Sequence record: ON470579.1 | Source of the DNA: Escherichia phage vB_EcoM-606R2 | DNA length: 42,743 nt | Direction: 5' to 3' (one strand) | Shown: piece by piece, positions 1 through 42,743 of the stretch | Layout: every line of letters starts with the position of its first letter | Position numbering within the stretch: the stretch's first letter is position 1 | Position numbers and translations under genes: made by a program | The notes under the pieces: model-generated | Database searches by the model: none | Seen by the model: the letters and a program-made list of their open reading frames with translations, nothing else | What the model was told of the DNA's origin: nothing

Positions 1-549
<549 letters not shown>

Positions 550-561
550 CTATGCTTTACT

Positions 562-1197
562 CTATTCCAGTTGCTGGAGTTCACCGCGCGGGGTTACTCG
601 CCAACGATGCTGACAGAAATAAAGCAGCGGGTTGTCCTGATTACTGTCGCTATAGCCACTGTACAACCGCAGTGGCGTGCCGATTTTACGCTCCAGTTGC
701 GCGACCTTCTCATGCCCGAGGCAACGCATCGTCAATACCCAACCACCATAGCCACGCTGAATCTGACTGGCGATAAGATTAACCCGCGGCAGCCAGGGCG
801 TATCGAAATAAACCGCTTCAACCAGCGGCTGCGGAGAGCCGGTAATCAACCAGATATCAGCATCGGAACTTAACAGGTAGGTGGTTAATCGCTCCTGAAC
901 CAGCGGAAAGGCGGTAACATTGTCACGAAACCAGCGTACGAAATCGGCCTGCAACGCCTGCAAACGCGCTTCATTGTGACCAAAAGTGCATCCCCACAGA
1001 AGCAGACTCATCGGCCAGCGTGCCGCACGGCCTTTTATCAATAACGCAATGGCTATGATCGGCAACAACGGCAGGACAAGCAACGCATTCAGCGGTTGGC
1101 GCCGCAGTAAATAACGCAAAAAACTGCCGAACATATCCTGCTGATGCAATGTTCCATCTAAGTCAAAAAACACCACACGACGCTCGTGAGTTGCCAA
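562..1197 (-). CDS. pgpC: phosphatidylglycerophosphatase C, HAD-family membrane phosphatase
   Basis: 211-aa ORF with the HAD motif FFDLDGTL and hydrophobic segments. Its position between tadA and yfhH matches the E. coli K-12 gene order as recalled. Confidence 0.82.
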   Translation of the reverse strand: MATHERRVVFFDLDGTLHQQDMFGSFLRYLLRRQPLNALLVLPLLPIIAIALLIKGRAARWPMSLLLWGCTFGHNEARLQALQADFVRWFRDNVTAFPLVQERLTTYLLSSDADIWLITGSPQPLVEAVYFDTPWLPRVNLIASQIQRGYGGWVLTMRCLGHEKVAQLERKIGTPLRLYSGYSDSNQDNPLLYFCQHRWRVTPRGELQQLE

Positions 1198-1405
1198 ACC
1201 ATACTCCTCTGGACTGAAACATCCTGATTAATTTTCGCTACTACATAGCCTAACAGATAGATCATCACTTTTCCGGCAACAATCGACCGCATCATGGCTA
1301 ACTGGAATTTTTAATTCATGGAAATTAGCGGCAATGGAATATAAAATTCACTCGCGTTTGTCTCATATTGCCTGTTGTCGCCACTATTTCATCGCGAGGA
1401 AAGAT

Positions 1406-2254
1406 ATGAACGGCTTACTTCGTATCCGTCAGCGTTACCAGGGGCTTGCCCAGAGTGATAAAAAACTGGCGGATTATCTGCTGCTACAACCTGATACGGC
1501 GCGCCATTTAAGCTCTCAGCAACTGGCCAACGAAGCCGGAGTCAGTCAGTCCAGCGTCGTGAAGTTCGCGCAAAAACTCGGCTATAAAGGTTTTCCGGCG
1601 CTTAAGTTGGCGTTGAGTGAAGCGCTGGCAAGCCAGCCGGAATCGCCCTCCGTGCCCATTCATAACCAAATCCGCGGTGATGATCCGTTACGGCTGGTCG
1701 GCGAAAAACTGATTAAAGAAAATACTGCCGCTATGTACGCAACGCTAAACGTTAATAGTGAAGAGAAACTGCATGAATGCGTAACAATGTTGCGCTCTGC
1801 GCGGCGGATAATTCTGACCGGTATTGGCGCTTCGGGTCTGGTGGCGCAAAACTTTGCCTGGAAGCTGATGAAGATTGGCTTCAATGCTGCCGCAGTGCGC
1901 GATATGCATGCGCTACTCGCTACCGTACAGGCGTCGTCCCCTGACGATCTGTTATTAGCCATTTCTTACACCGGTGTACGACGCGAGTTAAACCTGGCGG
2001 CAGATGAGATGCTGCGAGTGGGCGGAAAAGTGCTGGCGATTACCGGCTTTACTCCGAATGCCCTGCAACAGCGTGCTTCTCATTGCCTGTATACCATTGC
2101 CGAAGAACAAGCGACAAACAGTGCTTCAATCTCTGCTTGTCACGCGCAGGGAATGTTAACGGATTTGCTGTTCATTGCGCTGATTCAGCAGGATCTGGAA
2201 CTGGCTCCAGAACGTATTCGTCACAGTGAAGCGCTGGTGAAAAAACTGGTCTGA
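1406..2254 (+). CDS. yfhH: RpiR/MurR-family transcriptional regulator (HTH plus SIS domain)
   Basis: Track ORF 1334..2254; the likely true start is the ATG at 1406, preceded by GAGGAAAG. The translation has an N-terminal HTH and a C-terminal SIS-like region, and sits in the K-12 position of yfhH. Confidence 0.8.
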   Translation: MNGLLRIRQRYQGLAQSDKKLADYLLLQPDTARHLSSQQLANEAGVSQSSVVKFAQKLGYKGFPALKLALSEALASQPESPSVPIHNQIRGDDPLRLVGEKLIKENTAAMYATLNVNSEEKLHECVTMLRSARRIILTGIGASGLVAQNFAWKLMKIGFNAAAVRDMHALLATVQASSPDDLLLAISYTGVRRELNLAADEMLRVGGKVLAITGFTPNALQQRASHCLYTIAEEQATNSASISACHAQGMLTDLLFIALIQQDLELAPERIRHSEALVKKLV

Positions 2255-2309
2255 GTAAAGAATGCGCGTATAATGCCCGCCCGGTTTGTGTTGTTTTGAG
2301 AGTTTCCTT

Positions 2310-2357
2310 ATGGCGCTGTTAATCACTAAAAAATGCATCAATTGTGATATGTGTGAA
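2310..2357 (+). pseudogene. yfhL: 5' fragment of ferredoxin-like gene yfhL, interrupted by prophage insertion
   Basis: ATG at 2310 encodes MALLITKKCINCDMCE, the recalled N-terminus of the 4Fe-4S ferredoxin YfhL. The frame then diverges into AT-rich sequence and stops after two more codons. Confidence 0.65.
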
Positions 2358-2395
2358 ATTAAATAAAAATACATTTATTTTCATGGTGATGCAGT

Positions 2396-2419
2396 AATGT
2401 GTTATTGAATGTGTTATTG
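2396..2419 (+). repeat. tandem 12-bp direct repeat AATGTGTTATTG x2 near the prophage/host junction
   Basis: Read directly from the sequence; lies about 40 bp inside the presumed phage end. Confidence 0.85.
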
Positions 2420-2564
2420 AATTTATGGTGCAAAAAAATTTTGCATACGTTCAGCAACACAAAGAGCTCCCCTTTCTATAAAGGTTCATTTGAGACTCCC
2501 CCTTGACTCCCTCTTCGAAATTGAAGACCATTAACTGTACATAATTACAGTCCTGGATAATATT

Positions 2565-2831
2565 ATGCGCAGAAAAGAATCAAACGTTAGCAGTTTGCCG
2601 GAACTCACCAATTTTGAGGTAAGCTATTCCCTAGTTACCAATGAAGTTTACTTGTCTGCATCCTTCACTGATAACATGGCCTGTATACCAAACTGGCCCT
2701 TACAAGAATTTCCGGATCAACTAATATGCATTTCTCGAGCAAAAGCTATTGCCCTAATCGAAGAGCTCCAGAAGACCATCGACTATATGGACGCAGGAAT
2801 CGATCGACAATCAGGTAGCCTGCTCCAGTAG
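2565..2831 (+). CDS. hypothetical protein, AT-rich terminal cargo
   Basis: 88-aa ORF in an AT-rich region with a weak ribosome-binding site; no recognisable motif. Confidence 0.35.
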   Translation: MRRKESNVSSLPELTNFEVSYSLVTNEVYLSASFTDNMACIPNWPLQEFPDQLICISRAKAIALIEELQKTIDYMDAGIDRQSGSLLQ

Positions 2832-2964
2832 CTGGCGAGTTTTATACTCGTTCCCTGCAACAATGGGCTTTTGGTAAGGCACTCACAAATAAGGAATTCG
2901 TTAAGGCTTTTGTTCTGGAGACTCTGAAAGATACAAGGAATCAGTTGATGGCTGGTTTGATCAT

Positions 2965-3005
2965 ACTAATTAATATATTGTCAAACTCACAATATATTAA
3001 TTAGT
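2965..3005. repeat. perfect 16-bp inverted repeat (ACTAATTAATATATTG / CAATATATTAATTAGT) with 9-bp spacer
   Basis: Read directly from the sequence; lies between the 88-aa and 281-aa cargo ORFs. Candidate operator or AT-rich terminator hairpin. Confidence 0.8.
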
Positions 3006-3132
3006 GGTAGAACATAAAACCGAGTTCTTGACTTTCAATAGCTATTATATGCGATCAACAACCTTAACCATCTCCTTATATTTTATGAGATACTCAAACA
3101 ATTTAAATTTATGAGCAAAGGAAAATAATAAA

Positions 3133-3978
3133 GTGAATAAAAATCCCTGGGATATTCCAGCATGGCACGCTCTGGGCCGAGAAGCATCTTTAGTTACACA
3201 GCTCATTGGTTCTGGGGCAACAGCCATAGGTAAAGCCAATTATGCAGACAAAATAGGTGAATATTACACAGCATTTTTTGGGCTTTCTGTAGGTTTTGAG
3301 AGACTTGCTAAACTAATACTTGTTGCACACTATGCCATTGAACACAAAGGGAAAATGCCTGATGAGAATATTGTAAGAAAATTTGGACATAAGCTCATTG
3401 AATTAACCAACGAGGTTGATAGTATTTCTAAAAAAATGCAACTATCTCTGAGATATTCACGTCCTACACATAAAATTACCTACAAAATACTTGAATGTTT
3501 AGATTCCTTTGCTGATGCCCGACGGGGACGTTACGCAAATTTCTCCTCATTAAGCAGCCCCAATTTAACCAATAATGAACCTATTAATAAATGGTGGGGA
3601 GAAGTAGCCGAGAGTATCCTTGAAAAACATTATTATTATACAGTTGAACAAAGACGTGTTGAAGAAAATGCTAGGTTTATCAATGCCACTCTTTCACCGT
3701 ATACAACGGTCATGTATATGAATGAAAGTACCAACATTATGCAAGACCTTATATCAGCCTCCATCCGTACTGGACAAAATACCATTGTTCAAAAGTGGGG
3801 AAGATTCTATTCTCTTAGCATCGCTCGTTGGCTTGCCACAGTATTAGCAGAACTGTCTGATATAGCTTCTCATAAATATGGAATAATTAGTTTTTATGGC
3901 CTTAGTGAACATTGTTGCAGTTATATAGTTGAAGATAGTTTTTTAAAAAACAGAAAAATATGGCCACTTCGCCAATAG
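3133..3978 (+). CDS. hypothetical protein, AT-rich accessory gene at the prophage terminus
   Basis: 281-aa ORF with a GTG start 11 nt after AAGGA. Its composition is strongly AT-rich compared with the phage core. It sits next to the truncated invertase. Confidence 0.6.
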   Translation: MNKNPWDIPAWHALGREASLVTQLIGSGATAIGKANYADKIGEYYTAFFGLSVGFERLAKLILVAHYAIEHKGKMPDENIVRKFGHKLIELTNEVDSISKKMQLSLRYSRPTHKITYKILECLDSFADARRGRYANFSSLSSPNLTNNEPINKWWGEVAESILEKHYYYTVEQRRVEENARFINATLSPYTTVMYMNESTNIMQDLISASIRTGQNTIVQKWGRFYSLSIARWLATVLAELSDIASHKYGIISFYGLSEHCCSYIVEDSFLKNRKIWPLRQ

Positions 3979-3982
3979 TTAA

Positions 3983-4333
3983 CTAGAAAATCTGCATAAG
4001 GGGGAGAAATCCCCCACCTGTAATAACATAACTACTAAAATTAACACCTTGTTCGCACAACTCCTCCACCAGCACGACAAGATGCCGCACACTGCGCCCC
4101 AGCCGATCCAGCTTCCAGACAACCAGAGTGTCACCTGCCGATAATGTCCTGAGCAGTTTTTTCAGTCCCGGCCTTTCGGACTTTGTACCGCTTATCTTGT
4201 CTTCAAAAAACAGCTCGCATCCTGCACAGTTCAGCGCATTACGTTGTAGATCTGTGTTCTGGTCATTTGTTGACACACGTACATAGCCAATAAGCATAGT
4301 GGATCCCTCTGACAAAAGCAGGAATGATGCCAT
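3983..4333 (-). pseudogene. Hin/Gin/Pin-family serine DNA invertase, 3'-truncated
   Basis: The N-terminus MLIGYVRVSTNDQNTDLQRNAL...DRLGRS carries the serine-recombinase catalytic motif. The ORF is only 116 aa and ends in unrelated residues; the HTH DNA-binding domain is missing. Confidence 0.75.
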
Positions 4334-4722
4334 TTGCTCGTTATTTCTGCATTTTCATAAACGTTGGTTTGGGAGAAGCGGCAAAACGGAATGTGGGCAC
4401 AGGAGATAATCAGATACCGGATATGGGAGCATTCGCTTCTGGTTCGGGATGGTTCAGGCTACCAGGTGGATATATTGTTCAGTTTGGCACTTTTTCAGGA
4501 AACACGACCCGCTTTATCAGTGGACACTTCCCTATACCATTCCCTAATCAGCCGATGATTTCAGTCAGTGTTATGTCTGATGCCGTTCAGTCAGACCCGT
4601 CGAATCCTGCCCCGCAGGTTTTGTCTGTAAATTTTGAACATATCAGTAATTCAGCGTGGCGTGTGGCAACCAGTGATATCTCACAGCAATACAGATTCAG
4701 TTATATTTCGATAGGACGGTAG
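4324..4722 (+). CDS. alternative tail-fibre C-terminal variable segment (silent orientation)
   Basis: The ORF shares the crossover-site residues GLGEAAK with the expressed tail-fibre gene and is followed by an assembly gene. It would be fused to the constant N-terminal part only after inversion. Confidence 0.5.
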   Translation: MMPFARYFCIFINVGLGEAAKRNVGTGDNQIPDMGAFASGSGWFRLPGGYIVQFGTFSGNTTRFISGHFPIPFPNQPMISVSVMSDAVQSDPSNPAPQVLSVNFEHISNSAWRVATSDISQQYRFSYISIGR

Positions 4723-4724
4723 AA

Positions 4725-5165
4725 ATGCAGAAATATATTTTCAGTGCCGATAAAAATGCGTTTTTCCCTGTGGAGCTTAAAATCGCTTATCAGGAATCCG
4801 GCGAATGGCCCGATGATGGAATCGAAATTGACGACACTGTTGCTGCCGAATTTATGAAGGAAGCACCAGAAGGAAAATACAGAGGTGTCATCGACGGAAT
4901 GCCTGCATGGATTGATATTCCACCGCCAACTCATGAGGAACAAATTGCCGCAGCCGAACTGAAAAAGCAGCAATTGATTAATCAGGTCAACGAATACATA
5001 AACAGTAAGCAATGGCCTGGTAAAGCGGCGATTGGTCGCCTGAAAGGTGAGGAACTGGTGCAATATAATTTGTGGCTGGATTATCTGGACGCACTGGAAC
5101 TGGTCGATACTTCCGGTGCGCCAGATATTGAATGGCCTACGCCTCCGGCAGTTCAGGCCAGATGA
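4725..5165 (+). CDS. tail fibre assembly protein (alternative copy)
   Basis: 146-aa ORF with the conserved Tfa-type C-terminus ending WPTPPA, immediately after the alternative fibre segment. Confidence 0.7.
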   Translation: MQKYIFSADKNAFFPVELKIAYQESGEWPDDGIEIDDTVAAEFMKEAPEGKYRGVIDGMPAWIDIPPPTHEEQIAAAELKKQQLINQVNEYINSKQWPGKAAIGRLKGEELVQYNLWLDYLDALELVDTSGAPDIEWPTPPAVQAR

Positions 5166-5733
5166 CATCCGGCGCGGTGCTGGTATCTGTTGCCGTCACC
5201 GCGTCAATGTAATCCAGCACAGCGTTAAGCCGGGTTGTTTCTGCCTGCGTCAGTTTCCGCCCGGCTTGTAATTTCAGCTGAATCAGACTAATGGAAGCCA
5301 TTGCTGCATCAATCAGTGACTGGCGCTGTGCTTCTGACGCGTCTACTGCGGCGCTATGCTGTGCCTCGGTATCCGTCACCCATTTCTCACCATCCCATTT
5401 ATCGTATGGCGTTAACGGTGAAAGCGTGACATAACCATCTTTGATGGCACCGATATAATCCACTGTAACAGCTGCGCCATTTTCGATTGAGTAAACAGTC
5501 TCATTGCGATGGTCCTCTTCATGGCTCCATCCCTTACCTGTAAATACAGCCACTTTTCCCGGAATGTTTTCGCCAGGGTTAATTCCAGTGGAACAGGCGG
5601 GCATACTTACGCCAGTATTAATATATTCATCAGACCAGCCCGTATACTCAGATGTTTCAGCATCATAATAAAAACAACGCATATCGCCCGGCACTGTAGC
5701 CAGTCCATTTTCATCAAAAATTGGGGTCATCAT
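5137..5733 (-). CDS. tail fibre assembly protein
   Basis: 198-aa ORF with a Tfa-like C-terminus ending IWPELPEA, downstream of the expressed tail-fibre gene. Confidence 0.7.
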
Positions 5734-6542
5734 TTAGCCCTCACCAGAAAGTTAAATGCAATATTTCGCGGTCTGACGGCAACAAAATTCACACCATCAC
5801 CCACAGAGTTACTGGTGAAATTAAATCGTGAAAATCCTGGCTGATTTCCGGCGATACCATCATGAAAATTAATTGTGTGGCCCGCACCATCGCCTATATT
5901 CCCGGCAAACTGAGAAAAGTTTGTAGCTGCCTGCCAGCTTAATAATTCGCGACCACCGTCTGCACCTCGCCCGTCATCCCAGATACGAATGAAATCACCG
6001 CGGGCTTCAGGTAATACCAGCGAAGGAAACACTTTCGCCAGCACAGGGTAATCAGAGGCAGAAAATTTCGCCCCGTTAAACTTCAAAAACACCATACCGG
6101 ACCAGCTGTCGATGACAGAATTTGGCATTGCAGCGGACGGCCAGAAGAACGGAACGCCAATAGCTGGGGCACCTTCTCCCAAACCAAGGTTTTCGAGAGC
6201 TGTTTTCACCGTGCCGTCCGATTTGATATCGCCAAACGGATTCTTGCGGCTCAGGTATTCAACAGCAAACCCCGATCCCAGCAATTCAACAAAACCGGGC
6301 AGATCACCATTATCAAGCACATCCCGTTGCGTTTTATCACTTACAAACTGGGCCAGAGCTGCAGCAATAAAGCTGGCCTGCCGAATAACCTTATTGACTT
6401 GCGCACTGGAGGCTTTCCCTGCTGTAAATCCAGATAAAAGCGCGGGCAACGCTTCCCATTCCTCCTGCGATATAACATTGGCATTTCGATCCGTTGCAAA
6501 CGCTTTAAAGTCATTTTTCGCCATCAGAGTAATACTCCCCAT
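5730..6542 (-). CDS. tail fibre protein (constant N-terminus plus variable C-terminus)
   Basis: 270-aa ORF at the end of the baseplate operon; it contains the crossover site and is followed by an assembly gene. Confidence 0.7.
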
Positions 6543-7204
6543 GCTCCTACATCAAAACCACTGATGAATTCGTTATCCATATCAAAACCAAAAAATTTTG
6601 AGCCTTCCGATGGGGTTTCCACCGAAGGTGTTTCAATGCCACCCGCCCATACCCCGGCGGCTTTTACTGTGAGATACCCCTGTTTAATTGCCGCAATTAA
6701 CTCACGCGATACATCTGAAATATCAGTATCAGGAAAGACCCAGACCGATATCGTCATGTCCTGGTTATCGACTATCTGCATTCGCAGCCCGGATCCTGCT
6801 GTTGCCGCGTCAAGAATTGCCGGAAGCGAATCATTCCGTCCGTCCCAGTTATTAATCGCAATCTTCGCTTTAAGAATGACACGATAAGTTTCATCGCTGA
6901 GATACATGTATCCTGAATCAGGATCGTATGGTCCCTGCCATACCCCCTGATCATATCCAAGCCCGTCGGTATCCCAGCTGAAATAGACACCTGAGATAGG
7001 CTGGCTGACAACACGGCTACGTCCGATCCACAATCCAAGGATGTCAAGTTGCACACCAACCGCAGAGTCAATATCAAATGCACTAATCAGCCCTCTGGTG
7101 GCAGCCGCAACATCAATAAGTGGCCGGGTCATCAGATCAACATGCGCAAGAAATTTAGGTTTGGTGGCGTGGTAGTTCGTGATTAGTTCGGTGTATTTGC
7201 TCAT
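6524..7204 (-). CDS. baseplate/tail protein (Mu gp48 / P2 gpI-like)
   Basis: 226-aa ORF between the J-like baseplate gene and the tail fibre; call rests on position and size. Confidence 0.5.
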
Positions 7205-8400
7205 GACTCCACCGTTATAACGATATTTTTCGGGGTACAGGACGCAGATTCGTTGTATCTGATATCAATGTTTGATGACGACAAAGCCCCCGGGGATTTC
7301 CCAATCGTCAGTTCCTGAATATCGTAATAGCGTGCATTCCCGCCACTCACCACGCCAAGATTCGCCGGTGAGTAAATGCGACTTAAAAGGACCGAATCAC
7401 CAATCATCAGACTATTGATATAGTCGGAAATAGCCTGCTGGATCTGCTGCCCTATCTGTGAGGTATAACCCGTAAAAACTTTTAATTTAATCAGGGCATA
7501 AACAGGCACATCACTGGAACGCGAGAATTTGATTACATGGGGATTGCCGTATTTATCCGGAACCGTAACGGATGTTGTACCGTGAGTGGCTGTCCCCTGG
7601 CCTTTATTCCCTCTGATAGCCTGAGCAATATCCGTTACATCACCGCCATCCACAATTACAGCAACAGAGTGTGGCGGTAACCCGTTACCGTCCTCCGAAC
7701 CAGTATCGTTTTCATAGAGTTTGTGGCGGGTTACACCGGTAACATTAGAAACAGCACCATCCAGTGCTTCAAATGGGGTTATTGATGGCAACGCAACACT
7801 TTGCGACTGGCGGATACGTAACTCAGCGTCAGTTTCTGCCGGAGTGCCCACAGTGGCTGCAGCAGGATTGGTTACCGAAACCCAGCCACGGGTTGGCGTA
7901 TTAATTTCAGTGATAGTTCCAGCCAGCGCCGCCACTGCACCACTGACGGAACATGTTGCGGTCACCATCACTGTACCATCCACGCCTACCACCACTGAAG
8001 CAGGCAAACGCCATATCACATTATTACTGTCTTTCACGCTGCCATTAATGATGGTTGTTCCGGCAGTTCCTGTAAGAAGCAAATCAACCGTAGAGTTCGT
8101 CGCGCCTTTACGTGAAATACCATTTATTTTCACGTTACAGGTCAGTGCAGCCCCATAGCCGGTTGCCGGTGAAAAACAGTTGTAGACAGTTATCGCAGTA
8201 TTATTGGCATCATGAATCGCCAGCGCCATCAGAGCCACCATCTGGCCGTCTTTGCTGTCCGGTTCGAGGTAGGCATCACTGCCATAAATCTGCTGAAAAT
8301 AGCTAATCAGGGTGCTGAGTATCGTCTGATAATCAGGCGCACTGATCCCCTCCGCGGTTACCTTTGCAGATAAACCGAGAGAATCAAGGTTCAGAGCCAT
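7201..8400 (-). CDS. baseplate J-like protein
   Basis: 399-aa ORF in the conserved baseplate order W-J-I-fibre. Confidence 0.6.
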   Translation of the reverse strand: MALNLDSLGLSAKVTAEGISAPDYQTILSTLISYFQQIYGSDAYLEPDSKDGQMVALMALAIHDANNTAITVYNCFSPATGYGAALTCNVKINGISRKGATNSTVDLLLTGTAGTTIINGSVKDSNNVIWRLPASVVVGVDGTVMVTATCSVSGAVAALAGTITEINTPTRGWVSVTNPAAATVGTPAETDAELRIRQSQSVALPSITPFEALDGAVSNVTGVTRHKLYENDTGSEDGNGLPPHSVAVIVDGGDVTDIAQAIRGNKGQGTATHGTTSVTVPDKYGNPHVIKFSRSSDVPVYALIKLKVFTGYTSQIGQQIQQAISDYINSLMIGDSVLLSRIYSPANLGVVSGGNARYYDIQELTIGKSPGALSSSNIDIRYNESASCTPKNIVITVES

Positions 8401-8753
8401 TACGCCTCCGATGTAACAGTCGTTATTCCATAAAGAGTGTCGATTTCAGCGGAAAACATGACACGTCGGGTCGTGGTATCCAGCGTCGTATTGAAAGAGA
8501 GGATTGATTTAACGCCCTGCGTTTCGAGGATGCGCTTACGGATCGCCAGGTTGTAGGTTTCCGGCTTCTGCTTACCGAGTACGGACTGGATCCACGGAGT
8601 CCCCTCGGTGGTGTCGAGAAACCATTGCCCATACCACAATTCGAATCGCGTTTTTACCGCCTGCGCCACGGCCTCCGGTGAGTTAATCAGCCAGGTGTCA
8701 TCACCGCTGCCAAAGGTGTAATCGCCATCGGCGTCTTCACGTCTGTATCGCAT
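8400..8753 (-). CDS. baseplate protein, gpW / GP46-like
   Basis: 117-aa ORF immediately upstream of the J-like gene, with coupled start/stop overlap. Confidence 0.55.
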   Translation of the reverse strand: MRYRREDADGDYTFGSGDDTWLINSPEAVAQAVKTRFELWYGQWFLDTTEGTPWIQSVLGKQKPETYNLAIRKRILETQGVKSILSFNTTLDTTTRRVMFSAEIDTLYGITTVTSEA

Positions 8754-9505
8754 CAGTTTACCCCGTCGGTACTGCTTCCACCGCGCTGAACACCACCATG
8801 AGTGTGCGTATCATCGATTGGCTTGCCGTTAGCCTTCACGCTCCCCAAAAACTCAACAGCACCAGTGATTTTTGAAGCCACACCAGAAACCACAGACCCC
8901 ACCATGCCCCCCATCCAGGTTAACAGGCCATGAATGGTTACTTTCTCAGAAAAATCAGCCAGGGGGGCAACCACATCAAGCCCCCCCGGAGCGACAATTT
9001 TAATTTTCCTGGTATCAGGATTAAGCTCAAAATAGGTGCTGCCGTCGTCACTACGCAACTGTGTGGCACTGGTATTAATACCGCTAATCTTCCTAGCCTG
9101 CGACTGGGGACCGACAATACAAAACGCATCCGATAAATCATGCATTCTGTCATCAACCGTCTCCTGTATCCCGCCGCTCTGCCACCAGAAATCAATACAA
9201 CGATCGGCAAAAACGACAAGACACTCATCCCCAGCTTTTACCGGAAAAGTCAACGTACAGCCTCCGCCGCGCGGGAATACCACTGGCACATCCACCAGCA
9301 ATGGGTAATTTTTGGTAATGCGGTTACCGTCGTTATCCTTTTCAACTGACCGGATAGCTGGCTGCACAACCGCCGTCACCGCGTCAGGATCGAATGACTG
9401 AATAATGCCAGGCAAGGCGACACGGATCTGGTTCTTTGTTGTTTCCCGTTCAGATTTAAATGTTTCGGCAAGATCGCCACTGCGGGTCTGGTCAGTTACT
9501 GCCAT
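8753..9505 (-). CDS. baseplate spike / assembly protein V-like
   Basis: 250-aa ORF with a C-terminal HTHGG-type apex motif, in the position expected for a gpV-like protein. Confidence 0.55.
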   Translation of the reverse strand: MAVTDQTRSGDLAETFKSERETTKNQIRVALPGIIQSFDPDAVTAVVQPAIRSVEKDNDGNRITKNYPLLVDVPVVFPRGGGCTLTFPVKAGDECLVVFADRCIDFWWQSGGIQETVDDRMHDLSDAFCIVGPQSQARKISGINTSATQLRSDDGSTYFELNPDTRKIKIVAPGGLDVVAPLADFSEKVTIHGLLTWMGGMVGSVVSGVASKITGAVEFLGSVKANGKPIDDTHTHGGVQRGGSSTDGVN

Positions 9506-9520
9506 TGGTAGGCTCCAAAA

Positions 9521-9541
9521 AGCAAAAAACCCGCCGGGTGG
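9521..9541 (-). terminator. putative intrinsic terminator downstream of the moron pair
   Basis: On the minus strand, a short GC hairpin (ACCCGGCGGGT) is followed by TTTTTT, directly after the stop of the 170-aa ORF. Confidence 0.3.
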
Positions 9542-9565
9542 CAGGTTTTATCTCATGAAGAATGA

Positions 9566-10078
9566 CTATCGGTGGATAGTATTAAAGTATTCAGAAAGCT
9601 GATTATCAGTTATCAAACACAACTGCATCAAATAAATAGAGTATTTCAATAACTTTTCATCACGAACGGGGGCGGGACGTAAATACTTCCCGCCGTGAAA
9701 GAGATTATTTCTTATATACGGGATCTGCTTTAATGCTTCAGCAAGAGAATGAGGTTCGATTGGAGGTTTATCCTCCCACGAAAAATCATGCCTCTGCTGC
9801 TTCACAGGTTGCTGACATAGATACTCAACTGCCCTATCGACATTTCTATTTCCAGTAGGATATAAAGGCCGCGTATCATCAGTAGCGTAGCGGCTCCAGT
9901 CAGCACCGATTAGATAATTTCTACGATCAGTTTTTTTGAAATTAATTCTTTTTAACGCATATTCGAAACGCGAAAAATAATTAAAAAACCTTATAACAAG
10001 AGTAATATCAATTCCGCCGAGAAGTTCCTGAAAGTCAGGGTCTTGAAATGAATTCAAAGGATCATCATCAACTGTCAC
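9566..10078 (-). CDS. hypothetical protein with HEPN-like Rx4H motif (moron in baseplate operon)
   Basis: 170-aa AT-rich ORF containing IRNNLFHGG (R-x4-H). It interrupts the otherwise conserved baseplate gene order. Confidence 0.5.
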   Translation of the reverse strand: MTVDDDPLNSFQDPDFQELLGGIDITLVIRFFNYFSRFEYALKRINFKKTDRRNYLIGADWSRYATDDTRPLYPTGNRNVDRAVEYLCQQPVKQQRHDFSWEDKPPIEPHSLAEALKQIPYIRNNLFHGGKYLRPAPVRDEKLLKYSIYLMQLCLITDNQLSEYFNTIHR

Positions 10079-10410
10079 TTGCTGCTCACTTTTTTACACG
10101 GGAAAGATCCAATGATTTTCGGCGCGTCCATGCTGTTCTGCAGCAGCTGGACGTTCAGGAAAGCTTTTCCGTTACGTTTCACAAACTCAAAGCCGTAATT
10201 GTTACCATCACGGGAAGGCATCAGGCCCATGTCCATTTTCATGTTTGAATAGTCACCATCTTTTCCCAGAAATTTTATCTTCTGTGATGTGACAGTTTCA
10301 CCGTTAATAACAGTCATTCCGTCACCGGTCATCGTGTAGTTGCCGCACTGAATTGCAGCCATCGCCGGAGCAGTAACCATCATAACTAACGCCAAACATA
10401 ACCGTTTCAT
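10075..10410 (-). CDS. secreted/periplasmic hypothetical protein
   Basis: 111-aa ORF with a typical N-terminal signal peptide (MKRLCLALVMMVTAPAMA). Its stop overlaps the start of the HEPN-like ORF. Confidence 0.55.
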   Translation of the reverse strand: MKRLCLALVMMVTAPAMAAIQCGNYTMTGDGMTVINGETVTSQKIKFLGKDGDYSNMKMDMGLMPSRDGNNYGFEFVKRNGKAFLNVQLLQNSMDAPKIIGSFPCKKVSSK

Positions 10411-10829
10411 TAAAGCCCTCTTTCCCTCGCTGATGAGGAAACAAGATCCGCCGCGCCACGCGCTTCACACATCATATCCATGTACCACGCCTGGCCCCTT
10501 GTGTCGCCAGTGTACATAATCCCGCGCACAATATAAACGCCATCCGTTGCGATGCTGGCAGGCTGCGATGTGGTGCCGCTGAGCGTGATATTTCCGTCCG
10601 TGTTCTGGTCGGTGATCTGACCACCAGCCATCGCAATATCGTTGTTCGACAACGCGGTACGATAGACGGAAGCCTGATCCAGCTGAATGAGCCCGTTAAC
10701 CCGGATGTTCGGATTAATAAGCGCGCGGACGTTTACGCCGTTACCGATAGTCTGCTGCGGCATTCCAATAAGCCCGGTAGCGCTGTTGAGCACAATCGCT
10801 TCGTGAACATATTCGTTATTCACCACCAT
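10410..10829 (-). CDS. tail/baseplate protein
   Basis: 139-aa ORF within the tail operon; call rests on position only. Confidence 0.45.
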   Translation of the reverse strand: MVVNNEYVHEAIVLNSATGLIGMPQQTIGNGVNVRALINPNIRVNGLIQLDQASVYRTALSNNDIAMAGGQITDQNTDGNITLSGTTSQPASIATDGVYIVRGIMYTGDTRGQAWYMDMMCEARGAADLVSSSARERGL

Positions 10830-10835
10830 CTGGCG

Positions 10836-11474
10836 CTAACCGTCCACGAATTGCCATGTTGCGCCACATTGTCCGGCTACGTTATCCATTAGATGCCGCG
10901 TCATGCCAAAGAGTACCCGCCCCCGGGGGAATACAGTAGCAGGCATTTCAGGCGTCAGGCCTTCGGTCGCGCCTTTGGCTTCGAAGTCTTTCATCAGCGC
11001 ACGGTTCACATCAGCGACCGTGTAACCGGCAGCCAGCGTCTGTGAGGTTATACTGGTAGCAAAAGCCAGATCAGTATCTGCTGCCTGAATCAGGACGTAG
11101 GTATCAACCGGACTGTCTTTTCCTGTGACCGAGTAGCGAATTTCACCGCTGAAAATCAGTCCGTAGTTGCGGCCATCTCTCTGGCCCACGTCCGCCGCGT
11201 CAACTTCCCGCACGGTCCCTACGTCGCTTGCTGACACCTCCGGCGCGATACCGTCGTAACCGGCAATCAGACGCACTTTCGAAAACTCCTGCCCGGTAAT
11301 TCGGTTCACAGTATCTGCCGAGAGGTTATAAATTTTGATAGTCCCTACCCGGGACGCGCTGCTGATGTTGAACCAGTCGATCGTAAAGGTGACTTTGAAA
11401 TCACTTAGCTCAATTCCCTGACCGTTCCCGTCCACAAGCTGCAGCTCGAAATGTCTCATCCAGTTCTGTGACAT
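10836..11474 (-). CDS. tail/baseplate protein (hub-like position)
   Basis: 212-aa ORF within the tail operon; call rests on position only. Confidence 0.45.
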   Translation of the reverse strand: MSQNWMRHFELQLVDGNGQGIELSDFKVTFTIDWFNISSASRVGTIKIYNLSADTVNRITGQEFSKVRLIAGYDGIAPEVSASDVGTVREVDAADVGQRDGRNYGLIFSGEIRYSVTGKDSPVDTYVLIQAADTDLAFATSITSQTLAAGYTVADVNRALMKDFEAKGATEGLTPEMPATVFPRGRVLFGMTRHLMDNVAGQCGATWQFVDG

Positions 11475-11476
11475 GC

Positions 11477-11779
11477 TTACTCCGTTGATACCAGTAAATG
11501 GCTGCGACCGCCCAGGTCAGTTTTTGTGGGGTAATCCTGTGTGTTGTCATCACAGACCACCACCAGCTTAAAACCAAGCCCCATACAGGCGTACTGCGCC
11601 AGCAGGTCAGCACCAGTGACGAGAGGAATACCGGAGATTACCGGCTCCCCTCTGTCGTTCTGCAGGTCCATAATCCAGTACAGATCGCGCCATATGATGC
11701 TAATCCGCCAGGTGACACCACCCAGGACGATGCTGAACTGCTGGTTGTCCGCTGTCAGCGGAATTTCCTGAATTGTCAT
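11477..11779 (-). CDS. tail protein
   Basis: 100-aa ORF, translationally coupled to its neighbours. Confidence 0.45.
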   Translation of the reverse strand: MTIQEIPLTADNQQFSIVLGGVTWRISIIWRDLYWIMDLQNDRGEPVISGIPLVTGADLLAQYACMGLGFKLVVVCDDNTQDYPTKTDLGGRSHLLVSTE

Positions 11780-12366
11780 TAGCCGCCCCCCAGTAATGAC
11801 GCCACGTTACCCGTGATGCTTTTCAGCAGTGAAGTATCTGGAGGCTTTGTGGTTTTGTTGCCGCTGTTCTGTACCGCCGACGTGCTGGCCCCTTCCTTCA
11901 TGTTGGTTTTATCCGCGACGGTAATCTGCTGTGTCCGGGAGATAATGACCTCCCTCAGGGTGAGGACGGCGGACAGGACGTTTTCGGTTGTCTTGTCCGT
12001 CGTCACTTCCAGCGCCCGGATCAACATGTTGCTGTACAGCCGTTTACCGGTTACCACATCGAAGGGGATACGGCTTTCCTGCAGACCCAGTAGCTCCTGA
12101 TACGTCTGCTGAGGACTCAGGCCGAGCAGGCTGGTAGCCGTCAGGTTACTGGCAAAATCCAGCAATGCGCCGCCACCGGCGAAACCAACCTCCATCACCA
12201 CTTCTGACGGTTTTTTATAGGCATGATCAGCGACAGCGGCCCCGACCTCTACCGGATGCTCTGTTATTTCAAGCATATCTGTATGCTTCTCTGAAATAAC
12301 AACACTGGGAACAATCATTCCTATTTTTCTGCTCTGCTGATGAAAAAGTGTAGAGAGAATATCCAC
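11779..12366 (-). CDS. tail protein downstream of tape measure
   Basis: 195-aa ORF; start/stop overlap with the tape measure gene. Confidence 0.45.
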   Translation of the reverse strand: MDILSTLFHQQSRKIGMIVPSVVISEKHTDMLEITEHPVEVGAAVADHAYKKPSEVVMEVGFAGGGALLDFASNLTATSLLGLSPQQTYQELLGLQESRIPFDVVTGKRLYSNMLIRALEVTTDKTTENVLSAVLTLREVIISRTQQITVADKTNMKEGASTSAVQNSGNKTTKPPDTSLLKSITGNVASLLGGG

Positions 12367-14351
12367 TAACCCACCCTCACCTGATTACTTCGCATGACCT
12401 GAGCATTTGCAGACTGTTGCCGACGTGCAACCTCATTACCGACAGCGTGCGGATCTCCGCCACCGTAAATGTGGTAGGTATTTTGCTGGTTAACCTCTGT
12501 CACTTTGCCACTAATTCCCGCCACGGCAGCCTTATTAATCAGCTCTCGAGAATAGATATTTCTTCCATTCTCATGCTGGATAATGCTGCTCATCAATGCT
12601 GACATGGTTTGCGGATCGCTCATATTCAGGGCAGCCCGGGGATCCACTCCCAGTCGTTGCGATACAGCCCTGATATACGCTGTTGTGTTGTTATTATCAG
12701 ACGCAGGTGCCCAGGTAGAGATAATTTTCTCCACACTGTTTATTCCCCGTCCGGCGTACAGCATTAACTGACGAGCAAGAGCCCGTAATCCATCAAAGGC
12801 AGTTTCAAATCTGGCAAATCGCCCGCCCGGGCGTTCAAGAGAAGCCCCTGCCTGACCAGCAAAATTAAGGTTTCCCGGATTGTTATTCCGTTCTCCTCGT
12901 TTCGTAGCCTGTGCATATTGTTCCGGCTCAGCACCTGGAATATCTGACTGAATATTTGCGCCTTTTACGGTATGAGGATTACGACCAAAATCGGTATCAA
13001 TGCCAAGCCAGCGCAATGAATCTCCAATATTTTGTTTCGTGTAATCCCAGGATGACTTCGCACTGGCACCAATATTTTCGCGATCAGAGTACAAATACGC
13101 AGCATAAGCCATCCAGCCTTTTAACCACGGCGGGACCGGCAAACCTGATATTTTCCCGAAAGCCCCCAGAACCCTGGATACCCAGACACCCGCGATGAAT
13201 GTACCAAGGATTTCCAGTGCATTTTGCCAGCCGCCAACACCATCTTTTAGTTCCAGAAGGTGATCACGAAGCCAGGTGATCGCATCCTTCGCTTTATCTA
13301 TTGCCGGTTGCCATTTTTCCCAGTCGATAAGACTGTTACCGCCTTCTTTCCATGTTTTGTAGTCTTCCCACAAGAGACCGAGAGCCACGATCAGACCGGT
13401 AATCAGCCCTATAGGTGACATCCAGAAAGTAGAGTTAAGTATCCGCATGGCGACAACCAGACCGCCGATAACCTCTATCAGGGTTTTCGTTTCGGCATCC
13501 AGTTTCCCCCACCACTCGATGATATCTCCGACACCATCGACTATCCGAAATGCTACCCGCCCGACTATCTCACCCAGCCAGAGGATCCCCTTTATGACCT
13601 TTGTGATGGTGACTTCAATTTTGGGAAAATTTTCAATTATCTTTTTGCGCAGGTTATCAATCTGCCCCGCCAGTCCGTCCGCAAGATTCGATCCGATTTT
13701 GTCCCGCGCCATCCTGGCCATTTCACCGAGCGATTTCAGCGAGGTCATAAACCGGTTTGACGATAAGGCAGCCTGATCGGCATTAAATCCGATCGCTTTC
13801 ACCATTTCTGAATACTGAGCGCTGAACTGCCCCACTCCGCGACGCATAGCCATCAGGGTATTTTCGTCAATGCCCAGCATCTGCGCATACTGGTTAGCCC
13901 GGTAATACGGCATGCTGCTGAGTTTCTGTCCAACGCCCGTAAAGATAGCAGCCATGTCACGCATGTTACCGCTGGCATCACGGGTCTGTACGCCCAGGCG
14001 ATTCAGAAAGCCTTCTGCTCCGGGATTGTTACGAATAAACCGGGAGAGGCTTTCCAGAGAAGATCGCGCAGCGTCCACACTGCCGCCAACCTGCGAAACC
14101 GCATAGCCAATAGACTGAATTCCCTGGACCGTCGCGCCGGTGCGCTGTGACGCCCAGTAAAGATTATCCAGGCCGGAGGCGATCTTAGCCGTGAAGGCCA
14201 CCACGGACAGCGCAGCCCCTTCAACAGCCAGCCCCATTTTGATGACATTTGCAGTTGTACCGGCGAGGACAGAACCGAACTTTTTCGCTCCTGCATCATC
14301 CACACGGAAGCCAAGCGAGACGAGGAAATCTTTAATAGTTTCAGCGTTCAT
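12366..14351 (-). CDS. tail tape measure protein
   Basis: The largest tail ORF (track start is a TTG at 14372; likely start is the ATG at 14351 after GGAGAGAGG). The protein is helical and Ala/Gly-rich with central hydrophobic segments, and lies directly after the chaperone frameshift pair. Confidence 0.75.
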   Translation of the reverse strand: MNAETIKDFLVSLGFRVDDAGAKKFGSVLAGTTANVIKMGLAVEGAALSVVAFTAKIASGLDNLYWASQRTGATVQGIQSIGYAVSQVGGSVDAARSSLESLSRFIRNNPGAEGFLNRLGVQTRDASGNMRDMAAIFTGVGQKLSSMPYYRANQYAQMLGIDENTLMAMRRGVGQFSAQYSEMVKAIGFNADQAALSSNRFMTSLKSLGEMARMARDKIGSNLADGLAGQIDNLRKKIIENFPKIEVTITKVIKGILWLGEIVGRVAFRIVDGVGDIIEWWGKLDAETKTLIEVIGGLVVAMRILNSTFWMSPIGLITGLIVALGLLWEDYKTWKEGGNSLIDWEKWQPAIDKAKDAITWLRDHLLELKDGVGGWQNALEILGTFIAGVWVSRVLGAFGKISGLPVPPWLKGWMAYAAYLYSDRENIGASAKSSWDYTKQNIGDSLRWLGIDTDFGRNPHTVKGANIQSDIPGAEPEQYAQATKRGERNNNPGNLNFAGQAGASLERPGGRFARFETAFDGLRALARQLMLYAGRGINSVEKIISTWAPASDNNNTTAYIRAVSQRLGVDPRAALNMSDPQTMSALMSSIIQHENGRNIYSRELINKAAVAGISGKVTEVNQQNTYHIYGGGDPHAVGNEVARRQQSANAQVMRSNQVRVG

Positions 14352-14528
14352 TATCCTCTCTCCATTTCTCAATGCGTCGCTGGTTATCCGCTTTTACCGC
14401 CAGATGGTCATTCAAGAGAGCAATGTCATACAAATCGACAGAGCCATCTTTAAGTGCTGTATAAGGAATTAACCCGGCGTCAACCGGATTGAGAAGGTAG
14501 GACAGCCCGTCCGGCAGGCTGTTAAACG

Positions 14529-14981
14529 TCAGCCCTGTTGCAGGCTCTGCGTCGTGCTGGTAAGGGGTGTAGGCAAAAAATTTCCCAGCGAATCGGCGAC
14601 CACCCGCGCCACCAGCTGCAGCATGACCAGCAAGTCAATATCATCAAACATCAGTTCGCCCTGGGTAAATACCGGCACCCATCCGTCCATATGACGCCGC
14701 GATACCACCGCAAGACAGGGATGAATAATCGCATCGGTGTCATCTTCGGTCAGGGAAGACAGTTCCTCAGCGATACGCGGGAGCATGGTTTCAAACACCG
14801 GTTTTAACTGTTCGAATTTCACGGTGTCGATTTTGCCGTCAGCAGGCAAACGGGAGCGAATACTCCCGAAATCTGACATCATTCCTGCCAGCACCGGCAG
14901 AAGTTTGCGGGTCACTTTCAGCTGGTCAAAAACGCTGAGTTTTGCCGTGCGATATTTCACGCCTTTAATTTCGAATTCCAT
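14529..14981 (-). CDS. tail assembly chaperone (G-like), upstream partner of a -1 frameshift
   Basis: 150-aa ORF between the tail tube and tape measure genes. The slippery heptamer GGGAAAT lies 15 codons before its stop, and the -1 frame stays open to 14341. Confidence 0.6.
   Translation of the reverse strand: MEFEIKGVKYRTAKLSVFDQLKVTRKLLPVLAGMMSDFGSIRSRLPADGKIDTVKFEQLKPVFETMLPRIAEELSSLTEDDTDAIIHPCLAVVSRRHMDGWVPVFTQGELMFDDIDLLVMLQLVARVVADSLGNFLPTPLTSTTQSLQQG
14580..14586 (-). other. programmed -1 ribosomal frameshift site (slippery heptamer G GGA AAT)
   Basis: Canonical X XXY YYZ heptamer in the zero frame of the chaperone gene. The -1 frame downstream is open for about 80 codons and ends at a TGA overlapping the tape measure start. 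Confidence 0.6.
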
Positions 14982-14984
14982 GCA

Positions 14985-15425
14985 TTAAAACTCCCCGAGA
15001 ACCTGGTCAATCTTGCCGCAGTCAAACACCCACGGCATCGTATTACCGGTTTTAGCGTTGGCGTTATCCGGTTGTTTCTGGAACGCAACACTGCGTGCCG
15101 TGATGATGTCGCCGCTGACCTTGTTGCGGATAACGATAACGTTATTCCCCCATGTGGCAGAAGACTGGCTCTGTGCGTTATACGCCAGCGACAATTTTTT
15201 ATTTGTCGGTGATGTCTTCAGAAGGTTAACGGTAATCGTCCCGCTTTTATCTGCATGGAGGCTGTGCATCACTTCACCATCAGCACCGATGGTCATGGTG
15301 TTTTTAGGACCGCCCATCGCAACCACAATCCCCTCTTCAGAACTTGCCGAACCGTACCCGAGGTCAATCGAACCGGTCGGCCCGGTCAGCGTCGCAGTGA
15401 CATCCATAAAAGAATAGGTAGACAT
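14985..15425 (-). CDS. tail tube protein
   Basis: 146-aa ORF immediately downstream of the sheath gene. Confidence 0.6.
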   Translation of the reverse strand: MSTYSFMDVTATLTGPTGSIDLGYGSASSEEGIVVAMGGPKNTMTIGADGEVMHSLHADKSGTITVNLLKTSPTNKKLSLAYNAQSQSSATWGNNVIVIRNKVSGDIITARSVAFQKQPDNANAKTGNTMPWVFDCGKIDQVLGEF

Positions 15426-15435
15426 TCACTTCCCC

Positions 15436-16581
15436 TTAGCGAACAACGTTAATCTGTACGTCAGCGTAATGAACCGCGCCTGCAAGTTTTATTGCAGCCT
15501 GAATCACCGGAGCCTTACGGGCTTCACGTTCTGATTGTGCCTGTTCATCCAGCGGCTGGGCGTATACGTAATAACCTTTGGGCAGCGTGTCACCTGATGA
15601 CAACTGGCCAAGGTCGCCACCGTTCCATACGCCCGGAGCAATCAGTCCATTCTGAACGGCCTGATCCAGTGATTTTTCAACATTTGATAACAGTCGGGTA
15701 ATACCGGCTTCAGTCTGGGGAACCTTCGTGGTGCTGGTATAAAGCAGGTTATAGAGGTTGGTCTGCACATAATTCTGTAACCAGTCCAGGCCGTGGCGTT
15801 CATCAAAGAAATCGCCGTTAGCCATCACTCCCTGCTGGAGGATAGCTGTATCATTCTGGTAGTACACGAACACATTGCAGTTTTTTGCATCAAGTGCCGA
15901 TGCCTGGCTGACTGTCAGTGTTTCATACCCGACACCCGGCTCCTGCTTAAACTTGAGCGTAATCGCGGTATTACTGCCATTGAAATTAACCGTGAATGCC
16001 CGGCCAAATGCAGATAACGCAGCGAATTTATTACCCGATGAATATTGTATAAAACTGCGTGAATATCCGGCGCTTTTCAGTTTTGATGCCAAATCATCTC
16101 TGGATGCAGTCTGCAGGCATTTCTCATCGCTTGTCGTAATCGCCAGAATACGGCTTACAGAAGAGGATTCGATCGCCGCAGCCACTTTCAGCCAGTCTGC
16201 ATCCGGAATATCTGCATCGTCTGCAATCCCCAGCCCATACCATGAAGTATAATCAAGCATGGCATTCACAGCCTGCTCCAGCGTCTCAGGCGTGGCCTGT
16301 TCGCTGTCTCCCTTCGTTTTCACCCAACGACCAACAAAAACCTCCTGAGGTTTCGGTGATTGTGAGAAAAACACCTGCGCAGCTTTATATTCTGGTGATT
16401 CCACGCCAAAATCTTTTCCAATATCTTCCGCGGCAGAATAACGGCGAATGCGCTCACTTACCGGAATGATTGTGGACGGGCCGAGAATGAGTAATGCACC
16501 AAAATTTCGCCCTGATGCTGCACGCGGCGACATGATCACATCAACATTAACAACGTTTGATACAGGCAAGCCCTGTGCCAT
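15436..16581 (-). CDS. tail sheath protein
   Basis: 381-aa ORF upstream of the tube gene; size and position are typical of contractile-tail sheath proteins. Confidence 0.65.
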
Positions 16582-16584
16582 AGC

Positions 16585-17151
16585 TTAATCTCCGAAAAAG
16601 ATGACTGGTGCTTCCACCAGCGATTTAATACCGTACTCGCGCACAACCTTCCGGCGCAGGCGCACCGTCATATCGTAGCGGCGGACCCATTGCTGATTAA
16701 TAAGTTCAGGGAAGGGAGTCAGACCTGTGTAATCGCCAAGAGACAGCCCCAGCGCATTCAGTGCTGCATTGTTCTGCGGCACAGATATACCGTCACGAAA
16801 CCGGGACGCATACACCATCCCCGCCGGTCCATAAAACGAAGCCATACACTCAATCGTTTCATGCCGCCAGAGCTGAGAGCCATCATCGGTCTGTCTGGTG
16901 AATGCCGGACTGTCATCACCTGACCATCCGATAACCCCAAACGCACACCAGTTCGTTTCAACCGGTAGCAGTGGCGGCTGCTCTTTCTGCCAGCGCGGGC
17001 GAACCATCCCGGCAGACAGGCCGGAAACGTTACGCATCCACTGGCTTAACAGCCTGTCGAGCGCTTCGTCATAATCCGGATCGCCACTGGTTGGTATTAA
17101 CCATCCGCGCTCTGTACTGGTGTTATTGCTCAACCGGAGTTCCCCCATCAA
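16585..17151 (-). CDS. virion structural protein (neck / tail completion)
   Basis: 188-aa ORF between the head and tail modules. Confidence 0.45.
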   Translation of the reverse strand: MMGELRLSNNTSTERGWLIPTSGDPDYDEALDRLLSQWMRNVSGLSAGMVRPRWQKEQPPLLPVETNWCAFGVIGWSGDDSPAFTRQTDDGSQLWRHETIECMASFYGPAGMVYASRFRDGISVPQNNAALNALGLSLGDYTGLTPFPELINQQWVRRYDMTVRLRRKVVREYGIKSLVEAPVIFFGD

Positions 17152-17512
17152 ACGGCATCAACTCACAATGCGCCTGAACGAATCCGGCACCATACGCTGT
17201 ATACGGGTCGACGAAAGTCACACGATAATCACGGCCCTGATACGTCACGATATCGGCATCACGGCCAGTCTGTCCCTGTGTCAGTCGCTCAGTCGTCACA
17301 ATCAGAATTGCACCACTGATTACCTGCCCGGCCTGCATACGACGGTTTTCCAGAGAGCGATCAACAGTTACGACTCCGGCAAACTGCTTTTTAACTTCAC
17401 TGTCGCTGCCGATCCCGTCCTCATCCACCGTTTGCACTCGGCGTGTTACCCACAAATTGAAGCCGCAAAAATCGGGGTCAAAAAGCACATCTGTTACATC
17501 AAGAGTCGGCAT
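17123..17512 (-). CDS. virion structural protein (head-tail joining)
   Basis: 129-aa ORF between the head and tail modules. Confidence 0.45.
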   Translation of the reverse strand: MPTLDVTDVLFDPDFCGFNLWVTRRVQTVDEDGIGSDSEVKKQFAGVVTVDRSLENRRMQAGQVISGAILIVTTERLTQGQTGRDADIVTYQGRDYRVTFVDPYTAYGAGFVQAHCELMPFDGGTPVEQ

Positions 17513-18053
17513 CTTTATCCCTCACTACATGGGTAATAGCTCTGCGATATTGCCCGGTGTCAATTAATGGTTTCGCCAGATCGGTTCCGGGAGATTCGCC
17601 AGCAACACGCCGGGCAAGTTCCAGTGTTGCCCCCTTGCGCCCCCGACGAGCCCGGGCTTCAACAGTGCTGTCAGCAAGCGGCGTAAAGCCGGTAATAGTC
17701 ATGTAACGCCTGACGCCATTAGCGGCCAGCGTTCCGGCACGGTTGAGTGCGCGTTCTGCTCCCGCAGCATTACCATCAAGAGCAGCCTGCGCCGCGGTTT
17801 TGAGCTGCGGCACCGTCTGCTCTTCTGCCGATTTAACGCCGGGGACCAGGTGAGGTCGTGGCGGGATGTTCTGCTCTGGTGAGCCGTATTCGTTGAGGTA
17901 ACCGATGCCCGCATTACCAAACGGAACATCATCCCGCCCGCTGTCTTCCGAAGGGATGCCGACCAGCACATCTTTTTTGGTTAACGACCTGAGCGCATCC
18001 AGAATGGCCTTAGCGTTATCCACCCTCGTTGTTACACCGCTTTTGAAACTCAT
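17499..18053 (-). CDS. virion structural protein (head-tail joining)
   Basis: 184-aa ORF between the head and tail modules. Confidence 0.45.
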
Positions 18054-18457
18054 AGCTGGCGACCGCCTGCACCGAACATCGTGATCAACTGATAAAATTC
18101 AGCGCCATATCGGGTGTTATTCCAGAAACCTGCATCAGGATTCAGCGTCGCGCTGGTGTCATAGCTGACGCTTACCTTGTCAACGGACTTTGAGGACTGA
18201 ACACCATTGGTTGAACCGCCCGGCCCGCCAGCCAGCATCGCCCGGCTGTCTGCCGCCCAGAGCGTCATGTAGTGTGCAACGAACAATCCGGCAAAATACG
18301 GAAACAACTTTTTGCCGGTGACGTTTTCGCTCAGCAGTTCATCGGCCAGATTCAGACGAAACTGGATTTGCGCTTCGGGATATTTGGCAGGGTCAGCAAA
18401 CTGCGGGAAGTCGCGGCGAAAATCACTTACCGCTGGCAGATTTTGATTCTTTGGCAT
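18050..18457 (-). CDS. head-tail connector / head completion protein
   Basis: 135-aa ORF downstream of the capsid gene. Confidence 0.45.
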
Positions 18458-18644
18458 TTTTTACCTCGTTACGCGCGTCTGTGGCTTTGCCAACGGATAC
18501 TTCCGCGTGCGCACGAGTGAACCAGTGCGTGGCAACGTCTTCCTCCACAGCATGACGGCCTTTAACAAACTCGCGCCGTGAACCGTCGGGAAGCGTGAGC
18601 ACAAACGGGGTATGTACGTGTATTACTGCATTATTTTTTGCCAT
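18423..18644 (-). CDS. small phage structural-module protein
   Basis: 73-aa ORF between the capsid and connector genes. Confidence 0.35.
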
Positions 18645-18685
18645 CGGGTCATCCTTAATGGCCCCGCCAGGGGGCCATGTGGCTG

Positions 18686-19627
18686 TTAAATGCCATCAAC
18701 GTACGAAATGGTTTCTTTGTACACTGGCTCAACCGCACCCAGCTTGCCGTAGTAAGTGACGATCTGATACAGACCGCGATACTGCACCGGCACGCTCTGA
18801 AGCGGAACCAGCGGGTAGCGAACGTATTTTTTATCGTTGGTGTACGCAACCATGCGATCCTTTTTCCTCACACCACGGCCTTTCAGCCATTTAACCGCGC
18901 GGATATTCAGCGGAACACCGTTCTGGTGATAGCTGATGGTGTTGGTCTGAAGATACGTCAACAGGGACTGGTTACCCGCAGATGAAACGATGATGCTGGA
19001 CAACAGAGCAAACTGCTCAGGCGGGATCAGCAAATCACGCGGAACCACAGAGTAACCGGAAGCGGCCCACGCATCAGACAGCACCTGGTTAATGCTTGCG
19101 CGGATTTCGTCCGGTGTTGAGGTTGCCCACGTTTTGGCAGCGTTGTTGACAGGCACGCCGTCCAGGGTAACAAGGCCTTTCAGGTTTAATGCGGAATCGC
19201 CAACATATACCTGTTCATCGTTATCCATCTGCCATTTCAGTTGCATACCGTCATACTTCTGCGTATCAATCGGGCGGCCGACCTGCTGAGCAGCCTGCAA
19301 TTCTATGACCGTCCAGCCAAGTTCCATCCCCCACAGGTTCAGCGGGTTACCGGATTTGCCGATATCCACGTTCACGCCAGCAATAGCGGTTGAGTCTTTG
19401 CCTACCCAGTTTTTGCCATTCGGATTTGCACCAGTACCCGCAGCGGCGAAGCTGGTATTCGTCCAGCTGGAAATGTCATCTGCGATAGAGACATCTTCAC
19501 GCAACTGAATATCGCGGGTCCAGGTGTACCCCACCAGTGGCAGGTTCAGCGTCTGGTCGAGTCGCTCCAGCTCCCCGATGAGAAAGGCACCAGAGCTGTC
19601 AACGGTTGCCTGATCAAAAGTAATCAT
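18686..19627 (-). CDS. major capsid protein
   Basis: 313-aa ORF downstream of the protease/scaffold and decoration-like genes. Confidence 0.6.
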   Translation of the reverse strand: MITFDQATVDSSGAFLIGELERLDQTLNLPLVGYTWTRDIQLREDVSIADDISSWTNTSFAAAGTGANPNGKNWVGKDSTAIAGVNVDIGKSGNPLNLWGMELGWTVIELQAAQQVGRPIDTQKYDGMQLKWQMDNDEQVYVGDSALNLKGLVTLDGVPVNNAAKTWATSTPDEIRASINQVLSDAWAASGYSVVPRDLLIPPEQFALLSSIIVSSAGNQSLLTYLQTNTISYHQNGVPLNIRAVKWLKGRGVRKKDRMVAYTNDKKYVRYPLVPLQSVPVQYRGLYQIVTYYGKLGAVEPVYKETISYVDGI

Positions 19628-19638
19628 TCGTCTGTTCC

Positions 19639-20145
19639 TTAAATCTTCCAGGAAATTTCTGCATTGCCGTCAGCATCACCGGCACCTGTGAATTCAGCGT
19701 TGGTCAGCACCACATTTTTGCCACTGACTGACGTGGACATGAATCCCCCCAGCGGCACTTTGATGGATTCATCAGTGGAGACGACAACGTATACCGGGTC
19801 GCCTTTTTTGATGGTGCTGGCATCAAAATCAGAACCGAGATTAACAGTCACGTAGCCACGCTTCATGGCGTCGCCCGGGAAGTTCTTGCCTGTTCCCACC
19901 TGGCGAACCATGTCCGGCTGCGACGTGGTCGGATAAGGGCGCACGTAGATCCCCTTTACCTTGTCTGCGGTATCACCATCTGCCAGCGGCACGAAAAAAC
20001 CGTCATCATCGTATTTACCAGCCAGGCCATAGGCAGCGAAGGCGTTATCGGATTTAAGGACCACCGGTTCGACGGTTAAGTCCTGCGGGCGAGAGACAGC
20101 CCCGGCAATGCCAACAGGCATCCGGTACAGAAATACATTATTCAT
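19639..20145 (-). CDS. head structural protein (decoration/scaffold-like)
   Basis: 168-aa ORF immediately upstream of the capsid gene. Confidence 0.45.
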   Translation of the reverse strand: MNNVFLYRMPVGIAGAVSRPQDLTVEPVVLKSDNAFAAYGLAGKYDDDGFFVPLADGDTADKVKGIYVRPYPTTSQPDMVRQVGTGKNFPGDAMKRGYVTVNLGSDFDASTIKKGDPVYVVVSTDESIKVPLGGFMSTSVSGKNVVLTNAEFTGAGDADGNAEISWKI

Positions 20146-20148
20146 TTT

Positions 20149-21369
20149 TTACCCTTTACGGTTTGCCCAGAATTCAGCGTTTTGTTTGTTCAGGGAAGCG
20201 ATACTGGTCATGCCCATGTTTAGGCGCTGTGCATCGCCGGTGGTGGCGCGGGTGTTTCGCCCTTTGGCAATCTCAGACACGGCATTAAACGCCATGTCGA
20301 CCGATTGTTTCGGCAATTTGCGGATATCCGCATCACCGACAATCTGGCGAACCAGCGTTTTATCTGCGGAAGCCAGAACCTCGCGTTTGAACTCGGTCGG
20401 TTTCATCTTACGGCTCAGATCGATACCCGGAACGATAACTTCGGCACGCCAGGCTGAGTCACCAGTAATCGTGGTTTCCTCTTCATCGTCCTCGCCGTCA
20501 CCGGTCGGATTATCGTCAGGCTTATTATCGTTATCGCCCGTGGCATTTCCTTCCAGCTTAGCCAGCAGGGCTTTCAGTAATGTTTTGAGGTCATCATCAC
20601 TGTCGCCGGTTGGACCTCCACCCATCTCTGGTGCTTTGTCCGGTAGTGGTTGCTGCGGGGACAGGTTGATGTTGAGATTAACGCCCTGCGGCAAATCCCC
20701 CTCATCTCCTGTAACCGATGCGGGAGCCGACTCCACCAGTTCGTTCATGGTGTCGGCATCTCCTGTCTTGATGGCTGCACGCATGCGGTTCCACCAGTTT
20801 TTCTTTTGATTTGCCATTGTGTCTCTGTCTCCAATTGCACAACGATTTCCGGCTCTGCCTTTGGGGACAAGAGCCACATGGTTTCCGGTAATATCGACCT
20901 GCCCGGCTTTACCTGGCTCGGTCTGCTCGTACTCCGCGTCATAGCCGCACGACACTTCTCGCAGGCCATCTTCGATAAGCTGAATGGCGTTTTCGTCTTT
21001 GACGATAAGGTCAGCCAGCATCAAATCAGACTGCTCACCCGTCCCGCGCCGGACATTCTGGAGGTGCCCGACAGCAAGCTCTTTCCAGTTCTCGGGATTT
21101 ACCAGCCGCACATTCCCGTTTTCATCTTCAGGATGCAGGATCGTGATGCTCATCCCTTCGAATGAGGCGAGCGTGGCCGGATGGAATACCTGCTCAGGAG
21201 AACGCGTGACGACTATTTCACCGAACTTATCGGGTTTCAGTTTTGGCAGGTCATCAGCACCATAGAGCTGCTTACCTGTTCGTCCTATCGGCACGTCTTT
21301 GCACAGCAACGAGCCGTCAGCCAGCTGATAGCGGGTTTCCCCCAGCCGGGTATTGAAAAAATATTTCAT
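20149..21369 (-). CDS. head maturation protease / scaffold fusion-like protein
   Basis: 406-aa ORF with a conserved N-terminal domain and a highly acidic, low-complexity C-terminal half, located between the minor head and capsid genes. Confidence 0.5.
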   Translation of the reverse strand: MKYFFNTRLGETRYQLADGSLLCKDVPIGRTGKQLYGADDLPKLKPDKFGEIVVTRSPEQVFHPATLASFEGMSITILHPEDENGNVRLVNPENWKELAVGHLQNVRRGTGEQSDLMLADLIVKDENAIQLIEDGLREVSCGYDAEYEQTEPGKAGQVDITGNHVALVPKGRAGNRCAIGDRDTMANQKKNWWNRMRAAIKTGDADTMNELVESAPASVTGDEGDLPQGVNLNINLSPQQPLPDKAPEMGGGPTGDSDDDLKTLLKALLAKLEGNATGDNDNKPDDNPTGDGEDDEEETTITGDSAWRAEVIVPGIDLSRKMKPTEFKREVLASADKTLVRQIVGDADIRKLPKQSVDMAFNAVSEIAKGRNTRATTGDAQRLNMGMTSIASLNKQNAEFWANRKG

Positions 21370-21383
21370 GTGTTACCTGCGAT

Positions 21384-22157
21384 TCAGGCGGGATAAGAAT
21401 GGGAGGTGGGAAAAACGATTTCTTTATAACAGCGGCAATTCGGGAGCTCGCCAGCGTGACCGGTCATGCCATCAAGCGTTGGAGGTTTGCCCCATTCGAC
21501 AAATTTACCTTCCATTTCCCGATGAGAATGCCTGACGTCACCATCTTCGGCTGTACGCCAGATATAACCATTCGAACCAATTGCCAGCGCACGCGCCTGA
21601 TCCAGCGCGCCGGTTGCACGTCCAAGTTCAGTACGGGCAATCAGGTCAGCTCTGGACTTTGCTATATCACCCGATGCGGCTATTTCTTTAGCAAAATGTT
21701 CCGCTCTCCCACCGGTCACAACAGCTTCAATCGCCCGATTCTGGATGTCGTACACCCTGTCAGCCGCCTCGAGGGGTAGCGATTTAATGTACTTAACCTG
21801 TTCAGCAACGATGGATTTCATCACCTGCCCTGGCGGGGCACTGTTTACCAGATTGCGTAGCTCACGGCTGATGGTTTTGCTGTGTTTACGCCACTGCTCA
21901 TCATTCTTGCGCACAATATCGGCGGTAAAGTTTTCCGCGACCTTTGTCGCCCAGGGGGTGATGATTTCACTGTAGCGCTCCAGCGCCTCAATAATTTCCG
22001 TGATACTGTCATTTGAACCATCGTAGTGACCATTTACGATGTCCCCGACCGCCCGCGCTATCCTGCGTAGGCTGGTTCGATACCGGATTTCCGCCTGACG
22101 GTTCCTGCGGTTCGTCATCAGGTTCGCCGATGCCGGGCGGCGCTTCATCTTCGGCAT
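21384..22157 (-). CDS. minor head morphogenesis protein (Mu F / SPP1 gp7-like)
   Basis: 257-aa ORF downstream of portal with a C-terminal ELPNCRC-type motif. Its 5' end overlaps the portal gene by about 150 nt, so the true start is uncertain. Confidence 0.55.
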   Translation of the reverse strand: MPKMKRRPASANLMTNRRNRQAEIRYRTSLRRIARAVGDIVNGHYDGSNDSITEIIEALERYSEIITPWATKVAENFTADIVRKNDEQWRKHSKTISRELRNLVNSAPPGQVMKSIVAEQVKYIKSLPLEAADRVYDIQNRAIEAVVTGGRAEHFAKEIAASGDIAKSRADLIARTELGRATGALDQARALAIGSNGYIWRTAEDGDVRHSHREMEGKFVEWGKPPTLDGMTGHAGELPNCRCYKEIVFPTSHSYPA

Positions 22158-23475
22158 TCTCGATGTCCTCGTCGGTAATGGATGCCCCGATGCCGGTTAC
22201 GTCAGAATTTTCTCGCAAATCAGTCATAGCGGCTTTCAGTGTCATCAGACCATCACCCAGCGCTGTACTGATTGCGTTGGTAGTGTTTAACGCCACCGTT
22301 GAGCGATCGACATCAGACATTTGCCAGAGCGGGTTAAACTCAAACGTGAAATCGTCCGGCAGCGGCTTGCCAAGTTCCGAACGATGCATGATGTCCAGTA
22401 TCCGCCGCACCGGAAGACGTAAACGCCTCTCCTGCAACGAGCTTACCCGGTCGTAATAGTTGGCAAGGTCTGCATCGCCGGTAGAAAATCCCTTCGGGGA
22501 CTGTCCGAACAACCGCACCAGTGGGATACCAACAGCGCCACTAATCTGTTCTGCAAACTGTGAAAGGATGTCATCCAGACCACTGAAGCTGTACTGATGG
22601 GTTTCAAACTTATCCCGCGAGTCCATGAGAGTCATGCCTTCATTGCTCTGGAACTGTCGAATCAGGTCAATATTCTTCAGCAACGCTTCATACGCAGGAC
22701 CACCAAGTGCGATAAGCTCGCGTAGCTTCTCCACGCTGTAGGTACGCAAATGCGCTTTGTAGACCAGCTGCGCCGCGCCGACAGTAGCGCTGTCGAACGC
22801 GGTAAGACGATCCCAGATACGCTCTACAACCGACATTCCCCATTCGTTCTCGGTCATCTTCTGCTGAAATGGCAGCGTGACGCCATCAAAGCGAATCAGT
22901 CGACTGTGATGAATGCGCCAGGCAGGAATTCCCGTTGCTGTGGTCACCACATCGTAAAACTCAGGTTTACCCAGGTCCGGCCCCATATCTTTAATGCGGC
23001 GGGTCAGTACCGGGTCAATCATCCAGCGGTCGAGCGGGAGAATTCCCTTAAACTTGCCCTTACCGATGGTTTCGGGTCGCAGCGGGGTCATTGGTGCCTG
23101 CCCCTCAATCATGATGAAACCCACCGCGCCGCCGTAGAGGCGCGACCATTTCAGCACGTCATTCAGCGCATCCCAGATTTGCAACTCATCCAGTTGTGAT
23201 TCGAGAATGCCACGATCTTTTGCATCAATTTCCGAAGTGATGCGAATGCCTTTGCGGGTCATATCATCCGGGATAGCATCGACTGCTTCGCCGATGATCC
23301 AGGACGAACGATAGGACCATTCCACCAGCATGCGGTTACGACTGGTGAAATTAGCCCGGTAGGTGGATGCTGAGTGCTGGTTAGGTGTCTGCATCCCTAC
23401 GCGGGCAATAAAATTCTCATAACCATCAGCTGTGGCCTGCGCAGTTCGCCGCAGGGCTTGTTTGTTTCGTGCCAT
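22009..23475 (-). CDS. portal protein
   Basis: 488-aa ORF immediately downstream of the large terminase, with an acidic C-terminus. Confidence 0.65.
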   Translation of the reverse strand: MARNKQALRRTAQATADGYENFIARVGMQTPNQHSASTYRANFTSRNRMLVEWSYRSSWIIGEAVDAIPDDMTRKGIRITSEIDAKDRGILESQLDELQIWDALNDVLKWSRLYGGAVGFIMIEGQAPMTPLRPETIGKGKFKGILPLDRWMIDPVLTRRIKDMGPDLGKPEFYDVVTTATGIPAWRIHHSRLIRFDGVTLPFQQKMTENEWGMSVVERIWDRLTAFDSATVGAAQLVYKAHLRTYSVEKLRELIALGGPAYEALLKNIDLIRQFQSNEGMTLMDSRDKFETHQYSFSGLDDILSQFAEQISGAVGIPLVRLFGQSPKGFSTGDADLANYYDRVSSLQERRLRLPVRRILDIMHRSELGKPLPDDFTFEFNPLWQMSDVDRSTVALNTTNAISTALGDGLMTLKAAMTDLRENSDVTGIGASITDEDIENAEDEAPPGIGEPDDEPQEPSGGNPVSNQPTQDSAGGRGHRKWSLRWFK

Positions 23476-25097
23476 CAGGCCTGTCTCCCTAGCAGCTCCC
23501 AGATGTTCAGGGCTGAATTCATTGGGGCATAGTTGATCATCACCGAGTCGGCAAGGTTTGGCGATCGGGTTCCATCAGGCTGTTTATCAATAACTATTTT
23601 TCCCACACCATTAATGGAATAGGTCGGCTGCGAAAGCTCGATGATGAGTTTATCTTTGAGTGCCATGCTACTGCTGATTGAGATGATTTCGTCCGGGTTG
23701 TAAGCCATACCTTCAACCACGGCGCGCCAGGTATTCTGAAAAAGTTTACGTAACCGCCACCAGCTCTGGGCTTTGGCGTTAGCGAAGAAGTCCTTGTTCA
23801 GACGTGCGGCTTGCCCGTTGTCCCCGCGAACAGCTTCATCATCCGGATCAAATACCGCGCCACTACCTCGAAACGGTGTGGCAAGTATTGACGGTCGACG
23901 CGCAGCGTTACGCAGTTCGTTGATAGCGCGTGCATCGCCGCGAACGCCAGCGCCCAGCCCGTCCTCGTCAAAGCGAAACTCTTCGAGGTTGTCCTGTTCG
24001 CAAAAGCCGAAAACCTTCTTGACGGACTGATAAATGTCGCTGCCCACACCGGACCATTCCCGCACATTTTCCAGGAGGAAGCCATGACGGGTGGAAAAGG
24101 CATTTTTGTCCCTGCCTTCGTCGGCGACATCCATCGCGCCAAGTCGTTTGCCTGTTGGCTGGATACCCAGTTTGATATGCGCATCAACGGCAGCCTGTAC
24201 CCATTCGGATGGAATCAGGACGCCTTCCGCTGATGCGCTGTAGTTCAGATCAAGTTCCTGTGCCACCACCACCGGATTATCGATTTTCTCGCATTCCCTG
24301 CGATACCACTCTTCATCCTTGCGAGGATCATCCCGCCAGTGGAATGTGAATACCGGTATCTTCCCGCCATGACGCTTCTGAGCGAACGGGTTAGCCATGC
24401 CGTTAACTGAACTCAGGTCGATACGGCAACGCGTCGTTTGTGACAACGCCGCATCAATCAGCAGAGGACGCTGAAGGAATGCAGCCTCATCAACCAGATA
24501 AAGCGTGGTACGGTCACCACGACCAATATTATCGCCAGCCTCGCCTTTGATAACGGCACCAGTTTCAGGAAACTCAACACGCATATATGGCGCGTGCTTC
24601 TTCTCGCTCCACGAACCGCGAAACTCTACAGGCAGTGTTTCCACGAACTTGCGCGCCTTCCAGAACAATGCTTTCGGGTCACCGGTGCTGTCGACGTATT
24701 CCTCTTTACGGGAGCCGAAACCGATAACCATTTCTTTGTTGAAGAGACAAAGCGAACATGCCAGTCCGATCGCGGTCCAACTGAGCCCCATTTCACGGGA
24801 TTTTTCGGTAATACCATTCTCCCGATTGCCCCAGCGTTCCATAATCCAGTGGATCCACTCCTCCTGCTTAGGGAAGAGTAAAAACGGAATGGTCACCGGC
24901 AGGCCATAATCAATATTACGCGGGTCCGTTGTCATGCCCCAGTCGATGATGAACTGAGCCGGATTGGTTCGGTAAAACTGTTTTAGTGCAGGCAATATTT
25001 CAGGATTCTGGCGAATGCGCTGTAGGCGTTCCATCCGCCATTCAAAAACCATCTGGTAATCAGGATGTTTAAAATCGAAGGGGAATGGTAACGGCAT
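23475..25097 (-). CDS. terminase large subunit
   Basis: 540-aa ORF with ATPase and nuclease-like regions, between the small terminase and portal genes with coupled overlaps. Confidence 0.8.
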
Positions 25098-25099
25098 AC

Positions 25100-25672
25100 T
25101 TAGCCCATCATTTTTCTATACGCCTCTGCAGCCTGCTCCGGCGTTAAGTTGGTAATTTCTGTTCTGACTGGTCCTCCATCAGCGCCAGTCACTTCATTTT
25201 TGACGTTGTCTTTAAACGCCTGAACAGAAACATGACGCCCAAGCAACTCAAGGTTTTTAACCTTATCAGGCCACTTAATCTTTTTAAGGATCCCGACCAT
25301 TTCTCTGTCATCTCCTCGCCCCTCAAACATTTCAGCGAGGTTAAATCCACTCAGGTACCGACGCCACGATTCCGGCCACGCAGACAGAGGCTTAATACTT
25401 AAATCGTCCTCTAGGATGTCAGCCACATCGAGCCTGTCGATCTCAACCAGTCGCATCAGCACATAATTCGCATCAATGCCCAGTTGATCAATACGCTCCT
25501 GCTTTAGCTCGTTAATACGGGCGCGTATCTCAGGTTTACCGTATAGTTCAGCCCCCGTAACATGTGCTCGCCTGGAGACGTAGCCTGCGCGAATAGCTGC
25601 TTGTGTAGCATTCAGATCGACAAGAAACTCGCGACAAAACACCTCGTGTTTTGCTTTCAGCTTCTTAGTCAT
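25100..25672 (-). CDS. terminase small subunit
   Basis: 190-aa ORF with an N-terminal HTH-like region ([21 protein letters not shown]), upstream of the large terminase. Confidence 0.7.
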
Positions 25673-25733
25673 TTTATTTTCCAGTTATCAGGTCATTATC
25701 GAAGCCCCTCCTGGAAGAGCTTCTGTAATGCTA

Positions 25734-26258
25734 TTACCGGGACTGTTCTATTTGTCGGACACCAGCCAACTGGTTATTCGCCTTCTCGATGGCTGCCAAC
25801 AATGGGTTAATCCACAGAACAGCCTGGCAATATGTCAACGTTCTGGTGGTAGTGGCACGATCACCGGCTGGGTCAATGTACCCGGAATCGGCGTGCAATG
25901 CGCTGGCGCGTAAACGGTTCGCGTAGTTGAGCAACCCGACAGCAATATCAGCAGGAACAGGGAAATCACAGTTCTTTTCACGGAGCAGAACCTCACGGTA
26001 TTTGATGACTGTCTTCTCGTGACCGATGTCGACCAGAGAATTTAATCGGCTTGCGTTTTCTGCTATCTGGTTAAAACGATTGAAGTTTAATGCCTGATTA
26101 GCTATCACTTTCCCTTGATATTCAGCTTCACCTTCCGCTTTATCAGCCCGCAACTTTTCTGCCTGATACTTGCTGTGGTAATGGTTTGCAGACCAGACGA
26201 GCGCCCCAAAGGCAGAGAAGAAAAATGCCGCGATGACAATCTTATAAGTCAGCTTCAT
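25734..26258 (-). CDS. i-spanin (Rz-like) lysis protein
   Basis: An N-terminal transmembrane segment followed by WSANHY resembles lambda Rz (WAVNHY), and the gene lies immediately after the endolysin. No embedded Rz1-like frame was verified. Confidence 0.55.
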   Translation of the reverse strand: MKLTYKIVIAAFFFSAFGALVWSANHYHSKYQAEKLRADKAEGEAEYQGKVIANQALNFNRFNQIAENASRLNSLVDIGHEKTVIKYREVLLREKNCDFPVPADIAVGLLNYANRLRASALHADSGYIDPAGDRATTTRTLTYCQAVLWINPLLAAIEKANNQLAGVRQIEQSR

Positions 26259-26718
26259 TTACCACCCCACCAGCATCTTTAAACCTGGAAATCAGGTCAC
26301 CGATTTTATGTTCATACTGACCGTAACCTGCACCAGGTAACGACGCCCAGATATTGCTGCAACGGTCGATTGCCTGACGAATATCGCCACGGTCAATCAT
26401 CGGTAAAGCGCCACGCTCTTTAATCTGCTGCAGCGCCACAGCGTCCTGACTTTCTGGCGAAAAATCTTTCAGGCCAAGCTGCTTGCGGTAGGCATCCCAC
26501 CAGCGTGAAAGAAGCTGATACCGGCCTGCGGCTGTTGATTTAAGCTTCGGGTTTAGCGTGACAAGTTTGCGAGGGTGATCGGAGTAATCAGTGAACAACT
26601 CACCTCCGACGATAACGTCATAACCGTGATTACGTGTCGGTTGTCGCCCGTTATCCGTTCCTTCTGACCATGCCACCATATCCAGGAAAGCTTTACGTTG
26701 GGAATTTAGTGTCTGCAT
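26242..26718 (-). CDS. endolysin (lambda R-like lytic transglycosylase)
   Basis: 158-aa protein nearly collinear with the recalled phage lambda R sequence (QRKAFLDMVAWSEGTDNGRQ...GRYQLLSRWWDAYRKQLGLKDFSP). Confidence 0.85.
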   Translation of the reverse strand: MQTLNSQRKAFLDMVAWSEGTDNGRQPTRNHGYDVIVGGELFTDYSDHPRKLVTLNPKLKSTAAGRYQLLSRWWDAYRKQLGLKDFSPESQDAVALQQIKERGALPMIDRGDIRQAIDRCSNIWASLPGAGYGQYEHKIGDLISRFKDAGGVVNEADL

Positions 26719-26721
26719 GAA

Positions 26722-27081
26722 TTACTCCTTAGAGCCACCAAACTTGTTACCGATTACTCGCATTGCAGCCCCACGAATAGCATCGACACCGATCAGCCCA
26801 ACACCACCACCAATGGCAACAGAAAGCGATTTAGGCCATCCGACATACTCAAGAGCGGATGCAAAAGTCAGCGTCAGAGCACCACAGAGCAAAATCTCAA
26901 GCGTTTTTCGTTTCCAGCCGCCGCCACCGCCAAAATAGGCAATGCGCAAGCCAGCCATAACAATTGACATAACCACTGCGCCCAACGGCGTATCTCCACG
27001 CCACCAACTTTGTAAGAGTTCCAGTAAGTCAGGCCAGGAATGAGGAGCATTGTGCATTTTCATACTTCCCACCTCCGCCAT
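26722..27081 (-). CDS. holin
   Basis: ORF with hydrophobic transmembrane segments and a glycine run, directly upstream of the endolysin. Closely spaced Met codons near the N-terminus suggest holin/antiholin dual starts. Confidence 0.6.
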   Translation of the reverse strand: MAEVGSMKMHNAPHSWPDLLELLQSWWRGDTPLGAVVMSIVMAGLRIAYFGGGGGWKRKTLEILLCGALTLTFASALEYVGWPKSLSVAIGGGVGLIGVDAIRGAAMRVIGNKFGGSKE

Positions 27082-27163
27082 TACGGGGTGTTGTTGAAAG
27101 GCGGGCCCTGCGTATACGCCCGTAGGATTGGGTTATGAGCCGTCCTTCGGTGGGCCCTGAATA

Positions 27164-27187
27164 CAAAAAAAGTTCGCCATAGCGAAC
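27164..27187 (-). terminator. intrinsic terminator between Q and holin (tR'-like)
   Basis: Perfect palindrome GTTCGC-CATA-GCGAAC followed on the minus strand by TTTTTTT, about 85 bp upstream of the holin start. Confidence 0.5.
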
Positions 27188-27595
27188 CTTGTTAAATTTG
27201 TTAAAAAAGGAAGTTATTTAACATAATGTACGTTATAGGAACCACACGATCCCCGCTCGCAATAGATTTGCGATGAAAGGCCTATTTAATCAACTTAAGT
27301 GGTCCAGAATGACGAAATTCGAGTGAATAAAAGGTGCATAAAAAAGGGCAAAAACTGCATAGCGTTTTTTCGCAGCGAAAGCCCTGTTTTATTAACTTTT
27401 CCCCAGAATGGGGCAATAAAAAAGGCCCCCTTGCGGAAGCCTCTTCGTGATGAACTGTTTTCAACAGATATCAGGCTAATCGGCTTTTTGGAATTCCACA
27501 ACTATTTTTTATCTTACCTTGATACCTGAAGCCGTCAGGTGTTTACGGCAATCCTGAATACCATCTGATTCCCTTACGTGATTGATTACTGGATA

Positions 27596-28018
27596 TTATG
27601 CCGCCGGGCAGCTCCTTCGCAAAGTCCTGATAGCCTTAGGCTTTGACTGAACTGCTTGATCCATTTCCAGAACCACGTCCAGCATAGCCAGGCAGCCGTC
27701 GATAAATCCCTCTGCAGCCTGGAGCCTCTTCAGAACTTGAGTGTGTGATACGCCGAGCTTCACACCCATAGCCCTCACAGGCATCGCCTGGATGTAATGC
27801 CACTCAAGGAGCGTACACAGGTACGGATCTTTTTTCTTCAGGCAGTTCATAGCAGAGCTGATGATCAGACCGTCATTGTCACTGCACTTCAGCCGCCCGG
27901 CTTGCGTTGCAGGTAGCAGATTCTTAAATCCAGCGGAAACAGGTGGATAGTAGACACTGCAACCTTCGCTCGCAGCCCAGCCCCCCCATCGCTCTAAAAC
28001 CAGTCGAATATCACGCAT
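27596..28018 (-). CDS. late-gene antiterminator (Q-like)
   Basis: The N-terminus MRDIRLVLERWGGWAA resembles recalled Q-family antiterminators of lambdoid prophages, and the gene lies directly upstream of the lysis cassette. Confidence 0.55.
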   Translation of the reverse strand: MRDIRLVLERWGGWAASEGCSVYYPPVSAGFKNLLPATQAGRLKCSDNDGLIISSAMNCLKKKDPYLCTLLEWHYIQAMPVRAMGVKLGVSHTQVLKRLQAAEGFIDGCLAMLDVVLEMDQAVQSKPKAIRTLRRSCPAA

Positions 28019-28043
28019 AGCTCTGACCTCTACGTTTTGCTAC

Positions 28044-28334
28044 TTACCGTTCATCTTTCATTTTGAGGTTAGAAAGATGTTTAAGCCGCTGGCAATACGC
28101 TTTCCAGTAAGCCTCAGAGTGCATCGGGTGCTCGATATCGCTATACAGCCATACACAGTCGTCGCGCTGAGTTACCGGCGGTGGCGCCAACACATCTCGA
28201 GTGGCCTGCGTTAGTGCTCTTTTGAAGAAAAAAGCCTCCCCTAAGGGCTGGTAGTCTCTGTTGAATGCTTCCCAAGCCCCCTCAGCTGTTTTGCGGATAC
28301 CGTAAGGCATACATTGGCGGAATATCTTTGACAT
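28044..28334 (-). CDS. hypothetical phage protein
   Basis: 96-aa ORF between the primase/iteron region and the Q-like gene. Confidence 0.5.
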   Translation of the reverse strand: MSKIFRQCMPYGIRKTAEGAWEAFNRDYQPLGEAFFFKRALTQATRDVLAPPPVTQRDDCVWLYSDIEHPMHSEAYWKAYCQRLKHLSNLKMKDER

Positions 28335-28383
28335 CGTCGTATCCTCATTTAGTTATTTGCTAATTTTTTCAAGTTAATTTCCG

Positions 28384-28646
28384 GGTGACGGCTAGGTGAC
28401 GCGTAATTACATATCCGTCACCTGCTGCAAAGCGCGCCATATAAGGCCTGAAGATGTTTTAGGTGACAGGTGACGGTTGATTTTAGTTCTCTATATATAA
28501 GCGATCGTATAATACCTAAAATACACACTATCGCGTATATAGTTTTAAATTCTGCCGTCACCTGTCACCTTTAGCACATTTCCCATTGTTTTATATATAC
28601 TTTTTAAGGTGACGCTTAAGCGTTTTGCCGTCACCTAGCCGTCACC
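28384..28646. repeat. iteron array (candidate replication origin): about 10 copies of GGTGAC(GG)/(CC)GTCACC in both orientations around AT-rich cores
   Basis: Read directly from the sequence. Direct-orientation copies are at 28384, 28395, 28462, 28470 and 28608; inverted copies are at 28425, 28555, 28565, 28628 and 28639. The array lies immediately beside the primase gene. Confidence 0.7.
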
Positions 28647-28649
28647 TTT

Positions 28650-30911
28650 TTACAATCCAGATTGCAAAATTTCGCAAGATTTATATATTTCGCGCAATTC
28701 TTCGTTGCTGAAATCGTTATTTTTTACAAGAATCCAAATCCTATATACAAACCCGTCAATTTTTACGCGTACGGGTTCCCGCTTTGTTCTTTCTTTCAAA
28801 ATGCGAGTAATATGCTTCTGGTTAATTTCTACATCCATTCCTGCTTCTGCCAGTATTGCGTTAACAATTTGTTGATAAGTCATTGCTGGCACAGGCGGAT
28901 TATCCAGGATTTCAATAAGAGCAGCCTCCACATCGCTCTTATTGCTTTCAATCATCAGAAGGCGTTCTTTCGTCTCGGGGGCGCGCTGCCAGTTAAAGCG
29001 AGACAGGTCAACGCCCATCAGATACCAGTACACCTGGGCGATAAAGTCGCTGTCGCTTAGCGCACCGTACAGGCTGGCGTAATGCTCTTCAGTTGCGGCG
29101 AAGTCAGGGCCCCCCAGCACAGCGATACGTCGGTCTTCCTCTGGCAGCGCCAGCGCATCAAAGTGGTTGGTGTAGAACAGAAAGCCGGTGTATATATCCA
29201 TCGTTTTTTTGCTGCCATATTTGCGGTTCACTTCAAACCGTGGTTCTGTCAGCACGTCACGGATCTTATCGTTCACCTCATACCGCTTATCATTTTCGCG
29301 CACCTCGTCAATGGTGCATAGAAGCGTATTGTACAGATAGTCATGGAACTGGTTATCGCACAGGATCTTCATGCGAGTACGAGCACAGTTCCACGGACCA
29401 AGCACGCGCTCCATTAACTGGCTGACCCATCCTCTGCCCGTACCATGTGCGGAAGCCACATGCAGAATAGAAATCGGGCATCGACGCTCCGGACGCTGAA
29501 CCATCCACCCCAGACGGGCGATGAAAAACTCGCGCTGCCAGGCATCAGGTACCAGATACGCCATATGATTAAGGAACGTGGACACCTTACTTGTATCCGC
29601 TGTACGTGGATGCTCAGGCATATAAAATTCGTTTATCTCAAACCGCCCGTCGAAACGCTCGATAATACGTCCCGCACCGGGCTTATAGCCTGTCGTCTCA
29701 GCAATCTTCTTATGCCGATGCTCTATCCACCGTTTGGTTGCGGGAGTTGGTTGCCCTTTCCCTTCTGGCGGGAACTGGTAAGGCGCCATCAGGTTTTTGA
29801 ACGACTTCATATCCATCATGCACTGATATGGCGGTCGGCTAAGATCACATACCTGGTCACCCTCGATGACGTAGATAAAGCGTTCCAGAAAATGAGCTGT
29901 CATATCTGTATTAATATCGGTAAATTCAGGCTTATCGCCATCTTCAACCACCGTGAGATCTTCGAACAGGGATTGCGTATAGCCGTAGCCTTCCAGCCAG
30001 TCGGCATCAGTAAGCCCCGCATCGGTGTTGTGCATGCTTTTAAAATGTCCCTGTTCAAATCCCCCCGTCCCTTTTGGGAAATACTTAATGGATGTTTCGC
30101 TGCAACCGTTGCTGTATTCTGACTCATCCCGAAACGGTTTCAGATTGCGGGAACCATCAGAGCTGACTGACAGAGTCCACCCGTTCGCGTCAAGCCAGTC
30201 GGCGACATCATCTGTCGCGGAAGGATCAACACAGGAAAGATCACGCTGACGTCCTGCACCTGCGGTATAGCTGTCTTTCACGGGTAAGTTATCCGCCAGA
30301 CGCTGCCACAGGCTTTCGAGCTGTTCAGATGTAATTTTCAGAGGTTCGCCGGGCAGACCGCAGTCCCACTGAATACGTTCGCCTGCCGGATGGGTACCAC
30401 AAGCCACAAACTGCTGGCCCTTAGCGAGCAGCTCTATTTGTTTGTTTTCGCCTTCCAGGCGGTGACCACGTTTACGGTAGTCGCCATCAACAGCAATCAG
30501 GTACAGGCATTTATGACTGTCAGCCCGCCAGCGACGTGGCGGAAGTTCCCCCAGGCATGACAGGATAATATTGCGTACGATCTCCTGCATCCCGGCGTCA
30601 TTGATATCGCAGTCCAGAGCCACCACCCCGTCGCCAGTACGAACGCAAATACCGTAATCGGGTTCGTTCGACCACCGGGCAAAATCGTTTTCCGTAACAA
30701 CATAGTTAGCCCAGTCGGGGATACCAACAACCTTACGTTGGCCATTGTAGCGACTGGGGGTTTTGCCGAAATTATGAGACAGCTTGCTATTAGGCGACAG
30801 TTCTGCACAGGGATTGGACACCACAGGTAAAAGCCTGTCTGTCATCCCCAACACCAGATCGAAGTGGAACCACTCATCGGGCGTAGCTCCCCATGGTTTG
30901 TTATCAGACAT
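28650..30911 (-). CDS. primase/helicase (P4 alpha-like, D5-type)
   Basis: 753-aa ORF whose size, domain order and adjacent iterons match P4-alpha-type replication initiators. Confidence 0.7.
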   Translation of the reverse strand: MSDNKPWGATPDEWFHFDLVLGMTDRLLPVVSNPCAELSPNSKLSHNFGKTPSRYNGQRKVVGIPDWANYVVTENDFARWSNEPDYGICVRTGDGVVALDCDINDAGMQEIVRNIILSCLGELPPRRWRADSHKCLYLIAVDGDYRKRGHRLEGENKQIELLAKGQQFVACGTHPAGERIQWDCGLPGEPLKITSEQLESLWQRLADNLPVKDSYTAGAGRQRDLSCVDPSATDDVADWLDANGWTLSVSSDGSRNLKPFRDESEYSNGCSETSIKYFPKGTGGFEQGHFKSMHNTDAGLTDADWLEGYGYTQSLFEDLTVVEDGDKPEFTDINTDMTAHFLERFIYVIEGDQVCDLSRPPYQCMMDMKSFKNLMAPYQFPPEGKGQPTPATKRWIEHRHKKIAETTGYKPGAGRIIERFDGRFEINEFYMPEHPRTADTSKVSTFLNHMAYLVPDAWQREFFIARLGWMVQRPERRCPISILHVASAHGTGRGWVSQLMERVLGPWNCARTRMKILCDNQFHDYLYNTLLCTIDEVRENDKRYEVNDKIRDVLTEPRFEVNRKYGSKKTMDIYTGFLFYTNHFDALALPEEDRRIAVLGGPDFAATEEHYASLYGALSDSDFIAQVYWYLMGVDLSRFNWQRAPETKERLLMIESNKSDVEAALIEILDNPPVPAMTYQQIVNAILAEAGMDVEINQKHITRILKERTKREPVRVKIDGFVYRIWILVKNNDFSNEELREIYKSCEILQSGL

Positions 30912-30914
30912 GGG

Positions 30915-31115
30915 TTACGCCTTTTGTCTAGCTGTCACTTCCTGAAAAAGCTTTTCTATCGCACGTACTGTAGAAAAGCGAGGGTCAGAATGAACCCCGG
31001 TGAGAAGCCGACTAATAGAAGACTGCTTCACGCCTGCAATTTCGGCAATTTGGTTTTGGGTATACCCTGAATCAATCAAGCTTTTGACCATCTCTTGTGG
31101 TGTTAGTCCGGACAT
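30915..31115 (-). CDS. Cro-like HTH regulator
   Basis: 66-aa ORF with an HTH (QNQIAEIAGVKQSSISRL), divergent from the cI-like gene and first in the leftward operon. Confidence 0.65.
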   Translation of the reverse strand: MSGLTPQEMVKSLIDSGYTQNQIAEIAGVKQSSISRLLTGVHSDPRFSTVRAIEKLFQEVTARQKA

Positions 31116-31256
31116 ATTTAAGTCTCCACTTTCGTCTATAGCGCAAATTTATACGAAAACGGATTATTCAGCAATACGGCAATTCTATATCATCCTGGAT
31201 TAAAATATCCGATAACGCATAATCACCGTCCCTGTATACAACATGGATGAATCCAA
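31116..31256. promoter_or_regulatory. divergent cI/cro intergenic control region
   Basis: 141-bp AT-rich intergenic region between the divergent repressor genes. Individual operators were not confidently resolved. Confidence 0.4.
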
Positions 31257-31931
31257 ATGATTGATACTACCGATATCCTTTCTCAAAACATCAAGTACCT
31301 GATGGACAAAGCCAAGATAAGCTCGATAACTGAGCTGGCACGTCGGTTACAACTGAACCAACCAACGCTACACAGGCTGGTATCAGGAGAGGTGAAAGAT
31401 CCGAAATACGCAACGTTAAAGCAGATCGCCGACTACTTCCACGTGTCACCAATAGACCTGGCAGAAAGGAGCCTTCAAGAAATGGAGAAAGAGGACGCGA
31501 CGGGTATAAAAACGTATATTTCTCTTAGGTTTAATAAAGTACCTGTTTTGGGAAACACTCAGCTAGGCGTTGGAGGACTTTGGAGCGACACCCAATATTC
31601 AGTAGGTAGCAGTGATGGTTTCATATACTGGCCGACAAAGGATGAAGATGCATACGCCCTGAAATGTGTTGGTGATTCAATGATGCCTAGAATCAAAGAG
31701 GGTGAGTTCGTAATCGTCGAACCCAACCACGACTACACTCCTGGTGATGAAGTACTTGTGGTTACCCGGGACGGTGAGGTCATGGTTAAAACCTTCTTGT
31801 TCGAACGCGATGGCCTGTTCCATCTAATGTCTGTAAATGAAGATCATCCACCAGTCAGAGTACCACGCGAAAACATTGAAAAAATCCATTACGTGGCGGG
31901 GATCGCCAAATCCGCGCTACGCATGTACTAA
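31257..31931 (+). CDS. CI-like repressor (HTH plus LexA/S24 autopeptidase domain)
   Basis: An N-terminal HTH and a C-terminal S24 fold with the Ser nucleophile in CVGDSMMPRI and Lys in VMVKTF. Confidence 0.8.
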   Translation: MIDTTDILSQNIKYLMDKAKISSITELARRLQLNQPTLHRLVSGEVKDPKYATLKQIADYFHVSPIDLAERSLQEMEKEDATGIKTYISLRFNKVPVLGNTQLGVGGLWSDTQYSVGSSDGFIYWPTKDEDAYALKCVGDSMMPRIKEGEFVIVEPNHDYTPGDEVLVVTRDGEVMVKTFLFERDGLFHLMSVNEDHPPVRVPRENIEKIHYVAGIAKSALRMY

Positions 31932-32052
31932 CCTTTACAGTCTGATAACTTACTTCTGATCAAACCGCTCTCCACAAGGGCGGTTTTCTTATTTGCAAAA
32001 TAATTCATTTTCGTATTGACGCAAAATCCCATAACGCATATAAATACGATAC

Positions 32053-32073
32053 CGCATAATTAATGCGTTTTTT
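32053..32073 (+). terminator. putative terminator downstream of the cI-like gene
   Basis: AT-rich hairpin CGCAT-AATTA-ATGCG followed by TTTTTT. Confidence 0.4.
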
Positions 32074-32306
32074 AATACCAGCTCTTTAACAAACTGAACC
32101 GCGTGACAGGTAAGCCGCAGTACTCCTGGCAAAATGAAATGGCACCCGATGGGATCGAGGTAAGCGCCGAGTCCGTATGCGTACGGTAAGCGTAGAGGAC
32201 AACACCGCGACGAACTGATAAGTCACGCAAGTTGAAACGCCCCGACGATGGGGCGCTTAGTTCCTTTAACTCTGGGTGGCCGGAAGGGTACCCATGCTTA
32301 AAGAAA

Positions 32307-32876
32307 TTACTGGTTGTAAGGATCGTAATCCGTGATTGCCTTCCCCGGATTTTCATCTTCAGCAGGCAGTCTGGCCTCTAAAGCATTTCGGTTGAACAGA
32401 TAGGAAGCCCTACAGTGCGAACAAACCATATTAACGGCTCGCCCAAGGCCTGGCTTAATAACCAGACCTTCCGCTTGCAATATAGATTTTCTCTTTTGCT
32501 CGTAGCAATTGGGACAAATATAAACCGGAGATTGGTCAGTATCTGCAGAAAGCTTGCTGCGATAGACCAGAGTACCCCGCATAGGCTGGTAAAGTTCATA
32601 GCTCGCCGCTTCAGCGGCCCAGTTCTCTTGCTTTACTTTCTCATTTTCCAGTTCAACAATTTTCTCCTTAGCCGCAATCAGCAGCTCCTGAAGCGACATT
32701 TGCTGCATCTGAACATCCATTAGCTTATCGAGTAAGGTGTGCGTCTTCTCTTTAACTGCATAGTCGACAGTCAGATTCTGAATCTCTCTTGCTGCTCCAA
32801 CCGCGCCTTTAATTGCTCCTCCCACGCCGGATAACGATTCAGTTATCCGGGAAAGAATTCCTTTTTCTTCAGACAT
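32307..32876 (-). CDS. hypothetical coiled-coil protein with C-terminal CxxC...CxxC zinc ribbon
   Basis: 189-aa ORF antisense to the flanking operons, with a helical N-terminus and CPNC...CSHC. Confidence 0.55.
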   Translation of the reverse strand: MSEEKGILSRITESLSGVGGAIKGAVGAAREIQNLTVDYAVKEKTHTLLDKLMDVQMQQMSLQELLIAAKEKIVELENEKVKQENWAAEAASYELYQPMRGTLVYRSKLSADTDQSPVYICPNCYEQKRKSILQAEGLVIKPGLGRAVNMVCSHCRASYLFNRNALEARLPAEDENPGKAITDYDPYNQ

Positions 32877-32892
32877 ATCTAATCTCTCTCAA

Positions 32893-32937
32893 ACTGTAGG
32901 GGTGAAGAGATATTAGACGATTTCTCACTGTAGGGGT
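32893..32937. repeat. two direct copies of ACTGTAGGGGT spaced 34 bp apart (candidate operator pair)
   Basis: Read directly from the sequence; located 20-60 bp upstream of the minus-strand 189-aa gene start. Confidence 0.7.
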
Positions 32938-33006
32938 ACAAGGAGAACCACCTCGCCTGATGTGGTTAAAAGCAGGCACTCGATGATATCCATGTAATTG
33001 CTGTGT

Positions 33007-33033
33007 GTAGTCTTTGCCCGCCGCAAATGACGG
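33007..33033 (+). terminator. intrinsic terminator upstream of the rightward early operon
   Basis: GC stem GCCCG...CGGGC followed by TTTTTT on the plus strand. Confidence 0.55.
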
Positions 33034-33100
33034 GCTTTTTTATGTCTGAAAGCGCACTCGCAACAGCGCGCTCCCCGATATGAAAAAAGGAATACAACCG

Positions 33101-33250
33101 ATGAAACCTGAACACCTCTATCGACTGACGGGGCGCGATGTTCTCCGTTATCGCCGTAAAAACTTCGATTTGATGACCGGTCTGGCCGTTGCCACTGCGC
33201 TCGGTCTGATCATCACTTTCATTCTCCTTGTAGCGAGGACCACAGTATGA
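33101..33250 (+). CDS. small single-pass membrane protein (49 aa), not in the ORF track
   Basis: ATG at 33101 lies 11 nt after AAGGA. The product [49 protein letters not shown] has a C-terminal transmembrane helix, and its stop overlaps the next start (ATGA). Confidence 0.45.
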   Translation: MKPEHLYRLTGRDVLRYRRKNFDLMTGLAVATALGLIITFILLVARTTV

Positions 33251-34149
33251 GTTTAGAAACCAGTCTCGAACTTAATAATCAACTTCTGGCACAACATAAT
33301 GCGCTGCTTGAACGTCTTATCCGCACAATGGCATCAGGTATTGTTATGCATCCTGACACGATTTCACGAGTGCAGGAATGTCGGGATACAGCAACTGAAA
33401 CTGAAAATATGTCAGCGGCAATGACACTGGATGATCTGGAGTTCAGCGACGTTATCGCACTGGCTGGTTTCTACCCAGTAGCCACCCCTATCACAGAAGA
33501 CATGCTGCAACGTGCTGTTGCCTACCGTGATGCTGAAGGCGATAAACGAGTAGTTCAGATTGATGCTCTCGACAGCGCATTGCAGGGCGTCAAACGAGCC
33601 AGGGCGCTGCTTAAACCTGCTCTCCTGGACCTGTCCCGTAACATCCTTAAGTTCTGGGACGACCTGCCAACCATCGGCGAGCGACGTGCTTTTGCCGAGC
33701 AGCTACTTGATGCACCTGCGGATGGGCGTGATGAAGTTAAGCCGAAAAAGGCCAGTAACAAAGATGGAGAACGCACGGGGCCGTTTTACGTCAAAAATGT
33801 ATCCGGCACAGCAGCCAGTGAACTCCACACCTTACGCAAGTTGAACGAGATGCTGAAAAAAGGCCATATCGAGACCAACCGTGTTGAGTACCTTCAGCTG
33901 CAGGAAGAATTTGCACGCAGAGACACAGCAAATTCCAGCCAGAATAATGACGCCAAAGATGACCATACAATTGATTTCGCGGCACTACGCAAACAAGCTG
34001 AAGGGTTGATCCTCCAGTTAGCAAAAGGGGGTTACCGGGCAGAAGCTATTGCAATTCTGGAAAAACAGGGAGCCAGGAAACTTGGTGAAGTAACGGATGA
34101 AAATCTCGCTGAAGTAATCACCCTGGCTGAAAAAGCACTGGAGGGTTAA
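33247..34149 (+). CDS. hypothetical early protein
   Basis: 300-aa ORF, first large gene of the rightward operon. Confidence 0.6.
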
Positions 34150-34151
34150 TC

Positions 34152-35453
34152 ATGCCAGACGTTCATGCACAACTTTCTCCATCATCAGCGCATCGATGGA
34201 TGCGCTGCCCAGGAAGTCTGGCGCTGGAGGCCACACAACCGGATAAAGAAACAACTTTTGCAATCGAGGGCACTGCAGCGCACGCGCTTGCTGAAAAAGT
34301 TCTACGAAACAGGCAAAGCCACCCGGAACACTACGCCGGATGCAATGTTTCTATGTTTCTCGGCTCATACCCCCTTCGCGAAAATCCTGATGATACATCT
34401 GGCCCACAGGTGGATGATGAAATGGTCGAAGCCGTTGGCCGGTATGTTGATACGGTCTGGACTCTTGCACAGAATAATGAACTATTGGTTGAACAACGTG
34501 TTGATTTCTCACATATAACGGGTGTGGAAGAATCTTTCGGAACTGCCGACGGCATAATCATCGCTGGTAGCGAATTACAAATCCACGACCTGAAATATGG
34601 CAAAGGCGTCCGCATTGATGCAGAACAAAATGAGCAACTACAACTGTATGCTCTGGGTGCTCTCGAACAATTCAGCATGCTGTATGACTTTGAGACTGTA
34701 AGATTATTTATTCACCAGCCAAGGCTCAACCACGTTTCAGAATGGTCGTTAACCGTGCAGGAACTTCAGTCTTTCGGTAAACGAGCACAGGAGGCCGCAA
34801 CCAGTGCGATCCTTGTTCTCAATATTGCTGAATGCGAAGGCATTGAGACACTACCGCTGGAAAACTTCATACCTGGAGAAAAGCAGTGCCGCTTCTGTAA
34901 AGCAAAAGCTATTTGCACTGCCCAGAAAATGCAGCATTTACAAACAGCGGCCAGCGACTTTGAAGATCTGACAAAGCCTGTCAGCGAAATAATCACCAAT
35001 GCCAGCGCACGTGTACCTCTGTTAACCATTGAGCAGCTTGCGGAGATCTATAGCCAGGCCGACTTTATTGAGTCCTGGCTAAAGGCAGTACGGGACCGGG
35101 TTCACAATGAACTCAATGCCGGACATCCGGTACCGGGGTTTAAACTGGTAACAGGAAAACAAGGTAACCGGGCCTGGAGTGATGAAGAGGCAGCTCGCGC
35201 ACTTCTGAAGGACCAGTTCAGGTACAAAACTGAAGAAGTATTCGACTTTAAACTTATTAGTCCCACAAAAGCCGAAAAACTTATCAAAAAGGCCAGTCCA
35301 CGCCGTTGGTCAAAAGTCGAGGCACTGATAACACGAGCTGATGGTAAACCAACCGTCGTTCCCGAGTCAGACCCACGCCCCGCACTCAATATCAACCCTG
35401 TAAATGATTTCGACGACGTATCCGACGATACGCTAACCGCAGACCTCATCTGA
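34152..35453 (+). CDS. PD-(D/E)xK exonuclease, Cas4/RecB-like
   Basis: The N-terminal [15 protein letters not shown] signature and a C-terminal Cys cluster ([10 protein letters not shown]) match the Cas4-like phage nuclease family as recalled (DUF2800-type). Confidence 0.65.
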
Positions 35454-35468
35454 TTTAAGGAAATACCC

Positions 35469-36017
35469 ATGAAACTGAAGCTGAACAATGTTCGTCTGGC
35501 CTTCCCGTCTCTGTTTGAAGCTAAAACTGTAAACGGCGAAGGCGATCCGCGTTTCTCCGCAGTATTTTTAATGTCTCCCAAACACCCACAACTGGAAGAA
35601 ATCCGTAAAGCTATGAAGCAGGTAGCGAAGGAAAAATGGGGAGAGAAGTGGGAGCCCATTTATAACCAGCTGGAGAAAAAACTCAATCTGTGCCTGCATG
35701 ATGGTGATGAAAAAGCAGAGTATGAAGGCTTCCCCGGCAATTTCTTCCTGAATGCTGCTAACAAAGCGCGCCCAGCTGTTCTTGATCGCGATCGTTCGCC
35801 ACTTATTCAGGCTGACGGACGTCCTTATGCAGGGTGCTATGTAAACGCCGTTATCGATATCTGGGCACAGGACAATAATTTCGGTAAACGCATTAATGCC
35901 TCACTCGGCGGAGTCCAGTTCCTGCGAGACGGCGATGCATTCGCTGGCGGCGGAGTGGCAAGCGCTGACGATTTCGACGATATCAGCGAAGGTGCTGATG
36001 CTGAAGCACTAATTTAA
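35469..36017 (+). CDS. phage replication-module protein (DUF2815-like, probable ssDNA-binding)
   Basis: 182-aa ORF with an acidic C-terminal tail (DDFDDISEGADAE) typical of SSB-like proteins, following the nuclease. Confidence 0.5.
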   Translation: MKLKLNNVRLAFPSLFEAKTVNGEGDPRFSAVFLMSPKHPQLEEIRKAMKQVAKEKWGEKWEPIYNQLEKKLNLCLHDGDEKAEYEGFPGNFFLNAANKARPAVLDRDRSPLIQADGRPYAGCYVNAVIDIWAQDNNFGKRINASLGGVQFLRDGDAFAGGGVASADDFDDISEGADAEALI

Positions 36018-36038
36018 CCCTACTTCATAGACGCCCGG

Positions 36039-36057
36039 TTAAACACCGGGCTACTGA
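36039..36057. other. GC-rich stem-loop between convergent genes
   Basis: Inverted repeat GCCCGGT-TAAACA-CCGGGC; there is no clear U-tract on either strand. Confidence 0.4.
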
Positions 36058-36069
36058 TTAGGCGTATAA

Positions 36070-36699
36070 TCACTCAGGAATCTTAATCTTTCTCAATTCT
36101 TTATTTAGTTCACAGATCTTTTTCTTAGACGGGAAAGTATCATACATCCAAAAACCAACAGTCTCTAAAACTATTATCATAACCATATACACAAGATAAT
36201 TTAAAAGGCCTTCATTTTGCCCTATGGAAATAATGCAGATAATAGAAAAAAGGGTAAACAGCACAAAACACAGAAAGGAAAACAGACGACTAATAATAAA
36301 TAAAAAACCTGAAAAATCAACATTAATAAAAAACACTCCGTTATCTTTCTCTATATAATTCTGAAGCTTAATCAACTGATTTATATACTGTCTTTTTTCT
36401 AATCTATTGCAAATGTAAATAACATCTCTTCGGTTATAAGAGGATTGCAATTTCAGCGCATCACGAATAATTTTATCATTTATTCTTTTTTCTATGGCTT
36501 TCTTATCCTCCTTATCCAGATAACGTTCATACTTAATTAAATATAAAATTAACTTCTTGACATATTTAGGCTCTTTATACTTATAATTAAAAATGATCTT
36601 TCTTATCCAGACTCCCATAACAATCAAACATGAAAAAATATATCCAGCTATTTTCTCCAGATGCTCTGTATGGTCAATCAAGTATTGGATCATATGCAT
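36070..36699 (-). CDS. AT-rich integral membrane protein, antisense insertion in the replication module
   Basis: 209-aa ORF with one N-terminal and two or three C-terminal hydrophobic helices and a Lys/Tyr/Ile-rich composition; its GC content is markedly lower than the flanking genes. Confidence 0.6.
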   Translation of the reverse strand: MHMIQYLIDHTEHLEKIAGYIFSCLIVMGVWIRKIIFNYKYKEPKYVKKLILYLIKYERYLDKEDKKAIEKRINDKIIRDALKLQSSYNRRDVIYICNRLEKRQYINQLIKLQNYIEKDNGVFFINVDFSGFLFIISRLFSFLCFVLFTLFSIICIISIGQNEGLLNYLVYMVMIIVLETVGFWMYDTFPSKKKICELNKELRKIKIPE

Positions 36700-36745
36700 A
36701 ATTAATCTTTTAATCAGTTAATAGAATAAAAACCTAGGTAAACAC

Positions 36746-38809
36746 ATGTCCAATATACTATGGGGCGACCTGGAAACCTATTGCGAAATCCCTATTACGA
36801 ACGGTACCCATGCGTATGCCGAAGGCGTTGAAGTGATGCTTTTCGCATGGGCTATCAACGACGGGCCAGTAAACGTGTGGGATATCACTGCCGGTGGTGG
36901 TATTCCACACGGCTTATACGAAGCAATCGCAGACCCTGAAACCCTGCTTTATTTCCATAACTCTCACTTCGACCGCACCGTTCTGCGTTATGCAATGCCG
37001 CGACTGGCACCGCCAGTCGAACGTTGGCGCGACACGATGGTGCAGGCGCTGGCGCACGGTCTCCCGGGGTCTCTGGGGGAACTCTGCGAAGTACTAGGCG
37101 TCCCGCAAGACAAAGCGAAGGACAAAGAAGGTAAAGCGCTGATCCAGCTGTTCTGTAAGCCACGTCCGAAAAACAGCAAACTGCGTCGGGCCACCAGTAA
37201 AACCCATCCGGAAGAATGGCGGCGCTTTGTTGCTTACGCCGGACTGGATATCGAAGCAATGCGTGAAGTCTATAAACGTCTGCCGAAGTGGAATTATCAG
37301 GGGACAGAGCTGGCGCTCTGGCATCGTGATCAGCAGATCAACGACCGGGGCGTCTGCATGGACATGCAACTCGCGCGCGCTGCGATCGAAGCGGTAGACC
37401 AGGAGCAAAAGCGCCTGGCAAAGCGTACACAGGAAATGACTGATGGCGAAGTGCAGGCAGCCACACAACGGGACGCGTTGATTAAGCACATCGTTGAATC
37501 CTACGGTGTGGAGCTACCAGACATGCAACGCAGTACCCTGGAACGTCGTATGGCCGACCCCGATTTATCATCTGCCGTGAAAGAACTGCTGGCTATCCGC
37601 CTGCAAGCCAGTACTACCAGCACCAGTAAATACAAGGCACTGATGAAAGGCGTAAGCCACGACGGGCGCTTACGCGGTACGCTACAGTTCTGCGGGGCGT
37701 CACGTACCGGTCGTTGGGCCGGACGGCTATTCCAGCCCCAGAACCTTCCCCGCCCTTCACTAAAACAGGAACAAATAGACGAAGGCATCGAAGCACTGAA
37801 AGCCGGATGTGCAGACCTGCTGTTTGACAATATCATGGAACTAACCAGTTCAGCGTTACGTGGCTGCATTATCGCGCCAACAGGCAAAAAACTAGTGGTA
37901 AGTGACTTGTCAAACATTGAAGGCCGTATGCTGGCATGGCTGGCGGGAGAAGAATGGAAACTGAATGCATTCAGAGAGTATGACGCTGGAACGGGTCCGG
38001 ACTTATATAAACTGGCGTATGCAAAAGCTTTCGATATTGCACCAGATGATGTTGATAAACACATGCGTCAGATCGGTAAAGTCATGGAACTCGGTCTGGG
38101 TTATGGAGGTGGTGTATCGGCTTTCATCACTTTTGCTCTGGTTTACGGTCTCGATCTCGACGAGCTGGCGAACGCCGCACTGCCAAACATTCCCCGCGAT
38201 GTTATCCGCGAGGCAAAAAGCTGGTACGACGAATCGGTTAAGCGTAAGTCGACCTTTGGCCTGTCCGAGCGTGTATTCATCGCATGTGACTCGCTCAAGC
38301 GCCTGTGGCGCAGGGCGCACCCGGCGACCTGCGATTTCTGGTACGAGCTGGAGCGCACTGTCCGCACAGCAATCGCCACACCGCAAAAAACATTGTATTG
38401 CGGCTATCTTAAAATCCGACGTGATGGCGCGTGGCTGCGCATACAGCTACCATCCGGACGCGCTGTATGCTACCCGTCTCCGGTTATCGAACAAGGGAAT
38501 ATCACCTACATGGGTGTTAACTCTTATTCGCGTAAATGGCAACGACTCAAAACCTACGGCGGAAAGCTGGTGGAGAACGTCACCCAGGCGGCCGCCCGCG
38601 ACGTTCTAGCCAGAAACATGCCGCTGATCGAGGGTGCCGGTTACAGCATTGTGCTAACGGTACACGACGAGGTGATCACCGAAGCACCAGACACAGAAGA
38701 TTTCAACGATAAAGCGCTTTCCGCGCTTCTCTCCACTAACCCCGAATGGGCACCCGATATTCCGCTGAACGCTGGCGGCTTTGAGGCGTACCACTACAAA
38801 AAAGATTGA
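36746..38809 (+). CDS. DNA polymerase, family A, with 3'-5' exonuclease domain
   Basis: Exonuclease motif GDLET; polymerase motif A ([13 protein letters not shown]), motif B ([15 protein letters not shown]) and motif C (VHDE). Confidence 0.85.
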
Positions 38810-38873
38810 TATAACTCACCTTATCGAGCTATGGCGACATGCTGAATTCGAGTAAATTAAAGGAACAATACTT

Positions 38874-39635
38874 ATGCAGGAACTAACTGAAATGCCGATC
38901 AACTATCCATACCCGAGAGAATCTTTTCCTGACTTTTTGAGGGAGTGTGGGTTCACCAATTTTTCCCACGAACAGCGTGAGACTTATGACTGCTATCGTT
39001 TAACGAATGGCGTAATTGTTAACCTTTACACCACCCGGACCATTCAGTTTCAAGGGAACCCTCAAGAACGTCCCAATGTTGAAACTGCAATAATGTCCCA
39101 TTTAGGAACGCCCCCCACGGCAACACCACTAGCCGTAGAACAGCCATCTGAGCTTCCCAAAAAGATATTCATTGTTCACGGCCATGACCATACTGCAAAG
39201 GAACAACTTGAGCTAATCCTTCATAAACTTGGATTACCAGACCATTTCATTTTGCAGAATACGGGAGGGACTGGACTCACCATTATTGAAGAGCTTGAAC
39301 GTGAAATTGGGCAAGGACAAACTGCTACTCGTTTCGGGATTGTTCTTTTGACACCTGATGATATGGGATACTCAAAGCGCGCCGGTGAAGCAGAAATCCA
39401 ACCCCGCGCAAGACAGAACGTTGTACTCGAGATGGGTATGCTTCTTTCGTCCTTAGGGCGCAGCAATGTAGCAATCCTTCAGAAACAGCACCTAGAACAG
39501 CCTTCTGATGCTAACGGGATTTTGTATCTGAATTTCAACGACCATGTACGTGAAACAGTTCCTCGTCTAGTGCAACGGTTACAAAATTCTGGTTTCGAAT
39601 TTACACAAGCTCAAATAGCTAACGCTTCCTCGTAA
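38874..39635 (+). CDS. TIR-like domain protein (COG4271 / Cap12-type TIR-like fold) with an unknown N-terminal domain
   Basis: The C-terminal region has the pattern KIFIVHGHD ... FGIVLLTPDD ... RARQNVVLEMGMLL ... PSD, recalled as typical of the TIR-like nucleotide-binding family. Not confirmed by search. Confidence 0.55.
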   Translation: MQELTEMPINYPYPRESFPDFLRECGFTNFSHEQRETYDCYRLTNGVIVNLYTTRTIQFQGNPQERPNVETAIMSHLGTPPTATPLAVEQPSELPKKIFIVHGHDHTAKEQLELILHKLGLPDHFILQNTGGTGLTIIEELEREIGQGQTATRFGIVLLTPDDMGYSKRAGEAEIQPRARQNVVLEMGMLLSSLGRSNVAILQKQHLEQPSDANGILYLNFNDHVRETVPRLVQRLQNSGFEFTQAQIANASS

Positions 39636-39659
39636 TTACCCCCTTATTGTTGATTACAA

Positions 39660-39680
39660 CCCTGCATTGCGGGGTTTTTT
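39660..39680 (+). terminator. intrinsic terminator after the TIR-like gene
   Basis: Stem CCCTGC-ATT-GCGGGG followed by TTTTTT, 25 bp after the stop. Confidence 0.65.
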
Positions 39681-39870
39681 ATTTGGGAATAAAAACCCTA
39701 TGTCATTTAAATACCGGGACAGTCCGCTTTATTACCGGACTGCACGGGAGGCTTTGCGCCTTGAACAGTCCAGCGGGTACGACCGGGCGATGCAGGTCTG
39801 GGCCAAAGCGAACGTCGGTTTGATTTTTGTCTGATGCAGAACATGCGCGAAAAGCGTAAGGAGGTGGACG

Positions 39871-40065
39871 ATGTCTAATATCGATAATAAAGGTTGGGGG
39901 TTCCCCGCCCTGTCGAAAAAAGCACATTTCTTTAATTCGGGGGAAGCCATATCACTATGCGGAAAATGGATGTTCACAGGTATCAGGATTGACGAATGGC
40001 ATGACCATCCTGAGAACTGCGCTATCTGCATGAAGAAACGCAAAAAGCAGGAAGGCGAAAGCTAA
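39871..40065 (+). CDS. small Cys/His-rich protein (possible zinc ribbon)
   Basis: Strong ribosome-binding site AAGGAGG; stop overlaps the VRR-NUC start. Confidence 0.5.
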   Translation: MSNIDNKGWGFPALSKKAHFFNSGEAISLCGKWMFTGIRIDEWHDHPENCAICMKKRKKQEGES

Positions 40066-40349
40066 TGGCCTATGAACGTGAAAACCTAATCGAAAAGCAC
40101 CTCGTCGCTGAAGTAAAAAAGGCTGGCGGGGTTGCCTTTAAGTTCGTATCTCCCGGTCTCCGCTCGGTACCAGATCGCATTGTTCTGCTACCCGGCGGTC
40201 GCATCGTCTTTGTCGAATGCAAAGCACCAGGCAAACCACCACGACCTGATCAGTTGCGCGAGCATGAACGTCTGCGAAAACTGGGCTTTACCGTGGTAGT
40301 ACTGGATAGTAAGGAGCTTTCATGTATATTAGGCAAAAAATTACAATAG
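40065..40349 (+). CDS. VRR-NUC domain nuclease
   Basis: 94-aa ORF with the PDRIVLLPGGRIVFVECKAPG pattern characteristic of VRR-NUC as recalled. Confidence 0.65.
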   Translation: MAYERENLIEKHLVAEVKKAGGVAFKFVSPGLRSVPDRIVLLPGGRIVFVECKAPGKPPRPDQLREHERLRKLGFTVVVLDSKELSCILGKKLQ

Positions 40350-40364
40350 GAGTCTGTGTAAGCT

Positions 40365-40856
40365 ATGGCTAAGCAACAAACGAAAGAAATAAACCAAGAT
40401 GATGTAAAAGACAACAAAAATATGCCACCTCATATATGCGGCATTATTATGCCAATTGCGGACATAGAAGGTTATCCCACTGGACATTGGAGAAATGTTC
40501 ATGACATTATTTGTGAAGCATCAAATGATGCCGGATTCAAGGCAAATTTGGTAAGTTCAGATGATGATGTTGCAGTAATACAAAAACGAATTGTTCAAAA
40601 TCTTTATGAAAACCCCATAGTTGTTTGCGATATAAGTGCTCGAAACGCTAATGTAATGTTTGAATTAGGAATGCGTCTCGCATTTGACAAACCGACCGTA
40701 ATTATTAAGGACGAGCGCACTCCTTATAGCTTTGACATTTCATCAATTGAACATTTAGAGTACCCTTCGGATTTAAGATACCAATCAATCAATCAATTTA
40801 TTCAAAGAAAGACTTGCGAGCAAGATAAAAGAAACATATTTAAAGTCAGTAACTGA
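40365..40856 (+). CDS. TIR-like domain protein, N-terminal portion of a frameshift-split gene
   Basis: AT-rich ORF with the pattern PIVVCDISARNANVMFELGMRLAFDKPTVII ... PSD, parallel to the upstream TIR-like protein. The frame ends 19 codons after a (CAAT)4 tract. Confidence 0.55.
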   Translation: MAKQQTKEINQDDVKDNKNMPPHICGIIMPIADIEGYPTGHWRNVHDIICEASNDAGFKANLVSSDDDVAVIQKRIVQNLYENPIVVCDISARNANVMFELGMRLAFDKPTVIIKDERTPYSFDISSIEHLEYPSDLRYQSINQFIQRKTCEQDKRNIFKVSN

Positions 40857-41286
40857 TCCTGAATACACAACATTCCTCAAACATTTTGGCACTTTCAAAG
40901 TTGCACAACTAGACCAGAAAGAAGTATCAGAAACTGAGTATCTGGCATCTGAGATTAAAGATATCAAATCATTATTGATATCTCTTAGGGCAACAGCAAC
41001 GACAAAATCCAGATTTTTCGACTCACCGAAAAATTACTCGCAGCAGGAAATTGACAACTCTGTAGATATTATTAAAAATGGAGTTGCCAGTTATACTATA
41101 AGGAGTGAAGGATTTAGTATATCAAAATCAGCACTAGAAAAGTTACGCCAAAGACTACACAACGCAGGATTTCAAGTCGAGCAAATAGTATTGACAGGAA
41201 AAGAAGTAATTATTCATCTGTCATCACCTTTAATAAATGAAGAAGAAAATATTTTTAAAGATGCAATAGTAACAGCACTATTATAA
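40777..41286 (+). CDS. C-terminal portion of the frameshift-split gene (no ATG; open from 40777)
   Basis: A 170-codon open frame with protein-like composition. The track starts it at a TTG at 40975, but it reads continuously from the repeat tract. Confidence 0.5.
   Translation, partial: DTNQSINLFKERLASKIKETYLKSVTDPEYTTFLKHFGTFKVAQLDQKEVSETEYLASEIKDIKSLLISLRATATTKSRFFDSPKNYSQQEIDNSVDIIKNGVASYTIRSEGFSISKSALEKLRQRLHNAGFQVEQIVLTGKEVIIHLSSPLINEEENIFKDAIVTALL
40782..40797 (+). repeat. tetranucleotide repeat (CAAT)4 at the frame-switch point
   Basis: Read directly from the sequence. The +1 frame opens at 40777 and the zero frame closes at 40856. Confidence 0.9.
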
Positions 41287-41298
41287 ATAACATTTTTA

Positions 41299-41334
41299 AA
41301 ACAACAAAAGGTCTAAATTGGCCTTTTGTTGTTT
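41299..41334 (+). other. 13-bp-stem hairpin bounding the AT-rich cassette (possible terminator)
   Basis: Arms AAACAACAAAAGG and CCTTTTGTTGTTT with a 10-nt loop, immediately before the helicase ribosome-binding site. Confidence 0.4.
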
Positions 41335-41348
41335 AGGAGCCATATTAT

Positions 41349-42743
41349 ATGCCCCCAAAATATATACCTCGCCCCTACCAAGTTCTCATTATCAACCACG
41401 AAACCGAAACCCTGCGCGGCAACATCTGGGCGGGGATGGGAATGGGTAAAACCGTGGCAACGCTCACTGCGCTGGAAGATCTCTTTATGGCAGGGGCAGA
41501 AACATGCCCCGCACTGGTCCTCGCGCCGCTGCGCGTGGCTGCCAGCACATGGCCGGATGAAGCACTGAAGTGGGGACATTTGCGCAATATCGAGGTGCAG
41601 CCAATTATTGGTAATGCCAAAGCGCGCTCTATGGCGCTGACGAACAGCAACGCAAGCGTGTTCACCATCAACTACGATAACCTTGTCTGGCTGATTGAAG
41701 AATTGGGAGAACGATGGCCGTTCGGTACTGTCATTCCAGATGAAAGCACCCGGCTAAAATCCTTCCGGCTGCGCGGTGGTGGTAAGCGCGCGGCGGCGCT
41801 GGGCAAAGTGGCGCATAAGTATGTCCGGCGCTGGATAAATCTCACCGGTACGCCAGCACCGAACGGCCTGGTAGATTTGTGGGGACAATCGTGGTTTGTG
41901 GACCAGGGGCAACGTCTCGGGCGCACTTACGGCGCGTTTACCTCACGCTGGTTCAACTCGATACAGTTTCCGGGGCAGAGCTGGACCAAACTGGAGCCTT
42001 TTGCTCACTCACAGGGTGAAATACAGCGAGCGTTAGCCGATGTAACCCTCTCGCTGGATGCGGCCGACTGGTTCGATATCAAAGACCCCATCCATAACGT
42101 AATCCGCGTGGATATGCCACCGAAGGCCCGTCAGCAGTATCGTGAAATGGAAAAGGAAATGTTCCTCGAGCTGAATGGCGAAGGCATCGAAGCACCGAAC
42201 GCCGCGGCAAAGACACTGAAGTGTCTGCAAATCGCCAGCGGCGCAGTATACACAGATGACACCGGAAGTTGGTCAGAACTGCATGACACCAAACTACAGG
42301 CGCTGGACAGCATACTGACCGAAGCAGCTGGCGCACCTGTGCTGGTTGCTTATCACTGGAAACACGATCTTGAACGCTTGCTTAAAGCATTCCCTCGCGG
42401 TCGTCACCTCGACCAGGATCCACAGACACTGCGCGACTGGAATTCCGGAAAGATTCCTGTTCTCTTTGCACACCCAGCCAGCGCGGGCCACGGCCTGAAC
42501 ATGCAGGACGGCGGAAATATACTGGTATTTTTCTCACACTGGTGGGACCTGGAGCAATATCAGCAAATTATTGAACGTATCGGCCCCACCAGGCAGATAC
42601 AGGCCGGACACAATCGTCCGGTATTTATTCACCACATTATTGCTGCCGACACTATGGATGAAATGGTGATGGAGCGGCGCAACTCAAAACGAACAGTGCA
42701 GGACATCCTGCTCGATGCCATGAAAAAGAGAGGTATAGCATGA
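41349..42743 (+). CDS. SNF2/DEAD-like DNA helicase
   Basis: Motif I GMGKT, a PRPYQ-type Q motif, motif II DEST and C-terminal helicase motifs; ribosome-binding site AGGAG. Confidence 0.75.
   Translation: MPPKYIPRPYQVLIINHETETLRGNIWAGMGMGKTVATLTALEDLFMAGAETCPALVLAPLRVAASTWPDEALKWGHLRNIEVQPIIGNAKARSMALTNSNASVFTINYDNLVWLIEELGERWPFGTVIPDESTRLKSFRLRGGGKRAAALGKVAHKYVRRWINLTGTPAPNGLVDLWGQSWFVDQGQRLGRTYGAFTSRWFNSIQFPGQSWTKLEPFAHSQGEIQRALADVTLSLDAADWFDIKDPIHNVIRVDMPPKARQQYREMEKEMFLELNGEGIEAPNAAAKTLKCLQIASGAVYTDDTGSWSELHDTKLQALDSILTEAAGAPVLVAYHWKHDLERLLKAFPRGRHLDQDPQTLRDWNSGKIPVLFAHPASAGHGLNMQDGGNILVFFSHWWDLEQYQQIIERIGPTRQIQAGHNRPVFIHHIIAADTMDEMVMERRNSKRTVQDILLDAMKKRGIA

What the first reader, a model, noticed from the sequence alone, without database searches (positions are those of the whole stretch)
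2310..2420. Prophage inserted into the 5' end of ferredoxin-like gene yfhL
The host sequence encodes the first 16 residues of YfhL and then switches abruptly to AT-rich phage DNA. A tandem 12-bp repeat lies 40 bp inside the phage end. Integration at this position disrupts the gene rather than reconstituting it at this junction, which is unusual for a temperate phage.
Basis: partly seen in the sequence, partly recalled or inferred. Interest (0 to 1): 0.4.

Follow-up and report, generated by a model that had tools for sequence, protein, structure and literature searches.

The report
Prophage left junction in yfhL gene
This is the left attachment junction of a 42-kb tailed prophage sitting in the E. 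coli ferredoxin gene yfhL. The gene is not destroyed, because the phage carries its own copy of the first 16 codons and rebuilds a full-length yfhL at the other junction, so this is an ordinary kind of integration.

Summary
Window 2310-2357 holds the first 16 codons of yfhL. Homology to uninterrupted E. coli loci stops at 2357, AT-rich phage DNA follows, and a perfect 12-bp tandem repeat lies at 2396-2422.

The interpretation that the gene is disrupted is not supported. In a genome whose junction is 100% identical, the other junction lies about 1.8 kb past the window end. There a tyrosine integrase sits 214 nt from an intact, annotated 86-aa yfhL. Its first codons (MSLLITKRC...) come from the phage.

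The exact shared core is 18 bp, AATTGTGATATGTGTGAA (2340-2357). Two metagenomic viral contigs carry the predicted attP itself.

The same integrase-to-yfhL arrangement recurs in 160 of 5426 complete E. coli genomes and in Citrobacter, Kluyvera, Serratia, Erwinia, Pantoea and Providencia. 83 of 97 sampled loci have a full-length ORF.

The tandem repeat belongs to a TGTGTT motif family with five copies on both attP arms, kept in divergent phages. These are most likely arm-type integrase sites.

yfhL is already a published prophage site, and replacement of a gene's 5' end by the element is known from dusA-specific integrases. I rate this a new member of a known kind, of low to moderate interest. 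Whether the hybrid gene is expressed remains untested.

The parts
1..2309 (.). Host chromosome flank: tadA (1-537, -), yfhB/pgpC (562-1197, -), yfhH/murR (1406-2254, +), and the native yfhL upstream region with a TATAAT at 2269-2274.
   Evidence: ORFs. Annotation of the matching K-12 and WP3 loci. The -10 assignment is read from the sequence and is an inference.
2310..2357 (+). The original host 5' end of yfhL (codons 1-16, MALLITKKCINCDMCE), displaced to attL. The reading frame continues into phage DNA as IK and stops at 2364-2366.
   Evidence: translation. (homology to uninterrupted loci ends at 2357).
2340..2357 (.). The 18-bp core AATTGTGATATGTGTGAA, identical in attL, attB, attR and attP. 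Strand exchange must occur inside it. It encodes part of the CxxCxxC cluster-binding motif.
   Evidence: Alignment A1. attP contigs L023 and L047. The first phage/host mismatches are at 2339 and 2358.
2358..2481 (.). The attP arm far from the integrase, on the tail-fibre/cargo side. It is conserved among prophages that carry different cargo beyond it.
   Evidence: BLAST to strain AF20 extends only to window 2481 (hit H2). Alignment A2 shows conservation to about 2466.
2396..2422 (+). The tandem 12-bp repeat AATGTGTTATTG x2.2, which gives two direct copies of the WTGTGTTRYNG motif (2397-2407 and 2409-2419). These are candidate arm-type integrase binding sites.
   Evidence: Tandem Repeats Finder; motif search; conservation in divergent attP sequences and on the other arm.
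2452..2462 (-). A third copy of the arm motif, in inverted orientation (TTGTGTTGCTG).
   Evidence: only 3 matches in 42.7 kb, all within 66 bp, against 0.83 expected. The copy is invariant in L023, AF20 and L063.
2429..2445 (.). An AT-rich palindrome, TGCAAAA-AAA-TTTTGCA, lying between the arm motifs. Its role is unknown; it could be an accessory-protein binding site.
   Evidence: Read directly from the sequence. Conserved in L023 and AF20 but not in L063.
2482..3980 (+). A variable AT-rich cargo block with ORFs at 2565-2831 (88 aa) and 3133-3978 (281 aa). Both point the same way as the native yfhL promoter left at attL.
   Evidence: A different cargo occupies the same position in strain AF20.
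2358..42743 (.). The body of the prophage, a SEN34-like myovirus. It includes a truncated invertase, tail fibres, baseplate, tail, head, terminase, primase, DNA polymerase, a TIR protein and an SNF2 helicase. The window stops about 1.84 kb short of the other junction, so the xis-like HTH gene, the integrase, the integrase-side arm and the hybrid yfhL are missing.

Best explanation
Window 2310-2481 is attL of a roughly 42.2-kb temperate myovirus. A phage tyrosine integrase inserted it by site-specific recombination into codons 11-16 of the ferredoxin gene yfhL. The phage attP carries a start codon and a look-alike of yfhL codons 1-16. The last 18 bp of this look-alike are identical to the host sequence and form the crossover core. 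Recombination therefore has two outcomes. At attL (this window) it leaves the original promoter and the first 16 codons as a dead-end 18-codon ORF. At attR, about 40 kb away and just beyond the window, it fuses the phage-borne 5' end to host codons 17-86. This gives a full-length hybrid YfhL with A2S and K8R substitutions and all eight cysteine ligands kept. The 12-bp tandem repeat is a pair of arm-type integrase sites. It belongs to a set of five TGTGTT motifs: three on this arm and two on the integrase-side arm. Together with IHF-like sites, these would assemble the recombination complex as in phage lambda. Shown by the data: the junction, the core, attP, the intact ORF at attR, and the recurrence and conservation of the arrangement. 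Inferred: binding of the integrase to the motifs, the position of strand exchange within the 18 bp, and expression of the hybrid gene.
For: Host homology ends at window 2357. A genome 100% identical over 1900-2900 has this order at the other end: HTH, tyrosine integrase, 214 nt, intact annotated yfhL, shoB, acpS. That yfhL translates to an 86-aa protein beginning MSLLITKRC. It scores 135.7 bits against the YfhL equivalog model, whose cut-off is 86. Every genome has only one copy of the yfhL body. attP is seen directly: metagenomic viral contigs L023 and L047 have integrase, 214 nt, ATGTCTTTACTAATTACTAAACGCTGTATT, the core, and then sequence about 90% identical to window 2358-2470, including the repeat. 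The attL junction occurs in 123 and the attR junction in 160 of 5426 complete E. coli genomes. In GTDB genomes and IMG/VR contigs the integrase lies 213-216 nt from a yfhL start in eight or more genera, and the ORF is full length in 83 of 97 loci. Phage-borne codons 1-10 vary mainly at third positions: 9 of 10 third positions vary, 2 of 10 second positions vary, and 27 of 30 upstream non-coding sites vary; pairwise codon differences are 1049 synonymous against 404 non-synonymous. The motif WTGTGTTRYNG occurs only three times in the window, all within 2397-2462. TGTGTT pairs are invariant in 18 diverse integrase-side arms whose spacers have diverged. Serratia phage OS31 has a 77% identical integrase and a published 23-bp att site at the same codons.
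Against: attR of the actual source strain is outside the window, so the intact hybrid is inferred from genomes with identical junctions. No conserved sigma-70-like promoter and no clear Shine-Dalgarno sequence was found upstream of the hybrid start codon, so expression of the rebuilt gene is unproven. The integrase matches Pfam Phage_integrase only just above threshold (30.4 bits against a 27.1 cut-off). Its arm-binding-domain match is below threshold (13.6 bits), and it has no PDB sequence relative. The excess of synonymous differences could reflect capture of yfhL 5' ends from other hosts rather than selection acting within the phage. Many IMG/VR loci are near-identical E. coli prophages, so the 83 of 97 figure is not a count of independent cases.
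Confidence: 0.85

Rival explanations
1. True gene disruption. The prophage inactivates yfhL, either as collateral damage or as an excision-dependent on/off switch of the kind called active lysogeny. Under this view no functional copy exists in the lysogen.
For: At this junction the ORF is cut after 16 codons. Bobay et al. 2013 list yfhL among genes disrupted by phage integration. No convincing promoter or ribosome-binding site lies upstream of the hybrid start, so the rebuilt ORF could be silent. A few loci do have broken copies: L016, L017 and L066.
Against: A full-length hybrid ORF sits at attR in genomes with the identical junction, and NCBI's annotation pipeline calls it YfhL. 83 of 97 related loci across many genera keep it full length. 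The phage-borne codons show coding-type conservation. The start codon and reading frame are preserved in attP itself.
Confidence: 0.1
2. The phage-borne 5' look-alike is a leftover of an ancient imprecise excision, or of capture from another host. It is retained only because the integrase needs core-like sequence. Under this view ORF restoration is incidental and not selected, and the tandem repeat is a slippage duplication or a binding site for Xis or another accessory protein rather than for the integrase.
For: The mimic's AT-rich codons differ from E. coli yfhL at 11 of the first 30 nt, which would fit an origin in another species. Mosaic 5' ends in L038, L040 and L068 show recombination within the duplicated segment. 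Tandem direct repeats in the lambda P arm include Xis sites (my own knowledge of lambda attP).
Against: Codons 1-9 lie outside the 18-bp identity yet stay in frame, keep a start codon and vary mostly synonymously across integrase lineages of 58-100% identity. The adjacent non-coding 30 nt vary at 27 of 30 sites. The TGTGTT motif occurs on both arms and in both orientations, and it is invariant while the spacers diverge. That pattern fits arm-type integrase sites better than Xis sites, which in lambda lie on one arm only.
Confidence: 0.15
3. The insertion is not site-specific. Under this view the junction arose from a transposable (Mu-like) phage, from illegitimate recombination, or from an assembly or prophage-prediction artefact.
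For: The window has the same boundaries as a software-delimited 'phage genome' record, ON470588, which includes host genes and lacks an integrase. The phage is a myovirus with an invertase and a tail-fibre switch like those of Mu and P1.
Against: The same base-exact junction occurs in 123 complete genomes. There is an 18-bp direct repeat at both ends, a tyrosine integrase adjacent to attR, and attP-bearing contigs. No transposase was found, and the same target is used in other genera.
Confidence: 0.01

Closest known systems
dusA-specific integrases and their islands and prophages (Farrugia et al. 2015, PMC4482086)
   Same: Integration occurs in the 5' end of a conserved housekeeping gene. The element supplies a new 5' end that restores a full-length ORF, and the original 5' end is left as a remnant at the far boundary. 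The integrase gene lies next to the restored gene.
   Different: The target gene differs (yfhL ferredoxin rather than dusA). The relationship between the two integrase families was not tested. Here the replaced segment includes three of the cysteine ligands of an Fe-S cluster.
Serratia phage vB_SspS_OS31 (MT843276; Bujak et al. 2020, PMC7556043)
   Same: The integrase is 77% identical. The target is the same ferredoxin gene and the same codons, with a 23-bp att site TGCATCAACTGCGACATGTGCGA. The integrase-side arm has the same layout, with a tandem TGTGTT pair and a phage-borne start codon (MALLITKRC).
   Different: OS31 is an HK97-like siphovirus of Serratia, not a SEN34-like myovirus of E. 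coli. Its core is matched to the GC-richer Serratia sequence. In the passages I searched, the paper reports the site as an insertion in the gene and does not mention ORF restoration.
Phage 21 and e14 integration in icd
   Same: Integration occurs inside a protein-coding gene, and a phage-borne duplicate of the displaced gene end leaves the ORF length unchanged (Bobay et al. 2013).
   Different: In icd the 3' end is replaced, so the native promoter and start are kept. In yfhL the 5' end, the start codon and all upstream signals are replaced.
Phage lambda attP architecture (core plus P and P' arms with arm-type Int sites and IHF sites)
   Same: There is a short identical core. Repeated arm motifs lie on both sides (three plus two copies). 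IHF-consensus-like sites lie between arm sites and core. The integrase gene is adjacent to one arm.
   Different: The reconstructed attP is larger, about 390 bp. The core lies inside a coding sequence. int and the xis-like gene are convergent. No protein binding was tested.
Published yfhL prophage insertions (Bobay et al. 2013; Stx2b prophages, PMC10675304 and PMC12029490)
   Same: The same chromosomal site in E. coli.
   Different: Those reports describe yfhL as disrupted or simply as the insertion site. The data here show a restored full-length ORF at the integrase-side junction.

Membership tests
Tyrosine-integrase site-specific prophage junction (attL) | A short sequence is identical at both prophage ends, in the empty site and in the phage attP. 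| tested here: met
   The 18-bp AATTGTGATATGTGTGAA is present in attL (window 2340-2357), attB (K-12), attR (WP3 genome) and attP (L023, L047).
Tyrosine-integrase site-specific prophage junction (attL) | A tyrosine recombinase gene lies next to one att site. | tested here: met
   A 465-aa ORF lies 214 nt from attR in the identical-junction genome. It scores 30.4 bits against PF00589 (cut-off 27.1) and 1.5e-26 against PHROG 1 'integrase'. It lies outside the window.
Tyrosine-integrase site-specific prophage junction (attL) | The integrase has the catalytic R-K-H-R-H/W-Y residues and an N-terminal arm-binding domain. | tested here: inconclusive
   The catalytic-domain match is only just above threshold. 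The Arm-DNA-bind_3 match is 13.6 bits against a cut-off of 27 (17.4 bits for OS31). There was no PDB sequence match.
Tyrosine-integrase site-specific prophage junction (attL) | Repeated arm-type sites lie on both attP arms. | tested here: met
   There are five WTGTGTTRY motifs, at -173, -160, +57, +69 and +113 (inverted) relative to the core. They are invariant across divergent arms. Protein binding itself cannot be tested with these tools.
Tyrosine-integrase site-specific prophage junction (attL) | An excised or free form carrying attP exists. | tested here: met
   Metagenomic viral contigs L023 and L047 join the integrase-side arm to the cargo-side arm through the core.
5'-end-replacing integration (dusA type) | The element inserts in the 5' end of the gene and supplies a replacement 5' end that gives a full-length ORF. 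| tested here: met
   The hybrid is 86 aa with a phage-derived start and codons 1-16. 83 of 97 loci are full length.
5'-end-replacing integration (dusA type) | The original 5' end is left as a remnant at the distal boundary. | tested here: met
   Window 2310-2357.
5'-end-replacing integration (dusA type) | The integrase belongs to the dusA-associated integrase clade. | not tested
NCBIfam gave no hit for this integrase. I claim similarity of mechanism, not membership of that clade.
5'-end-replacing integration (dusA type) | The restored gene is transcribed and functional. | not testable with these tools
   Only consensus scans were possible, and they found no conserved promoter facing yfhL.
Gene-disrupting prophage insertion or active-lysogeny switch | The lysogen has no intact copy of the target ORF. 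| tested here: not met
   An intact annotated yfhL lies at attR, and each genome has a single copy of the gene body.
YfhL family 2[4Fe-4S] ferredoxin (the hybrid protein) | The protein passes the equivalog model and keeps all eight cysteine ligands. | tested here: met
   NF033683 scores 135.7 bits against a cut-off of 86. C9, C12, C15, C19, C38, C41, C50 and C54 are present in the translation.

The most novel reading that the evidence does not exclude
Integration may work as a promoter swap. The native yfhL promoter, left at attL, would read through the 18-codon stub into the co-oriented AT-rich cargo genes at 2565-3978, giving them expression only in the lysogen. Meanwhile the conserved low-potential ferredoxin YfhL would be cut off from its own signals and placed behind the integrase-side arm. 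That arm carries a conserved LexA-box-like palindrome overlapping a promoter-like site that faces the integrase gene. Host ferredoxin expression would then become dependent on the phage or on the SOS response.
Probability: 0.12. Interest if true: 0.5.

Novelty: new member of a known kind. Interest (0 to 1): 0.27.

Why it matters
This result corrects a likely mis-scoring. Pangenome and prophage surveys count yfhL as a gene disrupted by phage (Bobay et al. 2013). In fact a family of integrases found across Enterobacterales rebuilds the ORF from a phage-borne start codon and 16 codons.

It gives a second clear example, after dusA, of integration that replaces the 5' end of a gene. It also defines a compact and portable module: the integrase, an attP of about 390 bp, and an 18-23 bp target in an invariant Fe-S-binding motif. 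That module could serve as an integration tool.

The result also flags a GenBank 'complete phage genome' that is really a mis-delimited prophage. None of this overturns current understanding.

Tried and rejected
- A PDB sequence search with the integrase found nothing.
- NCBIfam had no model for the integrase.
- A distant BLAST of the integrase/attR region against 50,697 phage records found only Serratia phage OS31 and an irrelevant short Pseudomonas match. SEN34, the closest structural relative of this prophage, was not among those matches.
- A simple sigma-70 scan, and a relaxed scan of my own over 18 aligned integrase-side arms, found no positionally conserved promoter facing yfhL. They found only one facing the integrase gene. 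I therefore do not claim that the hybrid gene is expressed.
- I considered a leaderless-mRNA reading of the conserved GTAA-N5-TTGAW-ATG block. I set it aside because the block fits the IHF consensus, with at most one mismatch, and because some lineages use GTG starts.
- No paper could be found for vB_EcoM-611R5.
- Pfam, PHROGs, NCBIfam and PADLOC gave nothing for the 281-aa cargo ORF.
- Two literature searches failed on syntax.
- A Mu-like random insertion was rejected because the junction is base-exact and recurrent.

Full report
**What is in the window**

Bases 1-2309 are E. coli chromosome. They hold tadA and yfhB on the minus strand and yfhH/murR on the plus strand. An ATG at 2310 opens MALLITKKCINCDMCE, which is identical to residues 1-16 of K-12 YfhL. 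The frame then reads IK and stops.

I ran window 1900-2900 against 5426 complete E. coli genomes. Every genome matched, but in uninterrupted loci the match ended at query base 458, which is window 2357. GC content drops from 50-53% to 36-42% beyond that point.

Tandem Repeats Finder reports AATGTGTTATTG x2.2 at 2396-2422. It is a perfect repeat and the only array in the whole window scoring 50 or more.

**The prophage**

Bases 2358-42743 are a SEN34-like myovirus prophage. The structural region is 81% identical to SEN34 over 63% of its length. The prophage also encodes a primase, a DNA polymerase, a TIR protein and an SNF2 helicase.

The window has the same span as the reverse complement of GenBank record ON470588, 'Escherichia phage vB_EcoM-611R5, complete genome'. 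That record is a mis-delimited prophage: it contains the three host genes and lacks an integrase.

**The other junction**

E. coli WP3-W18-ESBL-08 is 100% identical over window 1900-2900 (hit H1). In that genome the prophage continues about 1.84 kb past the window end. The order there is a 201-bp HTH (xis-like) gene, a convergent 1398-bp tyrosine integrase gene, 214 nt of non-coding DNA, then an intact annotated yfhL followed by shoB and acpS.

That yfhL encodes 86 residues beginning MSLLITKRCINCDMCEPECPNE. It differs from the K-12 N-terminus only by A2S and K8R and keeps all eight cysteines. It scores 135.7 bits against the YfhL equivalog model, whose cut-off is 86. Each genome has only one copy of the gene body.

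The lysogen's single yfhL is therefore a phage-host hybrid, and the window copy is the displaced original 5' end.

**The att sites**

A three-way alignment of attL, attB and attR gives an exact shared core of 18 bp, AATTGTGATATGTGTGAA, at window 2340-2357. The first mismatches fall at 2339 (host C, phage T) and at 2358 (phage A, host C). Upstream of the core the phage copy of codons 1-10 differs from the E. coli copy at 11 of 30 nt.

The attP predicted by joining the phage sides exists in nature. IMG/VR metagenome contigs L023 and L047 carry the integrase, 214 nt, ATGTCTTTACTAATTACTAAACGCTGTATT and the core. They then continue with sequence about 90% identical to window 2358-2470, including the tandem repeat. 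This forms a mini-ORF, MSLLITKRCINCDMCEIK.

**Recurrence**

The attL junction as in the window occurs in 123 of 5426 complete E. coli genomes. The attR junction occurs in 160, and all 40 listed rows are annotated as yfhL plus integrase.

Relatives of the integrase (58-95% identical) occur in Kluyvera, Citrobacter, Shimwellia, Sodalis, Providencia, Serratia, Erwinia and Pantoea. In each they lie 213-216 nt from the start of a yfhL ORF. Of 97 genome and viral loci, 83 have a full-length ORF of 84-91 aa. The exceptions are:
- two attP contigs;
- two attP-like variants;
- two decayed copies;
- one 82-aa copy;
- two loci with no 5' segment found;
- five truncated at contig ends.

Many of these loci are near-identical E. 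coli prophages, so they are not all independent.

Serratia phage OS31 is an HK97-like siphovirus. Its integrase is 77% identical, and its published 23-bp att site lies at the same codons. The integration module therefore moves between unrelated phage types.

**Is the phage-borne 5' end constrained as coding sequence?**

Among 26 distinct phage-borne versions of codons 1-10, nine of ten third positions vary but only two of ten second positions. In the adjacent 30 non-coding nt, 27 of 30 sites vary. Differing codons between pairs are 1049 synonymous against 404 non-synonymous.

This pattern fits selection for an intact N-terminus. Origin of the segments from the yfhL genes of other hosts would give a similar pattern and is not excluded. 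Either way the ORF is preserved.

**The tandem repeat**

The motif WTGTGTTRYNG occurs three times in 42.7 kb, against 0.83 expected by chance, and all three copies lie within 2397-2462. Two are the direct tandem copies and one is inverted.

The integrase-side arm carries two more tandem copies, AATGTGTTGCGG and CTTTGTGTTACTGG. These TGTGTT pairs are invariant in 18 arms from diverse lineages whose spacers have diverged.

The same three-copy layout is kept in the divergent arm of L063. The reconstructed 396-bp attP has motifs at -173, -160, +57, +69 and +113 relative to the core. It also has IHF-consensus-like sites, each with one mismatch, at -42 and -73.

Presence on both arms argues for arm-type integrase sites rather than Xis sites. 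Binding is inferred, not shown.

**What is not established**

I found no conserved sigma-70-like promoter or clear Shine-Dalgarno sequence upstream of the hybrid start. The only positionally conserved promoter-like element faces the integrase gene: TTGATC, 18 nt, then TAAACT. Its -35 element overlaps a conserved CTG-N10-CAG palindrome that resembles a LexA box. Expression of the hybrid yfhL is therefore open.

The native yfhL promoter stays at attL and points into co-oriented cargo ORFs at 2565-2831 and 3133-3978. No terminator-like site was detected in between on that strand. Read-through is possible but untested.

**Comparison with the literature**

[quoted passage not shown] 2013.
- It was reported as a 'newly identified' Stx2b prophage site in 2023 and 2025.
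- The Serratia OS31 paper places the insertion in the homologous ferredoxin gene.
- In the passages I retrieved by term search, none of these papers mentions ORF restoration.
- The closest mechanistic precedent is the dusA-specific integrases. Those elements replace the 5' end of dusA and leave the original 5' end at the far boundary.
- Phage 21 and e14 in icd are the 3'-end counterpart.

**Verdict**

The claim of disruption and rarity is not supported.

This is attL of a recurrent, site-specific prophage whose attP mimics and replaces the 5' end of yfhL. It is a new, well-defined member of a known kind. Interest is low to moderate, mainly as a correction to how this site is scored and as a clean attP anatomy.

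Noticed in passing
window 40782-40789 (within 40365-41286): The window carries a 4-bp tandem CAAT duplication relative to E. coli WP3-W18-ESBL-08; the GenBank record ON470588 annotates the same gene as an uninterrupted 918-bp (305-aa) ORF. The duplication splits that hypothetical gene, which has a weak TIR-effector hit, into two ORFs at 40365-40856 and 40975-41286.
   Followed up: partly
window 3983-4333 (-) and 4324-5733: The DNA invertase ORF is only 116 aa and has just the resolvase N-terminal domain. The related yfhL prophage of strain AF20 has a 184-aa PinE. The neighbouring tail-fibre tip and chaperone cassettes on opposite strands look like an invertible host-range switch that is now probably frozen.
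   Followed up: partly
window 2482-3980: A variable AT-rich cargo block sits next to attL. It holds an 88-aa ORF (PHROG 17793, function unknown) and a 281-aa ORF with no hit in Pfam, PHROGs, NCBIfam or PADLOC. Both point the same way as the native yfhL promoter. Strain AF20 carries different cargo (DUF2335) in the same slot.
   Followed up: partly
window 38874-39635 (+): A TIR-domain protein in the replication module matches the PADLOC candidate defence family PDC-S35 at 1e-108. It also weakly matches the Cap12 TIR NADase models.
   Followed up: no
whole window compared with GenBank ON470588: The GenBank record 'Escherichia phage vB_EcoM-611R5, complete genome' has the same boundaries as the window. 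It includes 2.36 kb of host genes (tadA, yfhB, yfhH), annotated as phage genes. It lacks the xis-like gene, the integrase and one att arm.
   Followed up: yes
L001 37468-37682 (the integrase-side arm, outside the window): A conserved LexA-box-like palindrome (for example CACTGTATCAACATACAGTA) lies at -92 from the hybrid yfhL ATG. It overlaps the -35 element of a positionally conserved promoter-like site that faces the integrase gene. This suggests SOS-controlled integrase expression.
   Followed up: partly
L038, L040, L068, L066, L016, L017: L038, L040 and L068 have mosaic hybrid 5' ends: phage-type for the first 14 nt, then host-type. In L066 an attP-like junction is followed after about 70 nt by the rest of yfhL. 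L016 (E. coli ECMA0423) and L017 (Shigella flexneri SFBU1023) have a truncated integrase gene plus a frameshifted yfhL.
   Followed up: no
window 2494-2515 and 2429-2445: A weak second tandem repeat, GACTCCCCCTT x2, lies just beyond the conserved arm. An AT palindrome, TGCAAAA-AAA-TTTTGCA, lies between the arm motifs and is conserved in L023 and AF20 but not in L063.
   Followed up: no

Follow-up and report, generated by a model that had tools for sequence, protein, structure and literature searches.

An exchangeable AT-rich gene beside a broken invertase at an Escherichia coli prophage end, a candidate for phage defence

Introduction

In prophage e14 of Escherichia coli K-12 the gene order is stfE, pinE, mcrA, prophage end, icdC, which places mcrA, encoding an HNH protein of type IV restriction, between the invertase gene and the prophage end. 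Phage P2 keeps its accessory genes in the old/tin (gpA-gpQ) and Z/fun loci; the site between gpA and the portal gene has been defined as a P2 defence hotspot (Rousset et al. 2022, PMC9122126), and Z/fun is likewise named as a defence locus of P2 (PMC13586616). Genes embedded in type I restriction operons are, by an established criterion, predicted to act in defence (Payne et al. 2024, 10.1101/2024.01.29.577857), and TgvAB is an example (PMC11411939). The latent anticodon nucleases PrrC and RloC, which carry an N-terminal ABC/NTPase domain, are embedded in type I restriction-modification loci. Two HEPN proteins are also relevant here, namely AbiV, a lactococcal HEPN RNase that acts in abortive infection (PF18728; PDB 9bj5), and HepS, a single-protein HEPN defence encoded by the Salmonella prophage Gifsy-1 (PDB 9oik).

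We analyzed a 42,743-nucleotide stretch of DNA (the window) from Escherichia phage vB_EcoM-606R2 (ON470579.1). A first-pass annotation had likened one end of this prophage to the slot beside the e14 invertase, whose content it named correctly, and had proposed a variable accessory slot. We describe the borders and alternative contents of this slot, and the family, predicted fold and genomic contexts of the 281-aa protein that it encodes.

Results

Locus layout

The left host junction of the prophage lies at about 2357/2358, inside yfhL, a gene that adjoins yfhH in K-12, and phage DNA runs from about 2358. Between this junction and a truncated pin invertase gene lie an 88-aa ORF and then a 281-aa ORF with a GTG start, separated by an inverted repeat (Table 1). 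Each element on which the first-pass annotation had drawn (the two ORFs, the GTG start, the truncated invertase, the host junction and the AT-richness) is present at the locus. What it had called a perfect 16-bp palindrome does lie between the ORFs, but as an inverted repeat whose two 17-nt arms stand 7 nt apart.

The 88-aa ORF is shared at ~95% nucleotide identity by prophages that carry other cargo, and its homologue SEN34_31 adjoins the integrase and attP in Salmonella phage SEN34. This conservation marks it as a backbone gene of the prophage type, outside the cargo, and the host element is best explained as a SEN34-like myovirus prophage with its integration site in yfhL. The earlier description of both ORFs as AT-rich cargo thus stands for the 281-aa ORF (37.2% GC, GC3 27%) but not for the 88-aa ORF (43.8% GC), which belongs to the backbone and lies outside the swapped segment 2847-4036.

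On the other side, what remains of the truncated pin gene is 87 Pin codons (4037-4297), after which the frame reads through 17 unrelated codons. Missing are the DNA-binding domain and the C-terminal portion of the catalytic domain, and PGAP annotates the gene as partial. Two crossover-type inverted repeats of 20 nt, 95% complementary and 1,794 nt apart, flank alternative tail-fibre tip and assembly genes.

Table 1. Coordinates of features at the prophage end (window positions)
Feature	Position	Strand	Remarks
yfhL 5' 48 nt (nt 1-48)	2310..2357	+	ungapped comparison with K-12 yfhL: 47/48 identities to 2357, none past it
88-aa ORF	2565..2831	+	ATG start; phrog_17793, PHROG match E 5.8e-46
Exchangeable cassette, 1,190 bp, 36.1% GC	2847..4036		homology with 215-aa-cargo prophages ends at 2846 and restarts at 4037
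Inverted repeat, 17-nt arms, 7-nt spacer	2965..3005 (arms 2965-2981, 2989-3005)		arms 100% complementary
Shine-Dalgarno AAGGA	3118..3122	+	10 nt before the GTG start
281-aa gene, WP_001039127.1	3133..3978	+	GTG start; predicted all-alpha, HEPN-like; candidate single-gene defence/abortive-infection effector
Truncated pin invertase	3983..4297	-	Pfam Resolvase N-terminal domain, E 1.5e-28, profile positions 2-98 of 145 only
Left crossover-type inverted repeat of invertible tail-fibre segment	4359..4378		partner 6173-6192
Right crossover-type inverted repeat	6173..6192		inside tail-fibre gene

An exchangeable cassette in a variable slot

Comparison with sister prophages, which share the flanks of the slot at 87-95% identity (95% with locus L016), gave sharp borders for the segment that differs. 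The breakpoints fall at 2846/4037 against L016 and at 2846/4058 against L017. The inverted repeat, the 281-aa gene and a breakpoint inside pin all fall within the cassette so delimited, whose GC content of 36.1% contrasts with 51.0% in the host flank and 49.7% in the rest of the prophage.

The junction-proximal backbone is present in 125 of 5,426 complete E. coli genomes. Of these 125, 44 carry the cassette. The count of the 281-aa gene over all 5,426 genomes is likewise 44, always as a single copy and at least 98.6% identical, and the gene is thus not invariant at this position. It adjoins the truncated pin wherever it was inspected (the window and four genomes). In 83 genomes the backbone match is 90-95% identical and, among the matches listed at that identity, ends just past the 88-aa ORF; two of these genomes were inspected, and their slot holds an unrelated 215-aa gene (WP_001288820.1) together with full-length pinE, intact or frameshifted. 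In one further E. coli genome an IS5-family element stands where the cassette would be, and the corresponding slot of SEN34 holds an acyltransferase-3 (O-antigen-type) gene and a small ORF. There are thus three alternative contents in E. coli and a fourth in SEN34, at a fixed position between conserved backbone genes and, for the window cargo, with deviant base composition. These comparisons bear out the earlier proposal of a variable accessory slot, and the AT-rich gene next to the truncated invertase is part of the swappable content of an E. coli prophage end. We interpret 2847-4036 as a horizontally acquired cassette in an accessory ('moron') slot between the junction-proximal backbone gene and the tail-fibre/invertase module; its arrival would have displaced a different cargo gene and cost pin its 3' half.

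The 281-aa protein and its predicted fold

The first-pass annotation had been unable to place the 281-aa protein in a family, and profile searches against Pfam, PHROGs, NCBIfam and PADLOC gave no match either (for Pfam, none at E<=1). They returned neither an HNH match, in agreement with its judgement that the protein is not McrA-like, nor a phage structural or regulatory family. The gene occurs among 50,697 phage records only in two prophage-derived records of the same element; with no PHROG match and no presence in other phage genomes, a structural or regulatory role in the phage was rejected. A literature look-up by accession and by phage name returned nothing on the protein. No PADLOC-DB v2.0.0 model matched it, and 104 relatives gave only three isolated matches at E>0.003, therefore the family is not among the candidates of that release.

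The family itself is large. A word-indexed search gave 486 matches, and at 50% identity there are 958 representatives (E<=1e-3) of uniform length, ~275 aa. A genome scan with a close alignment of the family yielded 60 species-level loci in Gamma- and Alphaproteobacteria, Mycobacterium (52% identity), Promicromonospora, Nitrospinota, Gemmatimonadota, Planctomycetota and Acidobacteriota. This distribution is patchy, of the type left by horizontal transfer, and indicates that the family is horizontally mobile. More distant relatives, ~33% identical over residues 17-175, are carried by 134 plasmids, of which 116 are conjugative; where IncX1/X3 plasmids were inspected, the relative lies in the accessory region near a resolvase and hns/hha/topB.

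In an alignment of 104 sequences that are 26-48% identical, Glu56, Lys60, His86, Tyr134 and Trp154 are invariant, and Glu17, Arg57, Arg133, Asn136, Glu198, Arg232 and Asp268 are at least 90% conserved. The AF2 model is all-alpha (pLDDT 82, pTM 0.82) and shows the up-down helical bundle that forms the core of the HEPN fold. This bundle is probably carried by the N-terminal half, ~130 residues. The protein itself matches no described HEPN profile, but in Pfam searches with the 104 relatives the lowest E-value belonged to HEPN_AbiV, which was matched by two members (best E 0.002); HTH_36 was the other Pfam family matched by more than one relative, only at E 0.069. PDB sequences searched with profiles from the close (A1) and a broad (A2) alignment returned only chance coiled-coil matches, and Foldseek against PDB and BFVD gave no match below E 0.1. 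A tandem-HEPN arrangement was rejected, as hhalign of the N-terminal against the C-terminal half gave a probability of 0.3% and thus no internal duplication.

In the model, His86 is placed where a helix begins, at its N-terminus, and may correspond to the catalytic His of HEPN proteins. A basic residue precedes it at position -4 in 98 of the 104 sequences, arginine in 49 and lysine in 49, giving an x3 spacing. The canonical HEPN Rx4-6H motif is absent, and no other conserved R...H pair with a spacing of 4-6 was found in the 104 sequences, which counts against the reading of the protein as an HEPN-type effector, as does the lack of a PADLOC v2.0.0 model for the family.

Genomic contexts of relatives

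Relatives of the 281-aa gene recur at phage and restriction loci. In P2-like prophages of Serratia the relative is found between gpA and the portal gene, the hotspot described for P2, beside a PvuII restriction system. In those of Morganella it is located between the tail-fibre assembly and sheath genes, which we take to be the Z/fun locus on the P2 map. A Klebsiella relative is at a prophage end, and one in Chromohalobacter has a Thoeris-type SIR2/TIR gene pair ~3.6 kb away.

The second recurring setting is the type I restriction operon. At 11 of the 60 species loci the relative (X) forms an hsdM-hsdS-X-hsdR array on one strand; at those junctions where it is the immediate neighbor of hsdS or hsdR, the two are separated by 8-18 nt or overlap by 10 nt. 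At two more it directly follows hsdR, namely in Pseudidiomarina and in an Enterobacter integrase island that also has Vsr, HNH and DUF4917 genes. About 80% of the species loci are solitary, with no adjacent restriction system.

The tight operonic position at these 13 independent loci would also suit a factor that assists or regulates restriction-modification or DNA/RNA metabolism (an HsdR modulator, or a restriction-alleviation or anti-restriction factor) carried for the prophage's own benefit. Among domains of the HEPN fold are some that bind nucleotides or ligands and have no catalytic role, and the C-domain of ANT(6) is among the fold matches of the 281-aa protein; the missing canonical catalytic motif points the same way. 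However, neither the ~80% of solitary loci nor any of the 44 E. coli copies has a restriction system next to the gene, and residence in P2 hotspots points to an autonomous function. The invariant polar set (Glu, Arg, Lys, His, Arg, Tyr, Asn) resembles an active site, and other genes embedded in the same operons are of defence type: TIR-like in L052 and Abi_C-like in L082, both by motif inspection, and Fic/RhuM in L024 by Pfam. These extra ORFs are unrelated to one another. We consider a restriction-associated factor quite unlikely.

A role in lysogenic conversion, in which the gene would alter host physiology or the cell surface, or benefit the host in some way other than by acting on an infecting phage, is suggested by the O-antigen-type acyltransferase in the SEN34 slot and by the 215-aa alternative cargo, which is equally uncharacterized. 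The model, however, is that of a soluble helical protein with no match to a membrane-protein or enzyme family, and spread across phyla together with embedding in restriction operons is hard to square with an enteric-specific surface or physiology role. This explanation strikes us as very improbable.

The upstream leader

We also considered how the gene might be controlled. The GTG start is supported by its conservation in the Enterobacter and Serratia homologues, which have the same AAGGAAAA Shine-Dalgarno sequence ~10 nt upstream. The inverted repeat is placed 128 nt before the GTG and as RNA would fold at -19.8 kcal/mol (z = -5.1 against shuffles). Its arm sequence, expected 0.11 times by chance in the window, has no other exact occurrence there. 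The repeat is missing upstream of those homologues that lie in other contexts, and the window contains no second site; on these grounds it was rejected as a conserved operator or antitoxin element. An operator, an insulating hairpin and a recombination scar are candidate roles. Promoter-like matches upstream of the gene were not above chance (10, against 6.8 +/- 2.8 expected from shuffles), and no canonical intrinsic terminator was found for the cassette.

The leader bears on a further explanation, that of a selfish stabilization or addiction module: a toxin-like gene that penalizes loss of its carrier (prophage, plasmid, island or restriction operon), has no primary anti-phage role, and is perhaps controlled by a cis-encoded RNA from the 286-bp leader and its 17-bp hairpin, as in the type III toxin-antitoxin AbiV/abiV2. 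AbiV has been reported to act with an RNA antitoxin (10.1101/2024.05.05.592566). The strong hairpin upstream of the gene in the cassette, an HEPN-like fold typical of toxins, the distant relatives on mostly conjugative plasmids, and the YoeB toxins, Abi_C and AbiEii-like genes among the neighbors at non-restriction loci are all consistent with such a module. However, the leader and hairpin do not travel with the gene, which starts 86 nt past hsdR in Enterobacter and 8-16 nt after hsdS when embedded, and no tandem repeats were found in the 286-bp leader. Nor was a conserved small partner ORF found: the 142 neighbors of the 48 non-restriction loci are heterogeneous and include no conserved partner gene. 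We regard addiction as an unlikely primary role, and note that addiction and defence are not mutually exclusive.

Discussion

The exchange of cargo at this prophage end is directly visible, and the locus records it with borders at base-pair level. The swap also had a measurable cost, as the phage lost its tail-fibre invertase. Because members of the family occupy known hotspots of anti-phage genes as well as positions within type I restriction operons, the 281-aa protein is a good candidate for a new single-gene phage-defence protein, and we infer a role in defence from this strong contextual support.

The specific reading that we prefer, an acquired cassette whose gene encodes a stand-alone, latent, HEPN-like abortive-infection effector, has in our judgement about an even chance of being correct. 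The 281-aa protein would be a self-contained effector, normally latent and most likely a metal-independent RNase, with a putative active site formed by the invariant His86 and the basic residue 82, together with Glu56/Arg57/Lys60 and Arg133/Tyr134/Asn136. A superinfecting phage would switch the effector on and that infection would be aborted, protecting the lysogen population and with it the prophage. In about one fifth of species the gene is wired between hsdS and hsdR in the manner of PrrC, where it would be a second line that acts when restriction is evaded; the window copy would work alone. A free-standing toxin with no antitoxin needs a mechanism of latency, and none is evident at this locus, which counts against the effector reading.

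A broader proposal is more tentative, and we put it somewhat below even: that the protein is the founding member of a widespread, unrecognized family of single-protein immune effectors. Such a family would comprise ~960 clusters at 50% identity (in Proteobacteria, Actinobacteria, Acidobacteriota, Planctomycetota and others) and distant relatives on conjugative plasmids, including IncX1/X3. It would use a non-canonical HEPN-like centre ([RK]x3H, E-R-x2-K, R-Y-x-N), and would serve both as a restriction-embedded second line and as free-standing, swappable prophage cargo. If this prediction is true, about a thousand sequence clusters with no name, Pfam family or PADLOC model would join the bacterial immune repertoire. 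The locus offers a compact test case, one gene of 281 codons whose product would be the same effector on its own in prophages and as a component of type I restriction operons. It opens tests of how a toxin-like protein without partners is kept inactive and recognizes infection, and of whether an [RK]x3H centre can function in an HEPN-type bundle.

Among the systems with which the locus can be compared, the e14 slot is topologically the same. Its cargo is different, as the 281-aa protein is unrelated to McrA and likewise to Old, Tin and Fun, although both P2 loci house close homologues of its gene. Unlike in the e14, P2 and SEN34 slots, acquisition of the window cargo destroyed the neighboring invertase. 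HepS is also a single-protein system of a prophage, but the 281-aa protein has no sequence relationship to it, and the prophage type and slot differ. Compared with AbiV, the protein has no PF18728 match, is 80 residues longer and has a C-terminal three-helix extension; AbiV is type III toxin-antitoxin-like, whereas neither a conserved partner RNA nor a conserved partner gene was found for the 281-aa family.

With PrrC and RloC the family shares its embedding in type I loci, at 11 of the 60 species loci. The 281-aa protein, however, has no sequence similarity to PrrC and lacks both its N-terminal domain type and the canonical Rx4-6H motif, being all-helical with no match to a P-loop or ATPase family. 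The embedding itself is absent from the window copy, which has no hsd genes near it, and from most relatives; PrrC-like coupling therefore cannot explain regulation here. A further parallel is to the 'guilt-by-embedding' candidates (Payne et al. 2024; PADLOC PDC models). Like them, the 281-aa family combines type I embedding with many non-embedded homologues, and it differs from them in being without a model in PADLOC-DB v2.0.0.

Organization of the prophage end

GenBank ON470588.1 ('Escherichia phage vB_EcoM-611R5'), a prophage-derived sequence still carrying host genes, is essentially the window read in reverse complement. The window opens with E. coli chromosome, namely tadA, pgpC/yfhB, yfhH and the 5' 48 nt of yfhL, which gives way at ~2358 to a myovirus prophage of the SEN34/Brunovirus type. 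Rightward, its tail-fibre module, which contains an invertible segment, is followed by the baseplate, tail, head and lysis genes, Q, the repressor gene and the replication genes, and the prophage extends past the right end. ON470588.1 is titled a complete phage genome; it includes ~2.4 kb of this host chromosome and ends within a helicase gene, short of the integrase or other attachment site, and is an imprecisely delimited prophage region, not a complete phage genome. About 40 nt inside the prophage end the 12-mer AATGTGTTATTG is perfectly duplicated in tandem, a candidate attL site, either arm-type for the recombinase or IHF-related.

All elements that the first-pass annotation described between the host junction and pin are present: the 88-aa ORF, the 281-aa ORF with its GTG start and a partial invertase. 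The last is a resolvase-family ORF that converges on the 281-aa ORF; of the catalytic domain it retains no more than the N-terminal two thirds. The 281-aa ORF is AT-rich as described, at 37.2% GC (GC3 27%) against 51% for the host flank and 49.7% for the other prophage sequence. Its GTG start is credible, since the Enterobacter and Serratia homologues start with GTG behind an identical AAGGAAAA ribosome-binding site. The reported 'perfect 16-bp palindrome' is a perfect inverted repeat whose arms are 17 nt with a 7-nt spacer; it lies far above chance (0.11 matches expected; fold z-score -5.1).

Coordinates of features in the window and in related loci
Feature	Sequence	Position	Remark
Host chromosome	Window	1-2357	
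Tandem 12-mer	Window	2396-2419	
88-aa ORF	Window	2565-2831	phrog_17793 match
Exchanged cassette	Window	2847-4036	1,190 bp, 36.1% GC
Inverted repeat	Window	2965-3005	
281-aa ORF	Window	3133-3978 (+)	GTG start; WP_001039127.1
Short GC hairpin	Window	4000-4015	
Crossover-type repeats	Window	4359-4378, 6173-6192	20 nt
Invertible segment	Window	4379-6172	
354-aa gene	Window	10410-11474 (-)	amber at 10838
253-aa TIR gene	Window	38874-39635 (+)	PF10137
215-aa gene (allele B)	E. coli, L016	6513-7160	WP_001288820.1
Direct repeats	Acidibrevibacterium, L013/L014	~7890-7960, 9020-9090	~70 bp
Downstream hairpin	Enterobacter island, L004	~8880-8905	
Downstream hairpin	Serratia P2-prophage, L009	~8875-8900	
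273-aa gene	IncX1-type plasmid, L093	1847-2668	
273-aa gene	IncX1-type plasmid, L094	3968-4789	

Exchange of the cassette

A 581-bp junction-proximal probe including the 88-aa ORF was found in 125 of 5,426 complete E. coli genomes, adjoining yfhH in all eight inspected; the 281-aa gene is present in 44, in single copy and with at least 98.6% identity. In 83 genomes the probe match was 90-95% identical and, among the matches listed, ended right after the 88-aa ORF. Both inspected genomes of this group hold an unrelated 215-aa gene in the slot, followed by full-length pinE (frameshifted in one). Pairwise alignment with the sister prophage gave breakpoints at window 2846 and 4037, which delimit the exchanged unit: inverted repeat, 286-bp leader, 281-aa gene and the junction within pin. 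This AT-rich cassette is swapped in the accessory slot. Cassette and truncated pin also occur in prophages with different tail-fibre or baseplate genes, and in one genome an IS5-family element replaces the cassette while the truncated pin is kept.

In Salmonella phage SEN34 the 88-aa homologue adjoins integrase/attP and is separated from the tail-fibre genes by an acyltransferase-3 gene, of a kind classic for lysogenic conversion, together with a small ORF. The slot behind the 88-aa ORF holds at least four different contents. These alternatives behind a conserved ORF mark it as backbone, rather than cargo as had been proposed, and the slot as accessory. The variable slot itself stands, with a gene that is neither invariant there nor matched to a phage structural or regulatory family, and the parallel drawn with e14 was accurate (K-12 order pinE, mcrA, prophage end). 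We consider the slot and cargo reading highly probable. Cargo of the SEN34 kind would accord with a non-defence lysogenic-conversion gene; set beside the cross-phylum distribution and restriction-operon embedding of the family, this is highly improbable for the 281-aa gene.

The alternative 215-aa cargo had no Pfam or PADLOC match. Its family, likewise uncharacterised, gave 216 matches, among the matches listed all in Enterobacterales; in Enterobacter the gene neighbours a HigB/HigA toxin-antitoxin pair within a small islet.

The truncated pin comprises 87 genuine codons followed by 17 read into the cassette, and has lost its DNA-binding domain, so acquisition of the cassette destroyed the invertase. 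Inverted crossover-type repeats still bracket an invertible tail-fibre segment, which carries two genes for tail-fibre assembly as well as an alternative, gp53-like fibre tip. With the resident invertase truncated, the host-range switch is frozen, barring action in trans by an enzyme of the Pin/Gin type.

Two observations concern other parts of the prophage. Along the 24.4 kb common to the window and E. coli WP3-W18-ESBL-08 a single base differs, at 10838, where the window has A for G. The change turns the Gln213 codon of a 354-aa baseplate/tail-region gene (annotated hypothetical) into an amber stop, leaving ORFs of 212 aa and 139 aa; the tail of this copy may be defective, or the base may be a sequencing error. 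A 253-aa gene in the early/replication region, directly after the family-A DNA polymerase gene, matches PF10137 (CAP12/Pycsar-effector TIR domain, E 2.9e-31) and is a possible second cargo of this prophage, defence-type or NAD-targeting.

A widespread family in defence-associated positions

The first-pass annotation could not assign the 281-aa protein to a family, and Pfam, PADLOC, PHROGs and NCBIfam likewise left it unplaced. A word-indexed search gave 486 matches, all ~280 aa, all 'hypothetical' and 56-74% identical, reaching Serratia, Chromohalobacter, Vibrio, Methylocella and Acidibrevibacterium; an exhaustive profile search gave 958 representatives at 50% identity (E<=1e-3), or 183 at E<=1e-30. 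Scanning one genome per species yielded 60 loci, including Mycobacterium paraense (52% identity), Promicromonospora, Nitrospinota, Longimicrobiaceae, Tepidisphaerales and Acidobacteriota. That identity stays high across phyla while presence is patchy indicates horizontal mobility. More distant relatives (273 aa, ~33% identity over residues 17-175) were found on 134 plasmids, of which 116 are conjugative; on the two inspected, both IncX1-type, the gene occupies an accessory region between a resolvase and hns/hha/topB backbone genes.

In Serratia marcescens, homologues lie in P2-like prophages between replication gene gpA and the portal gene (a PvuII restriction system adjoins in one strain), exactly the interval that defines the P2 defence hotspot (Rousset et al., PMC9122126). 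Morganella P2-like prophages carry them between a tail-fibre assembly gene and the sheath gene. We take this position to be the Z/fun locus of the P2 map. Z/fun is named as the other P2 defence locus in PMC13586616. In Klebsiella variicola the gene sits at a prophage end beside umuDC-like and tail genes; in Enterobacter/Klebsiella, in an integrase-bounded island 86 nt after hsdM-hsdS-hsdR, with Vsr, HNH and DUF4917 genes; in Pseudidiomarina, 63 nt after hsdR, with a Fic/RhuM gene embedded in the same operon; and in Chromohalobacter, ~3.6 kb from a Thoeris-type SIR2 and ThsB-TIR pair. The Acidibrevibacterium homologue is solitary between direct repeats, immediately downstream of a putative tRNA gene (read by eye); this minimal insert of ~1.1 kb, holding the homologue alone, hints at how the gene moves. 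The Enterobacter island and Serratia prophage copies have a common downstream hairpin of the GCTCACAAC-N-GTTGTGAGC type followed by a TGAGCTAATACA motif, homology beyond the ORF that suggests they derive from one mobile cassette; the short GC hairpin behind the window copy is a different one.

In 11 of the 60 loci the homologue (X) is embedded on one strand as hsdM-hsdS-X-hsdR, the architecture of PrrC; where it directly abuts hsdS or hsdR, the gap is 8-18 nt or the genes overlap by 10 nt. Five of the 11 hold further ORFs in the hsdS-hsdR interval. Among these are three accessory genes unrelated to one another, of which motif inspection marks one as TIR-like and one as Abi_C-like and leaves the third unplaced, and an ORF resembling an hsdS fragment. 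Experiments have shown that such a position inside a type I restriction operon predicts a defence function, for TgvAB (PMC11411939) and as 'guilt-by-embedding' (10.1101/2024.01.29.577857). The same operons would suit a restriction-accessory or modulating factor, which we judge quite improbable alongside the 48 remaining loci, where neighbours are heterogeneous (among them a few integrases and YoeB, Abi_C and AbiEii-like genes) and no partner gene was found to recur. From this heterogeneity the 281-aa gene appears self-sufficient. An addiction-type toxin, the kind of gene that YoeB neighbours bring to mind, is unlikely for a gene with no such recurrent partner. What emerges is a strongly constrained, horizontally mobile single-gene family resident in defence hotspots and restriction operons, and a defence role is fairly probable.

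Predicted structure and possible activity

An AlphaFold2 model from a 40-sequence alignment (pLDDT 82, pTM 0.82) is all-helical, with main helices at residues 11-34, 41-70, 88-101, 114-127, 150-166, 171-187 and 206-248 and low confidence limited to 135-147 and the last dozen residues. The model shows a HEPN-like bundle. Against HEPN, Foldseek found no match to it below E 0.1 in PDB or BFVD, nor did sequence profiles find a relative among PDB sequences. The two protein halves are not duplicates of each other, which rejects a tandem duplication. Among Pfam families matched by more than one of 104 relatives, HEPN_AbiV had the lowest E-value (two members, E 0.002), giving weak independent sequence support for HEPN.

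Across the 104 relatives, which share 26-48% identity with the query, Glu56, Lys60, His86, Tyr134 and Trp154 are invariant and Glu17, Gly28, Arg57, Arg133, Asn136, Pro150, Glu198, Arg232 and Asp268 at least 90% conserved, a pattern that fits an enzyme rather than a structural protein. Also against HEPN, the defining Rx4-6H motif is absent from these relatives, which instead have [RK]-x-[YF]-G-H, with His86 at the N-terminus of helix 88-101 and position -4 Arg in 49 and Lys in 49. Many AbiV-family members likewise depart from canonical spacing, and in AbiV a Glu/Lys pair in the dimerisation helix is most conserved, its Glu being followed 30 residues later by the catalytic His (10.1101/2024.05.05.592566). 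The suggestive parallel is Glu56/Lys60, with His86 30 residues after Glu56. The protein would work like a HEPN effector without being a member of any HEPN family, and we propose HEPN-type RNase chemistry only tentatively.

The 281-aa protein may be a latent RNase-type effector that an infecting phage activates; embedded versions would respond to failure of the restriction complex, as for PrrC, and the infection would be aborted, which would benefit both lysogen and prophage. We regard this overall mechanism as evenly poised. Judged by the query and 104 relatives, the family is in neither Pfam nor PADLOC v2.0.0, and is a solid, directly testable lead for the specialist rather than a surprise. 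Accessory slots at prophage ends, Abi genes embedded in restriction operons and HEPN effectors encoded by prophages are already known kinds; what is new is this large, unnamed family with an atypical putative active site.

Follow-up and report, generated by a model that had tools for sequence, protein, structure and literature searches.

A tail-fibre inversion switch with a truncated invertase, probably flipped in trans, in an Escherichia coli prophage

The Prophage and Its Setting

Here we describe the tail-fibre region of sequence record ON470579.1 (Escherichia phage vB_EcoM-606R2), a stretch of 42,743 nucleotides that we refer to throughout as the window. The region holds a constant tail-fibre part, two convergent sets of fibre tip and chaperone, a pair of inverted crossover sites, a truncated invertase gene (delta-pin), and a low-GC cargo gene (ORF281). 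At its left end the window begins with E. coli chromosomal DNA (tadA, yfhB, yfhH), and prophage follows thereafter. The left prophage boundary is an 18-bp attachment core, AATTGTGATATGTGTGAA, at positions 2340-2357, inside the displaced 5' end of yfhL; a second copy of this 18-mer is present in NZ_AP022003.1, an identical genome with RefSeq annotation, where it adjoins the integrase at the opposite end of the prophage. The two copies place the integration of the phage in the 5' end of yfhL. On this boundary, everything rightwards of about position 2358 is prophage.

The annotation of NZ_AP022003.1 puts the tyrosine integrase just past the right end of the window, adjoining yfhL, and lists a full phage gene set: a replication module (DNA polymerase, DUF2800, DUF2815, VRR-NUC nuclease, and SNF2 helicase), genes for lysis, the terminase, the portal, and the head, and tail and baseplate genes of the myovirus type. 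The temperate, myovirus-type prophage that carries the switch, ~42 kb in size and seated in yfhL, appears to be complete; the tail-fibre switch sits at the end of its late operon. Another GenBank record, ON470588.1 ("Escherichia phage vB_EcoM-611R5, complete genome"), is in essence the reverse complement of the window. Since that record contains the three host genes and no integrase, it looks more like a prophage region found by prediction than like the genome of a virion; a literature search found no paper on vB_EcoM-611R5. About 3,000 blocks of a contig collection list the exact sequence of the wedge protein of this prophage, and none of the 26 contigs with the exact wedge protein that were read carries an intact-invertase version of the same prophage.

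Tail-Fibre Cassettes and Crossover Sites

The tail fibre is encoded in a constant and a variable portion. The constant N-terminal part, about 112 amino acids long, lies outside the invertible segment at 6188-6524 (minus strand; PHROG 11303 and 1396, residues 1-120) and is common to both of the fusion proteins discussed below. In the currently expressed state it continues into the variable tip Sv, a tip of the tail-collar type at 5730-6187 (minus strand; PHROG 3100 and 523, tail fibre/tail collar), and the full tail-fibre gene of the window state, running from 6524 to 5730 on the minus strand, is annotated by PGAP as a coding sequence of 264 amino acids. The chaperone for Sv is a TfaE-like protein of 198 amino acids at 5137-5733 (minus strand; Pfam Caudo_TAP, E = 5e-26).

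The second set stands on the plus strand. It consists of the silent alternative tip Sv' at 4366-4722, which has a gp53-like C-terminal domain (Pfam PF21882 and PHROG tail-fibre families), and of the chaperone for Sv', a TfaP-like protein of 146 amino acids at 4725-5165 (plus strand; Pfam Caudo_TAP, E = 9e-34). In flipped genomes Sv' is joined in frame to the constant part as a protein of 231 amino acids, and both in-frame fusions, of 264 and 231 amino acids, are annotated in real genomes. A constant N-terminus with alternative C-termini, each with its own chaperone and in convergent orientation, is the layout of the Din family (Hin/Gin/Cin/Pin). Family searches confirm both of the convergent fibre-tip and assembly-gene sets that the initial annotation had described between the crossover cores.

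The two sets are flanked by inverted repeat arms at 4359-4378 and 6173-6192, which are 20 nt long and 95% complementary. Within the arms is a perfect 15-mer, TTGGTTTGGGAGAAG, of which the window has exactly two copies, one at 4364-4378 (plus) and one at 6173-6187 (minus); at two mismatches or fewer, 0.11 matches to this 15-mer are expected, and two or more were seen in 0 of 100 shuffles. Each core belongs to a hix/gix-like crossover site of 26 bp: on the left TTTTCATAAACG-TT-GGTTTGGGAGAA at 4352-4377, with the central dinucleotide at 4364-4365, and on the right TTCTCCCAAACC-AA-GGTTTTCGAGAG at 6174-6199, with the central dinucleotide at 6186-6187. Both have half-sites of the TTxTCxxAAACC type around an AA/TT core; a pair of imperfect 26-bp palindromes in inverted orientation, with the same central dinucleotide, is typical of the Din family. 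The core is in frame within the tail-fibre gene and codes for GLGE in both fibre segments—the inverted 15-bp cores that had been noted at 4364 and 6173 in the tail-fibre frame are borne out by the perfect 15-mers and the 26-bp sites. The left site is kept in all related loci compared (L001, L003, and L006-L009), and both sites are kept in every locus examined, although cassette alleles differ between lineages.

The Truncated Invertase

The delta-pin gene occupies 3983-4297 on the minus strand. From 4297 to 4031 it corresponds to PinE codons 1-89, and from 4030 to 3983 it reads through 15 unrelated codons to a stop. Against an intact pinE of 181 amino acids from another E. coli prophage (L003), nucleotides 1-267 are 96% identical; homology to pinE ends near 4031, which we take as the breakpoint, and no remnant of the pinE 3' half was found anywhere in the window at the DNA or protein level. 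The Pfam Resolvase match of delta-pin spans profile positions 2-98 of 145, and there is no helix-turn-helix domain. As the match ends at position 98, delta-pin lacks the last part of the catalytic domain and all of the DNA-binding domain; the missing part of the catalytic domain probably includes the oligomerisation helix E, a loss that we read from homology to Hin and Gin. RefSeq (PGAP) likewise lists delta-pin as a pseudogene without a C-terminus. The locus has no adjacent intact serine invertase with helix E and a C-terminal helix-turn-helix, the delta-pin product has neither a complete catalytic domain nor a DNA-binding domain, and no other invertase was found within the window.

The initial annotation had described the adjacent invertase as cut to 116 amino acids, with its DNA-binding domain lost. 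The loss of the domain stands, with codons 1-89 of the 181-aa PinE kept; the length needs correction. An open reading frame of 116 amino acids is present (3983-4333) if an in-frame ATG further upstream, at 4333, is taken as the start; the start that matches by homology is at 4297, which gives a product of 104 amino acids (89 from Pin and 15 others).

In place of the invertase 3' half lies ORF281, a cargo gene at 3133-3978 on the plus strand, in a stretch of about 36% GC, compared with 49-54% in the remaining prophage. Forty-three complete E. coli genomes, drawn from unrelated lineages that include an ST38-type clone and O26/O111 STEC strains, share an identical junction of ORF281 and delta-pin. 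Its presence in these genomes indicates that the truncation is an old, shared state of the phage lineage and not a sequencing error, and it disposes of the case in which an intact invertase frame would reappear once errors were excluded. We propose that the low-GC ORF281 cassette replaced everything beyond codon 89 and so destroyed the phage's own serine invertase; with that enzyme destroyed, the switch cannot flip itself.

It might be argued that the 104-aa product can still act as a recombinase, by itself or together with a partner; the N-terminal motif with the catalytic serine (MLIGYVRVSTNDQ) is indeed retained, as is an open reading frame. Serine recombinases, however, cannot bind their sites, dimerise, or form tetramers without the DNA-binding domain and helix E; the product ends at Resolvase profile position 98 of 145, without the former and, by homology, without the latter. 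We find residual activity of delta-pin hardly credible, and the bias between orientations reported in the next section also speaks against it.

The invertases of the Hin/Gin/Pin family, in their wild-type form, require a Fis-bound enhancer in cis. Mu has its Fis sites within the coding sequence of gin, about 550 bp ahead of the mom start (PMC3378877), a position that corresponds in Mu coordinates to approximately nucleotides 100-130 of gin; the Mu record holds no enhancer annotation. The proximal Fis site of Salmonella is about 100 bp from hixL (PMC3798978). From the delta-pin start codon to the crossover core is 67 bp, and from the Mu gin start to the annotated G-segment boundary is also 67 bp; by homology, the published Fis-site positions fall in the retained 267 bp of delta-pin. 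A scan of 4031-4352 for the Fis motif gave a sole suitably spaced pair, with motif scores too weak to confirm an enhancer, at centres 4220 and 4269 (49 bp apart). By homology with the published positions, the retained 267 bp would still hold a putative cis-acting, Fis-dependent enhancer.

Orientation of the Segment in Other Genomes

Both orientations of the segment are found in sequenced genomes. Across the locus, 21 genomes have about 100% identity to the window; 18 carry the window junction and three—22AR0747, MSB1_6C, and 1296KP—carry the flipped junction, with the same truncation junction as the window. The 7.9-kb locus of 22AR0747 (L001) is the window with 4379-6172 reverse-complemented and zero other differences, and the exchange can be placed anywhere in the ambiguous interval 4364-6187, that is, within the 15-bp cores. 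The same picture is given by the exact fusion proteins in public assemblies, where the window state is encoded in 658 contigs and the flipped state in 56, a minority of ~8% (a 92:8 bias by contig counts). All 24 flipped contigs that were read have the ORF281 and yfhH neighbourhood, and the annotation of the single flipped contig shown in detail includes a Resolvase fragment of 104 amino acids.

As in the Din family, then, both orientations occur and the exchange lies at the core. An exact reverse complement with the same truncation, in copies that are otherwise identical, means that the inversion post-dates the truncation and took place at the recombination core. A comparison over 8-9 kb showed flipped and unflipped copies to be identical, which left no SNPs with which to test the independence of the flips. 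The locus had been described as an inversion switch that appeared locked, with host range probably fixed in one orientation. The first part holds—it is a switch of the Gin/Hin/Pin type whose own invertase is truncated—but three genomes with identical flanks are flipped, and the counts of 18:3 genomes and 658:56 contigs do not fit a single fixed orientation. The same bias of 92:8 differs from that of the homologous segment in e14, where the inverted P segment is reported in 33% of 562 E. coli genome sequences (PMC12529663), and it is this difference that counts against an active delta-pin product.

The switch could still have been truly frozen since the truncation if the flipped copies arose by homologous replacement from a related phage with an intact invertase and the opposite orientation. 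Cassettes do get exchanged: 82.0312 has a 100% identical ORF281-delta-pin flank together with different tip and chaperone alleles, the 5' part of delta-pin is itself mosaic (in PEC411 it has about 85% identity, compared with 99.4% for ORF281), and other prophages carry the same cassettes, at about 97% identity, beside an intact pinE. Replacement is nevertheless an unlikely source of the flipped copies, because the flipped segment is a base-for-base reverse complement between flanks that are 100% identical, and the closest donors with an intact pinE that were seen are about 3% divergent. The donor would have to be an identical flipped copy, whose origin itself requires inversion.

Extra Invertases and Action in Trans

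Invertase-like sequences elsewhere in these genomes were counted with chimeric queries, in which ORF281 (unique to the locus) was joined to a test sequence and the number of places per record was read as presence or absence. This test yields chromosomal counts, with no coordinates, and it works at the nucleotide level, where more distant serine invertases would be missed. With the pinE 3' half as the test sequence, 17 of the 18 unflipped chromosomes gave no copy and 097H6 gave one; among the flipped genomes, one copy each was counted in 22AR0747 and MSB1_6C, and none in 1296KP. With the pinE 5' half, an extra place was counted in every strain, and one more in 22AR0747, MSB1_6C, 097H6, and ECSC054. 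A synteny-guided scan of NZ_AP022003.1 (strain WP3-W18-ESBL-08) found that its sole second pin-like place is a pinH-like pseudogene remnant of 147 bp near ypjA. With K-12 pinQ as the query, 1296KP and eight of the unflipped strains gave pinQ-like sequence, and the others gave none.

Taken together, extra pinE-like or pinQ-like chromosomal sequence is present in all three flipped genomes. Such pinQ-like or pinE-like sequence is also present in eight unflipped genomes, and on the chromosomes of nine further unflipped genomes no extra invertase-like sequence was detectable; ECSC054, with a 5'-half-like place only, is ambiguous. Flipped copies are thus found in 3 of the 11 genomes with extra sequence and in 0 of the 10 without it (counting ECSC054 among the 10), a difference that is not significant (one-sided Fisher p about 0.12) in a set of 21 genomes that are related, not phylogenetically independent, and include two records that look like the same strain. 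A search for a serine invertase on plasmids, which covered the initial 50 kb of a single IncF plasmid of 131 kb, found none. The initial annotation had allowed that the switch was probably fixed "unless another invertase acts in trans" and had advised a search for intact paralogs elsewhere in the genome. That search found extra sequences in the flipped genomes and none in nine unflipped ones, and the clause on trans action fits the data best, although the association falls short of significance.

The lack of a significant association could be turned into an argument that no invertase is involved and that the segment was inverted by rare exchange between the inverted repeats of 15-20 bp, either dependent on RecA or associated with replication. 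The exchange point lies within a 15-bp identical core, which any homology-based mechanism could use. A length of 15-20 bp is, however, below the usual minimum for efficient RecA recombination, and the number of flipped genomes without extra invertase-like sequence is zero. With the same repeats in e14, moreover, pinE and pinE pinQ mutants are reported to have a locked P segment (PMC12529663). We consider inversion without an invertase improbable.

Our preferred reading, to which we give a probability of roughly 70%, is that the locus is a non-autonomous switch of the e14-P/Mu-G type, dead in cis and flipped in trans by the serine invertase of a co-resident prophage. Inversion between the 26-bp sites would join the constant N-terminus either to Sv and its chaperone or to Sv' and its chaperone. 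With both crossover sites intact, the segment should still be a competent substrate; flipping would occur only when a PinE-like or PinQ/PinR-like invertase of a co-resident prophage acts in trans, and in cells without such an invertase the segment would stay in the last state in which it was left. The anatomy, the truncation, the precise inversion among otherwise identical copies, and the orientation frequencies are direct observations; the identity of this enzyme, the retention of the enhancer, and the effect of the switch on host range are inferred.

Comparison with Known Switches

The closest known relative is the P segment of e14, whose repeat is quoted as 5'-TTGGTTTGGGAGAAGG-3' (PMC12529663); the 15-bp crossover repeat and the peptide around the site are identical to those found here. 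The e14 genes stfP-tfaP/tfaE-stfE-pinE follow the same order, with a constant fibre, two convergent sets of tip and chaperone, an invertase, and cargo, and the segment is of similar size in both elements (about 1.8 kb). Amino acids 1-89 of delta-pin closely match e14 PinE, the 198-aa chaperone is 64% identical to TfaE, and the 146-aa chaperone is 56% identical to TfaP. The fibre tips are more distant—Sv is 42% identical to StfE, and the tips overall are only 42-48% identical or unrelated to those of e14. The cargo gene after the invertase is mcrA in e14 and ORF281 here. Unlike in e14, the invertase is truncated at codon 89, and unlike the e14 remnant, this 42-kb prophage seems to be complete and has another baseplate module (a DUF2612 wedge protein and a 399-aa baseplate J protein).

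The G segment of Mu, inverted by Gin, is likewise a serine-invertase switch, with S/U and S'/U' as its alternative fibre genes, as are the P1 C segment with Cin and the Salmonella system with Hin. The 5' invertase sequence of Mu gin is conserved here; however, the G segment is 3 kb long and has a GA core and different fibres, and Gin is intact and autonomous.

A precedent for action in trans comes from PinQ and PinR of the Qin and Rac prophages (Kirigo et al., NAR 2025, PMC12529663). These enzymes are 38% identical to PinE and invert the e14 P segment in trans, so that the same repeats are flipped by the invertase of another prophage. Two differences should be kept in mind: in e14 the cis-encoded PinE is also present, and the output studied there was a defence phenotype, a block to T2 adsorption (PMC12529663). 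Our case for action in trans rests on the comparison of genomes, in contrast to that work. Remnants of the pinH type are, like delta-pin, decayed fragments of the Pin family annotated as pseudogenes; the pinH-like remnant that we inspected is an isolated 147 bp between ypjCB and ypjA, without annotated tail-fibre genes beside it, unlike delta-pin.

Parts of this account are already known—the truncation is flagged as a RefSeq pseudogene, and inversion in trans of the homologous e14 segment has been published. What is new is a defective member of a well-known kind of invertible segment. More broadly, and only tentatively, we suggest that a widespread, apparently complete temperate phage lineage may have lost its own invertase permanently to a candidate defence cargo while both crossover sites and both fibre cassettes stayed intact, with its host-range switch set by co-resident, invertase-bearing prophages. 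If so, the receptor specificity of the released virions would depend on the prophage community of the host, past or present. The fibre tip also bears on surface or defence phenotypes of fibre chimeras, like the one reported for e14. For annotation, a missing invertase beside an invertible segment does not mean that the segment is frozen, and the annotation of phase-variable loci should consider recombinases elsewhere in the genome.

The ORF281 Cargo Gene

The product of ORF281 is possibly a HEPN-like defence or exclusion protein; in weighing this assignment we considered a HEPN fold with an Rx4-6H motif. The family is conserved, without annotation, and has 486 homologues, of which the best 120 are 56-74% identical, except for the query's own cluster at 99%. 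We flag ORF281 as a highly conserved, uncharacterised cargo gene beside restriction-modification systems. In Enterobacter, ORF281 homologues come immediately after a type I restriction-modification operon; those of P2-like Serratia prophages are found between gpA and the portal gene, adjoining a PvuII-type system.

Cassette exchange and the ORF281–delta-pin junction

The flank carrying ORF281 (the low-GC cargo gene) and delta-pin (the truncated invertase gene) is 100% identical between the window and strain 82.0312; however, within the invertible segment (window 4364–6187), the two differ in their alleles of the fibre tip and chaperone. We therefore conclude that these cassettes are swapped among prophages by recombination, independently of inversion. 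The silent chaperone of another compared strain, 97-3250, is apparently truncated.

At the junction itself, strain CAU16175 (NZ_CP047378.1) has about 1.3 kb of extra DNA between its ORF281 match and its match to delta-pin and the segment—in window terms, at about 4002–4014—which suggests an IS insertion at this junction. The 52-bp spacer from the ORF281 stop codon to the invertase breakpoint contains a hairpin, GGGGGA-GAAA-TCCCCC (window 4000–4015), that may be a terminator that came with the cargo cassette.

A pin-like remnant elsewhere in the chromosome

Sequence from the 5′ part of pin finds a second, weak match in a large majority of E. coli genomes. This match is probably explained by a 147-bp pin-like pseudogene remnant between ypjCB and ypjA, located at 1274673–1274819 of NZ_AP022003.1, the E. 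coli genome identical to the window (9673–9819 of L012, our locus from that genome).

Attachment site and prophage boundaries

The ferredoxin gene yfhL holds the 18-bp att core within the 5′ end of its coding sequence, at window 2340–2357 and at about 28420–28440 of the compared locus L005. On the integrase side the yfhL N-terminus is a phage-supplied replacement; the displaced original 5′ end is still present at window position about 2310–2365.

Reverse-complemented, the window is essentially GenBank ON470588.1, a 42,739-bp record entitled "Escherichia phage vB_EcoM-611R5, complete genome". Three host genes (tadA, yfhB, and yfhH) are part of this record, and the integrase of the prophage is missing from it; apparently it is a prophage prediction whose ends were wrongly placed.

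Other prophage genes

Within the replication module, a TIR-domain protein is encoded at window 38874–39635 (+ strand). It has a match to PDC-S35, a candidate system in PADLOC (E = 1e-108), and its gene is possibly another defence gene, the second, carried by the prophage. The full length of an 88-aa ORF at window 2565–2831 (+ strand) is covered by a match to phrog_17793 (E = 6e-46); this ORF has no PGAP annotation in NZ_AP022003.1.

Follow-up and report, generated by a model that had tools for sequence, protein, structure and literature searches.

The window analysed in this study is the whole stretch of 42,743 nucleotides from Escherichia phage vB_EcoM-606R2 (ON470579.1), a temperate myovirus that is kin to Salmonella phage SEN34 (Brunovirus), Yersinia phage YP3 and Klebsiella phage Mulock. 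Over the 2.8 kb compared it is the reverse complement of Escherichia phage vB_EcoM-611R5 (ON470588) with 100% identity. The tail genes are encoded on the minus strand in the order tape measure (12366-14372), Dit-like protein (11779-12366), plug (11477-11779), baseplate hub (10410-11474; matching phrog_196, baseplate hub), a 111-aa protein predicted to be exported (10075-10410; phrog_3443, in RefSeq 'STY1065/STY2022 family phage-derived protein'), a stand-alone 170-aa HEPN-like protein (9566-10078), an intrinsic terminator (9516-9549) and the central spike (8753-9505), for which the N-terminal domain PF18352 (Pfam E 5e-44) and a GpV apex motif were found. Beyond the spike gene, the sheath initiator, baseplate J and wedge genes follow on the same strand, and the GenBank record of the phage annotates a Q-type antiterminator. 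Hub and spike gene constitute the left and the right flank, respectively, of the slot discussed in the following.

The initial annotation described two overlapping AT-rich genes within the baseplate operon, and these are seen at 10075-10410 and 9566-10078 on the minus strand. The hub gene and the 111-aa gene overlap as TAATG, and the 111-aa gene and the 170-aa gene share the 4 nt GTGA, so that the GTG start codon of the 170-aa gene is located inside the overlap with the stop codon of the 111-aa gene. The flanking tail genes have a GC content of 0.51-0.54, whereas that of the 170-aa gene is 0.384 and that of the 111-aa gene 0.452; at third codon positions (GC3), the 170-aa gene has 0.339 and the genes for hub, plug and sheath initiator have ~0.6. 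As a separate observation, the hub gene is broken by an in-frame amber codon at 10836-10838 (CAG to TAG, codon 213), at a position occupied by glutamine in seven relatives.

The region between hub and spike was compared in 16 slots, i.e., the window and 15 relatives (E. coli prophages, SEN34, YP3 and Mulock). On the left side, the relatives cease to be homologous immediately past the codons for FPCKK in the 111-aa gene; on the right side, homology picks up again at the stem of the terminator, which forms the right border of the hotspot. In between, the slots of the relatives have a length of 352-1391 bp and unrelated contents with at least eight types of cargo, including a 257-aa protein, DUF4282 and DUF2335 proteins, small membrane proteins, TPR-like proteins of 243-258 aa together with small HEPN proteins of 123-142 aa, and a 190-aa protein together with a YafO toxin. 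Profile matches were obtained for YafO (E 4e-17), for a PF05168-like HEPN protein (0.001), for HEPN_IX (3e-4) and for a PycTM-like protein (9e-4), and most cargo proteins are without a match. According to these borders, the exchangeable unit comprises about 9550-10089 on the minus strand. This shows that only ~540 bp with the 170-aa gene as variable cargo are exchangeable, and that the 111-aa gene and the terminator belong to the backbone of SEN34-like prophages. An accessory insertion at this position of the baseplate operon, as proposed initially, is therefore present in the form of this exchangeable segment. The tail module was found in 352 of 5,426 complete E. coli genomes (about 6%), and 25 of these carry the 170-aa gene. 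Moreover, the hotspot exists in phages of Salmonella, Klebsiella, Yersinia, Enterobacter and Pantoea. The literature search yielded no account of the hub-to-spike hotspot of SEN34-like phages, nothing under the name of the phage and a single irrelevant match for 'STY1065'; the hotspot is apparently undescribed.

The terminator consists of AAAACCTGCC-ACCC-GGCGGGTTTT followed by a T-run and has a G+C-rich stem of 10 bp; the hairpin and T-run reported before to follow the two genes are present on the minus strand at 9526-9549. Folding of the terminator with its flanks (9512-9566) resulted in a dG of -19.3 kcal/mol and a z-score of -3.1 compared to shuffled sequences. Its distance to the stop codon of the 170-aa gene is 16 nt, and the ribosome binding site of the spike gene (GGAG) is located directly 3' of it. 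The terminator is kept in 14 of the 15 relatives despite their differing cargo, with an unchanged stem and a loop that varies among ACCC, TTCG, ATCC, ACTT, ACCA and GGAT. Because of this conservation across cargos the terminator is not part of the insert, and the possibility that it was acquired with the inserted genes was rejected.

The 111-aa protein is predicted from its sequence to be a separate, conserved periplasmic protein of the backbone. Its signal peptide, already claimed in the initial annotation, comprises residues 1-18 (10357-10410, minus strand) and was confirmed by inspection: the N-terminus MKRLCLALVMMVTAPAMA, followed by an alanine, can be laid out as MKR-LCLALVMMVTAP-AMA and contains n, h and c regions and an AXA cleavage site, cleavage being predicted between AMA and the next alanine. 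In all 30 of 30 aligned homologs the N-terminus is variable yet always hydrophobic. AlphaFold2 predicts an N-terminal helix for residues 2-23 and a beta-rich protein with moderate confidence (pLDDT 77), for which no informative structural neighbours were found. The family comprises about 410 homolog clusters, all from Enterobacterales, and two cysteines, C22 and C105, both in the mature part, are invariant. Searches in Pfam, NCBIfam and PADLOC resulted in just a chance match of DUF4488 on the signal peptide. In 13 of the 15 relatives, SEN34, YP3 and Mulock among them, the gene after the hub encodes a homolog of 53-99% identity, whichever cargo is encoded downstream; where the family is missing, the place after the hub is taken by another exported protein, either a signal-peptide protein of 153 aa or a lipoprotein of 241 aa. 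The 111-aa protein may serve in superinfection exclusion or receptor masking, which is plausible but no more than a guess.

It was proposed earlier that the secreted 111-aa protein and the HEPN-like 170-aa protein constitute a functional pair, i.e., a two-gene system that was inserted as one unit. This is suggested by the 4-nt overlap of the genes, by the GC content of both being lower than that of their neighbours and by their co-occurrence in three prophages. However, the 111-aa gene is seen with at least eight unrelated downstream cargos, homology breaks off within the final codons of the 111-aa gene, and the predicted cell compartments of the two proteins differ. Among 34 loci, a homolog of the 111-aa protein was found alone in 13, and the 170-aa family occurs without the 111-aa family in 16; both families were found together in three distinct prophages, all of them in SEN34-like slots (this phage, counted once, L017 and L018). 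The comparison of related tail operons led to a divided result in that homologs of the 111-aa gene are consistently present in related tail modules, which does not apply to the 170-aa gene. The inserted pair is thus largely refuted, with next to no probability left for it: the 111-aa gene is part of the backbone and co-occurrence with the 170-aa gene is limited to the slot.

HEPN domains conserve an Rx4-6H motif with a polar residue following the arginine and, in addition, a second acidic residue in an Ex3[KR] motif (Anantharaman et al., 2013, PMC3710099). Both hallmark motifs of the superfamily are found in the 170-aa protein: R123-N-N-L-F-H128-G-G-K131 (codons 9686-9712, minus strand), in which an asparagine is the polar residue after the arginine, and E39-Y-A-L-K43 (codons 9950-9964, minus strand), which is located in helix 1 within the sequence FSRFEYALK. 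The stretch IRNNLFHGG, pointed out initially as an R-x4-H motif near the C-terminus, was confirmed as residues 122-130; its position, at 72-75% of the length, is some way ahead of the extreme C-terminus. A bare Rx4H motif was found in 29% and R[NDH]x3H in 5% of the shuffles of this arginine-rich protein, i.e., the bare motif is not significant and it carries weight solely because it is invariant across the family. In an alignment of diverse family members, R123, H128, G129 and E39 are present in 148 of 148 members, N124, K131 and R139 in 147 and K43 in 146. Taken over its length, the family has an invariant signature of its own, composed of FSRFEYALK, PPxxQ, W101, RNNLFHGGK and R139. For the motif RNNLFH no match was found in the literature, and it is absent from the one supplement of the HEPN survey that was searched.

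The AlphaFold2 model of the 170-aa protein, calculated with the family alignment, has a pLDDT of 91.4 and a pTM of 0.85 and is all-alpha except for a small hairpin (residues 48-59), with long helices formed by residues 25-44, 78-89, 112-127 and 137-157. It was judged to be a helical bundle like those of solved HEPN domains, and a Foldseek search of the model against the PDB gave no match below E 2.7. For the 170-aa protein itself no match was obtained in Pfam, NCBIfam and PADLOC, and PHROGs returned phrog_19013, of unknown function, and nothing else. Using the family profile, the sole matches in the PDB were Csx1-Crn2 constructs (E 0.03-0.05), and in the profile alignment R123/N124/H128 fall onto the catalytic residues R401/N402/H406 of Csx1-Crn2, which were shown by structure to form a composite RNase site (PMC11317161). 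Similarly, the best Pfam match of the family consensus is HEPN_Apea (E 0.011; 16.6 bits vs. a cut-off of 24.4), and its best PADLOC matches are Csx1/Csm6 models composed of CARF and HEPN (E 0.002-0.04). Recurrent weak Pfam matches among the 148 members include three to HEPN families, namely Abi_2, HEPN_Apea and HEPN_Swt1; those to Abi_2 (PF07751) occur in 4 of the 148 members, all below the gathering score (best E 0.027), and none was obtained for the window protein. Neither for the 170-aa protein nor for the family consensus did any curated HEPN or defence model score above threshold. When the family was compared by hhalign with the PF05168-like HEPN proteins in the slots of sister prophages, the probability was 0.5%, and the slot therefore houses two types of HEPN protein that have no detectable sequence relation. 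Altogether, the 170-aa protein very likely belongs to the HEPN superfamily; its placement in any of the named HEPN families is not supported.

The similarity to active HEPN RNases is weak in sequence as well as in structure, and some HEPN domains act as non-catalytic binding modules (PMC3710099), which would be in agreement with a catalytically inert HEPN-like helical protein, i.e., an adaptor binding ligands or proteins or an inhibitor, for instance in anti-defence. However, the catalytic motifs keep their R, N, H and E in 147-148 of 148 members across many phyla, which is the pattern expected of an active site, and inactive HEPN clades characteristically lose Rx4-6H (PMC3710099). An inert protein is highly improbable.

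A word-indexed search gave 27 relatives of the 170-aa protein, and an exhaustive profile search gave 2,392 clusters (50% identity) at E <= 0.001, 606 of them at E <= 1e-30; they consist almost entirely of stand-alone proteins 155-180 aa in length. A second indexed search resulted in >5,300 clusters at 90% identity, all of them named 'hypothetical' and none with a Pfam domain. The family reaches across many bacterial phyla, and a few of its members carry a fused DUF6884, a YaaA-like domain that binds nucleic acids. This is a new, large HEPN-like family, absent from the curated libraries searched (Pfam, NCBIfam and PADLOC).

Homologs with 49-54% identity occupy the same slot in prophages of Enterobacter and Pantoea, and a homolog with 30% identity is encoded amid tail genes in a Klebsiella phage that is not related. 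Moreover, homologs constitute the sole unexplained accessory gene, with no adjacent partner, on plasmids of 4.9-6.1 kb from Citrobacter, Enterobacter and Klebsiella, and on metagenomic and genomic contigs the homolog is always solitary. More distant homologs have neighbours such as AbiV, PDC-S11 (1e-135), PDC-S48, a ThsB-like TIR protein, SIR2 and a STAND ATPase, furthermore HNH proteins, integrases and transposases, this defence context being drawn from about nine sampled loci and not from a statistical census. One homolog is encoded directly downstream of an HTH gene of the XRE type and a gene for a CapP-type M78 peptidase (CapP E 2e-32), an arrangement resembling the CapH and CapP regulator module of immune operons. 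This module was shown to turn on immune operons upon DNA damage (bioRxiv 10.1101/2022.04.27.489752; PMC13228613).

In about 13 distinct other contexts (16 loci) no conserved partner of the 170-aa family was found, which argues against a classical toxin-antitoxin pair and fits a single-protein effector controlled by its expression or by a trigger. An addiction or toxin-antitoxin toxin stabilising the prophage or plasmid might still be accompanied by an antitoxin of another kind, such as a small RNA, an overlapping small ORF or a host factor. Against such a toxin stand the lack of a conserved neighbour gene in any context sampled, the lack of an MNT nucleotidyltransferase gene and of a tyrosine two residues past H128 (as in RX4HXY), and the just 16 nt that separate the stop codon from the terminator. 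In addition, the Rfam search at E <= 1 and the searches for tandem repeats and long repeats in the region 9300-10700 were all empty, which largely rules out an RNA antitoxin or another structured RNA there. A toxin of this type is quite unlikely.

The 170-aa gene is not preceded by any intergenic region and is translationally coupled to the late tail genes, and promoter-like sites are not in excess (6 sites vs. 3.4 +/- 2.0 expected). As the gene is coupled and no convincing promoter was found for it, it may be expressed late in lytic growth only, and such a late-only expression would fit an RNase serving the phage better than a defence protein of the lysogen. An RNase of this kind might degrade RNA of the host or of competitors, process phage mRNA or counter host defences. 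The coupling of the hub, 111-aa and 170-aa genes via TAATG and GTGA with no intergenic promoter region, the same translational coupling in the Enterobacter homolog, the missing promoter excess and the annotated Q-type antiterminator, which would read through the terminator during late transcription, are all in line with it. However, the gene is dispensable, as it is missing in 327 of the 352 related E. coli prophages, and its homologs are mostly not encoded by phages but found in defence islands and on small plasmids. Moreover, a terminator that is kept directly after the slot has no obvious use in a Q-antiterminated late transcript, and this suggests that the slot has a separate, non-antiterminated transcript. 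A late phage-serving RNase is an unlikely, though not negligible, explanation for the 170-aa protein.

HEPN enzymes are metal-independent RNases, in which the active site containing Rx4-6H is normally formed across a dimer. The gene in the window is a stand-alone member of an HEPN-like family absent from the curated libraries searched and is carried as exchangeable moron cargo, and its product probably acts alone as an effector of conflict or defence, in the manner of abortive infection. In this function the 170-aa protein would be expressed from the lysogen, but be inactive or only weakly expressed until a trigger is present, e.g., an infection or DNA damage. By analogy with characterised HEPN enzymes, two copies of the protein might then pair their RNxxxH motifs and cut RNA independently of a metal ion. 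The cleavage of RNA by R123 and H128 would stop the growth of the infected cell or of the competing phage.

A further-reaching interpretation, which is tentative but to be taken seriously, is that the 170-aa family represents an uncatalogued single-gene HEPN anti-phage system, some members of which would be under DNA-damage control of the CapH/CapP type, and that the slot is an unmined defence hotspot comparable to those of P2 and P4, with its other cargos, namely the cassettes of TPR and HEPN proteins and several small membrane proteins, and the conserved exported 'slot A' protein likewise participating in conflicts between phages. If the 170-aa protein is an active RNase restricting phages, it would enlarge the catalogue of defences by a single-gene system that is widespread and, with about 165 aa, very compact. 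As an active RNase, it would moreover provide a simple model for a stand-alone HEPN enzyme that is kept harmless without an antitoxin. If the protein has no such activity, the locus represents ordinary moron turnover in a tail operon. The sharp borders of the hotspot and its wide occurrence make it a practical site for mining more accessory genes.

It is already well known that mobile elements carry HEPN genes and that late operons of prophages contain exchangeable morons (PMC3710099; PMC9122126; PMC10884400). With prophage defence hotspots and morons, such as the hotspots of P2 and P4 (Rousset et al., 2022, PMC9122126) and the late-operon morons JBD26 Tab and HK97 gp15 (PMC10884400), the slot described here has in common the conserved flanks, the exchangeable cargo of atypical GC content and the location within a late structural operon. 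As in prophage hotspots and morons, the cargo includes genes of the toxin and defence type and a terminator is placed at the end. Unlike those of P2 and P4 and the morons of JBD26 and HK97, this slot belongs to the SEN34-like lineage, is located between hub and spike and has no evident dedicated promoter for its cargo. For the backbone gene next to it, a comparison can be drawn to exported proteins of other phages. Llp of phage T5 and Cor of phages phi80 and N15 are phage-encoded exported proteins of superinfection exclusion or receptor masking. Like these, the 111-aa protein is small, phage-encoded and, as predicted, exported, its gene being located among the tail genes of a temperate phage.

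Regarding the 170-aa protein, the toxin-antitoxin systems HepT/MNT of type II/VII (PDB 7ae2, 8xdj, 5yep) differ in that no MNT antitoxin gene is adjacent to the 170-aa gene, in that its motif is RNNLFHGG and not the RX4HXY of HepT, and in that its family has no conserved partner. Csx1/Csm6 proteins (e.g., Csx1-Crn2, PDB 8y7f) provide the best, albeit marginal, profile matches of the family in the PDB and in PADLOC (E 0.002-0.05), with the RNxxxHGG of the 170-aa protein in register and followed by a loop and a long helix; in contrast to them, the 170-aa protein comprises the HEPN-like domain only, has no CARF or HTH sensor and is encoded in a tail operon with no CRISPR context. Finally, AbiD/AbiF (Abi_2), AbiU2, AbiV and ApeA-like HEPN proteins have in common with the 170-aa protein an Rx4H motif with an asparagine and an Ex3K motif on helix 1. 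The single-protein HEPN families of abortive infection and the 170-aa protein are both helical bundles of ~150 aa that are encoded as stand-alone genes on mobile elements or in defence islands, and the 170-aa protein is set apart from these families by its own invariant signature and by the beta-hairpin inserted between helices 1 and 2.

An exported protein is encoded immediately after the hub gene in every case among the loci compared (numbered L), including L012, L015 and the window. The usual occupant of this position is the family of the 111-aa signal-peptide protein (window 10075-10410); it is replaced by an unrelated 153-aa signal-peptide protein in L012 (2445-2906) and by a likewise unrelated 241-aa lipoprotein with the lipobox LTSC in L015 (1119-1844). 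Because an exported protein is always found directly after the hub, the data suggest that the post-hub position is a functionally constrained slot A adjoining a freely variable slot B, the hub-to-spike cargo segment. In phage SEN34 (L001 2997-3332) and in an Enterobacter contig (L017 4660-4995) the 111-aa homolog is annotated or called at just 77 aa. As 116 residues align there in a single frame by tblastn, the signal-peptide part was probably missed through the choice of start codon.

The baseplate hub gene itself (10410-11474, minus strand) contains an in-frame amber codon at 10836-10838, where CAG (Gln213) is changed to TAG. In all seven relatives checked codon 213 encodes Gln and the hub is one 354-aa protein, and the same amber allele is present in E. 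coli chromosomes matching the region at 100%. Without suppression of the amber codon the prophage may have a defective tail; suppressors of the supE type would put Gln back at this position. An annotated TIR-like domain protein is encoded next to the DNA polymerase gene (3105-3866 in L005, ON470588, the same sequence reverse-complemented) and is a further candidate moron of the window, for defence or counter-defence.

Homologs of the 170-aa HEPN-like protein also occur in other genetic contexts. A family member at 38% identity lies in an apparent operon (L019 4101-7270; L020 1546-4715) with the gene order HTH (CapH-like), M78 peptidase (CapP, E 2e-32), HEPN-like gene, the NMN/NR transporter PnuC and a NadR-like gene (CTP_transf_like and AAA_28). 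Such an operon would link a HEPN gene with NAD-salvage genes under a DNA-damage switch. On enterobacterial plasmids of 4.9-5.5 kb, homologs with 27-28% identity are the sole accessory gene of unknown function; those on pF3517-3 (L032 294-767) and on a further small plasmid (L034 684-1151) have mobilisation genes and CcdAB as neighbours, and no partner gene lies beside them. Rare fusions (P0047 and P0055) combine a C-terminal HEPN-like domain with an N-terminal DUF6884, a YaaA-like "cantaloupe" fold and proposed base-flipping nucleic-acid binder.

In sister prophages the hub-to-spike slot is occupied by two-gene cassettes (L006 1116-2244; L008 1117-2270; L012 1119-2271; L016 854-2013) encoding a TPR-like protein of 243-258 aa followed by a small, PF05168-like HEPN protein of 123-142 aa, which carries RNEADY or similar instead of Rx4H. 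The BH100 annotation gives a 257-aa gene alone, followed by approximately 440 nt without a gene. Anantharaman et al. (PMC3710099) list TPR-linked HEPN operons that these cassettes resemble.

Follow-up and report, generated by a model that had tools for sequence, protein, structure and literature searches.

What occupies the 532 nt that separate the Q-family antiterminator gene from the holin gene (27595..27064) in Escherichia phage vB_EcoM-606R2? The window analyzed here is the complete 42,743-nt stretch of record ON470579.1, and the late genes discussed below lie on its minus strand. The original prediction described the gap as late control DNA in which a late promoter, a short leader RNA and a hairpin terminator are arranged for override by a Q-like antiterminator. 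From comparative sequence analysis we conclude that the gap is probably a composite late-operon leader, of which the largest element appears to be a recombination site of the psi/cer type for the host Xer recombinases and through which Q would allow transcription to proceed. The module with this predicted Xer site makes up most of the gap.

Results

Gene neighborhood of the gap

The minus-strand late genes occur in the order Q-family antiterminator, lambda-type holin, endolysin, Rz, terS and terL. Both genes that flank the gap had been named in the original prediction and were borne out by domain matches. The antiterminator gene (27596..28018, minus strand, 140 aa) matches PF06530, the Q21/933W family, with an E-value of 8e-41 and 139 bits. 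Against solved structures its top match was Q21, with very weak similarity (E = 0.04), and the geometry of a Q-binding site is therefore not transferable. The holin gene (26722..27063, minus strand), the first late gene, matches the lambda family PF05106, is annotated as holin in ON470588 and has an MKM dual start. Its longest ORF begins with an ATG at 27081, while the annotated MKM start is at 27063. The window is a prophage of the Escherichia phage vB_EcoM-611R5 type, and the gap sequence used as query is 100% identical to that of ON470588. In E. coli host chromosomes the prophage is integrated beside yfhL and carries its own tyrosine integrase at the yfhL end. No tRNA-like element had been recognized in the region, and a tRNA search was likewise empty.

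Shortly after the Q gene lies the remnant of a phiTE_015-family gene (27509..27564, minus strand) with its middle deleted. The remnant ATG (27564) now starts a 9-codon frame, MVFRIAVNT followed by a stop, with which the last 17 codons of the remnant (27562..27509) are out of frame. The remnant encodes GIQDCRKHLTASGIKVR followed by a stop, in perfect agreement with the C-terminal end of the 113-aa gene that relative L002 has intact. A second inverted repeat that had been noticed in the gap, ACCTGA..TCAGGT, is present inside this remnant (27540..27524, minus strand), about 5 nt from where it had been placed, but its folding is not significant (z = −1.5, with 18 of 200 shuffles as good). At this position L002 has only synonymous third-codon differences, and these break the pairing. 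The inverted repeat is a by-product of the gene remnant.

Two further reading frames in the gap were rejected. The 38-aa plus-strand CDS of the ON470588 annotation (27334..27450) crosses the first terminator and the accessory region described below and is considered spurious. The second, a 21-codon hydrophobic ORF (27360..27295), has no ribosome binding site; its length is conserved because indels are absent.

Intrinsic terminators

The predicted hairpin followed by seven T residues proved to be real. This terminator, T3 (27165..27190, minus strand), lies 26 nt after the Xer core and consists of GTTCGC (27187..27182), the loop TATG, GCGAAC (27177..27172) and T7 (27171..27165), so that hairpin and T-run together span 27187..27165. 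A terminator scan assigned it a 9-pair stem. Its folding energy of −10.4 kcal/mol (z = −3.65) was equaled by none of 200 shuffled sequences. It ends 83 nt short of 27081, where the longest holin ORF has its ATG, and 101 nt short of the MKM start (27063). When the T3 helix was followed in 7 distinct relatives, 100% of the cells were paired, compared with 36-71% in slid controls; the changes comprised one double replacement of C-G by U-A, several G-U pairs and one inserted pair. Because the helix is kept with compensatory change in these 7 relatives, T3 is a maintained intrinsic terminator.

A stronger terminator that is nearer to Q had been overlooked. T1 (27415..27446, minus strand), the first terminator after Q, has the sequence GGCTTCC GCAA GGGGGCC followed by T6 and a folding energy of −17.1 kcal/mol. 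T1 and T3 are the two good intrinsic terminators of the gap. An Rfam search judged by E-value returned only terminator-type hairpin look-alikes for T1. At the corresponding position every other Q allele examined is followed by an unlike hairpin with a T-run, and a mosaic joint is located at T1. The third structure, T2 (27338..27392, minus strand), pairs AAAACAGGGC with GCCCTTTTTT in a long-range hairpin with an interrupted stem; it belongs to the accessory region and looks like a terminator on both strands (−18.3 kcal/mol, z = −3.1). Its stem is symmetric (CAGGGCG/CGCCCTG) in most relatives and is absent from the group that carries the module between terS and terL (the terS/terL group). Terminator-like motifs as a class were not enriched, with 5 found versus 2.9 ± 1.5 in shuffles. 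The leader as a whole folded better than its shuffles (z = −4.0).

A predicted XerC/XerD core between T1 and T3

The stretch between T1 and T3 contains a 28-bp sequence (27243..27216, minus strand), also overlooked before, that has the anatomy of an Xer site, i.e. two 11-bp arms around a centre of 6-8 bp. It is composed of a XerC arm GGTTCCTATAA (27243..27233; 8/11 identical to dif), the 6-bp central region CGTACA (27232..27227) and a XerD arm TTATGTTAAAT (27226..27216; 11/11 identical). With up to 3 mismatches allowed, the dif arms gave this one match in the window and no match in 100 shuffled sequences. The inner 5 bp of the arms, TATAA and CATAA, are palindromic at 4 of 5 positions in the window and at 3 of 5 in many relatives with GGTAA.

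According to published rules for Xer sites, the XerD arm shows stronger conservation than the XerC arm and the central region is not conserved. The core family behaves in this way: 95 unique relatives have a single XerD arm, which was partly fixed by the regular expression used in the search, 19 forms of the XerC arm and 16 central regions, all of 6 bp. When a profile of the module was searched with nhmmer against plasmid pSC101, the only match was psi (6745-6820, E = 5.7e-10). The alignment reaches about 40 nt into the flank on the XerC side, where both sites have GTGGCGAGTG in common, and with the core removed the nhmmer profile gave no significant match to psi.

A further line of evidence comes from insertion sequences. 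In relatives L019, L043, L073 and L145, elements of the ISKpn21 family, transporter ISs with a 467-aa transposase and an extra ORF, are located at a distance of exactly 5 bp from the predicted XerC arm and have a target duplication of 5 bp. ISKpn21 has been published as a dif-targeting IS that inserts 5 bp from the XerC arm, and its placement here appears to provide an indirect but independent check on the predicted core. By analogy with the known sites we infer that XerC and XerD bind and recombine the DNA at this position. A sigma-54 or sigma-28 reading of the 3′ conserved block, which is the Xer core, was made by eye and rejected; GCCGATAA occurs in a subset of the sequences only.

Since dif-like sites serve filamentous, gokusho- and double-jelly-roll (DJR) phages for integration, and since the XerD arm is that of dif, the core could be regarded as the attachment site through which Xer recombination integrates the phage at the host dif, as in IMEX-like elements, or else as an inert relic. 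We consider this very improbable. The core is internal to a prophage that resides next to yfhL and has its own tyrosine integrase, an arrangement that differs from that of an IMEX. All 148 places in E. coli are on chromosomes, and those examined have Q upstream and holin downstream. If the core were an inert relic, an invariant XerD arm and a 160-nt flank would not have been kept in 95 or more distinct sequences that come from at least 10 genera of enterobacteria.

The conserved accessory-type region

In 70 non-redundant sequences a block of about 160 nt is conserved on the XerC side of the core only (27244..27404, minus strand). This is the side of the accessory sequences in cer and psi, where about 180-200 bp adjoin the XerC arm. 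Alignment with psi covers roughly the proximal 40 nt, and the distal part is without detectable homology to it. The block contains three in-phase direct repeats of TAT(G/T)CA on the minus strand (27361..27356, 27340..27335 and 27329..27324), spaced 21 and 11 bp apart; counted from the core, they occupy the stretch 118 to 81 nt upstream. The two 3′ repeats read TTATGCACC and TTATTCACT. The invariance of the repeats is partly by construction, as the pattern of the first scan fixed two of the three; all three are kept in Klebsiella phage Mulock, which was found independently.

Sites of the psi/cer type are described as having an ARG box or an ArcA box about 90-105 nt from the core. In the plasmid sequences, the upstream distance from the core is 114 to 97 nt for the ARG box of cer and 99 to 81 nt for a TGTTA-type direct repeat of psi, probably the psi ArcA site. 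Neither an ARG box with up to 3 mismatches nor a TGTTA-N6-TGTTA ArcA box was found in 27244..27404. Because these boxes and distal homology to psi are lacking, a dependence on accessory proteins is argued from position only. Each of TTATGCACC and TTATTCACT agrees with the DnaA box TTATNCACA at 8 of 9 positions, and the 2 bp between them correspond to the spacing in DnaA arrays. The window contains no other tandem match of this kind, which has 2 mismatches; since 37 of 100 shuffles match at ≤3 mismatches, the match is not significant by itself, and the DnaA boxes are a lead only.

On the plus strand, the scan picked up a promoter-like sequence, TTGTTA-18-CATAAT (27198..27227). Most groups conserve the hexamers, which are degenerate in the terS/terL group, and the spacer is of fixed length and variable sequence. 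The module might be read accordingly as an RNA element, either a structured cis-regulatory leader or a small RNA of about 160 nt, antisense to the late leader, that starts from this promoter on the plus strand and is ended at T2. Besides the hexamer conservation, the symmetry of T2 and the good folding of the whole leader agree with such a reading, as does the hairpin with T-run of the terS/terL group, which in our reading of the alignment is functional in the antisense direction only. Rcd, made from within cer, provides a precedent. We nevertheless regard it as unlikely. RNAalifold found no consensus structure in the 70 module sequences (−0.88 kcal/mol) and no Rfam family matched the module; recognition at the DNA level is therefore indicated. 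Furthermore, the −10 hexamer is simply what the invariant inner XerD arm gives in the reverse direction, and the −35 hexamer, which is lost in the largest subgroup, lies within an inverted copy of the outer XerD arm (27205..27199), part of an inverted repeat that psi also has. The motif is thus sufficiently explained by the Xer core and its downstream inverted repeat. An RNA element would be compatible with an Xer site and is not an alternative to it.

Distribution and genomic contexts

BLAST searches found the Q-holin gap in 146 of 5426 complete E. coli genomes, with matches that break at T1 and at the gene remnant. A pattern search located the module in at least 120 viral contigs and in 12 species-representative genomes. 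All pattern matches are from Enterobacterales save one metagenome-assembled genome, which is probably contaminated, and the genera besides E. coli include Citrobacter, Enterobacter, Klebsiella, Hafnia, Yersinia, Pantoea, Rahnella and Trabulsiella. The window contains one copy of the module, and the orientation of the module is always that of the late genes.

Q alleles whose proteins are only 31-40% identical are followed by the same stretch, which extends from T1 to just before T3. The module occurs in four intergenic contexts: after Q; between terS and terL, for example in Hafnia phage yong1, where it lies >3 kb downstream of that phage's own Q-holin gap; between terL and portal in Klebsiella phage Mulock, which has a lambda O/P replicator; and after a 91-aa HTH gene other than Q in phages with unrelated head genes. 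These four positions and the divergence of the associated Q alleles indicate an autonomous cassette, not a Q-specific promoter or Q-utilization site. A late promoter or a Q-binding site inside the module was rejected on the same grounds. The positions of the module coincide with the classical mosaic joints of the late region. In a scan with the core only, many other Xer cores were found in viral contigs. The phages of the terS/terL group carry a second Xer site, of the ArcA-box type, 3.9 kb downstream, and their terL-portal-MuF segment lies between the two different sites.

A single-copy element of fixed orientation that adjoins a terminase gene in three of the four contexts could in principle be a pac or cos packaging site, and its phased repeats with A-tracts, together with the 8/9 matches of TTATGCACC and TTATTCACT to the DnaA box, could suggest an origin with DnaA-box or iteron-like repeats. 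Both have little probability and were rejected, as the module is unlinked to any one terminase or replication module. It is associated with unrelated head and terminase genes, and group C has no homologue of the present TerL within 9-12 kb. The replication modules are likewise unrelated, with Prim-Pol/DUF5906 here versus lambda O/P in Mulock, and the tandem DnaA-box match is not significant. The published Mulock announcement is silent on the ends of the genome. Moreover, a packaging site or origin leaves the perfect XerD arm, the match to psi and the targeting by ISKpn21 unexplained.

The late promoter

The only minus-strand promoter candidate found by the scan is a sigma-70-like pR′ sequence, TTGCGA-16-CATAAT (27595..27622), that overlaps the Q stop codon and matches the consensus at 9 of 12 positions. 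The other variant of the same Q allele reads TTGCGT-16-CATAAT, and conservation could be judged from these two variants only. By inspection there is no −10-like or conserved xAxxxT pause element in the first 30 transcribed nt, and no Q-binding repeat is identifiable in the leader. The assignment of 27622..27595 as the late promoter is weak. Of the features of a Q-dependent cassette, a Q-family gene directly upstream and intrinsic terminators before the first late gene are present. As the sole candidate promoter lies 400 nt upstream of T3, it is T1, not T3, that a transcript would meet first.

The arrangement originally envisaged places the late promoter within the gap, immediately before the hairpin, and has a short leader RNA end at T3, which acts as the tR′ that Q overrides. 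T3 is indeed a conserved terminator directly before the first late gene. Xer cores can overlap with promoters, as shown by Pcer in cer, which produces the small RNA Rcd, and by eye a weak TTGCGA-19-TATAAC can be aligned across the XerC arm. The scan, however, found no sigma-70-like promoter on the minus strand just upstream of T3 or anywhere between T1 and T3. The TATAAC hexamer, preceded by a 19-nt spacer, is replaced by GGTAAC, CGTAAC or CGCAAC in relatives. Phages of the L004 type and of the terS/terL group have the same upstream module and lack T3, and in yong1 the module is remote from the gap after Q. A promoter in this position is accordingly rather improbable, and the layout as stated is unlikely. 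What stands of the original prediction is a leader of the late operon, for lysis and packaging, located 3′ of a Q-family gene and containing a conserved terminator. The stretch from T1 to the hairpin, previously seen as control DNA specific for Q, has the features of an Xer site and also occurs away from Q.

It is reasonable to consider T3 as one of several terminators that Q must override. Because the conserved T3 has to be passed by any late transcript, read-through by a Q-modified polymerase can reasonably be expected. On the minus strand the leader would then consist of the candidate late promoter at the Q stop codon, the dead gene remnant, T1, about 160 nt of accessory-type DNA, the 28-bp XerC/XerD core, T3 and about 100 nt of holin 5′ UTR. 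Both the identity of the promoter and the read-through by Q are proposed here by analogy to known Q systems. Without Q, transcripts from the Q end would stop at T1, giving an RNA about 170 nt long, and T2 and T3 would act as reserve terminators; since transcripts would end at T1, the Xer site would be untranscribed and the lysis genes would be silent. With Q, polymerase would pass T1, the Xer site, T2 and T3 and reach the holin gene.

Discussion

Comparison with known systems

The closest known counterpart of the predicted phage site is psi of pSC101, of which the core reads GGTGCGCGCAA GATCCA TTATGTTAAAC in the plasmid sequence. Both cores are 28 bp long with a 6-bp centre, and the XerD arms are one base apart (TTATGTTAAAT versus TTATGTTAAAC). 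The psi XerC arm GGTGCGCGCAA itself is found in 8 sequences of the phage family. The two sites further share GTGGCGAGTG, which lies 12-25 nt upstream of the core, and downstream of the core the outer XerD arm recurs in inverted orientation. Both have conserved DNA on the XerC side, in which a direct-repeat motif is arranged in phase about 90-100 nt upstream. The repeat is of the TGTTA type in psi and TAT(G/T)CA in the phage, and the distal accessory DNA is not homologous. While psi resides on a small plasmid, the phage carrier is an integrating tailed prophage of about 45 kb in which the site lies within an operon leader, between two terminators.

The likeness to cer of ColE1 is more general. 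The plasmid core reads GGTGCGTACAA TTAAGGGA TTATGGTAAAT, and the module profile gave no match to cer. Both are accessory-type Xer sites with a box, sequence-specific in cer, about 100 nt from the core, and in both a promoter or promoter-like sequence overlaps the region for recombinase binding. The 8-bp centre of cer, its XerD arm TTATGGTAAAT and its ARG box have no equivalents in the phage site.

Compared with E. coli dif (GGTGCGCATAA TGTATA TTATGTTAAAT, a sequence string present in PMC3025954 and PMC3603311), the phage site has an identical XerD arm, a central region that is also 6 bp long and a XerC arm with the 8/11 identity given above. The phage site differs by its conserved 160-nt flank and by its location in a prophage far from the terminus. 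Chromosomal dif functions at the terminus without an accessory arm and in dependence on FtsK.

The lambdoid Q cassettes of lambda, 21 and 933W have the same order of a Q-family gene, a promoter (a candidate in our case), intrinsic terminators and then lysis genes. In contrast to these cassettes, the phage leader has no identifiable pause element or Q-binding repeat, holds a predicted recombination site and a gene remnant, and has two to three terminators instead of one. Finally, there is a resemblance to the pdif modules of Acinetobacter and to IS1202-family elements. Xer sites are located at module boundaries, an ISKpn21-type insertion occurs 5 bp from the XerC arm, and some relatives have two different Xer sites around terL-portal-MuF. 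Unlike pdif modules, the two sites in these phage relatives differ in their central region, and mobility of the segment is not indicated.

Proposed recombination

These comparisons support as the best reading that the site belongs to the psi/cer class of dimer-resolution sites and is placed in a late-operon leader with terminators on both sides. Sites of this class need PepA and act independently of FtsK. By analogy to cer and psi, host XerC and XerD would bind the core, while PepA and a sequence-specific partner would bind the TAT(G/T)CA repeats, in the slot taken by ArgR or ArcA in cer and psi, and wrap the accessory arm. Synapsis would then be restricted to sites in direct repeat on one supercoiled circle; for this reason we propose that circular dimers of the phage genome would be converted to monomers, before integration or in episomal carriage. 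The benefit of dimer resolution is not obvious, since the carrier is an integrating prophage with its own integrase and not a small plasmid. Packaging of the phage is presumably by the headful mechanism, which would need concatemers.

Use of the Xer system has been described for plasmids, chromosomes and filamentous, gokusho- and double-jelly-roll phages, the small phages among them integrating at dif. In the literature searched, also by sequence string, we found no report of a psi/cer-like Xer site in an integrating tailed phage, although such absence is not proof. A broader idea, which we offer tentatively and consider rather doubtful, is that tailed temperate phages have, as portable junction elements, Xer sites with accessory arms of their own. 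Such sites may be gated by transcription, being active while the late operon is silent and off under Q-driven transcription, so that concatemers become available for packaging. They may also serve as site-specific crossover points at which co-resident phages swap gene modules, like the pdif modules of Acinetobacter. In place of ArgR or ArcA, DnaA or some other direct-repeat-binding protein may serve as the accessory factor.

For annotation, the present case is a warning that a long, seemingly empty gap between Q and holin genes need not be DNA for transcription control. If the site is active, these phages would rely on the XerCD of the host for control over the multimer state of their genomes, and the accessory arm would represent a third type beside those that bind ArgR and ArcA. 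Activity of the site would also explain the landing of a dif-targeting IS in prophage late leaders, and site-specific exchange of modules between phages would be a possible route.

Inverted arm copies and a second Xer site

Past the core of the module, at a distance of 7-9 nt downstream, the outer XerD arm recurs in inverted form (TGTTAAA..TTTAACA; window 27199-27223). This inverted copy is common to the module family, to the family of second Xer sites found in related phages and to psi of plasmid pSC101 (L129), where the same arrangement at about 6800-6830 reads ATGTTAAAC gggcga GTTTACAT.

Where the module separates terS from terL, the phage has another Xer site, different from the first, in the same orientation about 3.9 kb downstream. 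Such pairs were found at 2427 and 6321 in the relative L021, at 1590 and 5803 in L014, and also in L030 and many others. The second site has the core GGTGCGGGTAA GAACCC TTATGTTAAAT and is preceded by an ArcA-like box (TGTTA-N6-TGTTG) 99 to 84 nt upstream of it. Module and second site together bracket terL, the portal gene and a MuF-like gene.

A DnaA-box array upstream of a dif-like core was observed in small viral contigs of 4-8 kb (L149, L153, L163, L166, L183 and about 12 more). The array consists of three perfect DnaA boxes in tandem (CTGTGGATAAC x3) with a period of 11 bp, and the dif-like core, AGTGCGTATAA CACCCA TTATGTTAAAT, follows at a distance of ~110-130 nt. Similar arrays in contigs L158 and L225 are nearer their cores.

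Insertions at the module

The relative L145 contains an ISKpn21-family transporter IS at 6176-8460, encoding a 467-aa transposase and a 214-aa ORF, and members of this family also lie beside the module in L019, L043 and L073. In all four, exactly 5 bp separate the IS from the module's XerC arm, and the insertion is flanked by a 5-bp target duplication, which is CGCGT in L145. The insertions are spread over four different module subtypes; one of the modules hit is located on a 77-kb Enterobacter plasmid bearing the entire phage.

The region between Q and the core

Window 27509-27564 is what a deletion has left of a phiTE_015-family gene of 113 aa. In relatives the gene is intact and is found between Q and the terminator T1, in a stretch of the late leader that would be unterminated. 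On the minus strand a small hairpin, CCCC-N5-GGGG, occurs at 27401-27413 and is followed by AAAAGTTAATAAAAC. It is restricted to the after-Q context of the module, and its stem is constant whereas the loop varies (CCCCATTCTGGGG vs CCCCGTTCAGGGG). The sequence GTTAATAAAA is similar to an ArcA half-site but is positioned ~155 nt upstream of the Xer core. A hydrophobic ORF of 21 codons (MQFLPFFMHLLFTRISSFWTT; 27295-27360, minus strand) lacks a ribosome-binding site and is probably a by-product of the accessory region; its length is unchanged in the relative L004 (79% identical), where it reads MQFAPCFMHDLFTCFCRFQSA.

Extent of the deposited genome

The deposited 'complete genome' (the window, and likewise ON470588) is a prophage excerpt, with end regions at window 1-2254 and 41349-42743. 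One end carries host genes (an rpiR/yfhH-like regulator, pgpC and tadA), and the other breaks off at the SNF2 helicase gene, before reaching the integrase that is present in E. coli chromosomes. Amid the early and replication genes, 38874-39635 (plus strand) encodes a CAP12/Pycsar effector-type protein with a TIR domain (PF10137), possibly a defence or counter-defence gene.

Follow-up and report, generated by a model that had tools for sequence, protein, structure and literature searches.

Directly behind the primase gene of Escherichia phage vB_EcoM-606R2 lies a cluster of short repeats, and the question raised by this locus is whether these repeats form the replication origin of the phage and, if so, which protein reads them. 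We analysed a stretch of 42,743 nucleotides of this phage (ON470579.1), hereafter the window, which belongs to a temperate E. coli myophage and is 100% identical between positions 28000 and 29000 to Escherichia phage vB_EcoM-611R5 (ON470588). An earlier note on this DNA had described about ten copies of GGTGAC or its complement GTCACC, direct copies mostly on the left and inverted copies mostly on the right of AT-rich sequence, and had proposed a P4-type origin adjoining a P4-alpha-like primase. An exact-core scan of the window bore out the count and the coordinates, finding exactly ten cores at 28384-28646, five per strand, oriented + + - + + in the left half and - - + - - in the right, just as the described asymmetry would have it. 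The layout is a near-perfect dyad of 3+2 and 2+3 sites centred at about 28515, and its AT-rich interior was likewise correctly recognized:

28384-28646, no strand: whole ten-iteron array, proposed origin (core scan; recurrence in relatives)
28384-28422, no strand: distal (Q-side) iteron triplet, 28384-28389 (+), 28395-28400 (+) and 28417-28422 (-), spacings 11 and 22 bp
28462-28474, plus strand: inner iteron pair facing the core, 28462-28467 and 28469-28474, 7 bp apart
28475-28556, no strand: AT-rich core of 82 bp, presumed melting region, 30.5% GC against 49% in the window
28557-28569, minus strand: inner iteron pair facing the core, 28557-28562 and 28564-28569
28608-28646, no strand: proximal (gene-side) iteron triplet, 28608-28613 (+), 28630-28635 (-) and 28641-28646 (-)

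The remaining 42.5 kb of the window hold 26 cores, or 0.16 expected per 263 bp, against which ten cores in 263 bp have a Poisson probability, P(>=10), of 2.8e-15. The array is the sole iteron cluster of the 42.7-kb genome, since elsewhere no 300 bp contain more than two exact cores. The extended repeat unit measures about 11 bp and reads A-GGTGAC-GG-n-T-A, with spacings of 11 bp in the outer direct pairs, 22 bp in the outer inverted pairs and 7 bp in the inner pairs. Within the AT-rich core sits an inner dyad, CTATATATAAGCGA (28491-28504) and TCGCGTATATAG (28531-28542), which is kept across genera while the iterons vary, as CTATATACGCG...CGTATATAG in Citrobacter, Salmonella, Klebsiella, Serratia and Izhakiella, and which may be an unwinding or priming site. 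The sequence of this dyad (28491-28542) is alternating pyrimidine-purine, CTATATA..CG and CGCGTATATAG (also given as CG..TATATAG); Xenorhabdus and a VapE-type locus have long (CG/CA)n runs in its place. GC skew near the array was uninformative at the scale of the array.

The array fills a gap of 315 bp that separates the primase-helicase stop codon from an ORF of 96 aa, in an early-right operon with the order cI, cro, primase-helicase, array, small ORF and Q. The genes in question, together with those of a leftward operon, are as follows:

27596-28018, minus strand: antiterminator Q
28044-28334, minus strand: small ORF, 96 aa
28650-30911, minus strand: primase-helicase initiator gene, 753 aa (Pfam; PHROG 1156 'DNA primase'; NrS-1 structure match)
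30915-31115, minus strand: cro-like HTH
31257-31931, plus strand: cI-like repressor
34152-35453, leftward operon: DUF2800 nuclease
35469-36017, leftward operon: Enc34-type SSB
36746-38809, leftward operon: family-A polymerase
41349-42743, leftward operon: SNF2-type helicase

Between the family-A polymerase and the SNF2-type helicase, a TIR-domain protein is encoded at 38874-39635 on the plus strand (Pfam CAP12/Pycsar effector TIR, E = 3e-31), which may be defence or counter-defence cargo.

For comparison we examined 52 loci ranging from E. coli to Avibacterium, 31 of them further viral contigs. Alignment with relatives revealed 1-bp and 4-bp indels within the array, which is therefore non-coding, and no annotated feature lay under it among those listed for 45 E. 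coli genomes carrying the array; a conserved coding frame in relatives, the circumstance that the earlier note had named as speaking against an origin, was thus looked for and is not there. A 47-aa ORF at 28418-28561 was rejected as a gene, being disrupted by indels in relatives, not conserved and unannotated among the listed features. A known RNA family was rejected as well, since Rfam returned sub-threshold miRNA-hairpin matches only, which are caused by the dyad.

At every locus examined, the early-right transcription unit encloses the array, which follows the primase-helicase and precedes Q. This position could also suit a transcriptional control element at which the winged helix described below, or another factor, modulates read-through to the small ORF and Q and so times the late genes, with no role as an origin. 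Ten bound proteins would make a roadblock. Consensus scans of the 315-bp gap, however, found no promoter-like or terminator-like sites, an AT-rich core within a dyad of opposed sites has no obvious part to play in a roadblock, and the domain that appears to read the array belongs to the same polypeptide as a primase and a helicase; we consider purely transcriptional control very unlikely. Transcription from pR has to pass through the array before it gets to Q, so the array may regulate as well, and such a role could coexist with origin function.

The candidate reader of the array is the product of the adjoining gene, which combines a primase, a helicase core and a predicted DNA-binding domain:

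30357-30689, minus strand: Prim-Pol/AEP domain, residues 75-185 (Pfam)
29127-29453, minus strand: DUF5906 SF3 helicase core, residues 487-595 (Pfam)
28653-28934, minus strand: predicted winged-helix DNA-binding domain, residues ~660-753 (model)
28674-28805, minus strand: specificity-determining segment, residues 703-746 (protein alignment; comparison of motifs with cores)

Searches of PDB sequences gave a sole match, the NrS-1 primase-helicase (6k9c/6k9e), to the helicase core. The C-terminal domain has no Pfam family match, and a fold search with it returned generic winged-helix domains only, at modest scores, with neither the P4 origin-binding domain nor SaPI Rep among the matches. In the model, a recognition helix at about residues 698-709 is followed by a beta-hairpin at 714-727 and then by a C-terminal helix. 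The helicase core is atypical in its P-loop, S-A-H-G-T-G-R-G-W (residues 487-495; 29427-29453, minus strand), in which Arg493 (29433-29435) replaces the Walker-A lysine and a glycine stands in place of the Ser/Thr that follows it. HGTGRGW is invariant in all 52 family ORFs examined, where NrS-1 has GTGKG and the primase of phage Chi GSGKT in the alignment, while Walker B (D535, E536), N582 and R594/R595 are conserved. As the exchange of lysine for arginine is family-wide, the motor may be an unconventional helicase.

Comparison of the relatives provides the strongest indication of what the array does. Its ten-site layout recurs in 51 of the 52 loci, with relative positions preserved in about 45, and the further viral contigs show the same pattern (array in 30 of 31). 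In about 45 of the 52 loci the first iteron core also lies no more than five nucleotides from the stop codon; in the window it begins at the fourth nucleotide past the stop. The core is GGTGAC, GGTGGC, GGTAAC, GGTGTC, GGTTGC or TGACAC depending on the locus, and every locus uses one type in all copies. Six further E. coli prophages have arrays that align column for column with that of the window, and all ten sites, the three of the distal triplet among them, read GGTGGC in C11, STEC435, O121 and TB06051, and GGTAAC in B771 and CREC-544.

This concerted switch is accompanied by a change at the end of the primase-helicase. The seven E. coli proteins (that of the window and those of the six prophages) are 97-98% identical, and nearly all class-specific differences fall in residues 703-746, which in the predicted structure map to the end of the recognition helix and to the beta-hairpin. 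The winged-helix motif is REPVRV-KIDGFVYRIW in the GGTGAC class, REAVKL-KVDGMTVRMW in the GGTGGC class and RQPTDLVKIDGMGYRFW in the GGTAAC class. Overall, one body (at least 99% identity over residues 1-700) bears three winged-helix/iteron types, and bodies that are only 79-81% identical, from Citrobacter, Salmonella and a second E. coli lineage, carry the winged-helix motif of the window, REPVRVKIDGFVYRIW, together with GGTGAC. A Klebsiella aerogenes relative with 79% body identity has the core GGTGTC. More distant relatives, with 42-70% body identity (Izhakiella, Serratia, Arsenophonus, Xenorhabdus, Limnobaculum and Avibacterium), retain ten sites with GGTGAC, GGTAAC, GGTTGC, GGTGGC or TGACAC as the core, mostly at unchanged positions relative to the stop and shifted in Arsenophonus and Avibacterium.

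Across the 51 array-bearing loci there was no case of an identical hairpin motif with two different cores, and the three residues after a conserved Gly, with their neighbours, predict core positions 4-5. Hairpins with FVY or IAQ go with GGTGAC; CTN, FTN and STQ with GGTGTC; MTV, LTV, DTL, DTV, KKE and KKL with GGTGGC; KTE with GGTTGC; and MGY, IGY and IAY with GGTAAC. The core type follows the last ~50 residues of the primase-helicase and not its body, cI, cro or the downstream ORF: the 96-aa ORF is 100% identical between GGTGAC and GGTGGC loci, and an identical cI (WP_001046700.1) is paired with both GGTGGC and GGTAAC.

Three loci depart from this picture in their own ways. In contig IMGVR_UViG_2528768011_000002 (L121) the gene has a C-terminal tail extended by about 19 residues, the array is missing and coding resumes 14 nt past the stop, and in IMGVR_UViG_2654587792_000007 (L097) a premature stop at codon 731 lies 67 nt ahead of an intact array; either contig may represent a defective prophage. 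E. coli VL7S7 (L008, NZ_CM177009) was rejected as a fourth class, since an IS1A insertion (2288-3000) truncates the 3' end of its primase-helicase; the insertion removes the winged helix and the origin, consistent with prophage decay.

Because all ten repeats change together with the DNA-binding tail of the primase-helicase in relatives, we regard it as likely that the array is the replication origin of the phage, of the self-loading initiator-helicase type. The covariation thus lends strong support, at the level of sequence comparison, to the proposal in the earlier note of an origin that the primase recognizes through its C-terminal domain. A literature search found no description of an origin in the phage family that carries this primase-helicase.

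The same observations bear on two further explanations of the array. As single-stranded DNA it folds into a 260-nt hairpin of -56.6 kcal/mol (z = -9.3), a structure that is expected because the repeats are opposed, and the origin of plasmid pRN1 is a 100-nt stem-loop 3' of orf904 (PMC4234260). It could therefore be argued that the array is an origin or element recognized by its structure, as for pRN1 ORF904-type proteins, in which the dyad hairpin or cruciform matters and the concerted changes are pairing compensation. Pairing, however, needs pairwise compensation only, yet direct copies (sites 1/2, 4/5, 6/7 and 9/10) also share their core, all ten sites switch to a single sequence per locus, and the winged-helix sequence predicts the core type, which leaves little credence for a purely structural element, even if cruciform extrusion may assist melting. 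Packaging (pac/TerS), partition or another non-replication cis function appears extremely improbable: short repeated motifs are also typical for TerS and ParB sites, but terminases vary inside one iteron class (P27-family plus HNH, or other TerS proteins), the genes examined include no partition genes, the relatives are chromosomal prophages, and the array covaries with the tail of the primase-helicase rather than with late genes.

Since the winged helix is encoded next to the array, linkage in one recombination tract could explain part of the covariation. The argument for recognition is built on three points: the switch is concerted over ten copies, identical pairs of motif and core reappear on backbones that are unrelated, and the limits of the exchanged segment are exact. 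These limits can be seen in the alignment of the window with E. coli C11:

28388-28782, no strand: specificity cassette of 395 bp, comprising the iteron array and codons 710-753 (window against E. coli C11)

The two sequences have no mismatches in 28016-28387, 110 in 28388-28782 and 5 in 28783-29400. The cassette is thus 28% diverged, and its ends lie at position 5 of the outermost iteron and at codon 710; given flanks so poor in mismatches, the 395 bp must have been exchanged or have diverged as a unit. Judged by these alignments, winged helix and iterons are inherited in the manner of a cassette.

Inside the cassette there is a 34-bp island without mismatches to C11 (28643-28677). It takes in the 3' end of the gene (the final nine codons, S-CEILQSGL, and the stop), a spacer of three bases and the initial four bases of the proximal core. 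A palindrome, TTGCAAAATTTCGCAA (28662-28677), lies almost wholly within this island. A second palindrome, TTGCA-N6-TGCAA, is found in O121, TB06051, B771, CREC-544 and Salmonella locus L090, mirrored on the far side of the distal triplet, and is degenerate in the window (28357-28372). The palindrome TTGC-N8-GCAA has one match in the window against 1.5 expected, and is not significant alone.

How far does the likeness to P4 reach? We read the P4 iteron, ori and crr directly from NC_001609, where the type-1 repeat is indeed TGTTCACC/GGTGAACA, crr follows directly on the 3' end of alpha, with ori at a distance of 4.5 kb. The P4 repeat as given in the earlier note is thus correct, and P4 alpha resembles the protein of the window in uniting primase, SF3 helicase and C-terminal origin-binding domain in one polypeptide, with short iterons in both orientations, clustered directly 3' of the gene. 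That GGTGAC looks like the P4 repeat is nevertheless incidental, because primase-helicases that are 97-98% identical use GGTGGC or GGTAAC instead. The description of the adjoining gene as P4-alpha-like stands in part: the array does adjoin it, and both proteins contain DUF5906 (PF19263; residues 500-608 in P4 alpha and 487-595 in the window protein), whereas the type of primase and the C-terminal domain differ and sequence similarity is lacking. P4 alpha consists of Zn-ribbon, Toprim, D5_N, DUF5906 and Pox_D5, the window protein of Prim-Pol (AEP) and DUF5906; against Pfam the latter gave no Zn_Ribbon_Prim or Toprim_3 at E <= 1 and no D5_N or Pox_D5 match. BLASTP between the two proteins gave E = 0.32 and hhalign of their C-terminal domains a probability of 0.5%. 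Apart from the shared DUF5906 core, homology to P4 alpha was thus rejected by BLASTP, Pfam and hhalign, though the modelled C-terminal domain of the window protein probably has the winged-helix fold class in common with that of P4 alpha. Replication of P4 also needs two sites 4.5 kb apart, with crr formed by two 120-bp direct repeats, in contrast to the single dyad array of the window. The relationship to P4 is one of analogy only.

The P4 comparison does suggest another function for the array, namely that of an accessory site like crr (enhancer, handcuffing or copy control), bound by the initiator while initiation takes place elsewhere. In P4, crr occupies the equivalent place directly 3' of the alpha gene, shares its iterons with the true ori 4.5 kb off, and is a required cis element without being the initiation site. 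The window differs in that its 42.7-kb genome offers no second iteron cluster and the array encloses an AT-rich core of its own, whose inner dyad is conserved, features that mark a melting site; moreover, SaPI and PICI origins of like layout suffice for replication (PMC9371898, PMC6092414). A purely accessory role is therefore unlikely in our estimate, and the array itself remains the preferred candidate for the origin.

The closest described organisation is that of these SaPI/PICI origins, closer than P4. The systems compared were Staphylococcus aureus SaPI1, SaPIbov1 and SaPI5 PriRep5, and E. coli EcCICFT073. Origins proven by experiment in SaPIs and the E. coli PICI EcCICFT073 have their iterons directly 3' of the gene for an SF3 initiator, a helicase whose C-terminal winged helix reads iterons of 5-6 nt; 6-12 iterons lie downstream, with an AT-rich centre and at least two opposed iterons on each side, a primase is sometimes fused to the initiator, and specificity is allelic between elements (PMC9371898, PMC6092414). 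Autonomous replication of EcCICFT073 pri-rep-ori has been assayed by plasmid (PMC6092414). The window matches this organisation in an array immediately 3' of the initiator ORF and in opposed iteron sets around a core poor in GC. Its initiator has a predicted C-terminal winged helix, whose hairpin covaries consistently with the core in the 51 of 52 loci that have an array and which may determine iteron specificity. The window differs in that it comes from a temperate myophage of full size, equipped with cI, cro, Q and a Pol A of its own, rather than from a satellite, in a layout fixed at 3+2 and 2+3 units of ~11 bp, and in the arginine that its family has for the Walker-A lysine, a residue required in SaPI, where K186A and K521A mutants fell short of wild-type replication (PMC9371898).

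With respect to domain order, the window protein is like NrS-1, to whose structure 6k9c its helicase core matches, and like proteins of the pRN1 ORF904 type (archaeal plasmid pRN1; Bordetella phage BIP-1). ORF904 joins AEP, SF3 and winged helix, and its stem-loop origin, which lacks iterons, lies directly 3' of the gene (PMC4234260). The origin proposed for the window is placed likewise, but comprises ten discrete iterons, direct copies included, that covary with the winged helix.

Among temperate phages, the inheritance of specificity and origin as one unit recalls the lambdoid phages. There, the DNA-binding part of the O initiator covaries with the adjacent iterons of ori-lambda, the two are inherited as one unit, and transcription from pR crosses the origin. 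Lambda O is neither helicase nor primase, recruits the host DnaB via P and has its iterons inside the O gene, and the window also differs from lambda in iteron number and symmetry.

A sibling initiator occupies the same position, X in the order cI, cro, X, gap, small ORF, Q, in E. coli contig AASONX010000036 (L171:3748-3990; protein P0046). Its N-terminal Prim-Pol part is 97% identical to that of the window protein and its C-terminal half is VapE-like. The array that follows shares the architecture but repeats an unrelated iteron, TACTCAACCT/AGGTTGAGTA, about ten times around an alternating purine-pyrimidine core, and the VapE-type sibling occurs in many viral contigs (L122-L169).

From these comparisons we infer physical binding, melting of the core, a double-oligomer geometry and initiation at the array, which would proceed as follows. 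The early-right operon, through cro and then the primase-helicase, would yield the 753-aa protein with its AEP primase, SF3 core and C-terminal winged helix, and the winged helix would read the ~11-bp iterons that begin at the fourth nucleotide past the stop of its own gene. The five sites of each half-origin, an outer triplet and an inner pair facing the centre, would nucleate two opposed oligomers flanking the 82-bp core. The AT-rich core would then melt, the Prim-Pol domain would prime, and the phage's own family-A polymerase and SSB from the leftward operon would carry out extension, presumably bidirectionally.

The phage family is carried by about 1% of complete E. coli genomes, with relatives in Salmonella, Klebsiella, Citrobacter, Serratia and Xenorhabdus, and all copies of the array seen in annotated records are unannotated. 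The same module, in the GGTGGC class, is found in the Stx2b-converting prophage of E. coli STEC435 (L003; NZ_CP129348, 1689-2924 and 4001-6576), where the stx2b genes lie just downstream of Q. As this Stx2b prophage uses the primase-helicase/origin module, its replication control would differ from the lambda O/P paradigm.

The mechanism as such is not novel, origins of this kind having been described in P4 and in satellites of the pathogenicity-island type; the useful natural feature is the compact, exchangeable specificity cassette. A bolder interpretation, which we offer tentatively and hold to be possible rather than probable, is that the cassette is horizontally exchanged and divides enterobacterial prophages that are identical in other respects, Stx2b phages among them, into mutually orthogonal replicon types (groups of incompatibility or of protection against hijacking). 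On the same tentative footing, the allelic series, with at least six cores and at least 15 hairpin variants, might be a readable winged-helix/DNA code, and the Walker-A arginine might make the SF3 module an ATP-binding origin melter or loader with slow or no hydrolysis, as opposed to a conventional fork helicase.

The analysis assigns a testable origin and a determinant of initiator specificity to widespread temperate phages of Enterobacterales. A layout described as unique to phage-inducible chromosomal islands is also present in full-size phages of the helper type, which bears on where satellite replicons originated. Finally, the pairs of winged helix and iteron on near-identical backbones make up a ready set of orthogonal replicons and a source of data on protein-DNA recognition.

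What the first reader, a model, noticed from the sequence alone, without database searches (positions are those of the whole stretch)
32307..33040. Antisense zinc-ribbon coiled-coil gene with a direct-repeat control region and a plus-strand terminator upstream of the early operon
The 189-aa gene runs opposite to both flanking operons in the slot beside the repressor, where lambdoid phages often carry exclusion genes. Its upstream region has two copies of ACTGTAGGGGT 34 bp apart. A GC hairpin with a T-run on the plus strand lies just before the early operon, which suggests either a short plus-strand RNA or an attenuator controlling early transcription.
Basis: partly seen in the sequence, partly recalled or inferred. 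Interest (0 to 1): 0.45.

Follow-up and report, generated by a model that had tools for sequence, protein, structure and literature searches.

The report
Rip1 defence gene with sas-type antisense control
The antisense gene is a homologue of the recently described phage-defence pore protein Rip1, it sits behind the promoter and antisense-RNA module that phage P22 uses to control its exclusion gene sieB, and the hairpin next to it copies the 3' end of the host small RNA RprA.

Summary
All three observations are real. The window is Escherichia phage vB_EcoM-611R5, which is also a prophage in about 50 complete E. coli genomes.

- **Gene.** The 189-aa gene (32307-32876, minus strand) is a full-length homologue of HK446 Rip1, a prophage pore-forming anti-phage protein (PDB 9OOX, E 8.5e-48, about 52% identity).
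- **Repeats.** The two ACTGTAGGGGT copies lie in a ~105-bp module that is 81-87% identical to the region upstream of sieB in lambda and P22. That region holds the annotated P_sieB promoter and, on the plus strand, the published sas antisense RNA. Both repeats lie inside sas. In IMG/VR the module fronts SieB-type genes in 95 loci and Rip1-type genes in 27.
- **Hairpin.** The plus-strand hairpin with its T-run is weak (-8 kcal/mol). It is preceded by 24 nt identical to E. coli RprA, so the element looks like processed RprA. This 18-mer plus a variable terminator heads early operons in many temperate phages.
- **Cassette.** Relatives lacking rip1 and the sas-like module show that window 32256-32985 is an inserted cassette. 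It lies between a conserved boxA leader and the RprA-like element.

The likely mechanism is inferred, not shown. Rip1 would be made in the lysogen and shut off by early plus-strand transcription and the sas-like RNA. The protein and the module are known kinds; the RprA-like element appears undescribed.

The parts
31257..31931 (+). CI/LexA-type prophage repressor (context)
   Evidence: Pfam Peptidase_S24 at 2.6e-18 plus an HTH domain. Annotated as 'repressor protein' in ON470588.
32016..32044 (+). PL-like early promoter: TTGACG (32016-32021), 17-nt spacer, TATAAA (32039-32044)
   Evidence: Read from the sequence; coordinates. The 10-mer ATAACGCATA overlapping it occurs only here and in the cro-cI intergenic region of the whole window. 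The tool scan does not list it because the -10 lacks T6. Promoter function is inferred.
32053..32067 (.). Palindrome CGCAT-N5-ATGCG at the predicted transcript start; operator-like
   Evidence: The operator role is inferred.
32076..32255 (+). Conserved early leader. It begins with boxA GCTCTTTAACAA (32081-32092), carries GGTAAGC three times (32109, 32159, 32185) and ends in the hairpin CGCCCCGACGATGGGGCG (32238-32255).
   Evidence: Near-invariant in relatives whose promoter and operator regions are entirely different; coordinates. No Rfam match and no thermodynamic signal (z = +0.49).
32256..32985 (.). Inserted rip1 plus sas-like cassette
   Evidence: Relatives L157, L172, L214 and L290 join the leader hairpin to the RprA-like element after only 26-50 nt. 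Other relatives carry small plus-strand ORFs in the same place.
32307..32876 (-). Rip1-family anti-phage pore protein gene, 189 aa
32910..32915 (-). -10 hexamer TAATAT of the P_sieB-type promoter; predicted mRNA start near 32903
   Evidence: Aligns with TAAACT at the end of the annotated P22 'P sieB' promoter. The only invariant positions in the spacer between the repeats across 49 versions are T1, A2 and T6 of this hexamer. The start site is inferred.
32893..32903 (+). Repeat copy 1 (ACTGTAGGGGT); on the minus strand it corresponds to about +1 to +11 of the rip1 mRNA
32927..32937 (+). Repeat copy 2; it overlaps the -35 area of the minus-strand promoter and forms the top of a plus-strand hairpin with a GGGG loop
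32872..32985 (+). sas-like antisense RNA region, antisense to the rip1 start codon and 5' UTR
   Evidence: 86% identical over 86 nt to P22. The homologous P22 stretch is the published 127-nt 'P22A-sas' RNA (PMC13397905 Table 2). The transcript ends in this phage are not known.
32922..32947 (+). Hairpin 2 of the sas-like RNA: UUCUC..UGUA-GGGG-UACA..GAGAA
   Evidence: Predicted in all 38 distinct versions. Wobble changes keep the pairs on the plus strand only.
32946..32977 (+). Two interleaved helices, AACCAC/GTGGTT and GCCTG/CAGGC, capable of forming a pseudoknot
   Evidence: Both-sided changes such as GCCGGG/CCCGGC in L024 and L083. The pseudoknot itself is inferred.
32996..33019 (+). 24 nt identical to E. 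coli K-12 rprA, the single-stranded part of processed RprA
   Evidence: Rfam RprA RF00034 scores 50.2 bits, below the gathering score of 70 (E 4.7e-5). Alignment to the rprA locus. BLAST hits the annotated rprA gene in 5421 genomes.
33016..33041 (+). Terminator-like hairpin, GCCCG and CGGGC arms, plus a T6 run
   Evidence: -8.0 kcal/mol. 74 of 87 distinct phage versions of the element have a hairpin (median -13.7 kcal/mol) followed by a T-run at this place.
33046..33055 (+). Conserved box CTGAAAGCGC just after the T-run
   Evidence: GAAAGCGC lies downstream in 34 of 113 distinct versions of the element. Function unknown.
33101..34149 (+). First early genes: a small membrane-type ORF (phrog_11981) and a 300-aa protein (phrog_6784)
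   Evidence: 45 of 52 loci found through the 300-aa protein keep the RprA-like 18-mer about 250 nt upstream.

Best explanation
Window 32256-32985 is a mobile 'exclusion cassette' inserted into the leader of the phage's early plus-strand operon.

**What the cassette holds.** It carries a Rip1-family gene on the minus strand. From published work on Rip1, this is a single-protein abortive-infection pore that is switched on by ring oligomers of an infecting phage, either small terminase or portal. In front of the gene is the same promoter and antisense-RNA module that phages P22 and lambda carry in front of sieB.

**Inferred mechanism.**
1. In the lysogen the repressor shuts the PL-like promoter at 32016-32044.
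2. The minus-strand P_sieB-type promoter (-10 at 32915-32910) then makes rip1 mRNA, which starts inside repeat copy 1.
3. When the phage itself grows lytically, plus-strand early transcription runs antisense through the whole of rip1.
4. That transcription yields a structured sas-like RNA covering the rip1 ribosome-binding site and start codon. The RNA blocks new Rip1 synthesis, so the phage is not killed by its own defence, as sas does for SieB in P22.

**The repeats.** They are not regulator sites. They are parts of this bifunctional DNA: the promoter -35 area and the mRNA 5' end on one strand, and two hairpins of the antisense RNA on the other.

**The hairpin with its T-run.** It belongs to the backbone, not to the cassette. 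It is the terminator of a widespread element that heads early operons and copies the last ~47 nt of host RprA. It probably ends the sas-like and leader transcript, giving it an sRNA-type 3' end. It probably also acts as a leaky, tL1-like stop in front of the early genes.
For: **Identity of the protein (shown).**
- establish the homology.
- Rip1 function is taken from Patel et al. 2026, as summarised in PMC13434031 and PMC12908700.
- The N-terminal Gly/Ala-rich helix has the highest hydrophobic moment in the protein.

**Homology of the module (shown).**
- Lambda, HK446 and P22 all match it.
- P22 annotates P_sieB at the aligned place.
- The P22 sas RNA sequence equals the aligned plus strand.
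- sas function and its length of 105 nt are given.

**Promoter.** The invariant positions T1, A2 and T6 match a -10 hexamer.

**RNA on the plus strand.** Hairpin predictions and wobble or compensatory changes favour the plus strand.

**One module, two effectors.** It fronts SieB-type genes in 95 loci, Rip1-type genes in 27 and another gene in 1.

**Cassette borders.**

**Early promoter, operator-like repeats and boxA.**

**RprA-like element.**. RprAproc is the last 47 nt of RprA and is active on its own (PMC9262595).

**Precedent.** Lambda PreS at tL2a is a terminator-derived, Hfq-bound sRNA in an early-left operon.
Against: - No transcript data exist for this phage, so the start and end of any plus-strand RNA are unknown.
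- I found no recognisable dedicated promoter for a sas-like RNA on the plus strand, here or in P22 (my reading of the sequence; scan). It would have to come from early read-through plus processing, or from a weak promoter.
- The P22 logic relies on two in-frame products, SieB and Esc. I saw no Shine-Dalgarno-preceded internal in-frame start in rip1, so the outcome of antisense control here would be plain repression, not a switch.
- The P_sieB-type promoter has no good -35.
- The hairpin is weak (-8 kcal/mol, 10-nt loop), and the 175-nt region folds only slightly better than shuffles (z = -1.5).
- Covariation is limited because the module is so conserved.
Confidence: 0.7

Rival explanations
1. 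The two ACTGTAGGGGT copies are DNA operator sites for a phage or host regulator that controls the antisense gene.
For: The repeats are direct, exactly conserved and at fixed 34-bp spacing (about three helical turns). They bracket the -10, lying at about -34 to -24 and +1 to +11. That geometry would suit a repressor. The promoter also lacks a good -35, which is typical of activator-dependent promoters.
Against: The module is the same in phages with unrelated repressors and immunity regions (lambda, P22, HK446 and this phage), so a phage-specific regulator is unlikely. Both copies lie inside an RNA that has been detected in P22. The flanks of each copy change in a way that keeps plus-strand hairpins. 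No candidate protein is known.
Confidence: 0.12
2. The hairpin with its T-run is simply a tL1-type terminator or attenuator for the early operon. It would be overcome by boxA/Nus-dependent or leader-RNA-dependent antitermination. Its likeness to RprA would then have no trans-acting meaning.
For: It sits between the leader or cargo slot and the first early gene, as tL1 follows N in lambda. A perfect boxA and a near-invariant leader lie upstream. One relative (L292) has an Arg-rich, N-like peptide gene in the slot. No promoter is seen between the hairpin and the early genes.
Against: A terminator does not need an exactly conserved 18-24-nt single-stranded stretch. That stretch is kept where the adjacent 300-aa protein has drifted to 65-76% identity, and where the terminator stem itself is freely replaced. 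This is the pattern of an sRNA seed. The two roles do not exclude each other.
Confidence: 0.3
3. The sas-like region here is only the promoter of rip1. In this non-lambdoid backbone no functional antisense RNA is made, and its RNA features are inherited baggage.
For: There is no dedicated plus-strand promoter, the target lacks the SieB/Esc arrangement, and the thermodynamic signal is modest.
Against: The part of the module upstream of the promoter (32946-32977) is useless for a minus-strand promoter, yet it is conserved and keeps its pairings across lineages, including Rip1-type ones. The early promoter necessarily drives transcription across it.
Confidence: 0.12

Closest known systems
Rip1 (ring interacting pore 1) of phage HK446; PDB 9OOX; Patel et al., Nature 2026
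   Same: Full-length homologue at about 52% identity. It has the same N-terminal helices and the same C-terminal four-Cys domain. It occupies the same place (the sieB slot, antisense to the early-left operon) behind the same upstream module.
   Different: It is 25 residues longer at the C-terminus, with a tail ending TDYDPY that two other relatives share. It sits in a phage with its own DNA polymerase and primase rather than a classical lambdoid. Its trigger and activity are untested.
P22 sieB / esc / sas system (Ranade and Poteete 1993) and lambda sieB
   Same: The same promoter and antisense-RNA DNA module (81-87% identity, both repeats, the -10 and the downstream helices). It has the same orientation relative to the repressor and the early-left operon.
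   Different: The effector is Rip1, which is unrelated to SieB (phrog_1244 against phrog_6399). I saw no Esc-like internal in-frame start. The module is followed by an intrinsic-terminator-like element instead of ral.
RprA sRNA (Rfam RF00034), in particular its processed 47-nt form RprAproc
   Same: 24 nt identical to the single-stranded part of RprAproc. A GCCC...GGGC terminator and a U-run follow at the same distance.
   Different: It falls below the Rfam gathering score (50 against 70 bits). The 5' two-thirds of RprA, including the rpoS-pairing region and the Rcs-dependent promoter, are absent from this window. It is phage-borne and lies at the head of an operon.
Lambda PreS (LPR1) at terminator tL2a
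   Same: A GC-rich hairpin plus poly-U terminator inside the early-left operon that doubles as the 3' end of an Hfq-bound phage sRNA.
   Different: No sequence similarity, and a different place in the operon. Expression and Hfq binding are not shown here.
Lambda nutL-N-tL1 arrangement
   Same: The order is early promoter with operators, then boxA, then a cargo slot with an antisense exclusion gene, then a terminator, then the early genes.
   Different: No N gene and no recognisable boxB in this window. The leader is a different, highly conserved 180-nt RNA of unknown role.

Membership tests
Rip1 (ring interacting pore) anti-phage proteins | Sequence and fold homology to a characterised Rip1 | tested here: met
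Rip1 (ring interacting pore) anti-phage proteins | N-terminal amphipathic helix plus a C-terminal ring-binding half | tested here: met
   AF2 helices at 7-34 and 39-90, then a beta/Cys4 domain. The highest hydrophobic moment falls in residues 7-30. This rests on prediction only.
Rip1 (ring interacting pore) anti-phage proteins | Encoded in a prophage | tested here: met
   The window is identical to phage vB_EcoM-611R5 and to chromosomal prophages in 49 complete E. coli genomes.
Rip1 (ring interacting pore) anti-phage proteins | Activated by oligomeric small terminase or portal; forms membrane pores; protects the population | not testable with these tools
   Needs plaque assays, escaper mapping and liposome or cryo-EM work.
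P22-type P_sieB / sas antisense control module | Sequence homology to the sas RNA gene and the P_sieB promoter | tested here: met
   86% over 86 nt to P22 and 81% over 105 nt to lambda. The annotated promoter and the published RNA align to it.
P22-type P_sieB / sas antisense control module | The plus-strand RNA overlaps the ribosome-binding site and start codon of the divergent exclusion gene | tested here: met
   The start codon (32874-32876) lies 16 nt from repeat 1, as in HK446. The P22 sas 5' end lies at the sieB start codon.
P22-type P_sieB / sas antisense control module | The target gene gives two in-frame products (SieB and Esc), so that the antisense RNA switches translation | tested here: not met
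   The target is a Rip1 homologue. On my reading of the sequence, none of the internal in-frame Met codons is preceded by a Shine-Dalgarno sequence.
P22-type P_sieB / sas antisense control module | A discrete ~105-nt RNA made during lytic growth and needed to avoid self-killing | not testable with these tools
   Needs Northern blot or RNA-seq and mutants.
RprA sRNA (RF00034) | Reaches the Rfam gathering score | tested here: not met
   50.2 bits against a gathering score of 70. The relative L037 scores 52.1 bits.
RprA sRNA (RF00034) | 3' domain: conserved single strand plus terminator (RprAproc) | tested here: met
   24 of 24 nt identical, and the terminator base and U-run are kept.
RprA sRNA (RF00034) | 5' and central domain that pairs with rpoS and csgD; Rcs-dependent promoter | tested here: not met
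   The 5' part of the Rfam alignment is a low-confidence fit to sas-like sequence. Some other phage copies do keep an AUCCCCUGA(G/A)U motif (11 of 113).
Intrinsic (Rho-independent) terminator | GC-rich stem, short loop and a following U-run | tested here: inconclusive
   The stem has 5 G-C pairs, the loop is 10 nt, the U-run is U6 and the energy is -8.0 kcal/mol. The consensus scan does not call it. Relatives have stronger stems at the same place.
Lambda-type N/nut antitermination | boxA, a boxB hairpin and an N gene | tested here: inconclusive
   boxA GCTCTTTAACAA is present once, about 30 nt after the predicted start. No N gene and no boxB were recognised.

The most novel reading that the evidence does not exclude
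The 18-24-nt RprA-identical stretch plus terminator is a phage-encoded mimic of processed RprA. It would be made from the early or sas-like transcript, bind Hfq, and act in trans on the targets or partners of host RprAproc. It is carried at the head of the early operon by many temperate enterobacterial phages. In this phage it would form the 3' end of a chimeric RNA that both silences the phage's own Rip1 defence in cis and reprograms the host in trans.
Probability: 0.3. Interest if true: 0.75.

Novelty: new variant of a known kind. Interest (0 to 1): 0.55.

Why it matters
- **A portable control cassette.** The old P22 sieB/sas device appears to be a movable unit that phages place in front of at least two unrelated abortive-infection effectors, SieB and Rip1. 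This suggests how a Rip1-carrying prophage avoids killing itself on induction, when its own terminase and portal rings appear.
- **A predictive marker.** The module could serve as a sequence marker for finding further exclusion genes.
- **A possible RprA mimic.** An undescribed, widespread phage element is identical to the active 3' part of a core stress sRNA. If it is expressed, it would be a new case of phage mimicry of host riboregulation, and a handle on the still unclear role of processed RprA.

Tried and rejected
- **Rfam at gathering thresholds.** Nothing in the whole window.
- **Pfam and PADLOC.** Pfam gave only sub-threshold zinc-ribbon noise for the protein. PADLOC 2023 gave nothing, because both predate Rip1.
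- **Word-indexed protein search.** Only 16 relatives. The profile search was needed to see the size of the family.
- **Known phage sRNAs.** I checked whether the plus-strand element is one already described. Lambda PreS/LPR1 lies at tL2a between ea10 and ral. The Pas sRNAs lie in the late and lysis regions. HnrS lies in the late genes. AgvB and AsxR lie 3' of PR'. None matches.
- **Literature searches.** Searches for RprA-like phage RNAs and for the motif sequences found only RprA itself and the P22 sas table.
- **Papers not held.** Ranade and Poteete 1993, Patel et al. 2026 and Papenfort et al. 2015 are not in the library, so I used secondary sources.
- **Species-representative genomes.** A combined sas plus RprA pattern found nothing there. 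The collection holds one genome per species.
- **Complement of the RprA-like seed.** A 12-nt complement at 41150 lies inside an ORF and is about what chance gives.
- **Third repeat copy.** The inverted near-copy at 32406-32416 lies in the codons of the second CxxC motif and is at chance level.
- **Leader as a stable structure.** z = +0.49.
- **Terminator annotations.** The lambda record J02459 carries no terminator features, so I could not place tL1. NC_002371 uses other coordinates than the sas table.
Full report
**Source and layout.** The window is identical to Escherichia phage vB_EcoM-611R5 (ON470588). The 1.4-kb region around the finding is also found at 100% identity in chromosomal prophages: 49 of 5426 complete E. 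coli genomes cover at least 80% of it. The local order on the plus strand is as follows:
- a primase-like gene and a cro-like HTH gene on the minus strand;
- an S24/HTH repressor gene at 31257-31931 on the plus strand, with its terminator at 31962-31986;
- a 375-bp non-coding stretch;
- the 189-aa gene at 32307-32876 on the minus strand;
- a 224-bp gap;
- plus-strand early genes: a small ORF, a 300-aa protein, a PD-(D/E)XK-type exonuclease, an SSB-like protein and a DNA polymerase.

**Observation.** All three features are present as described.
- The 11-mer ACTGTAGGGGT lies at 32893 and 32927. With one mismatch allowed there are 3 hits against 0.33 expected, and no shuffle reaches 3.
- The hairpin is GCCCG/CGGGC (33016-33035) followed by T6. 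The consensus scan did not list it because its loop is 10 nt. It folds at -8.0 kcal/mol.

**The protein is a Rip1 homologue.**
- Pfam and PADLOC gave nothing useful. PHROGs placed the protein in phrog_1244 together with gp37 of phage HK446.
- Sequence search of the PDB gives E 8.5e-48 over residues 3-166.
- Four Cys and several aromatic residues are invariant. The family is large, with 3471 cluster representatives at E <= 1e-3.
- According to the review PMC13434031 and the meeting report PMC12908700, Rip1 (Patel et al., Nature 2026) is a prophage-encoded single-protein defence. Its N-terminal amphipathic helix forms a pore once twelve copies assemble around a ring of phage small terminase, or around portal in Pseudomonas phages.
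- The Gly/Ala-rich N-terminus here has the highest hydrophobic moment in the protein.

**The 'direct-repeat control region' is the P_sieB/sas module.**
- Window 32874-32979 is 81% identical to lambda 34395-34499, which lies just upstream of sieB. It is 86% identical to P22, and 73% identical to HK446 over a longer stretch that includes the first ~77 codons.
- In the P22-pbi record the aligned place is annotated 'P sieB' (TGTACCCCTACAGCGAGAAATCGGATAAACT).
- The RNA-seq-defined 127-nt 'P22A-sas' RNA of PMC13397905 (Table 2) is exactly the plus strand of this module. It runs from the sieB start codon through both CUGUAGGGGU repeats to beyond GUGGUUAAAAGACAGGCAC.
- sas is the 105-nt antisense RNA by which superinfecting or growing P22 stops SieB synthesis and escapes its own exclusion system (Ranade and Poteete 1993, as cited in PMC12197685 and PMC7067206).

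**Comparative anatomy of the module.**
- The gene directly behind the module is SieB-type in 95 loci, Rip1-type in 27 and something else in 1.
- In 49 distinct versions the only invariant positions between the repeats correspond to T1, A2 and T6 of a minus-strand -10 hexamer, TAATAT at 32915-32910 in the window. That places the mRNA start near 32903. Repeat 1 is then about +1 to +11 of the mRNA, and repeat 2 lies over the -35 area.
- On the plus strand, repeat 2 forms UUCUCxCUGUA-GGGG-UACAxGAGAA (32922-32947). After it come two interleaved helices, AACCAC/GUGGUU and GCCUG/CAGGC.
- Variant sequences keep these pairs through wobble or double changes, and the wobbles work only on the plus strand. 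For L039, L064 and L090 the plus strand folds at -21, -22 and -19 kcal/mol, against -17, -14 and -14 for the minus strand.
- The flanks of repeat 1 also differ between lineages in ways that keep a hairpin presenting UGUAGGG (my reading).
- The repeats are therefore best read as parts of a bifunctional promoter and antisense-RNA element, not as operator sites.

**The cassette and its setting.**
- Relatives found through the RprA-like motif or through the 300-aa early protein show three states of the same slot:
  - empty, with the leader hairpin CGCCCCGACGATGGGGCG followed after 26-50 nt by the RprA-like element (L157, L172, L214, L290);
  - filled by small plus-strand ORFs, one of which is Arg-rich and N-like (L292);
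  - filled by rip1 plus the sas-like module.

  The cassette is therefore window ~32256-32985.
- Upstream lies a good sigma-70 promoter: TTGACG, a 17-nt spacer, then TATAAA, at 32016-32044. It overlaps ATAACGCATA-type repeats that occur elsewhere only in the cro-cI intergenic region, and a CGCAT-N5-ATGCG palindrome sits at the predicted start.
- The leader from 32076 begins with a perfect boxA (GCTCTTTAACAA). It is almost invariant in relatives whose promoter and operator regions are unrelated.
- Early plus-strand transcription must therefore cross rip1 in antisense. This is the lambda and P22 PL/sieB geometry.

**The hairpin is an RprA-like element.**
- A permissive Rfam scan hit RprA (RF00034) at 32932-33045: 50.2 bits against a gathering score of 70, E 4.7e-5. 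Only the 3' ~50 nt are convincingly aligned.
- Alignment with the K-12 rprA locus shows 24 identical nt, AATTGCTGTGTGTAGTCTTTGCCC. A different terminator top follows, and the U-run is kept. BLAST confirms the match to the annotated rprA gene.
- This is the segment known as processed RprA, the last 47 nt. It coexists with full-length RprA and regulates some targets on its own (PMC9262595; the RNase E cleavage is described in PMC6202311).
- The 18-mer ATTGCTGTGTGTAGTCTT is present in at least 120 viral contigs, in about 90-110 distinct contexts. In 74 of 87 of these it is followed by a hairpin of unrelated sequence (median -13.7 kcal/mol) and a T-run.
- An anchor that does not depend on the motif is the set of loci encoding relatives of the 300-aa protein. 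Of 52 such loci, 45 keep the 18-mer with 0-1 mismatch about 250 nt upstream, including loci where the protein is only 65-76% identical.
- Twelve of 113 distinct contexts have a sas repeat upstream. About 3% of complete E. coli genomes (179 of 5426) carry the phage-type copy.
- I found no description of this element in the held literature.

**Mechanism.**
- *Shown:* the homologies, positions, conservation patterns and cassette borders.
- *Inferred:*
  - Rip1 is expressed from the P_sieB-type promoter while the repressor keeps the early promoter off.
  - On derepression, convergent early transcription and the sas-like RNA block Rip1 synthesis. This protects the phage from a defence that would otherwise sense its own terminase or portal rings.
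  - The RprA-like terminator gives the plus-strand RNA an sRNA-type 3' end and partly stops transcription before the early genes.
- *Weak points:*
  - There are no transcript data.
  - No dedicated plus-strand promoter was recognised.
  - I saw no Esc-like second product.
  - The promoter has a poor -35.
  - The hairpin is weak.
  - The whole region folds only slightly better than shuffles (z = -1.5).

**Verdict.** The finding is real and largely explained by two known systems joined in a new way, Rip1 and the P22-type sieB/sas control module. It also contains a widespread and apparently undescribed RprA-like element, which is the most novel part and remains functionally untested.

Noticed in passing
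window 32076-32255: A 180-nt early leader begins with a perfect boxA (GCTCTTTAACAA, 32081-32092) and contains GGTAAGC three times. It is almost invariant in relatives with unrelated immunity regions. It has no Rfam match, no coding potential that survives comparison, and no thermodynamic signal (z = +0.49). It is a candidate cis-acting antitermination or processing RNA.
   Followed up: partly
window 32016-32067 and 31212-31230: A PL-like promoter (TTGACG, 17-nt spacer, TATAAA) overlaps ATAACGCATA-type repeats and a CGCAT-N5-ATGCG palindrome. The same 10-mer occurs only in the cro-cI intergenic region, so these are probably the repressor's operators.
   Followed up: partly
L248, L249, L260, L291, L292 (slot equivalent to window 32256-32985): In relatives the same slot holds small plus-strand ORFs of 36-69 aa instead of rip1. 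One is a Cys-rich, zinc-ribbon-like peptide. One is an Arg-rich peptide (MRYIKIDKGPNRAQRRKSRHD...) that resembles the RNA-binding motif of N antiterminators.
   Followed up: partly
window 33046-33055 and many loci (for example L136, L029, L202): A conserved box (C)TGAAAGCGC lies a few bases after the T-run of the RprA-like element in 34 of 113 distinct versions, often inside a small hairpin. Conservation beyond the terminator suggests read-through RNA or a DNA site.
   Followed up: partly
Erwinia phages Ea9-2, Frozen, Rexella, Gutmeister; phages LLS, phiES15, Eeyore, Flotzy: Lytic N4-like Erwinia phages and several temperate phages also carry stretches 85-100% identical to the RprA-like element. 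In the Erwinia phages the match lies under annotated hypothetical protein genes.
   Followed up: no
E. coli plasmids: 29 of the 5609 matches to the RprA-like element in complete E. coli genomes lie on plasmids, possibly phage-plasmids.
   Followed up: no
L136, L139, L196, L208, L216 and others: Some phage copies of the element extend the likeness to RprA upstream. They carry AUCCCCUGA(G/A)U, part of RprA's central pairing region, directly after the stop codon of an upstream ORF. That is the look of a 3'-UTR-derived sRNA.
   Followed up: partly
window 32406-32416 (minus strand): A third, inverted near-copy of the repeat (ACTGTAGGGCT) lies inside rip1, in the codons for the second CxxC motif. 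With its flank it is 13 of 14 nt complementary to 32922-32935. It is at chance level and probably meaningless.
   Followed up: yes
window 36070-36699 (minus strand) and about 38870 onward (plus strand): A second antisense gene encodes a 209-aa protein that looks membrane-embedded from its sequence. It lies inside the early operon. A 'TIR-like domain-containing protein' gene follows the DNA polymerase gene in the ON470588 annotation. Both look like further defence or moron cargo.
   Followed up: no
window 32238-32255: The leader hairpin CGCCCCGACGATGGGGCG is followed on the minus strand by TTTCAACTT. It is the only terminator-like structure downstream of rip1, so a backbone element may double as the rip1 terminator.
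   Followed up: no
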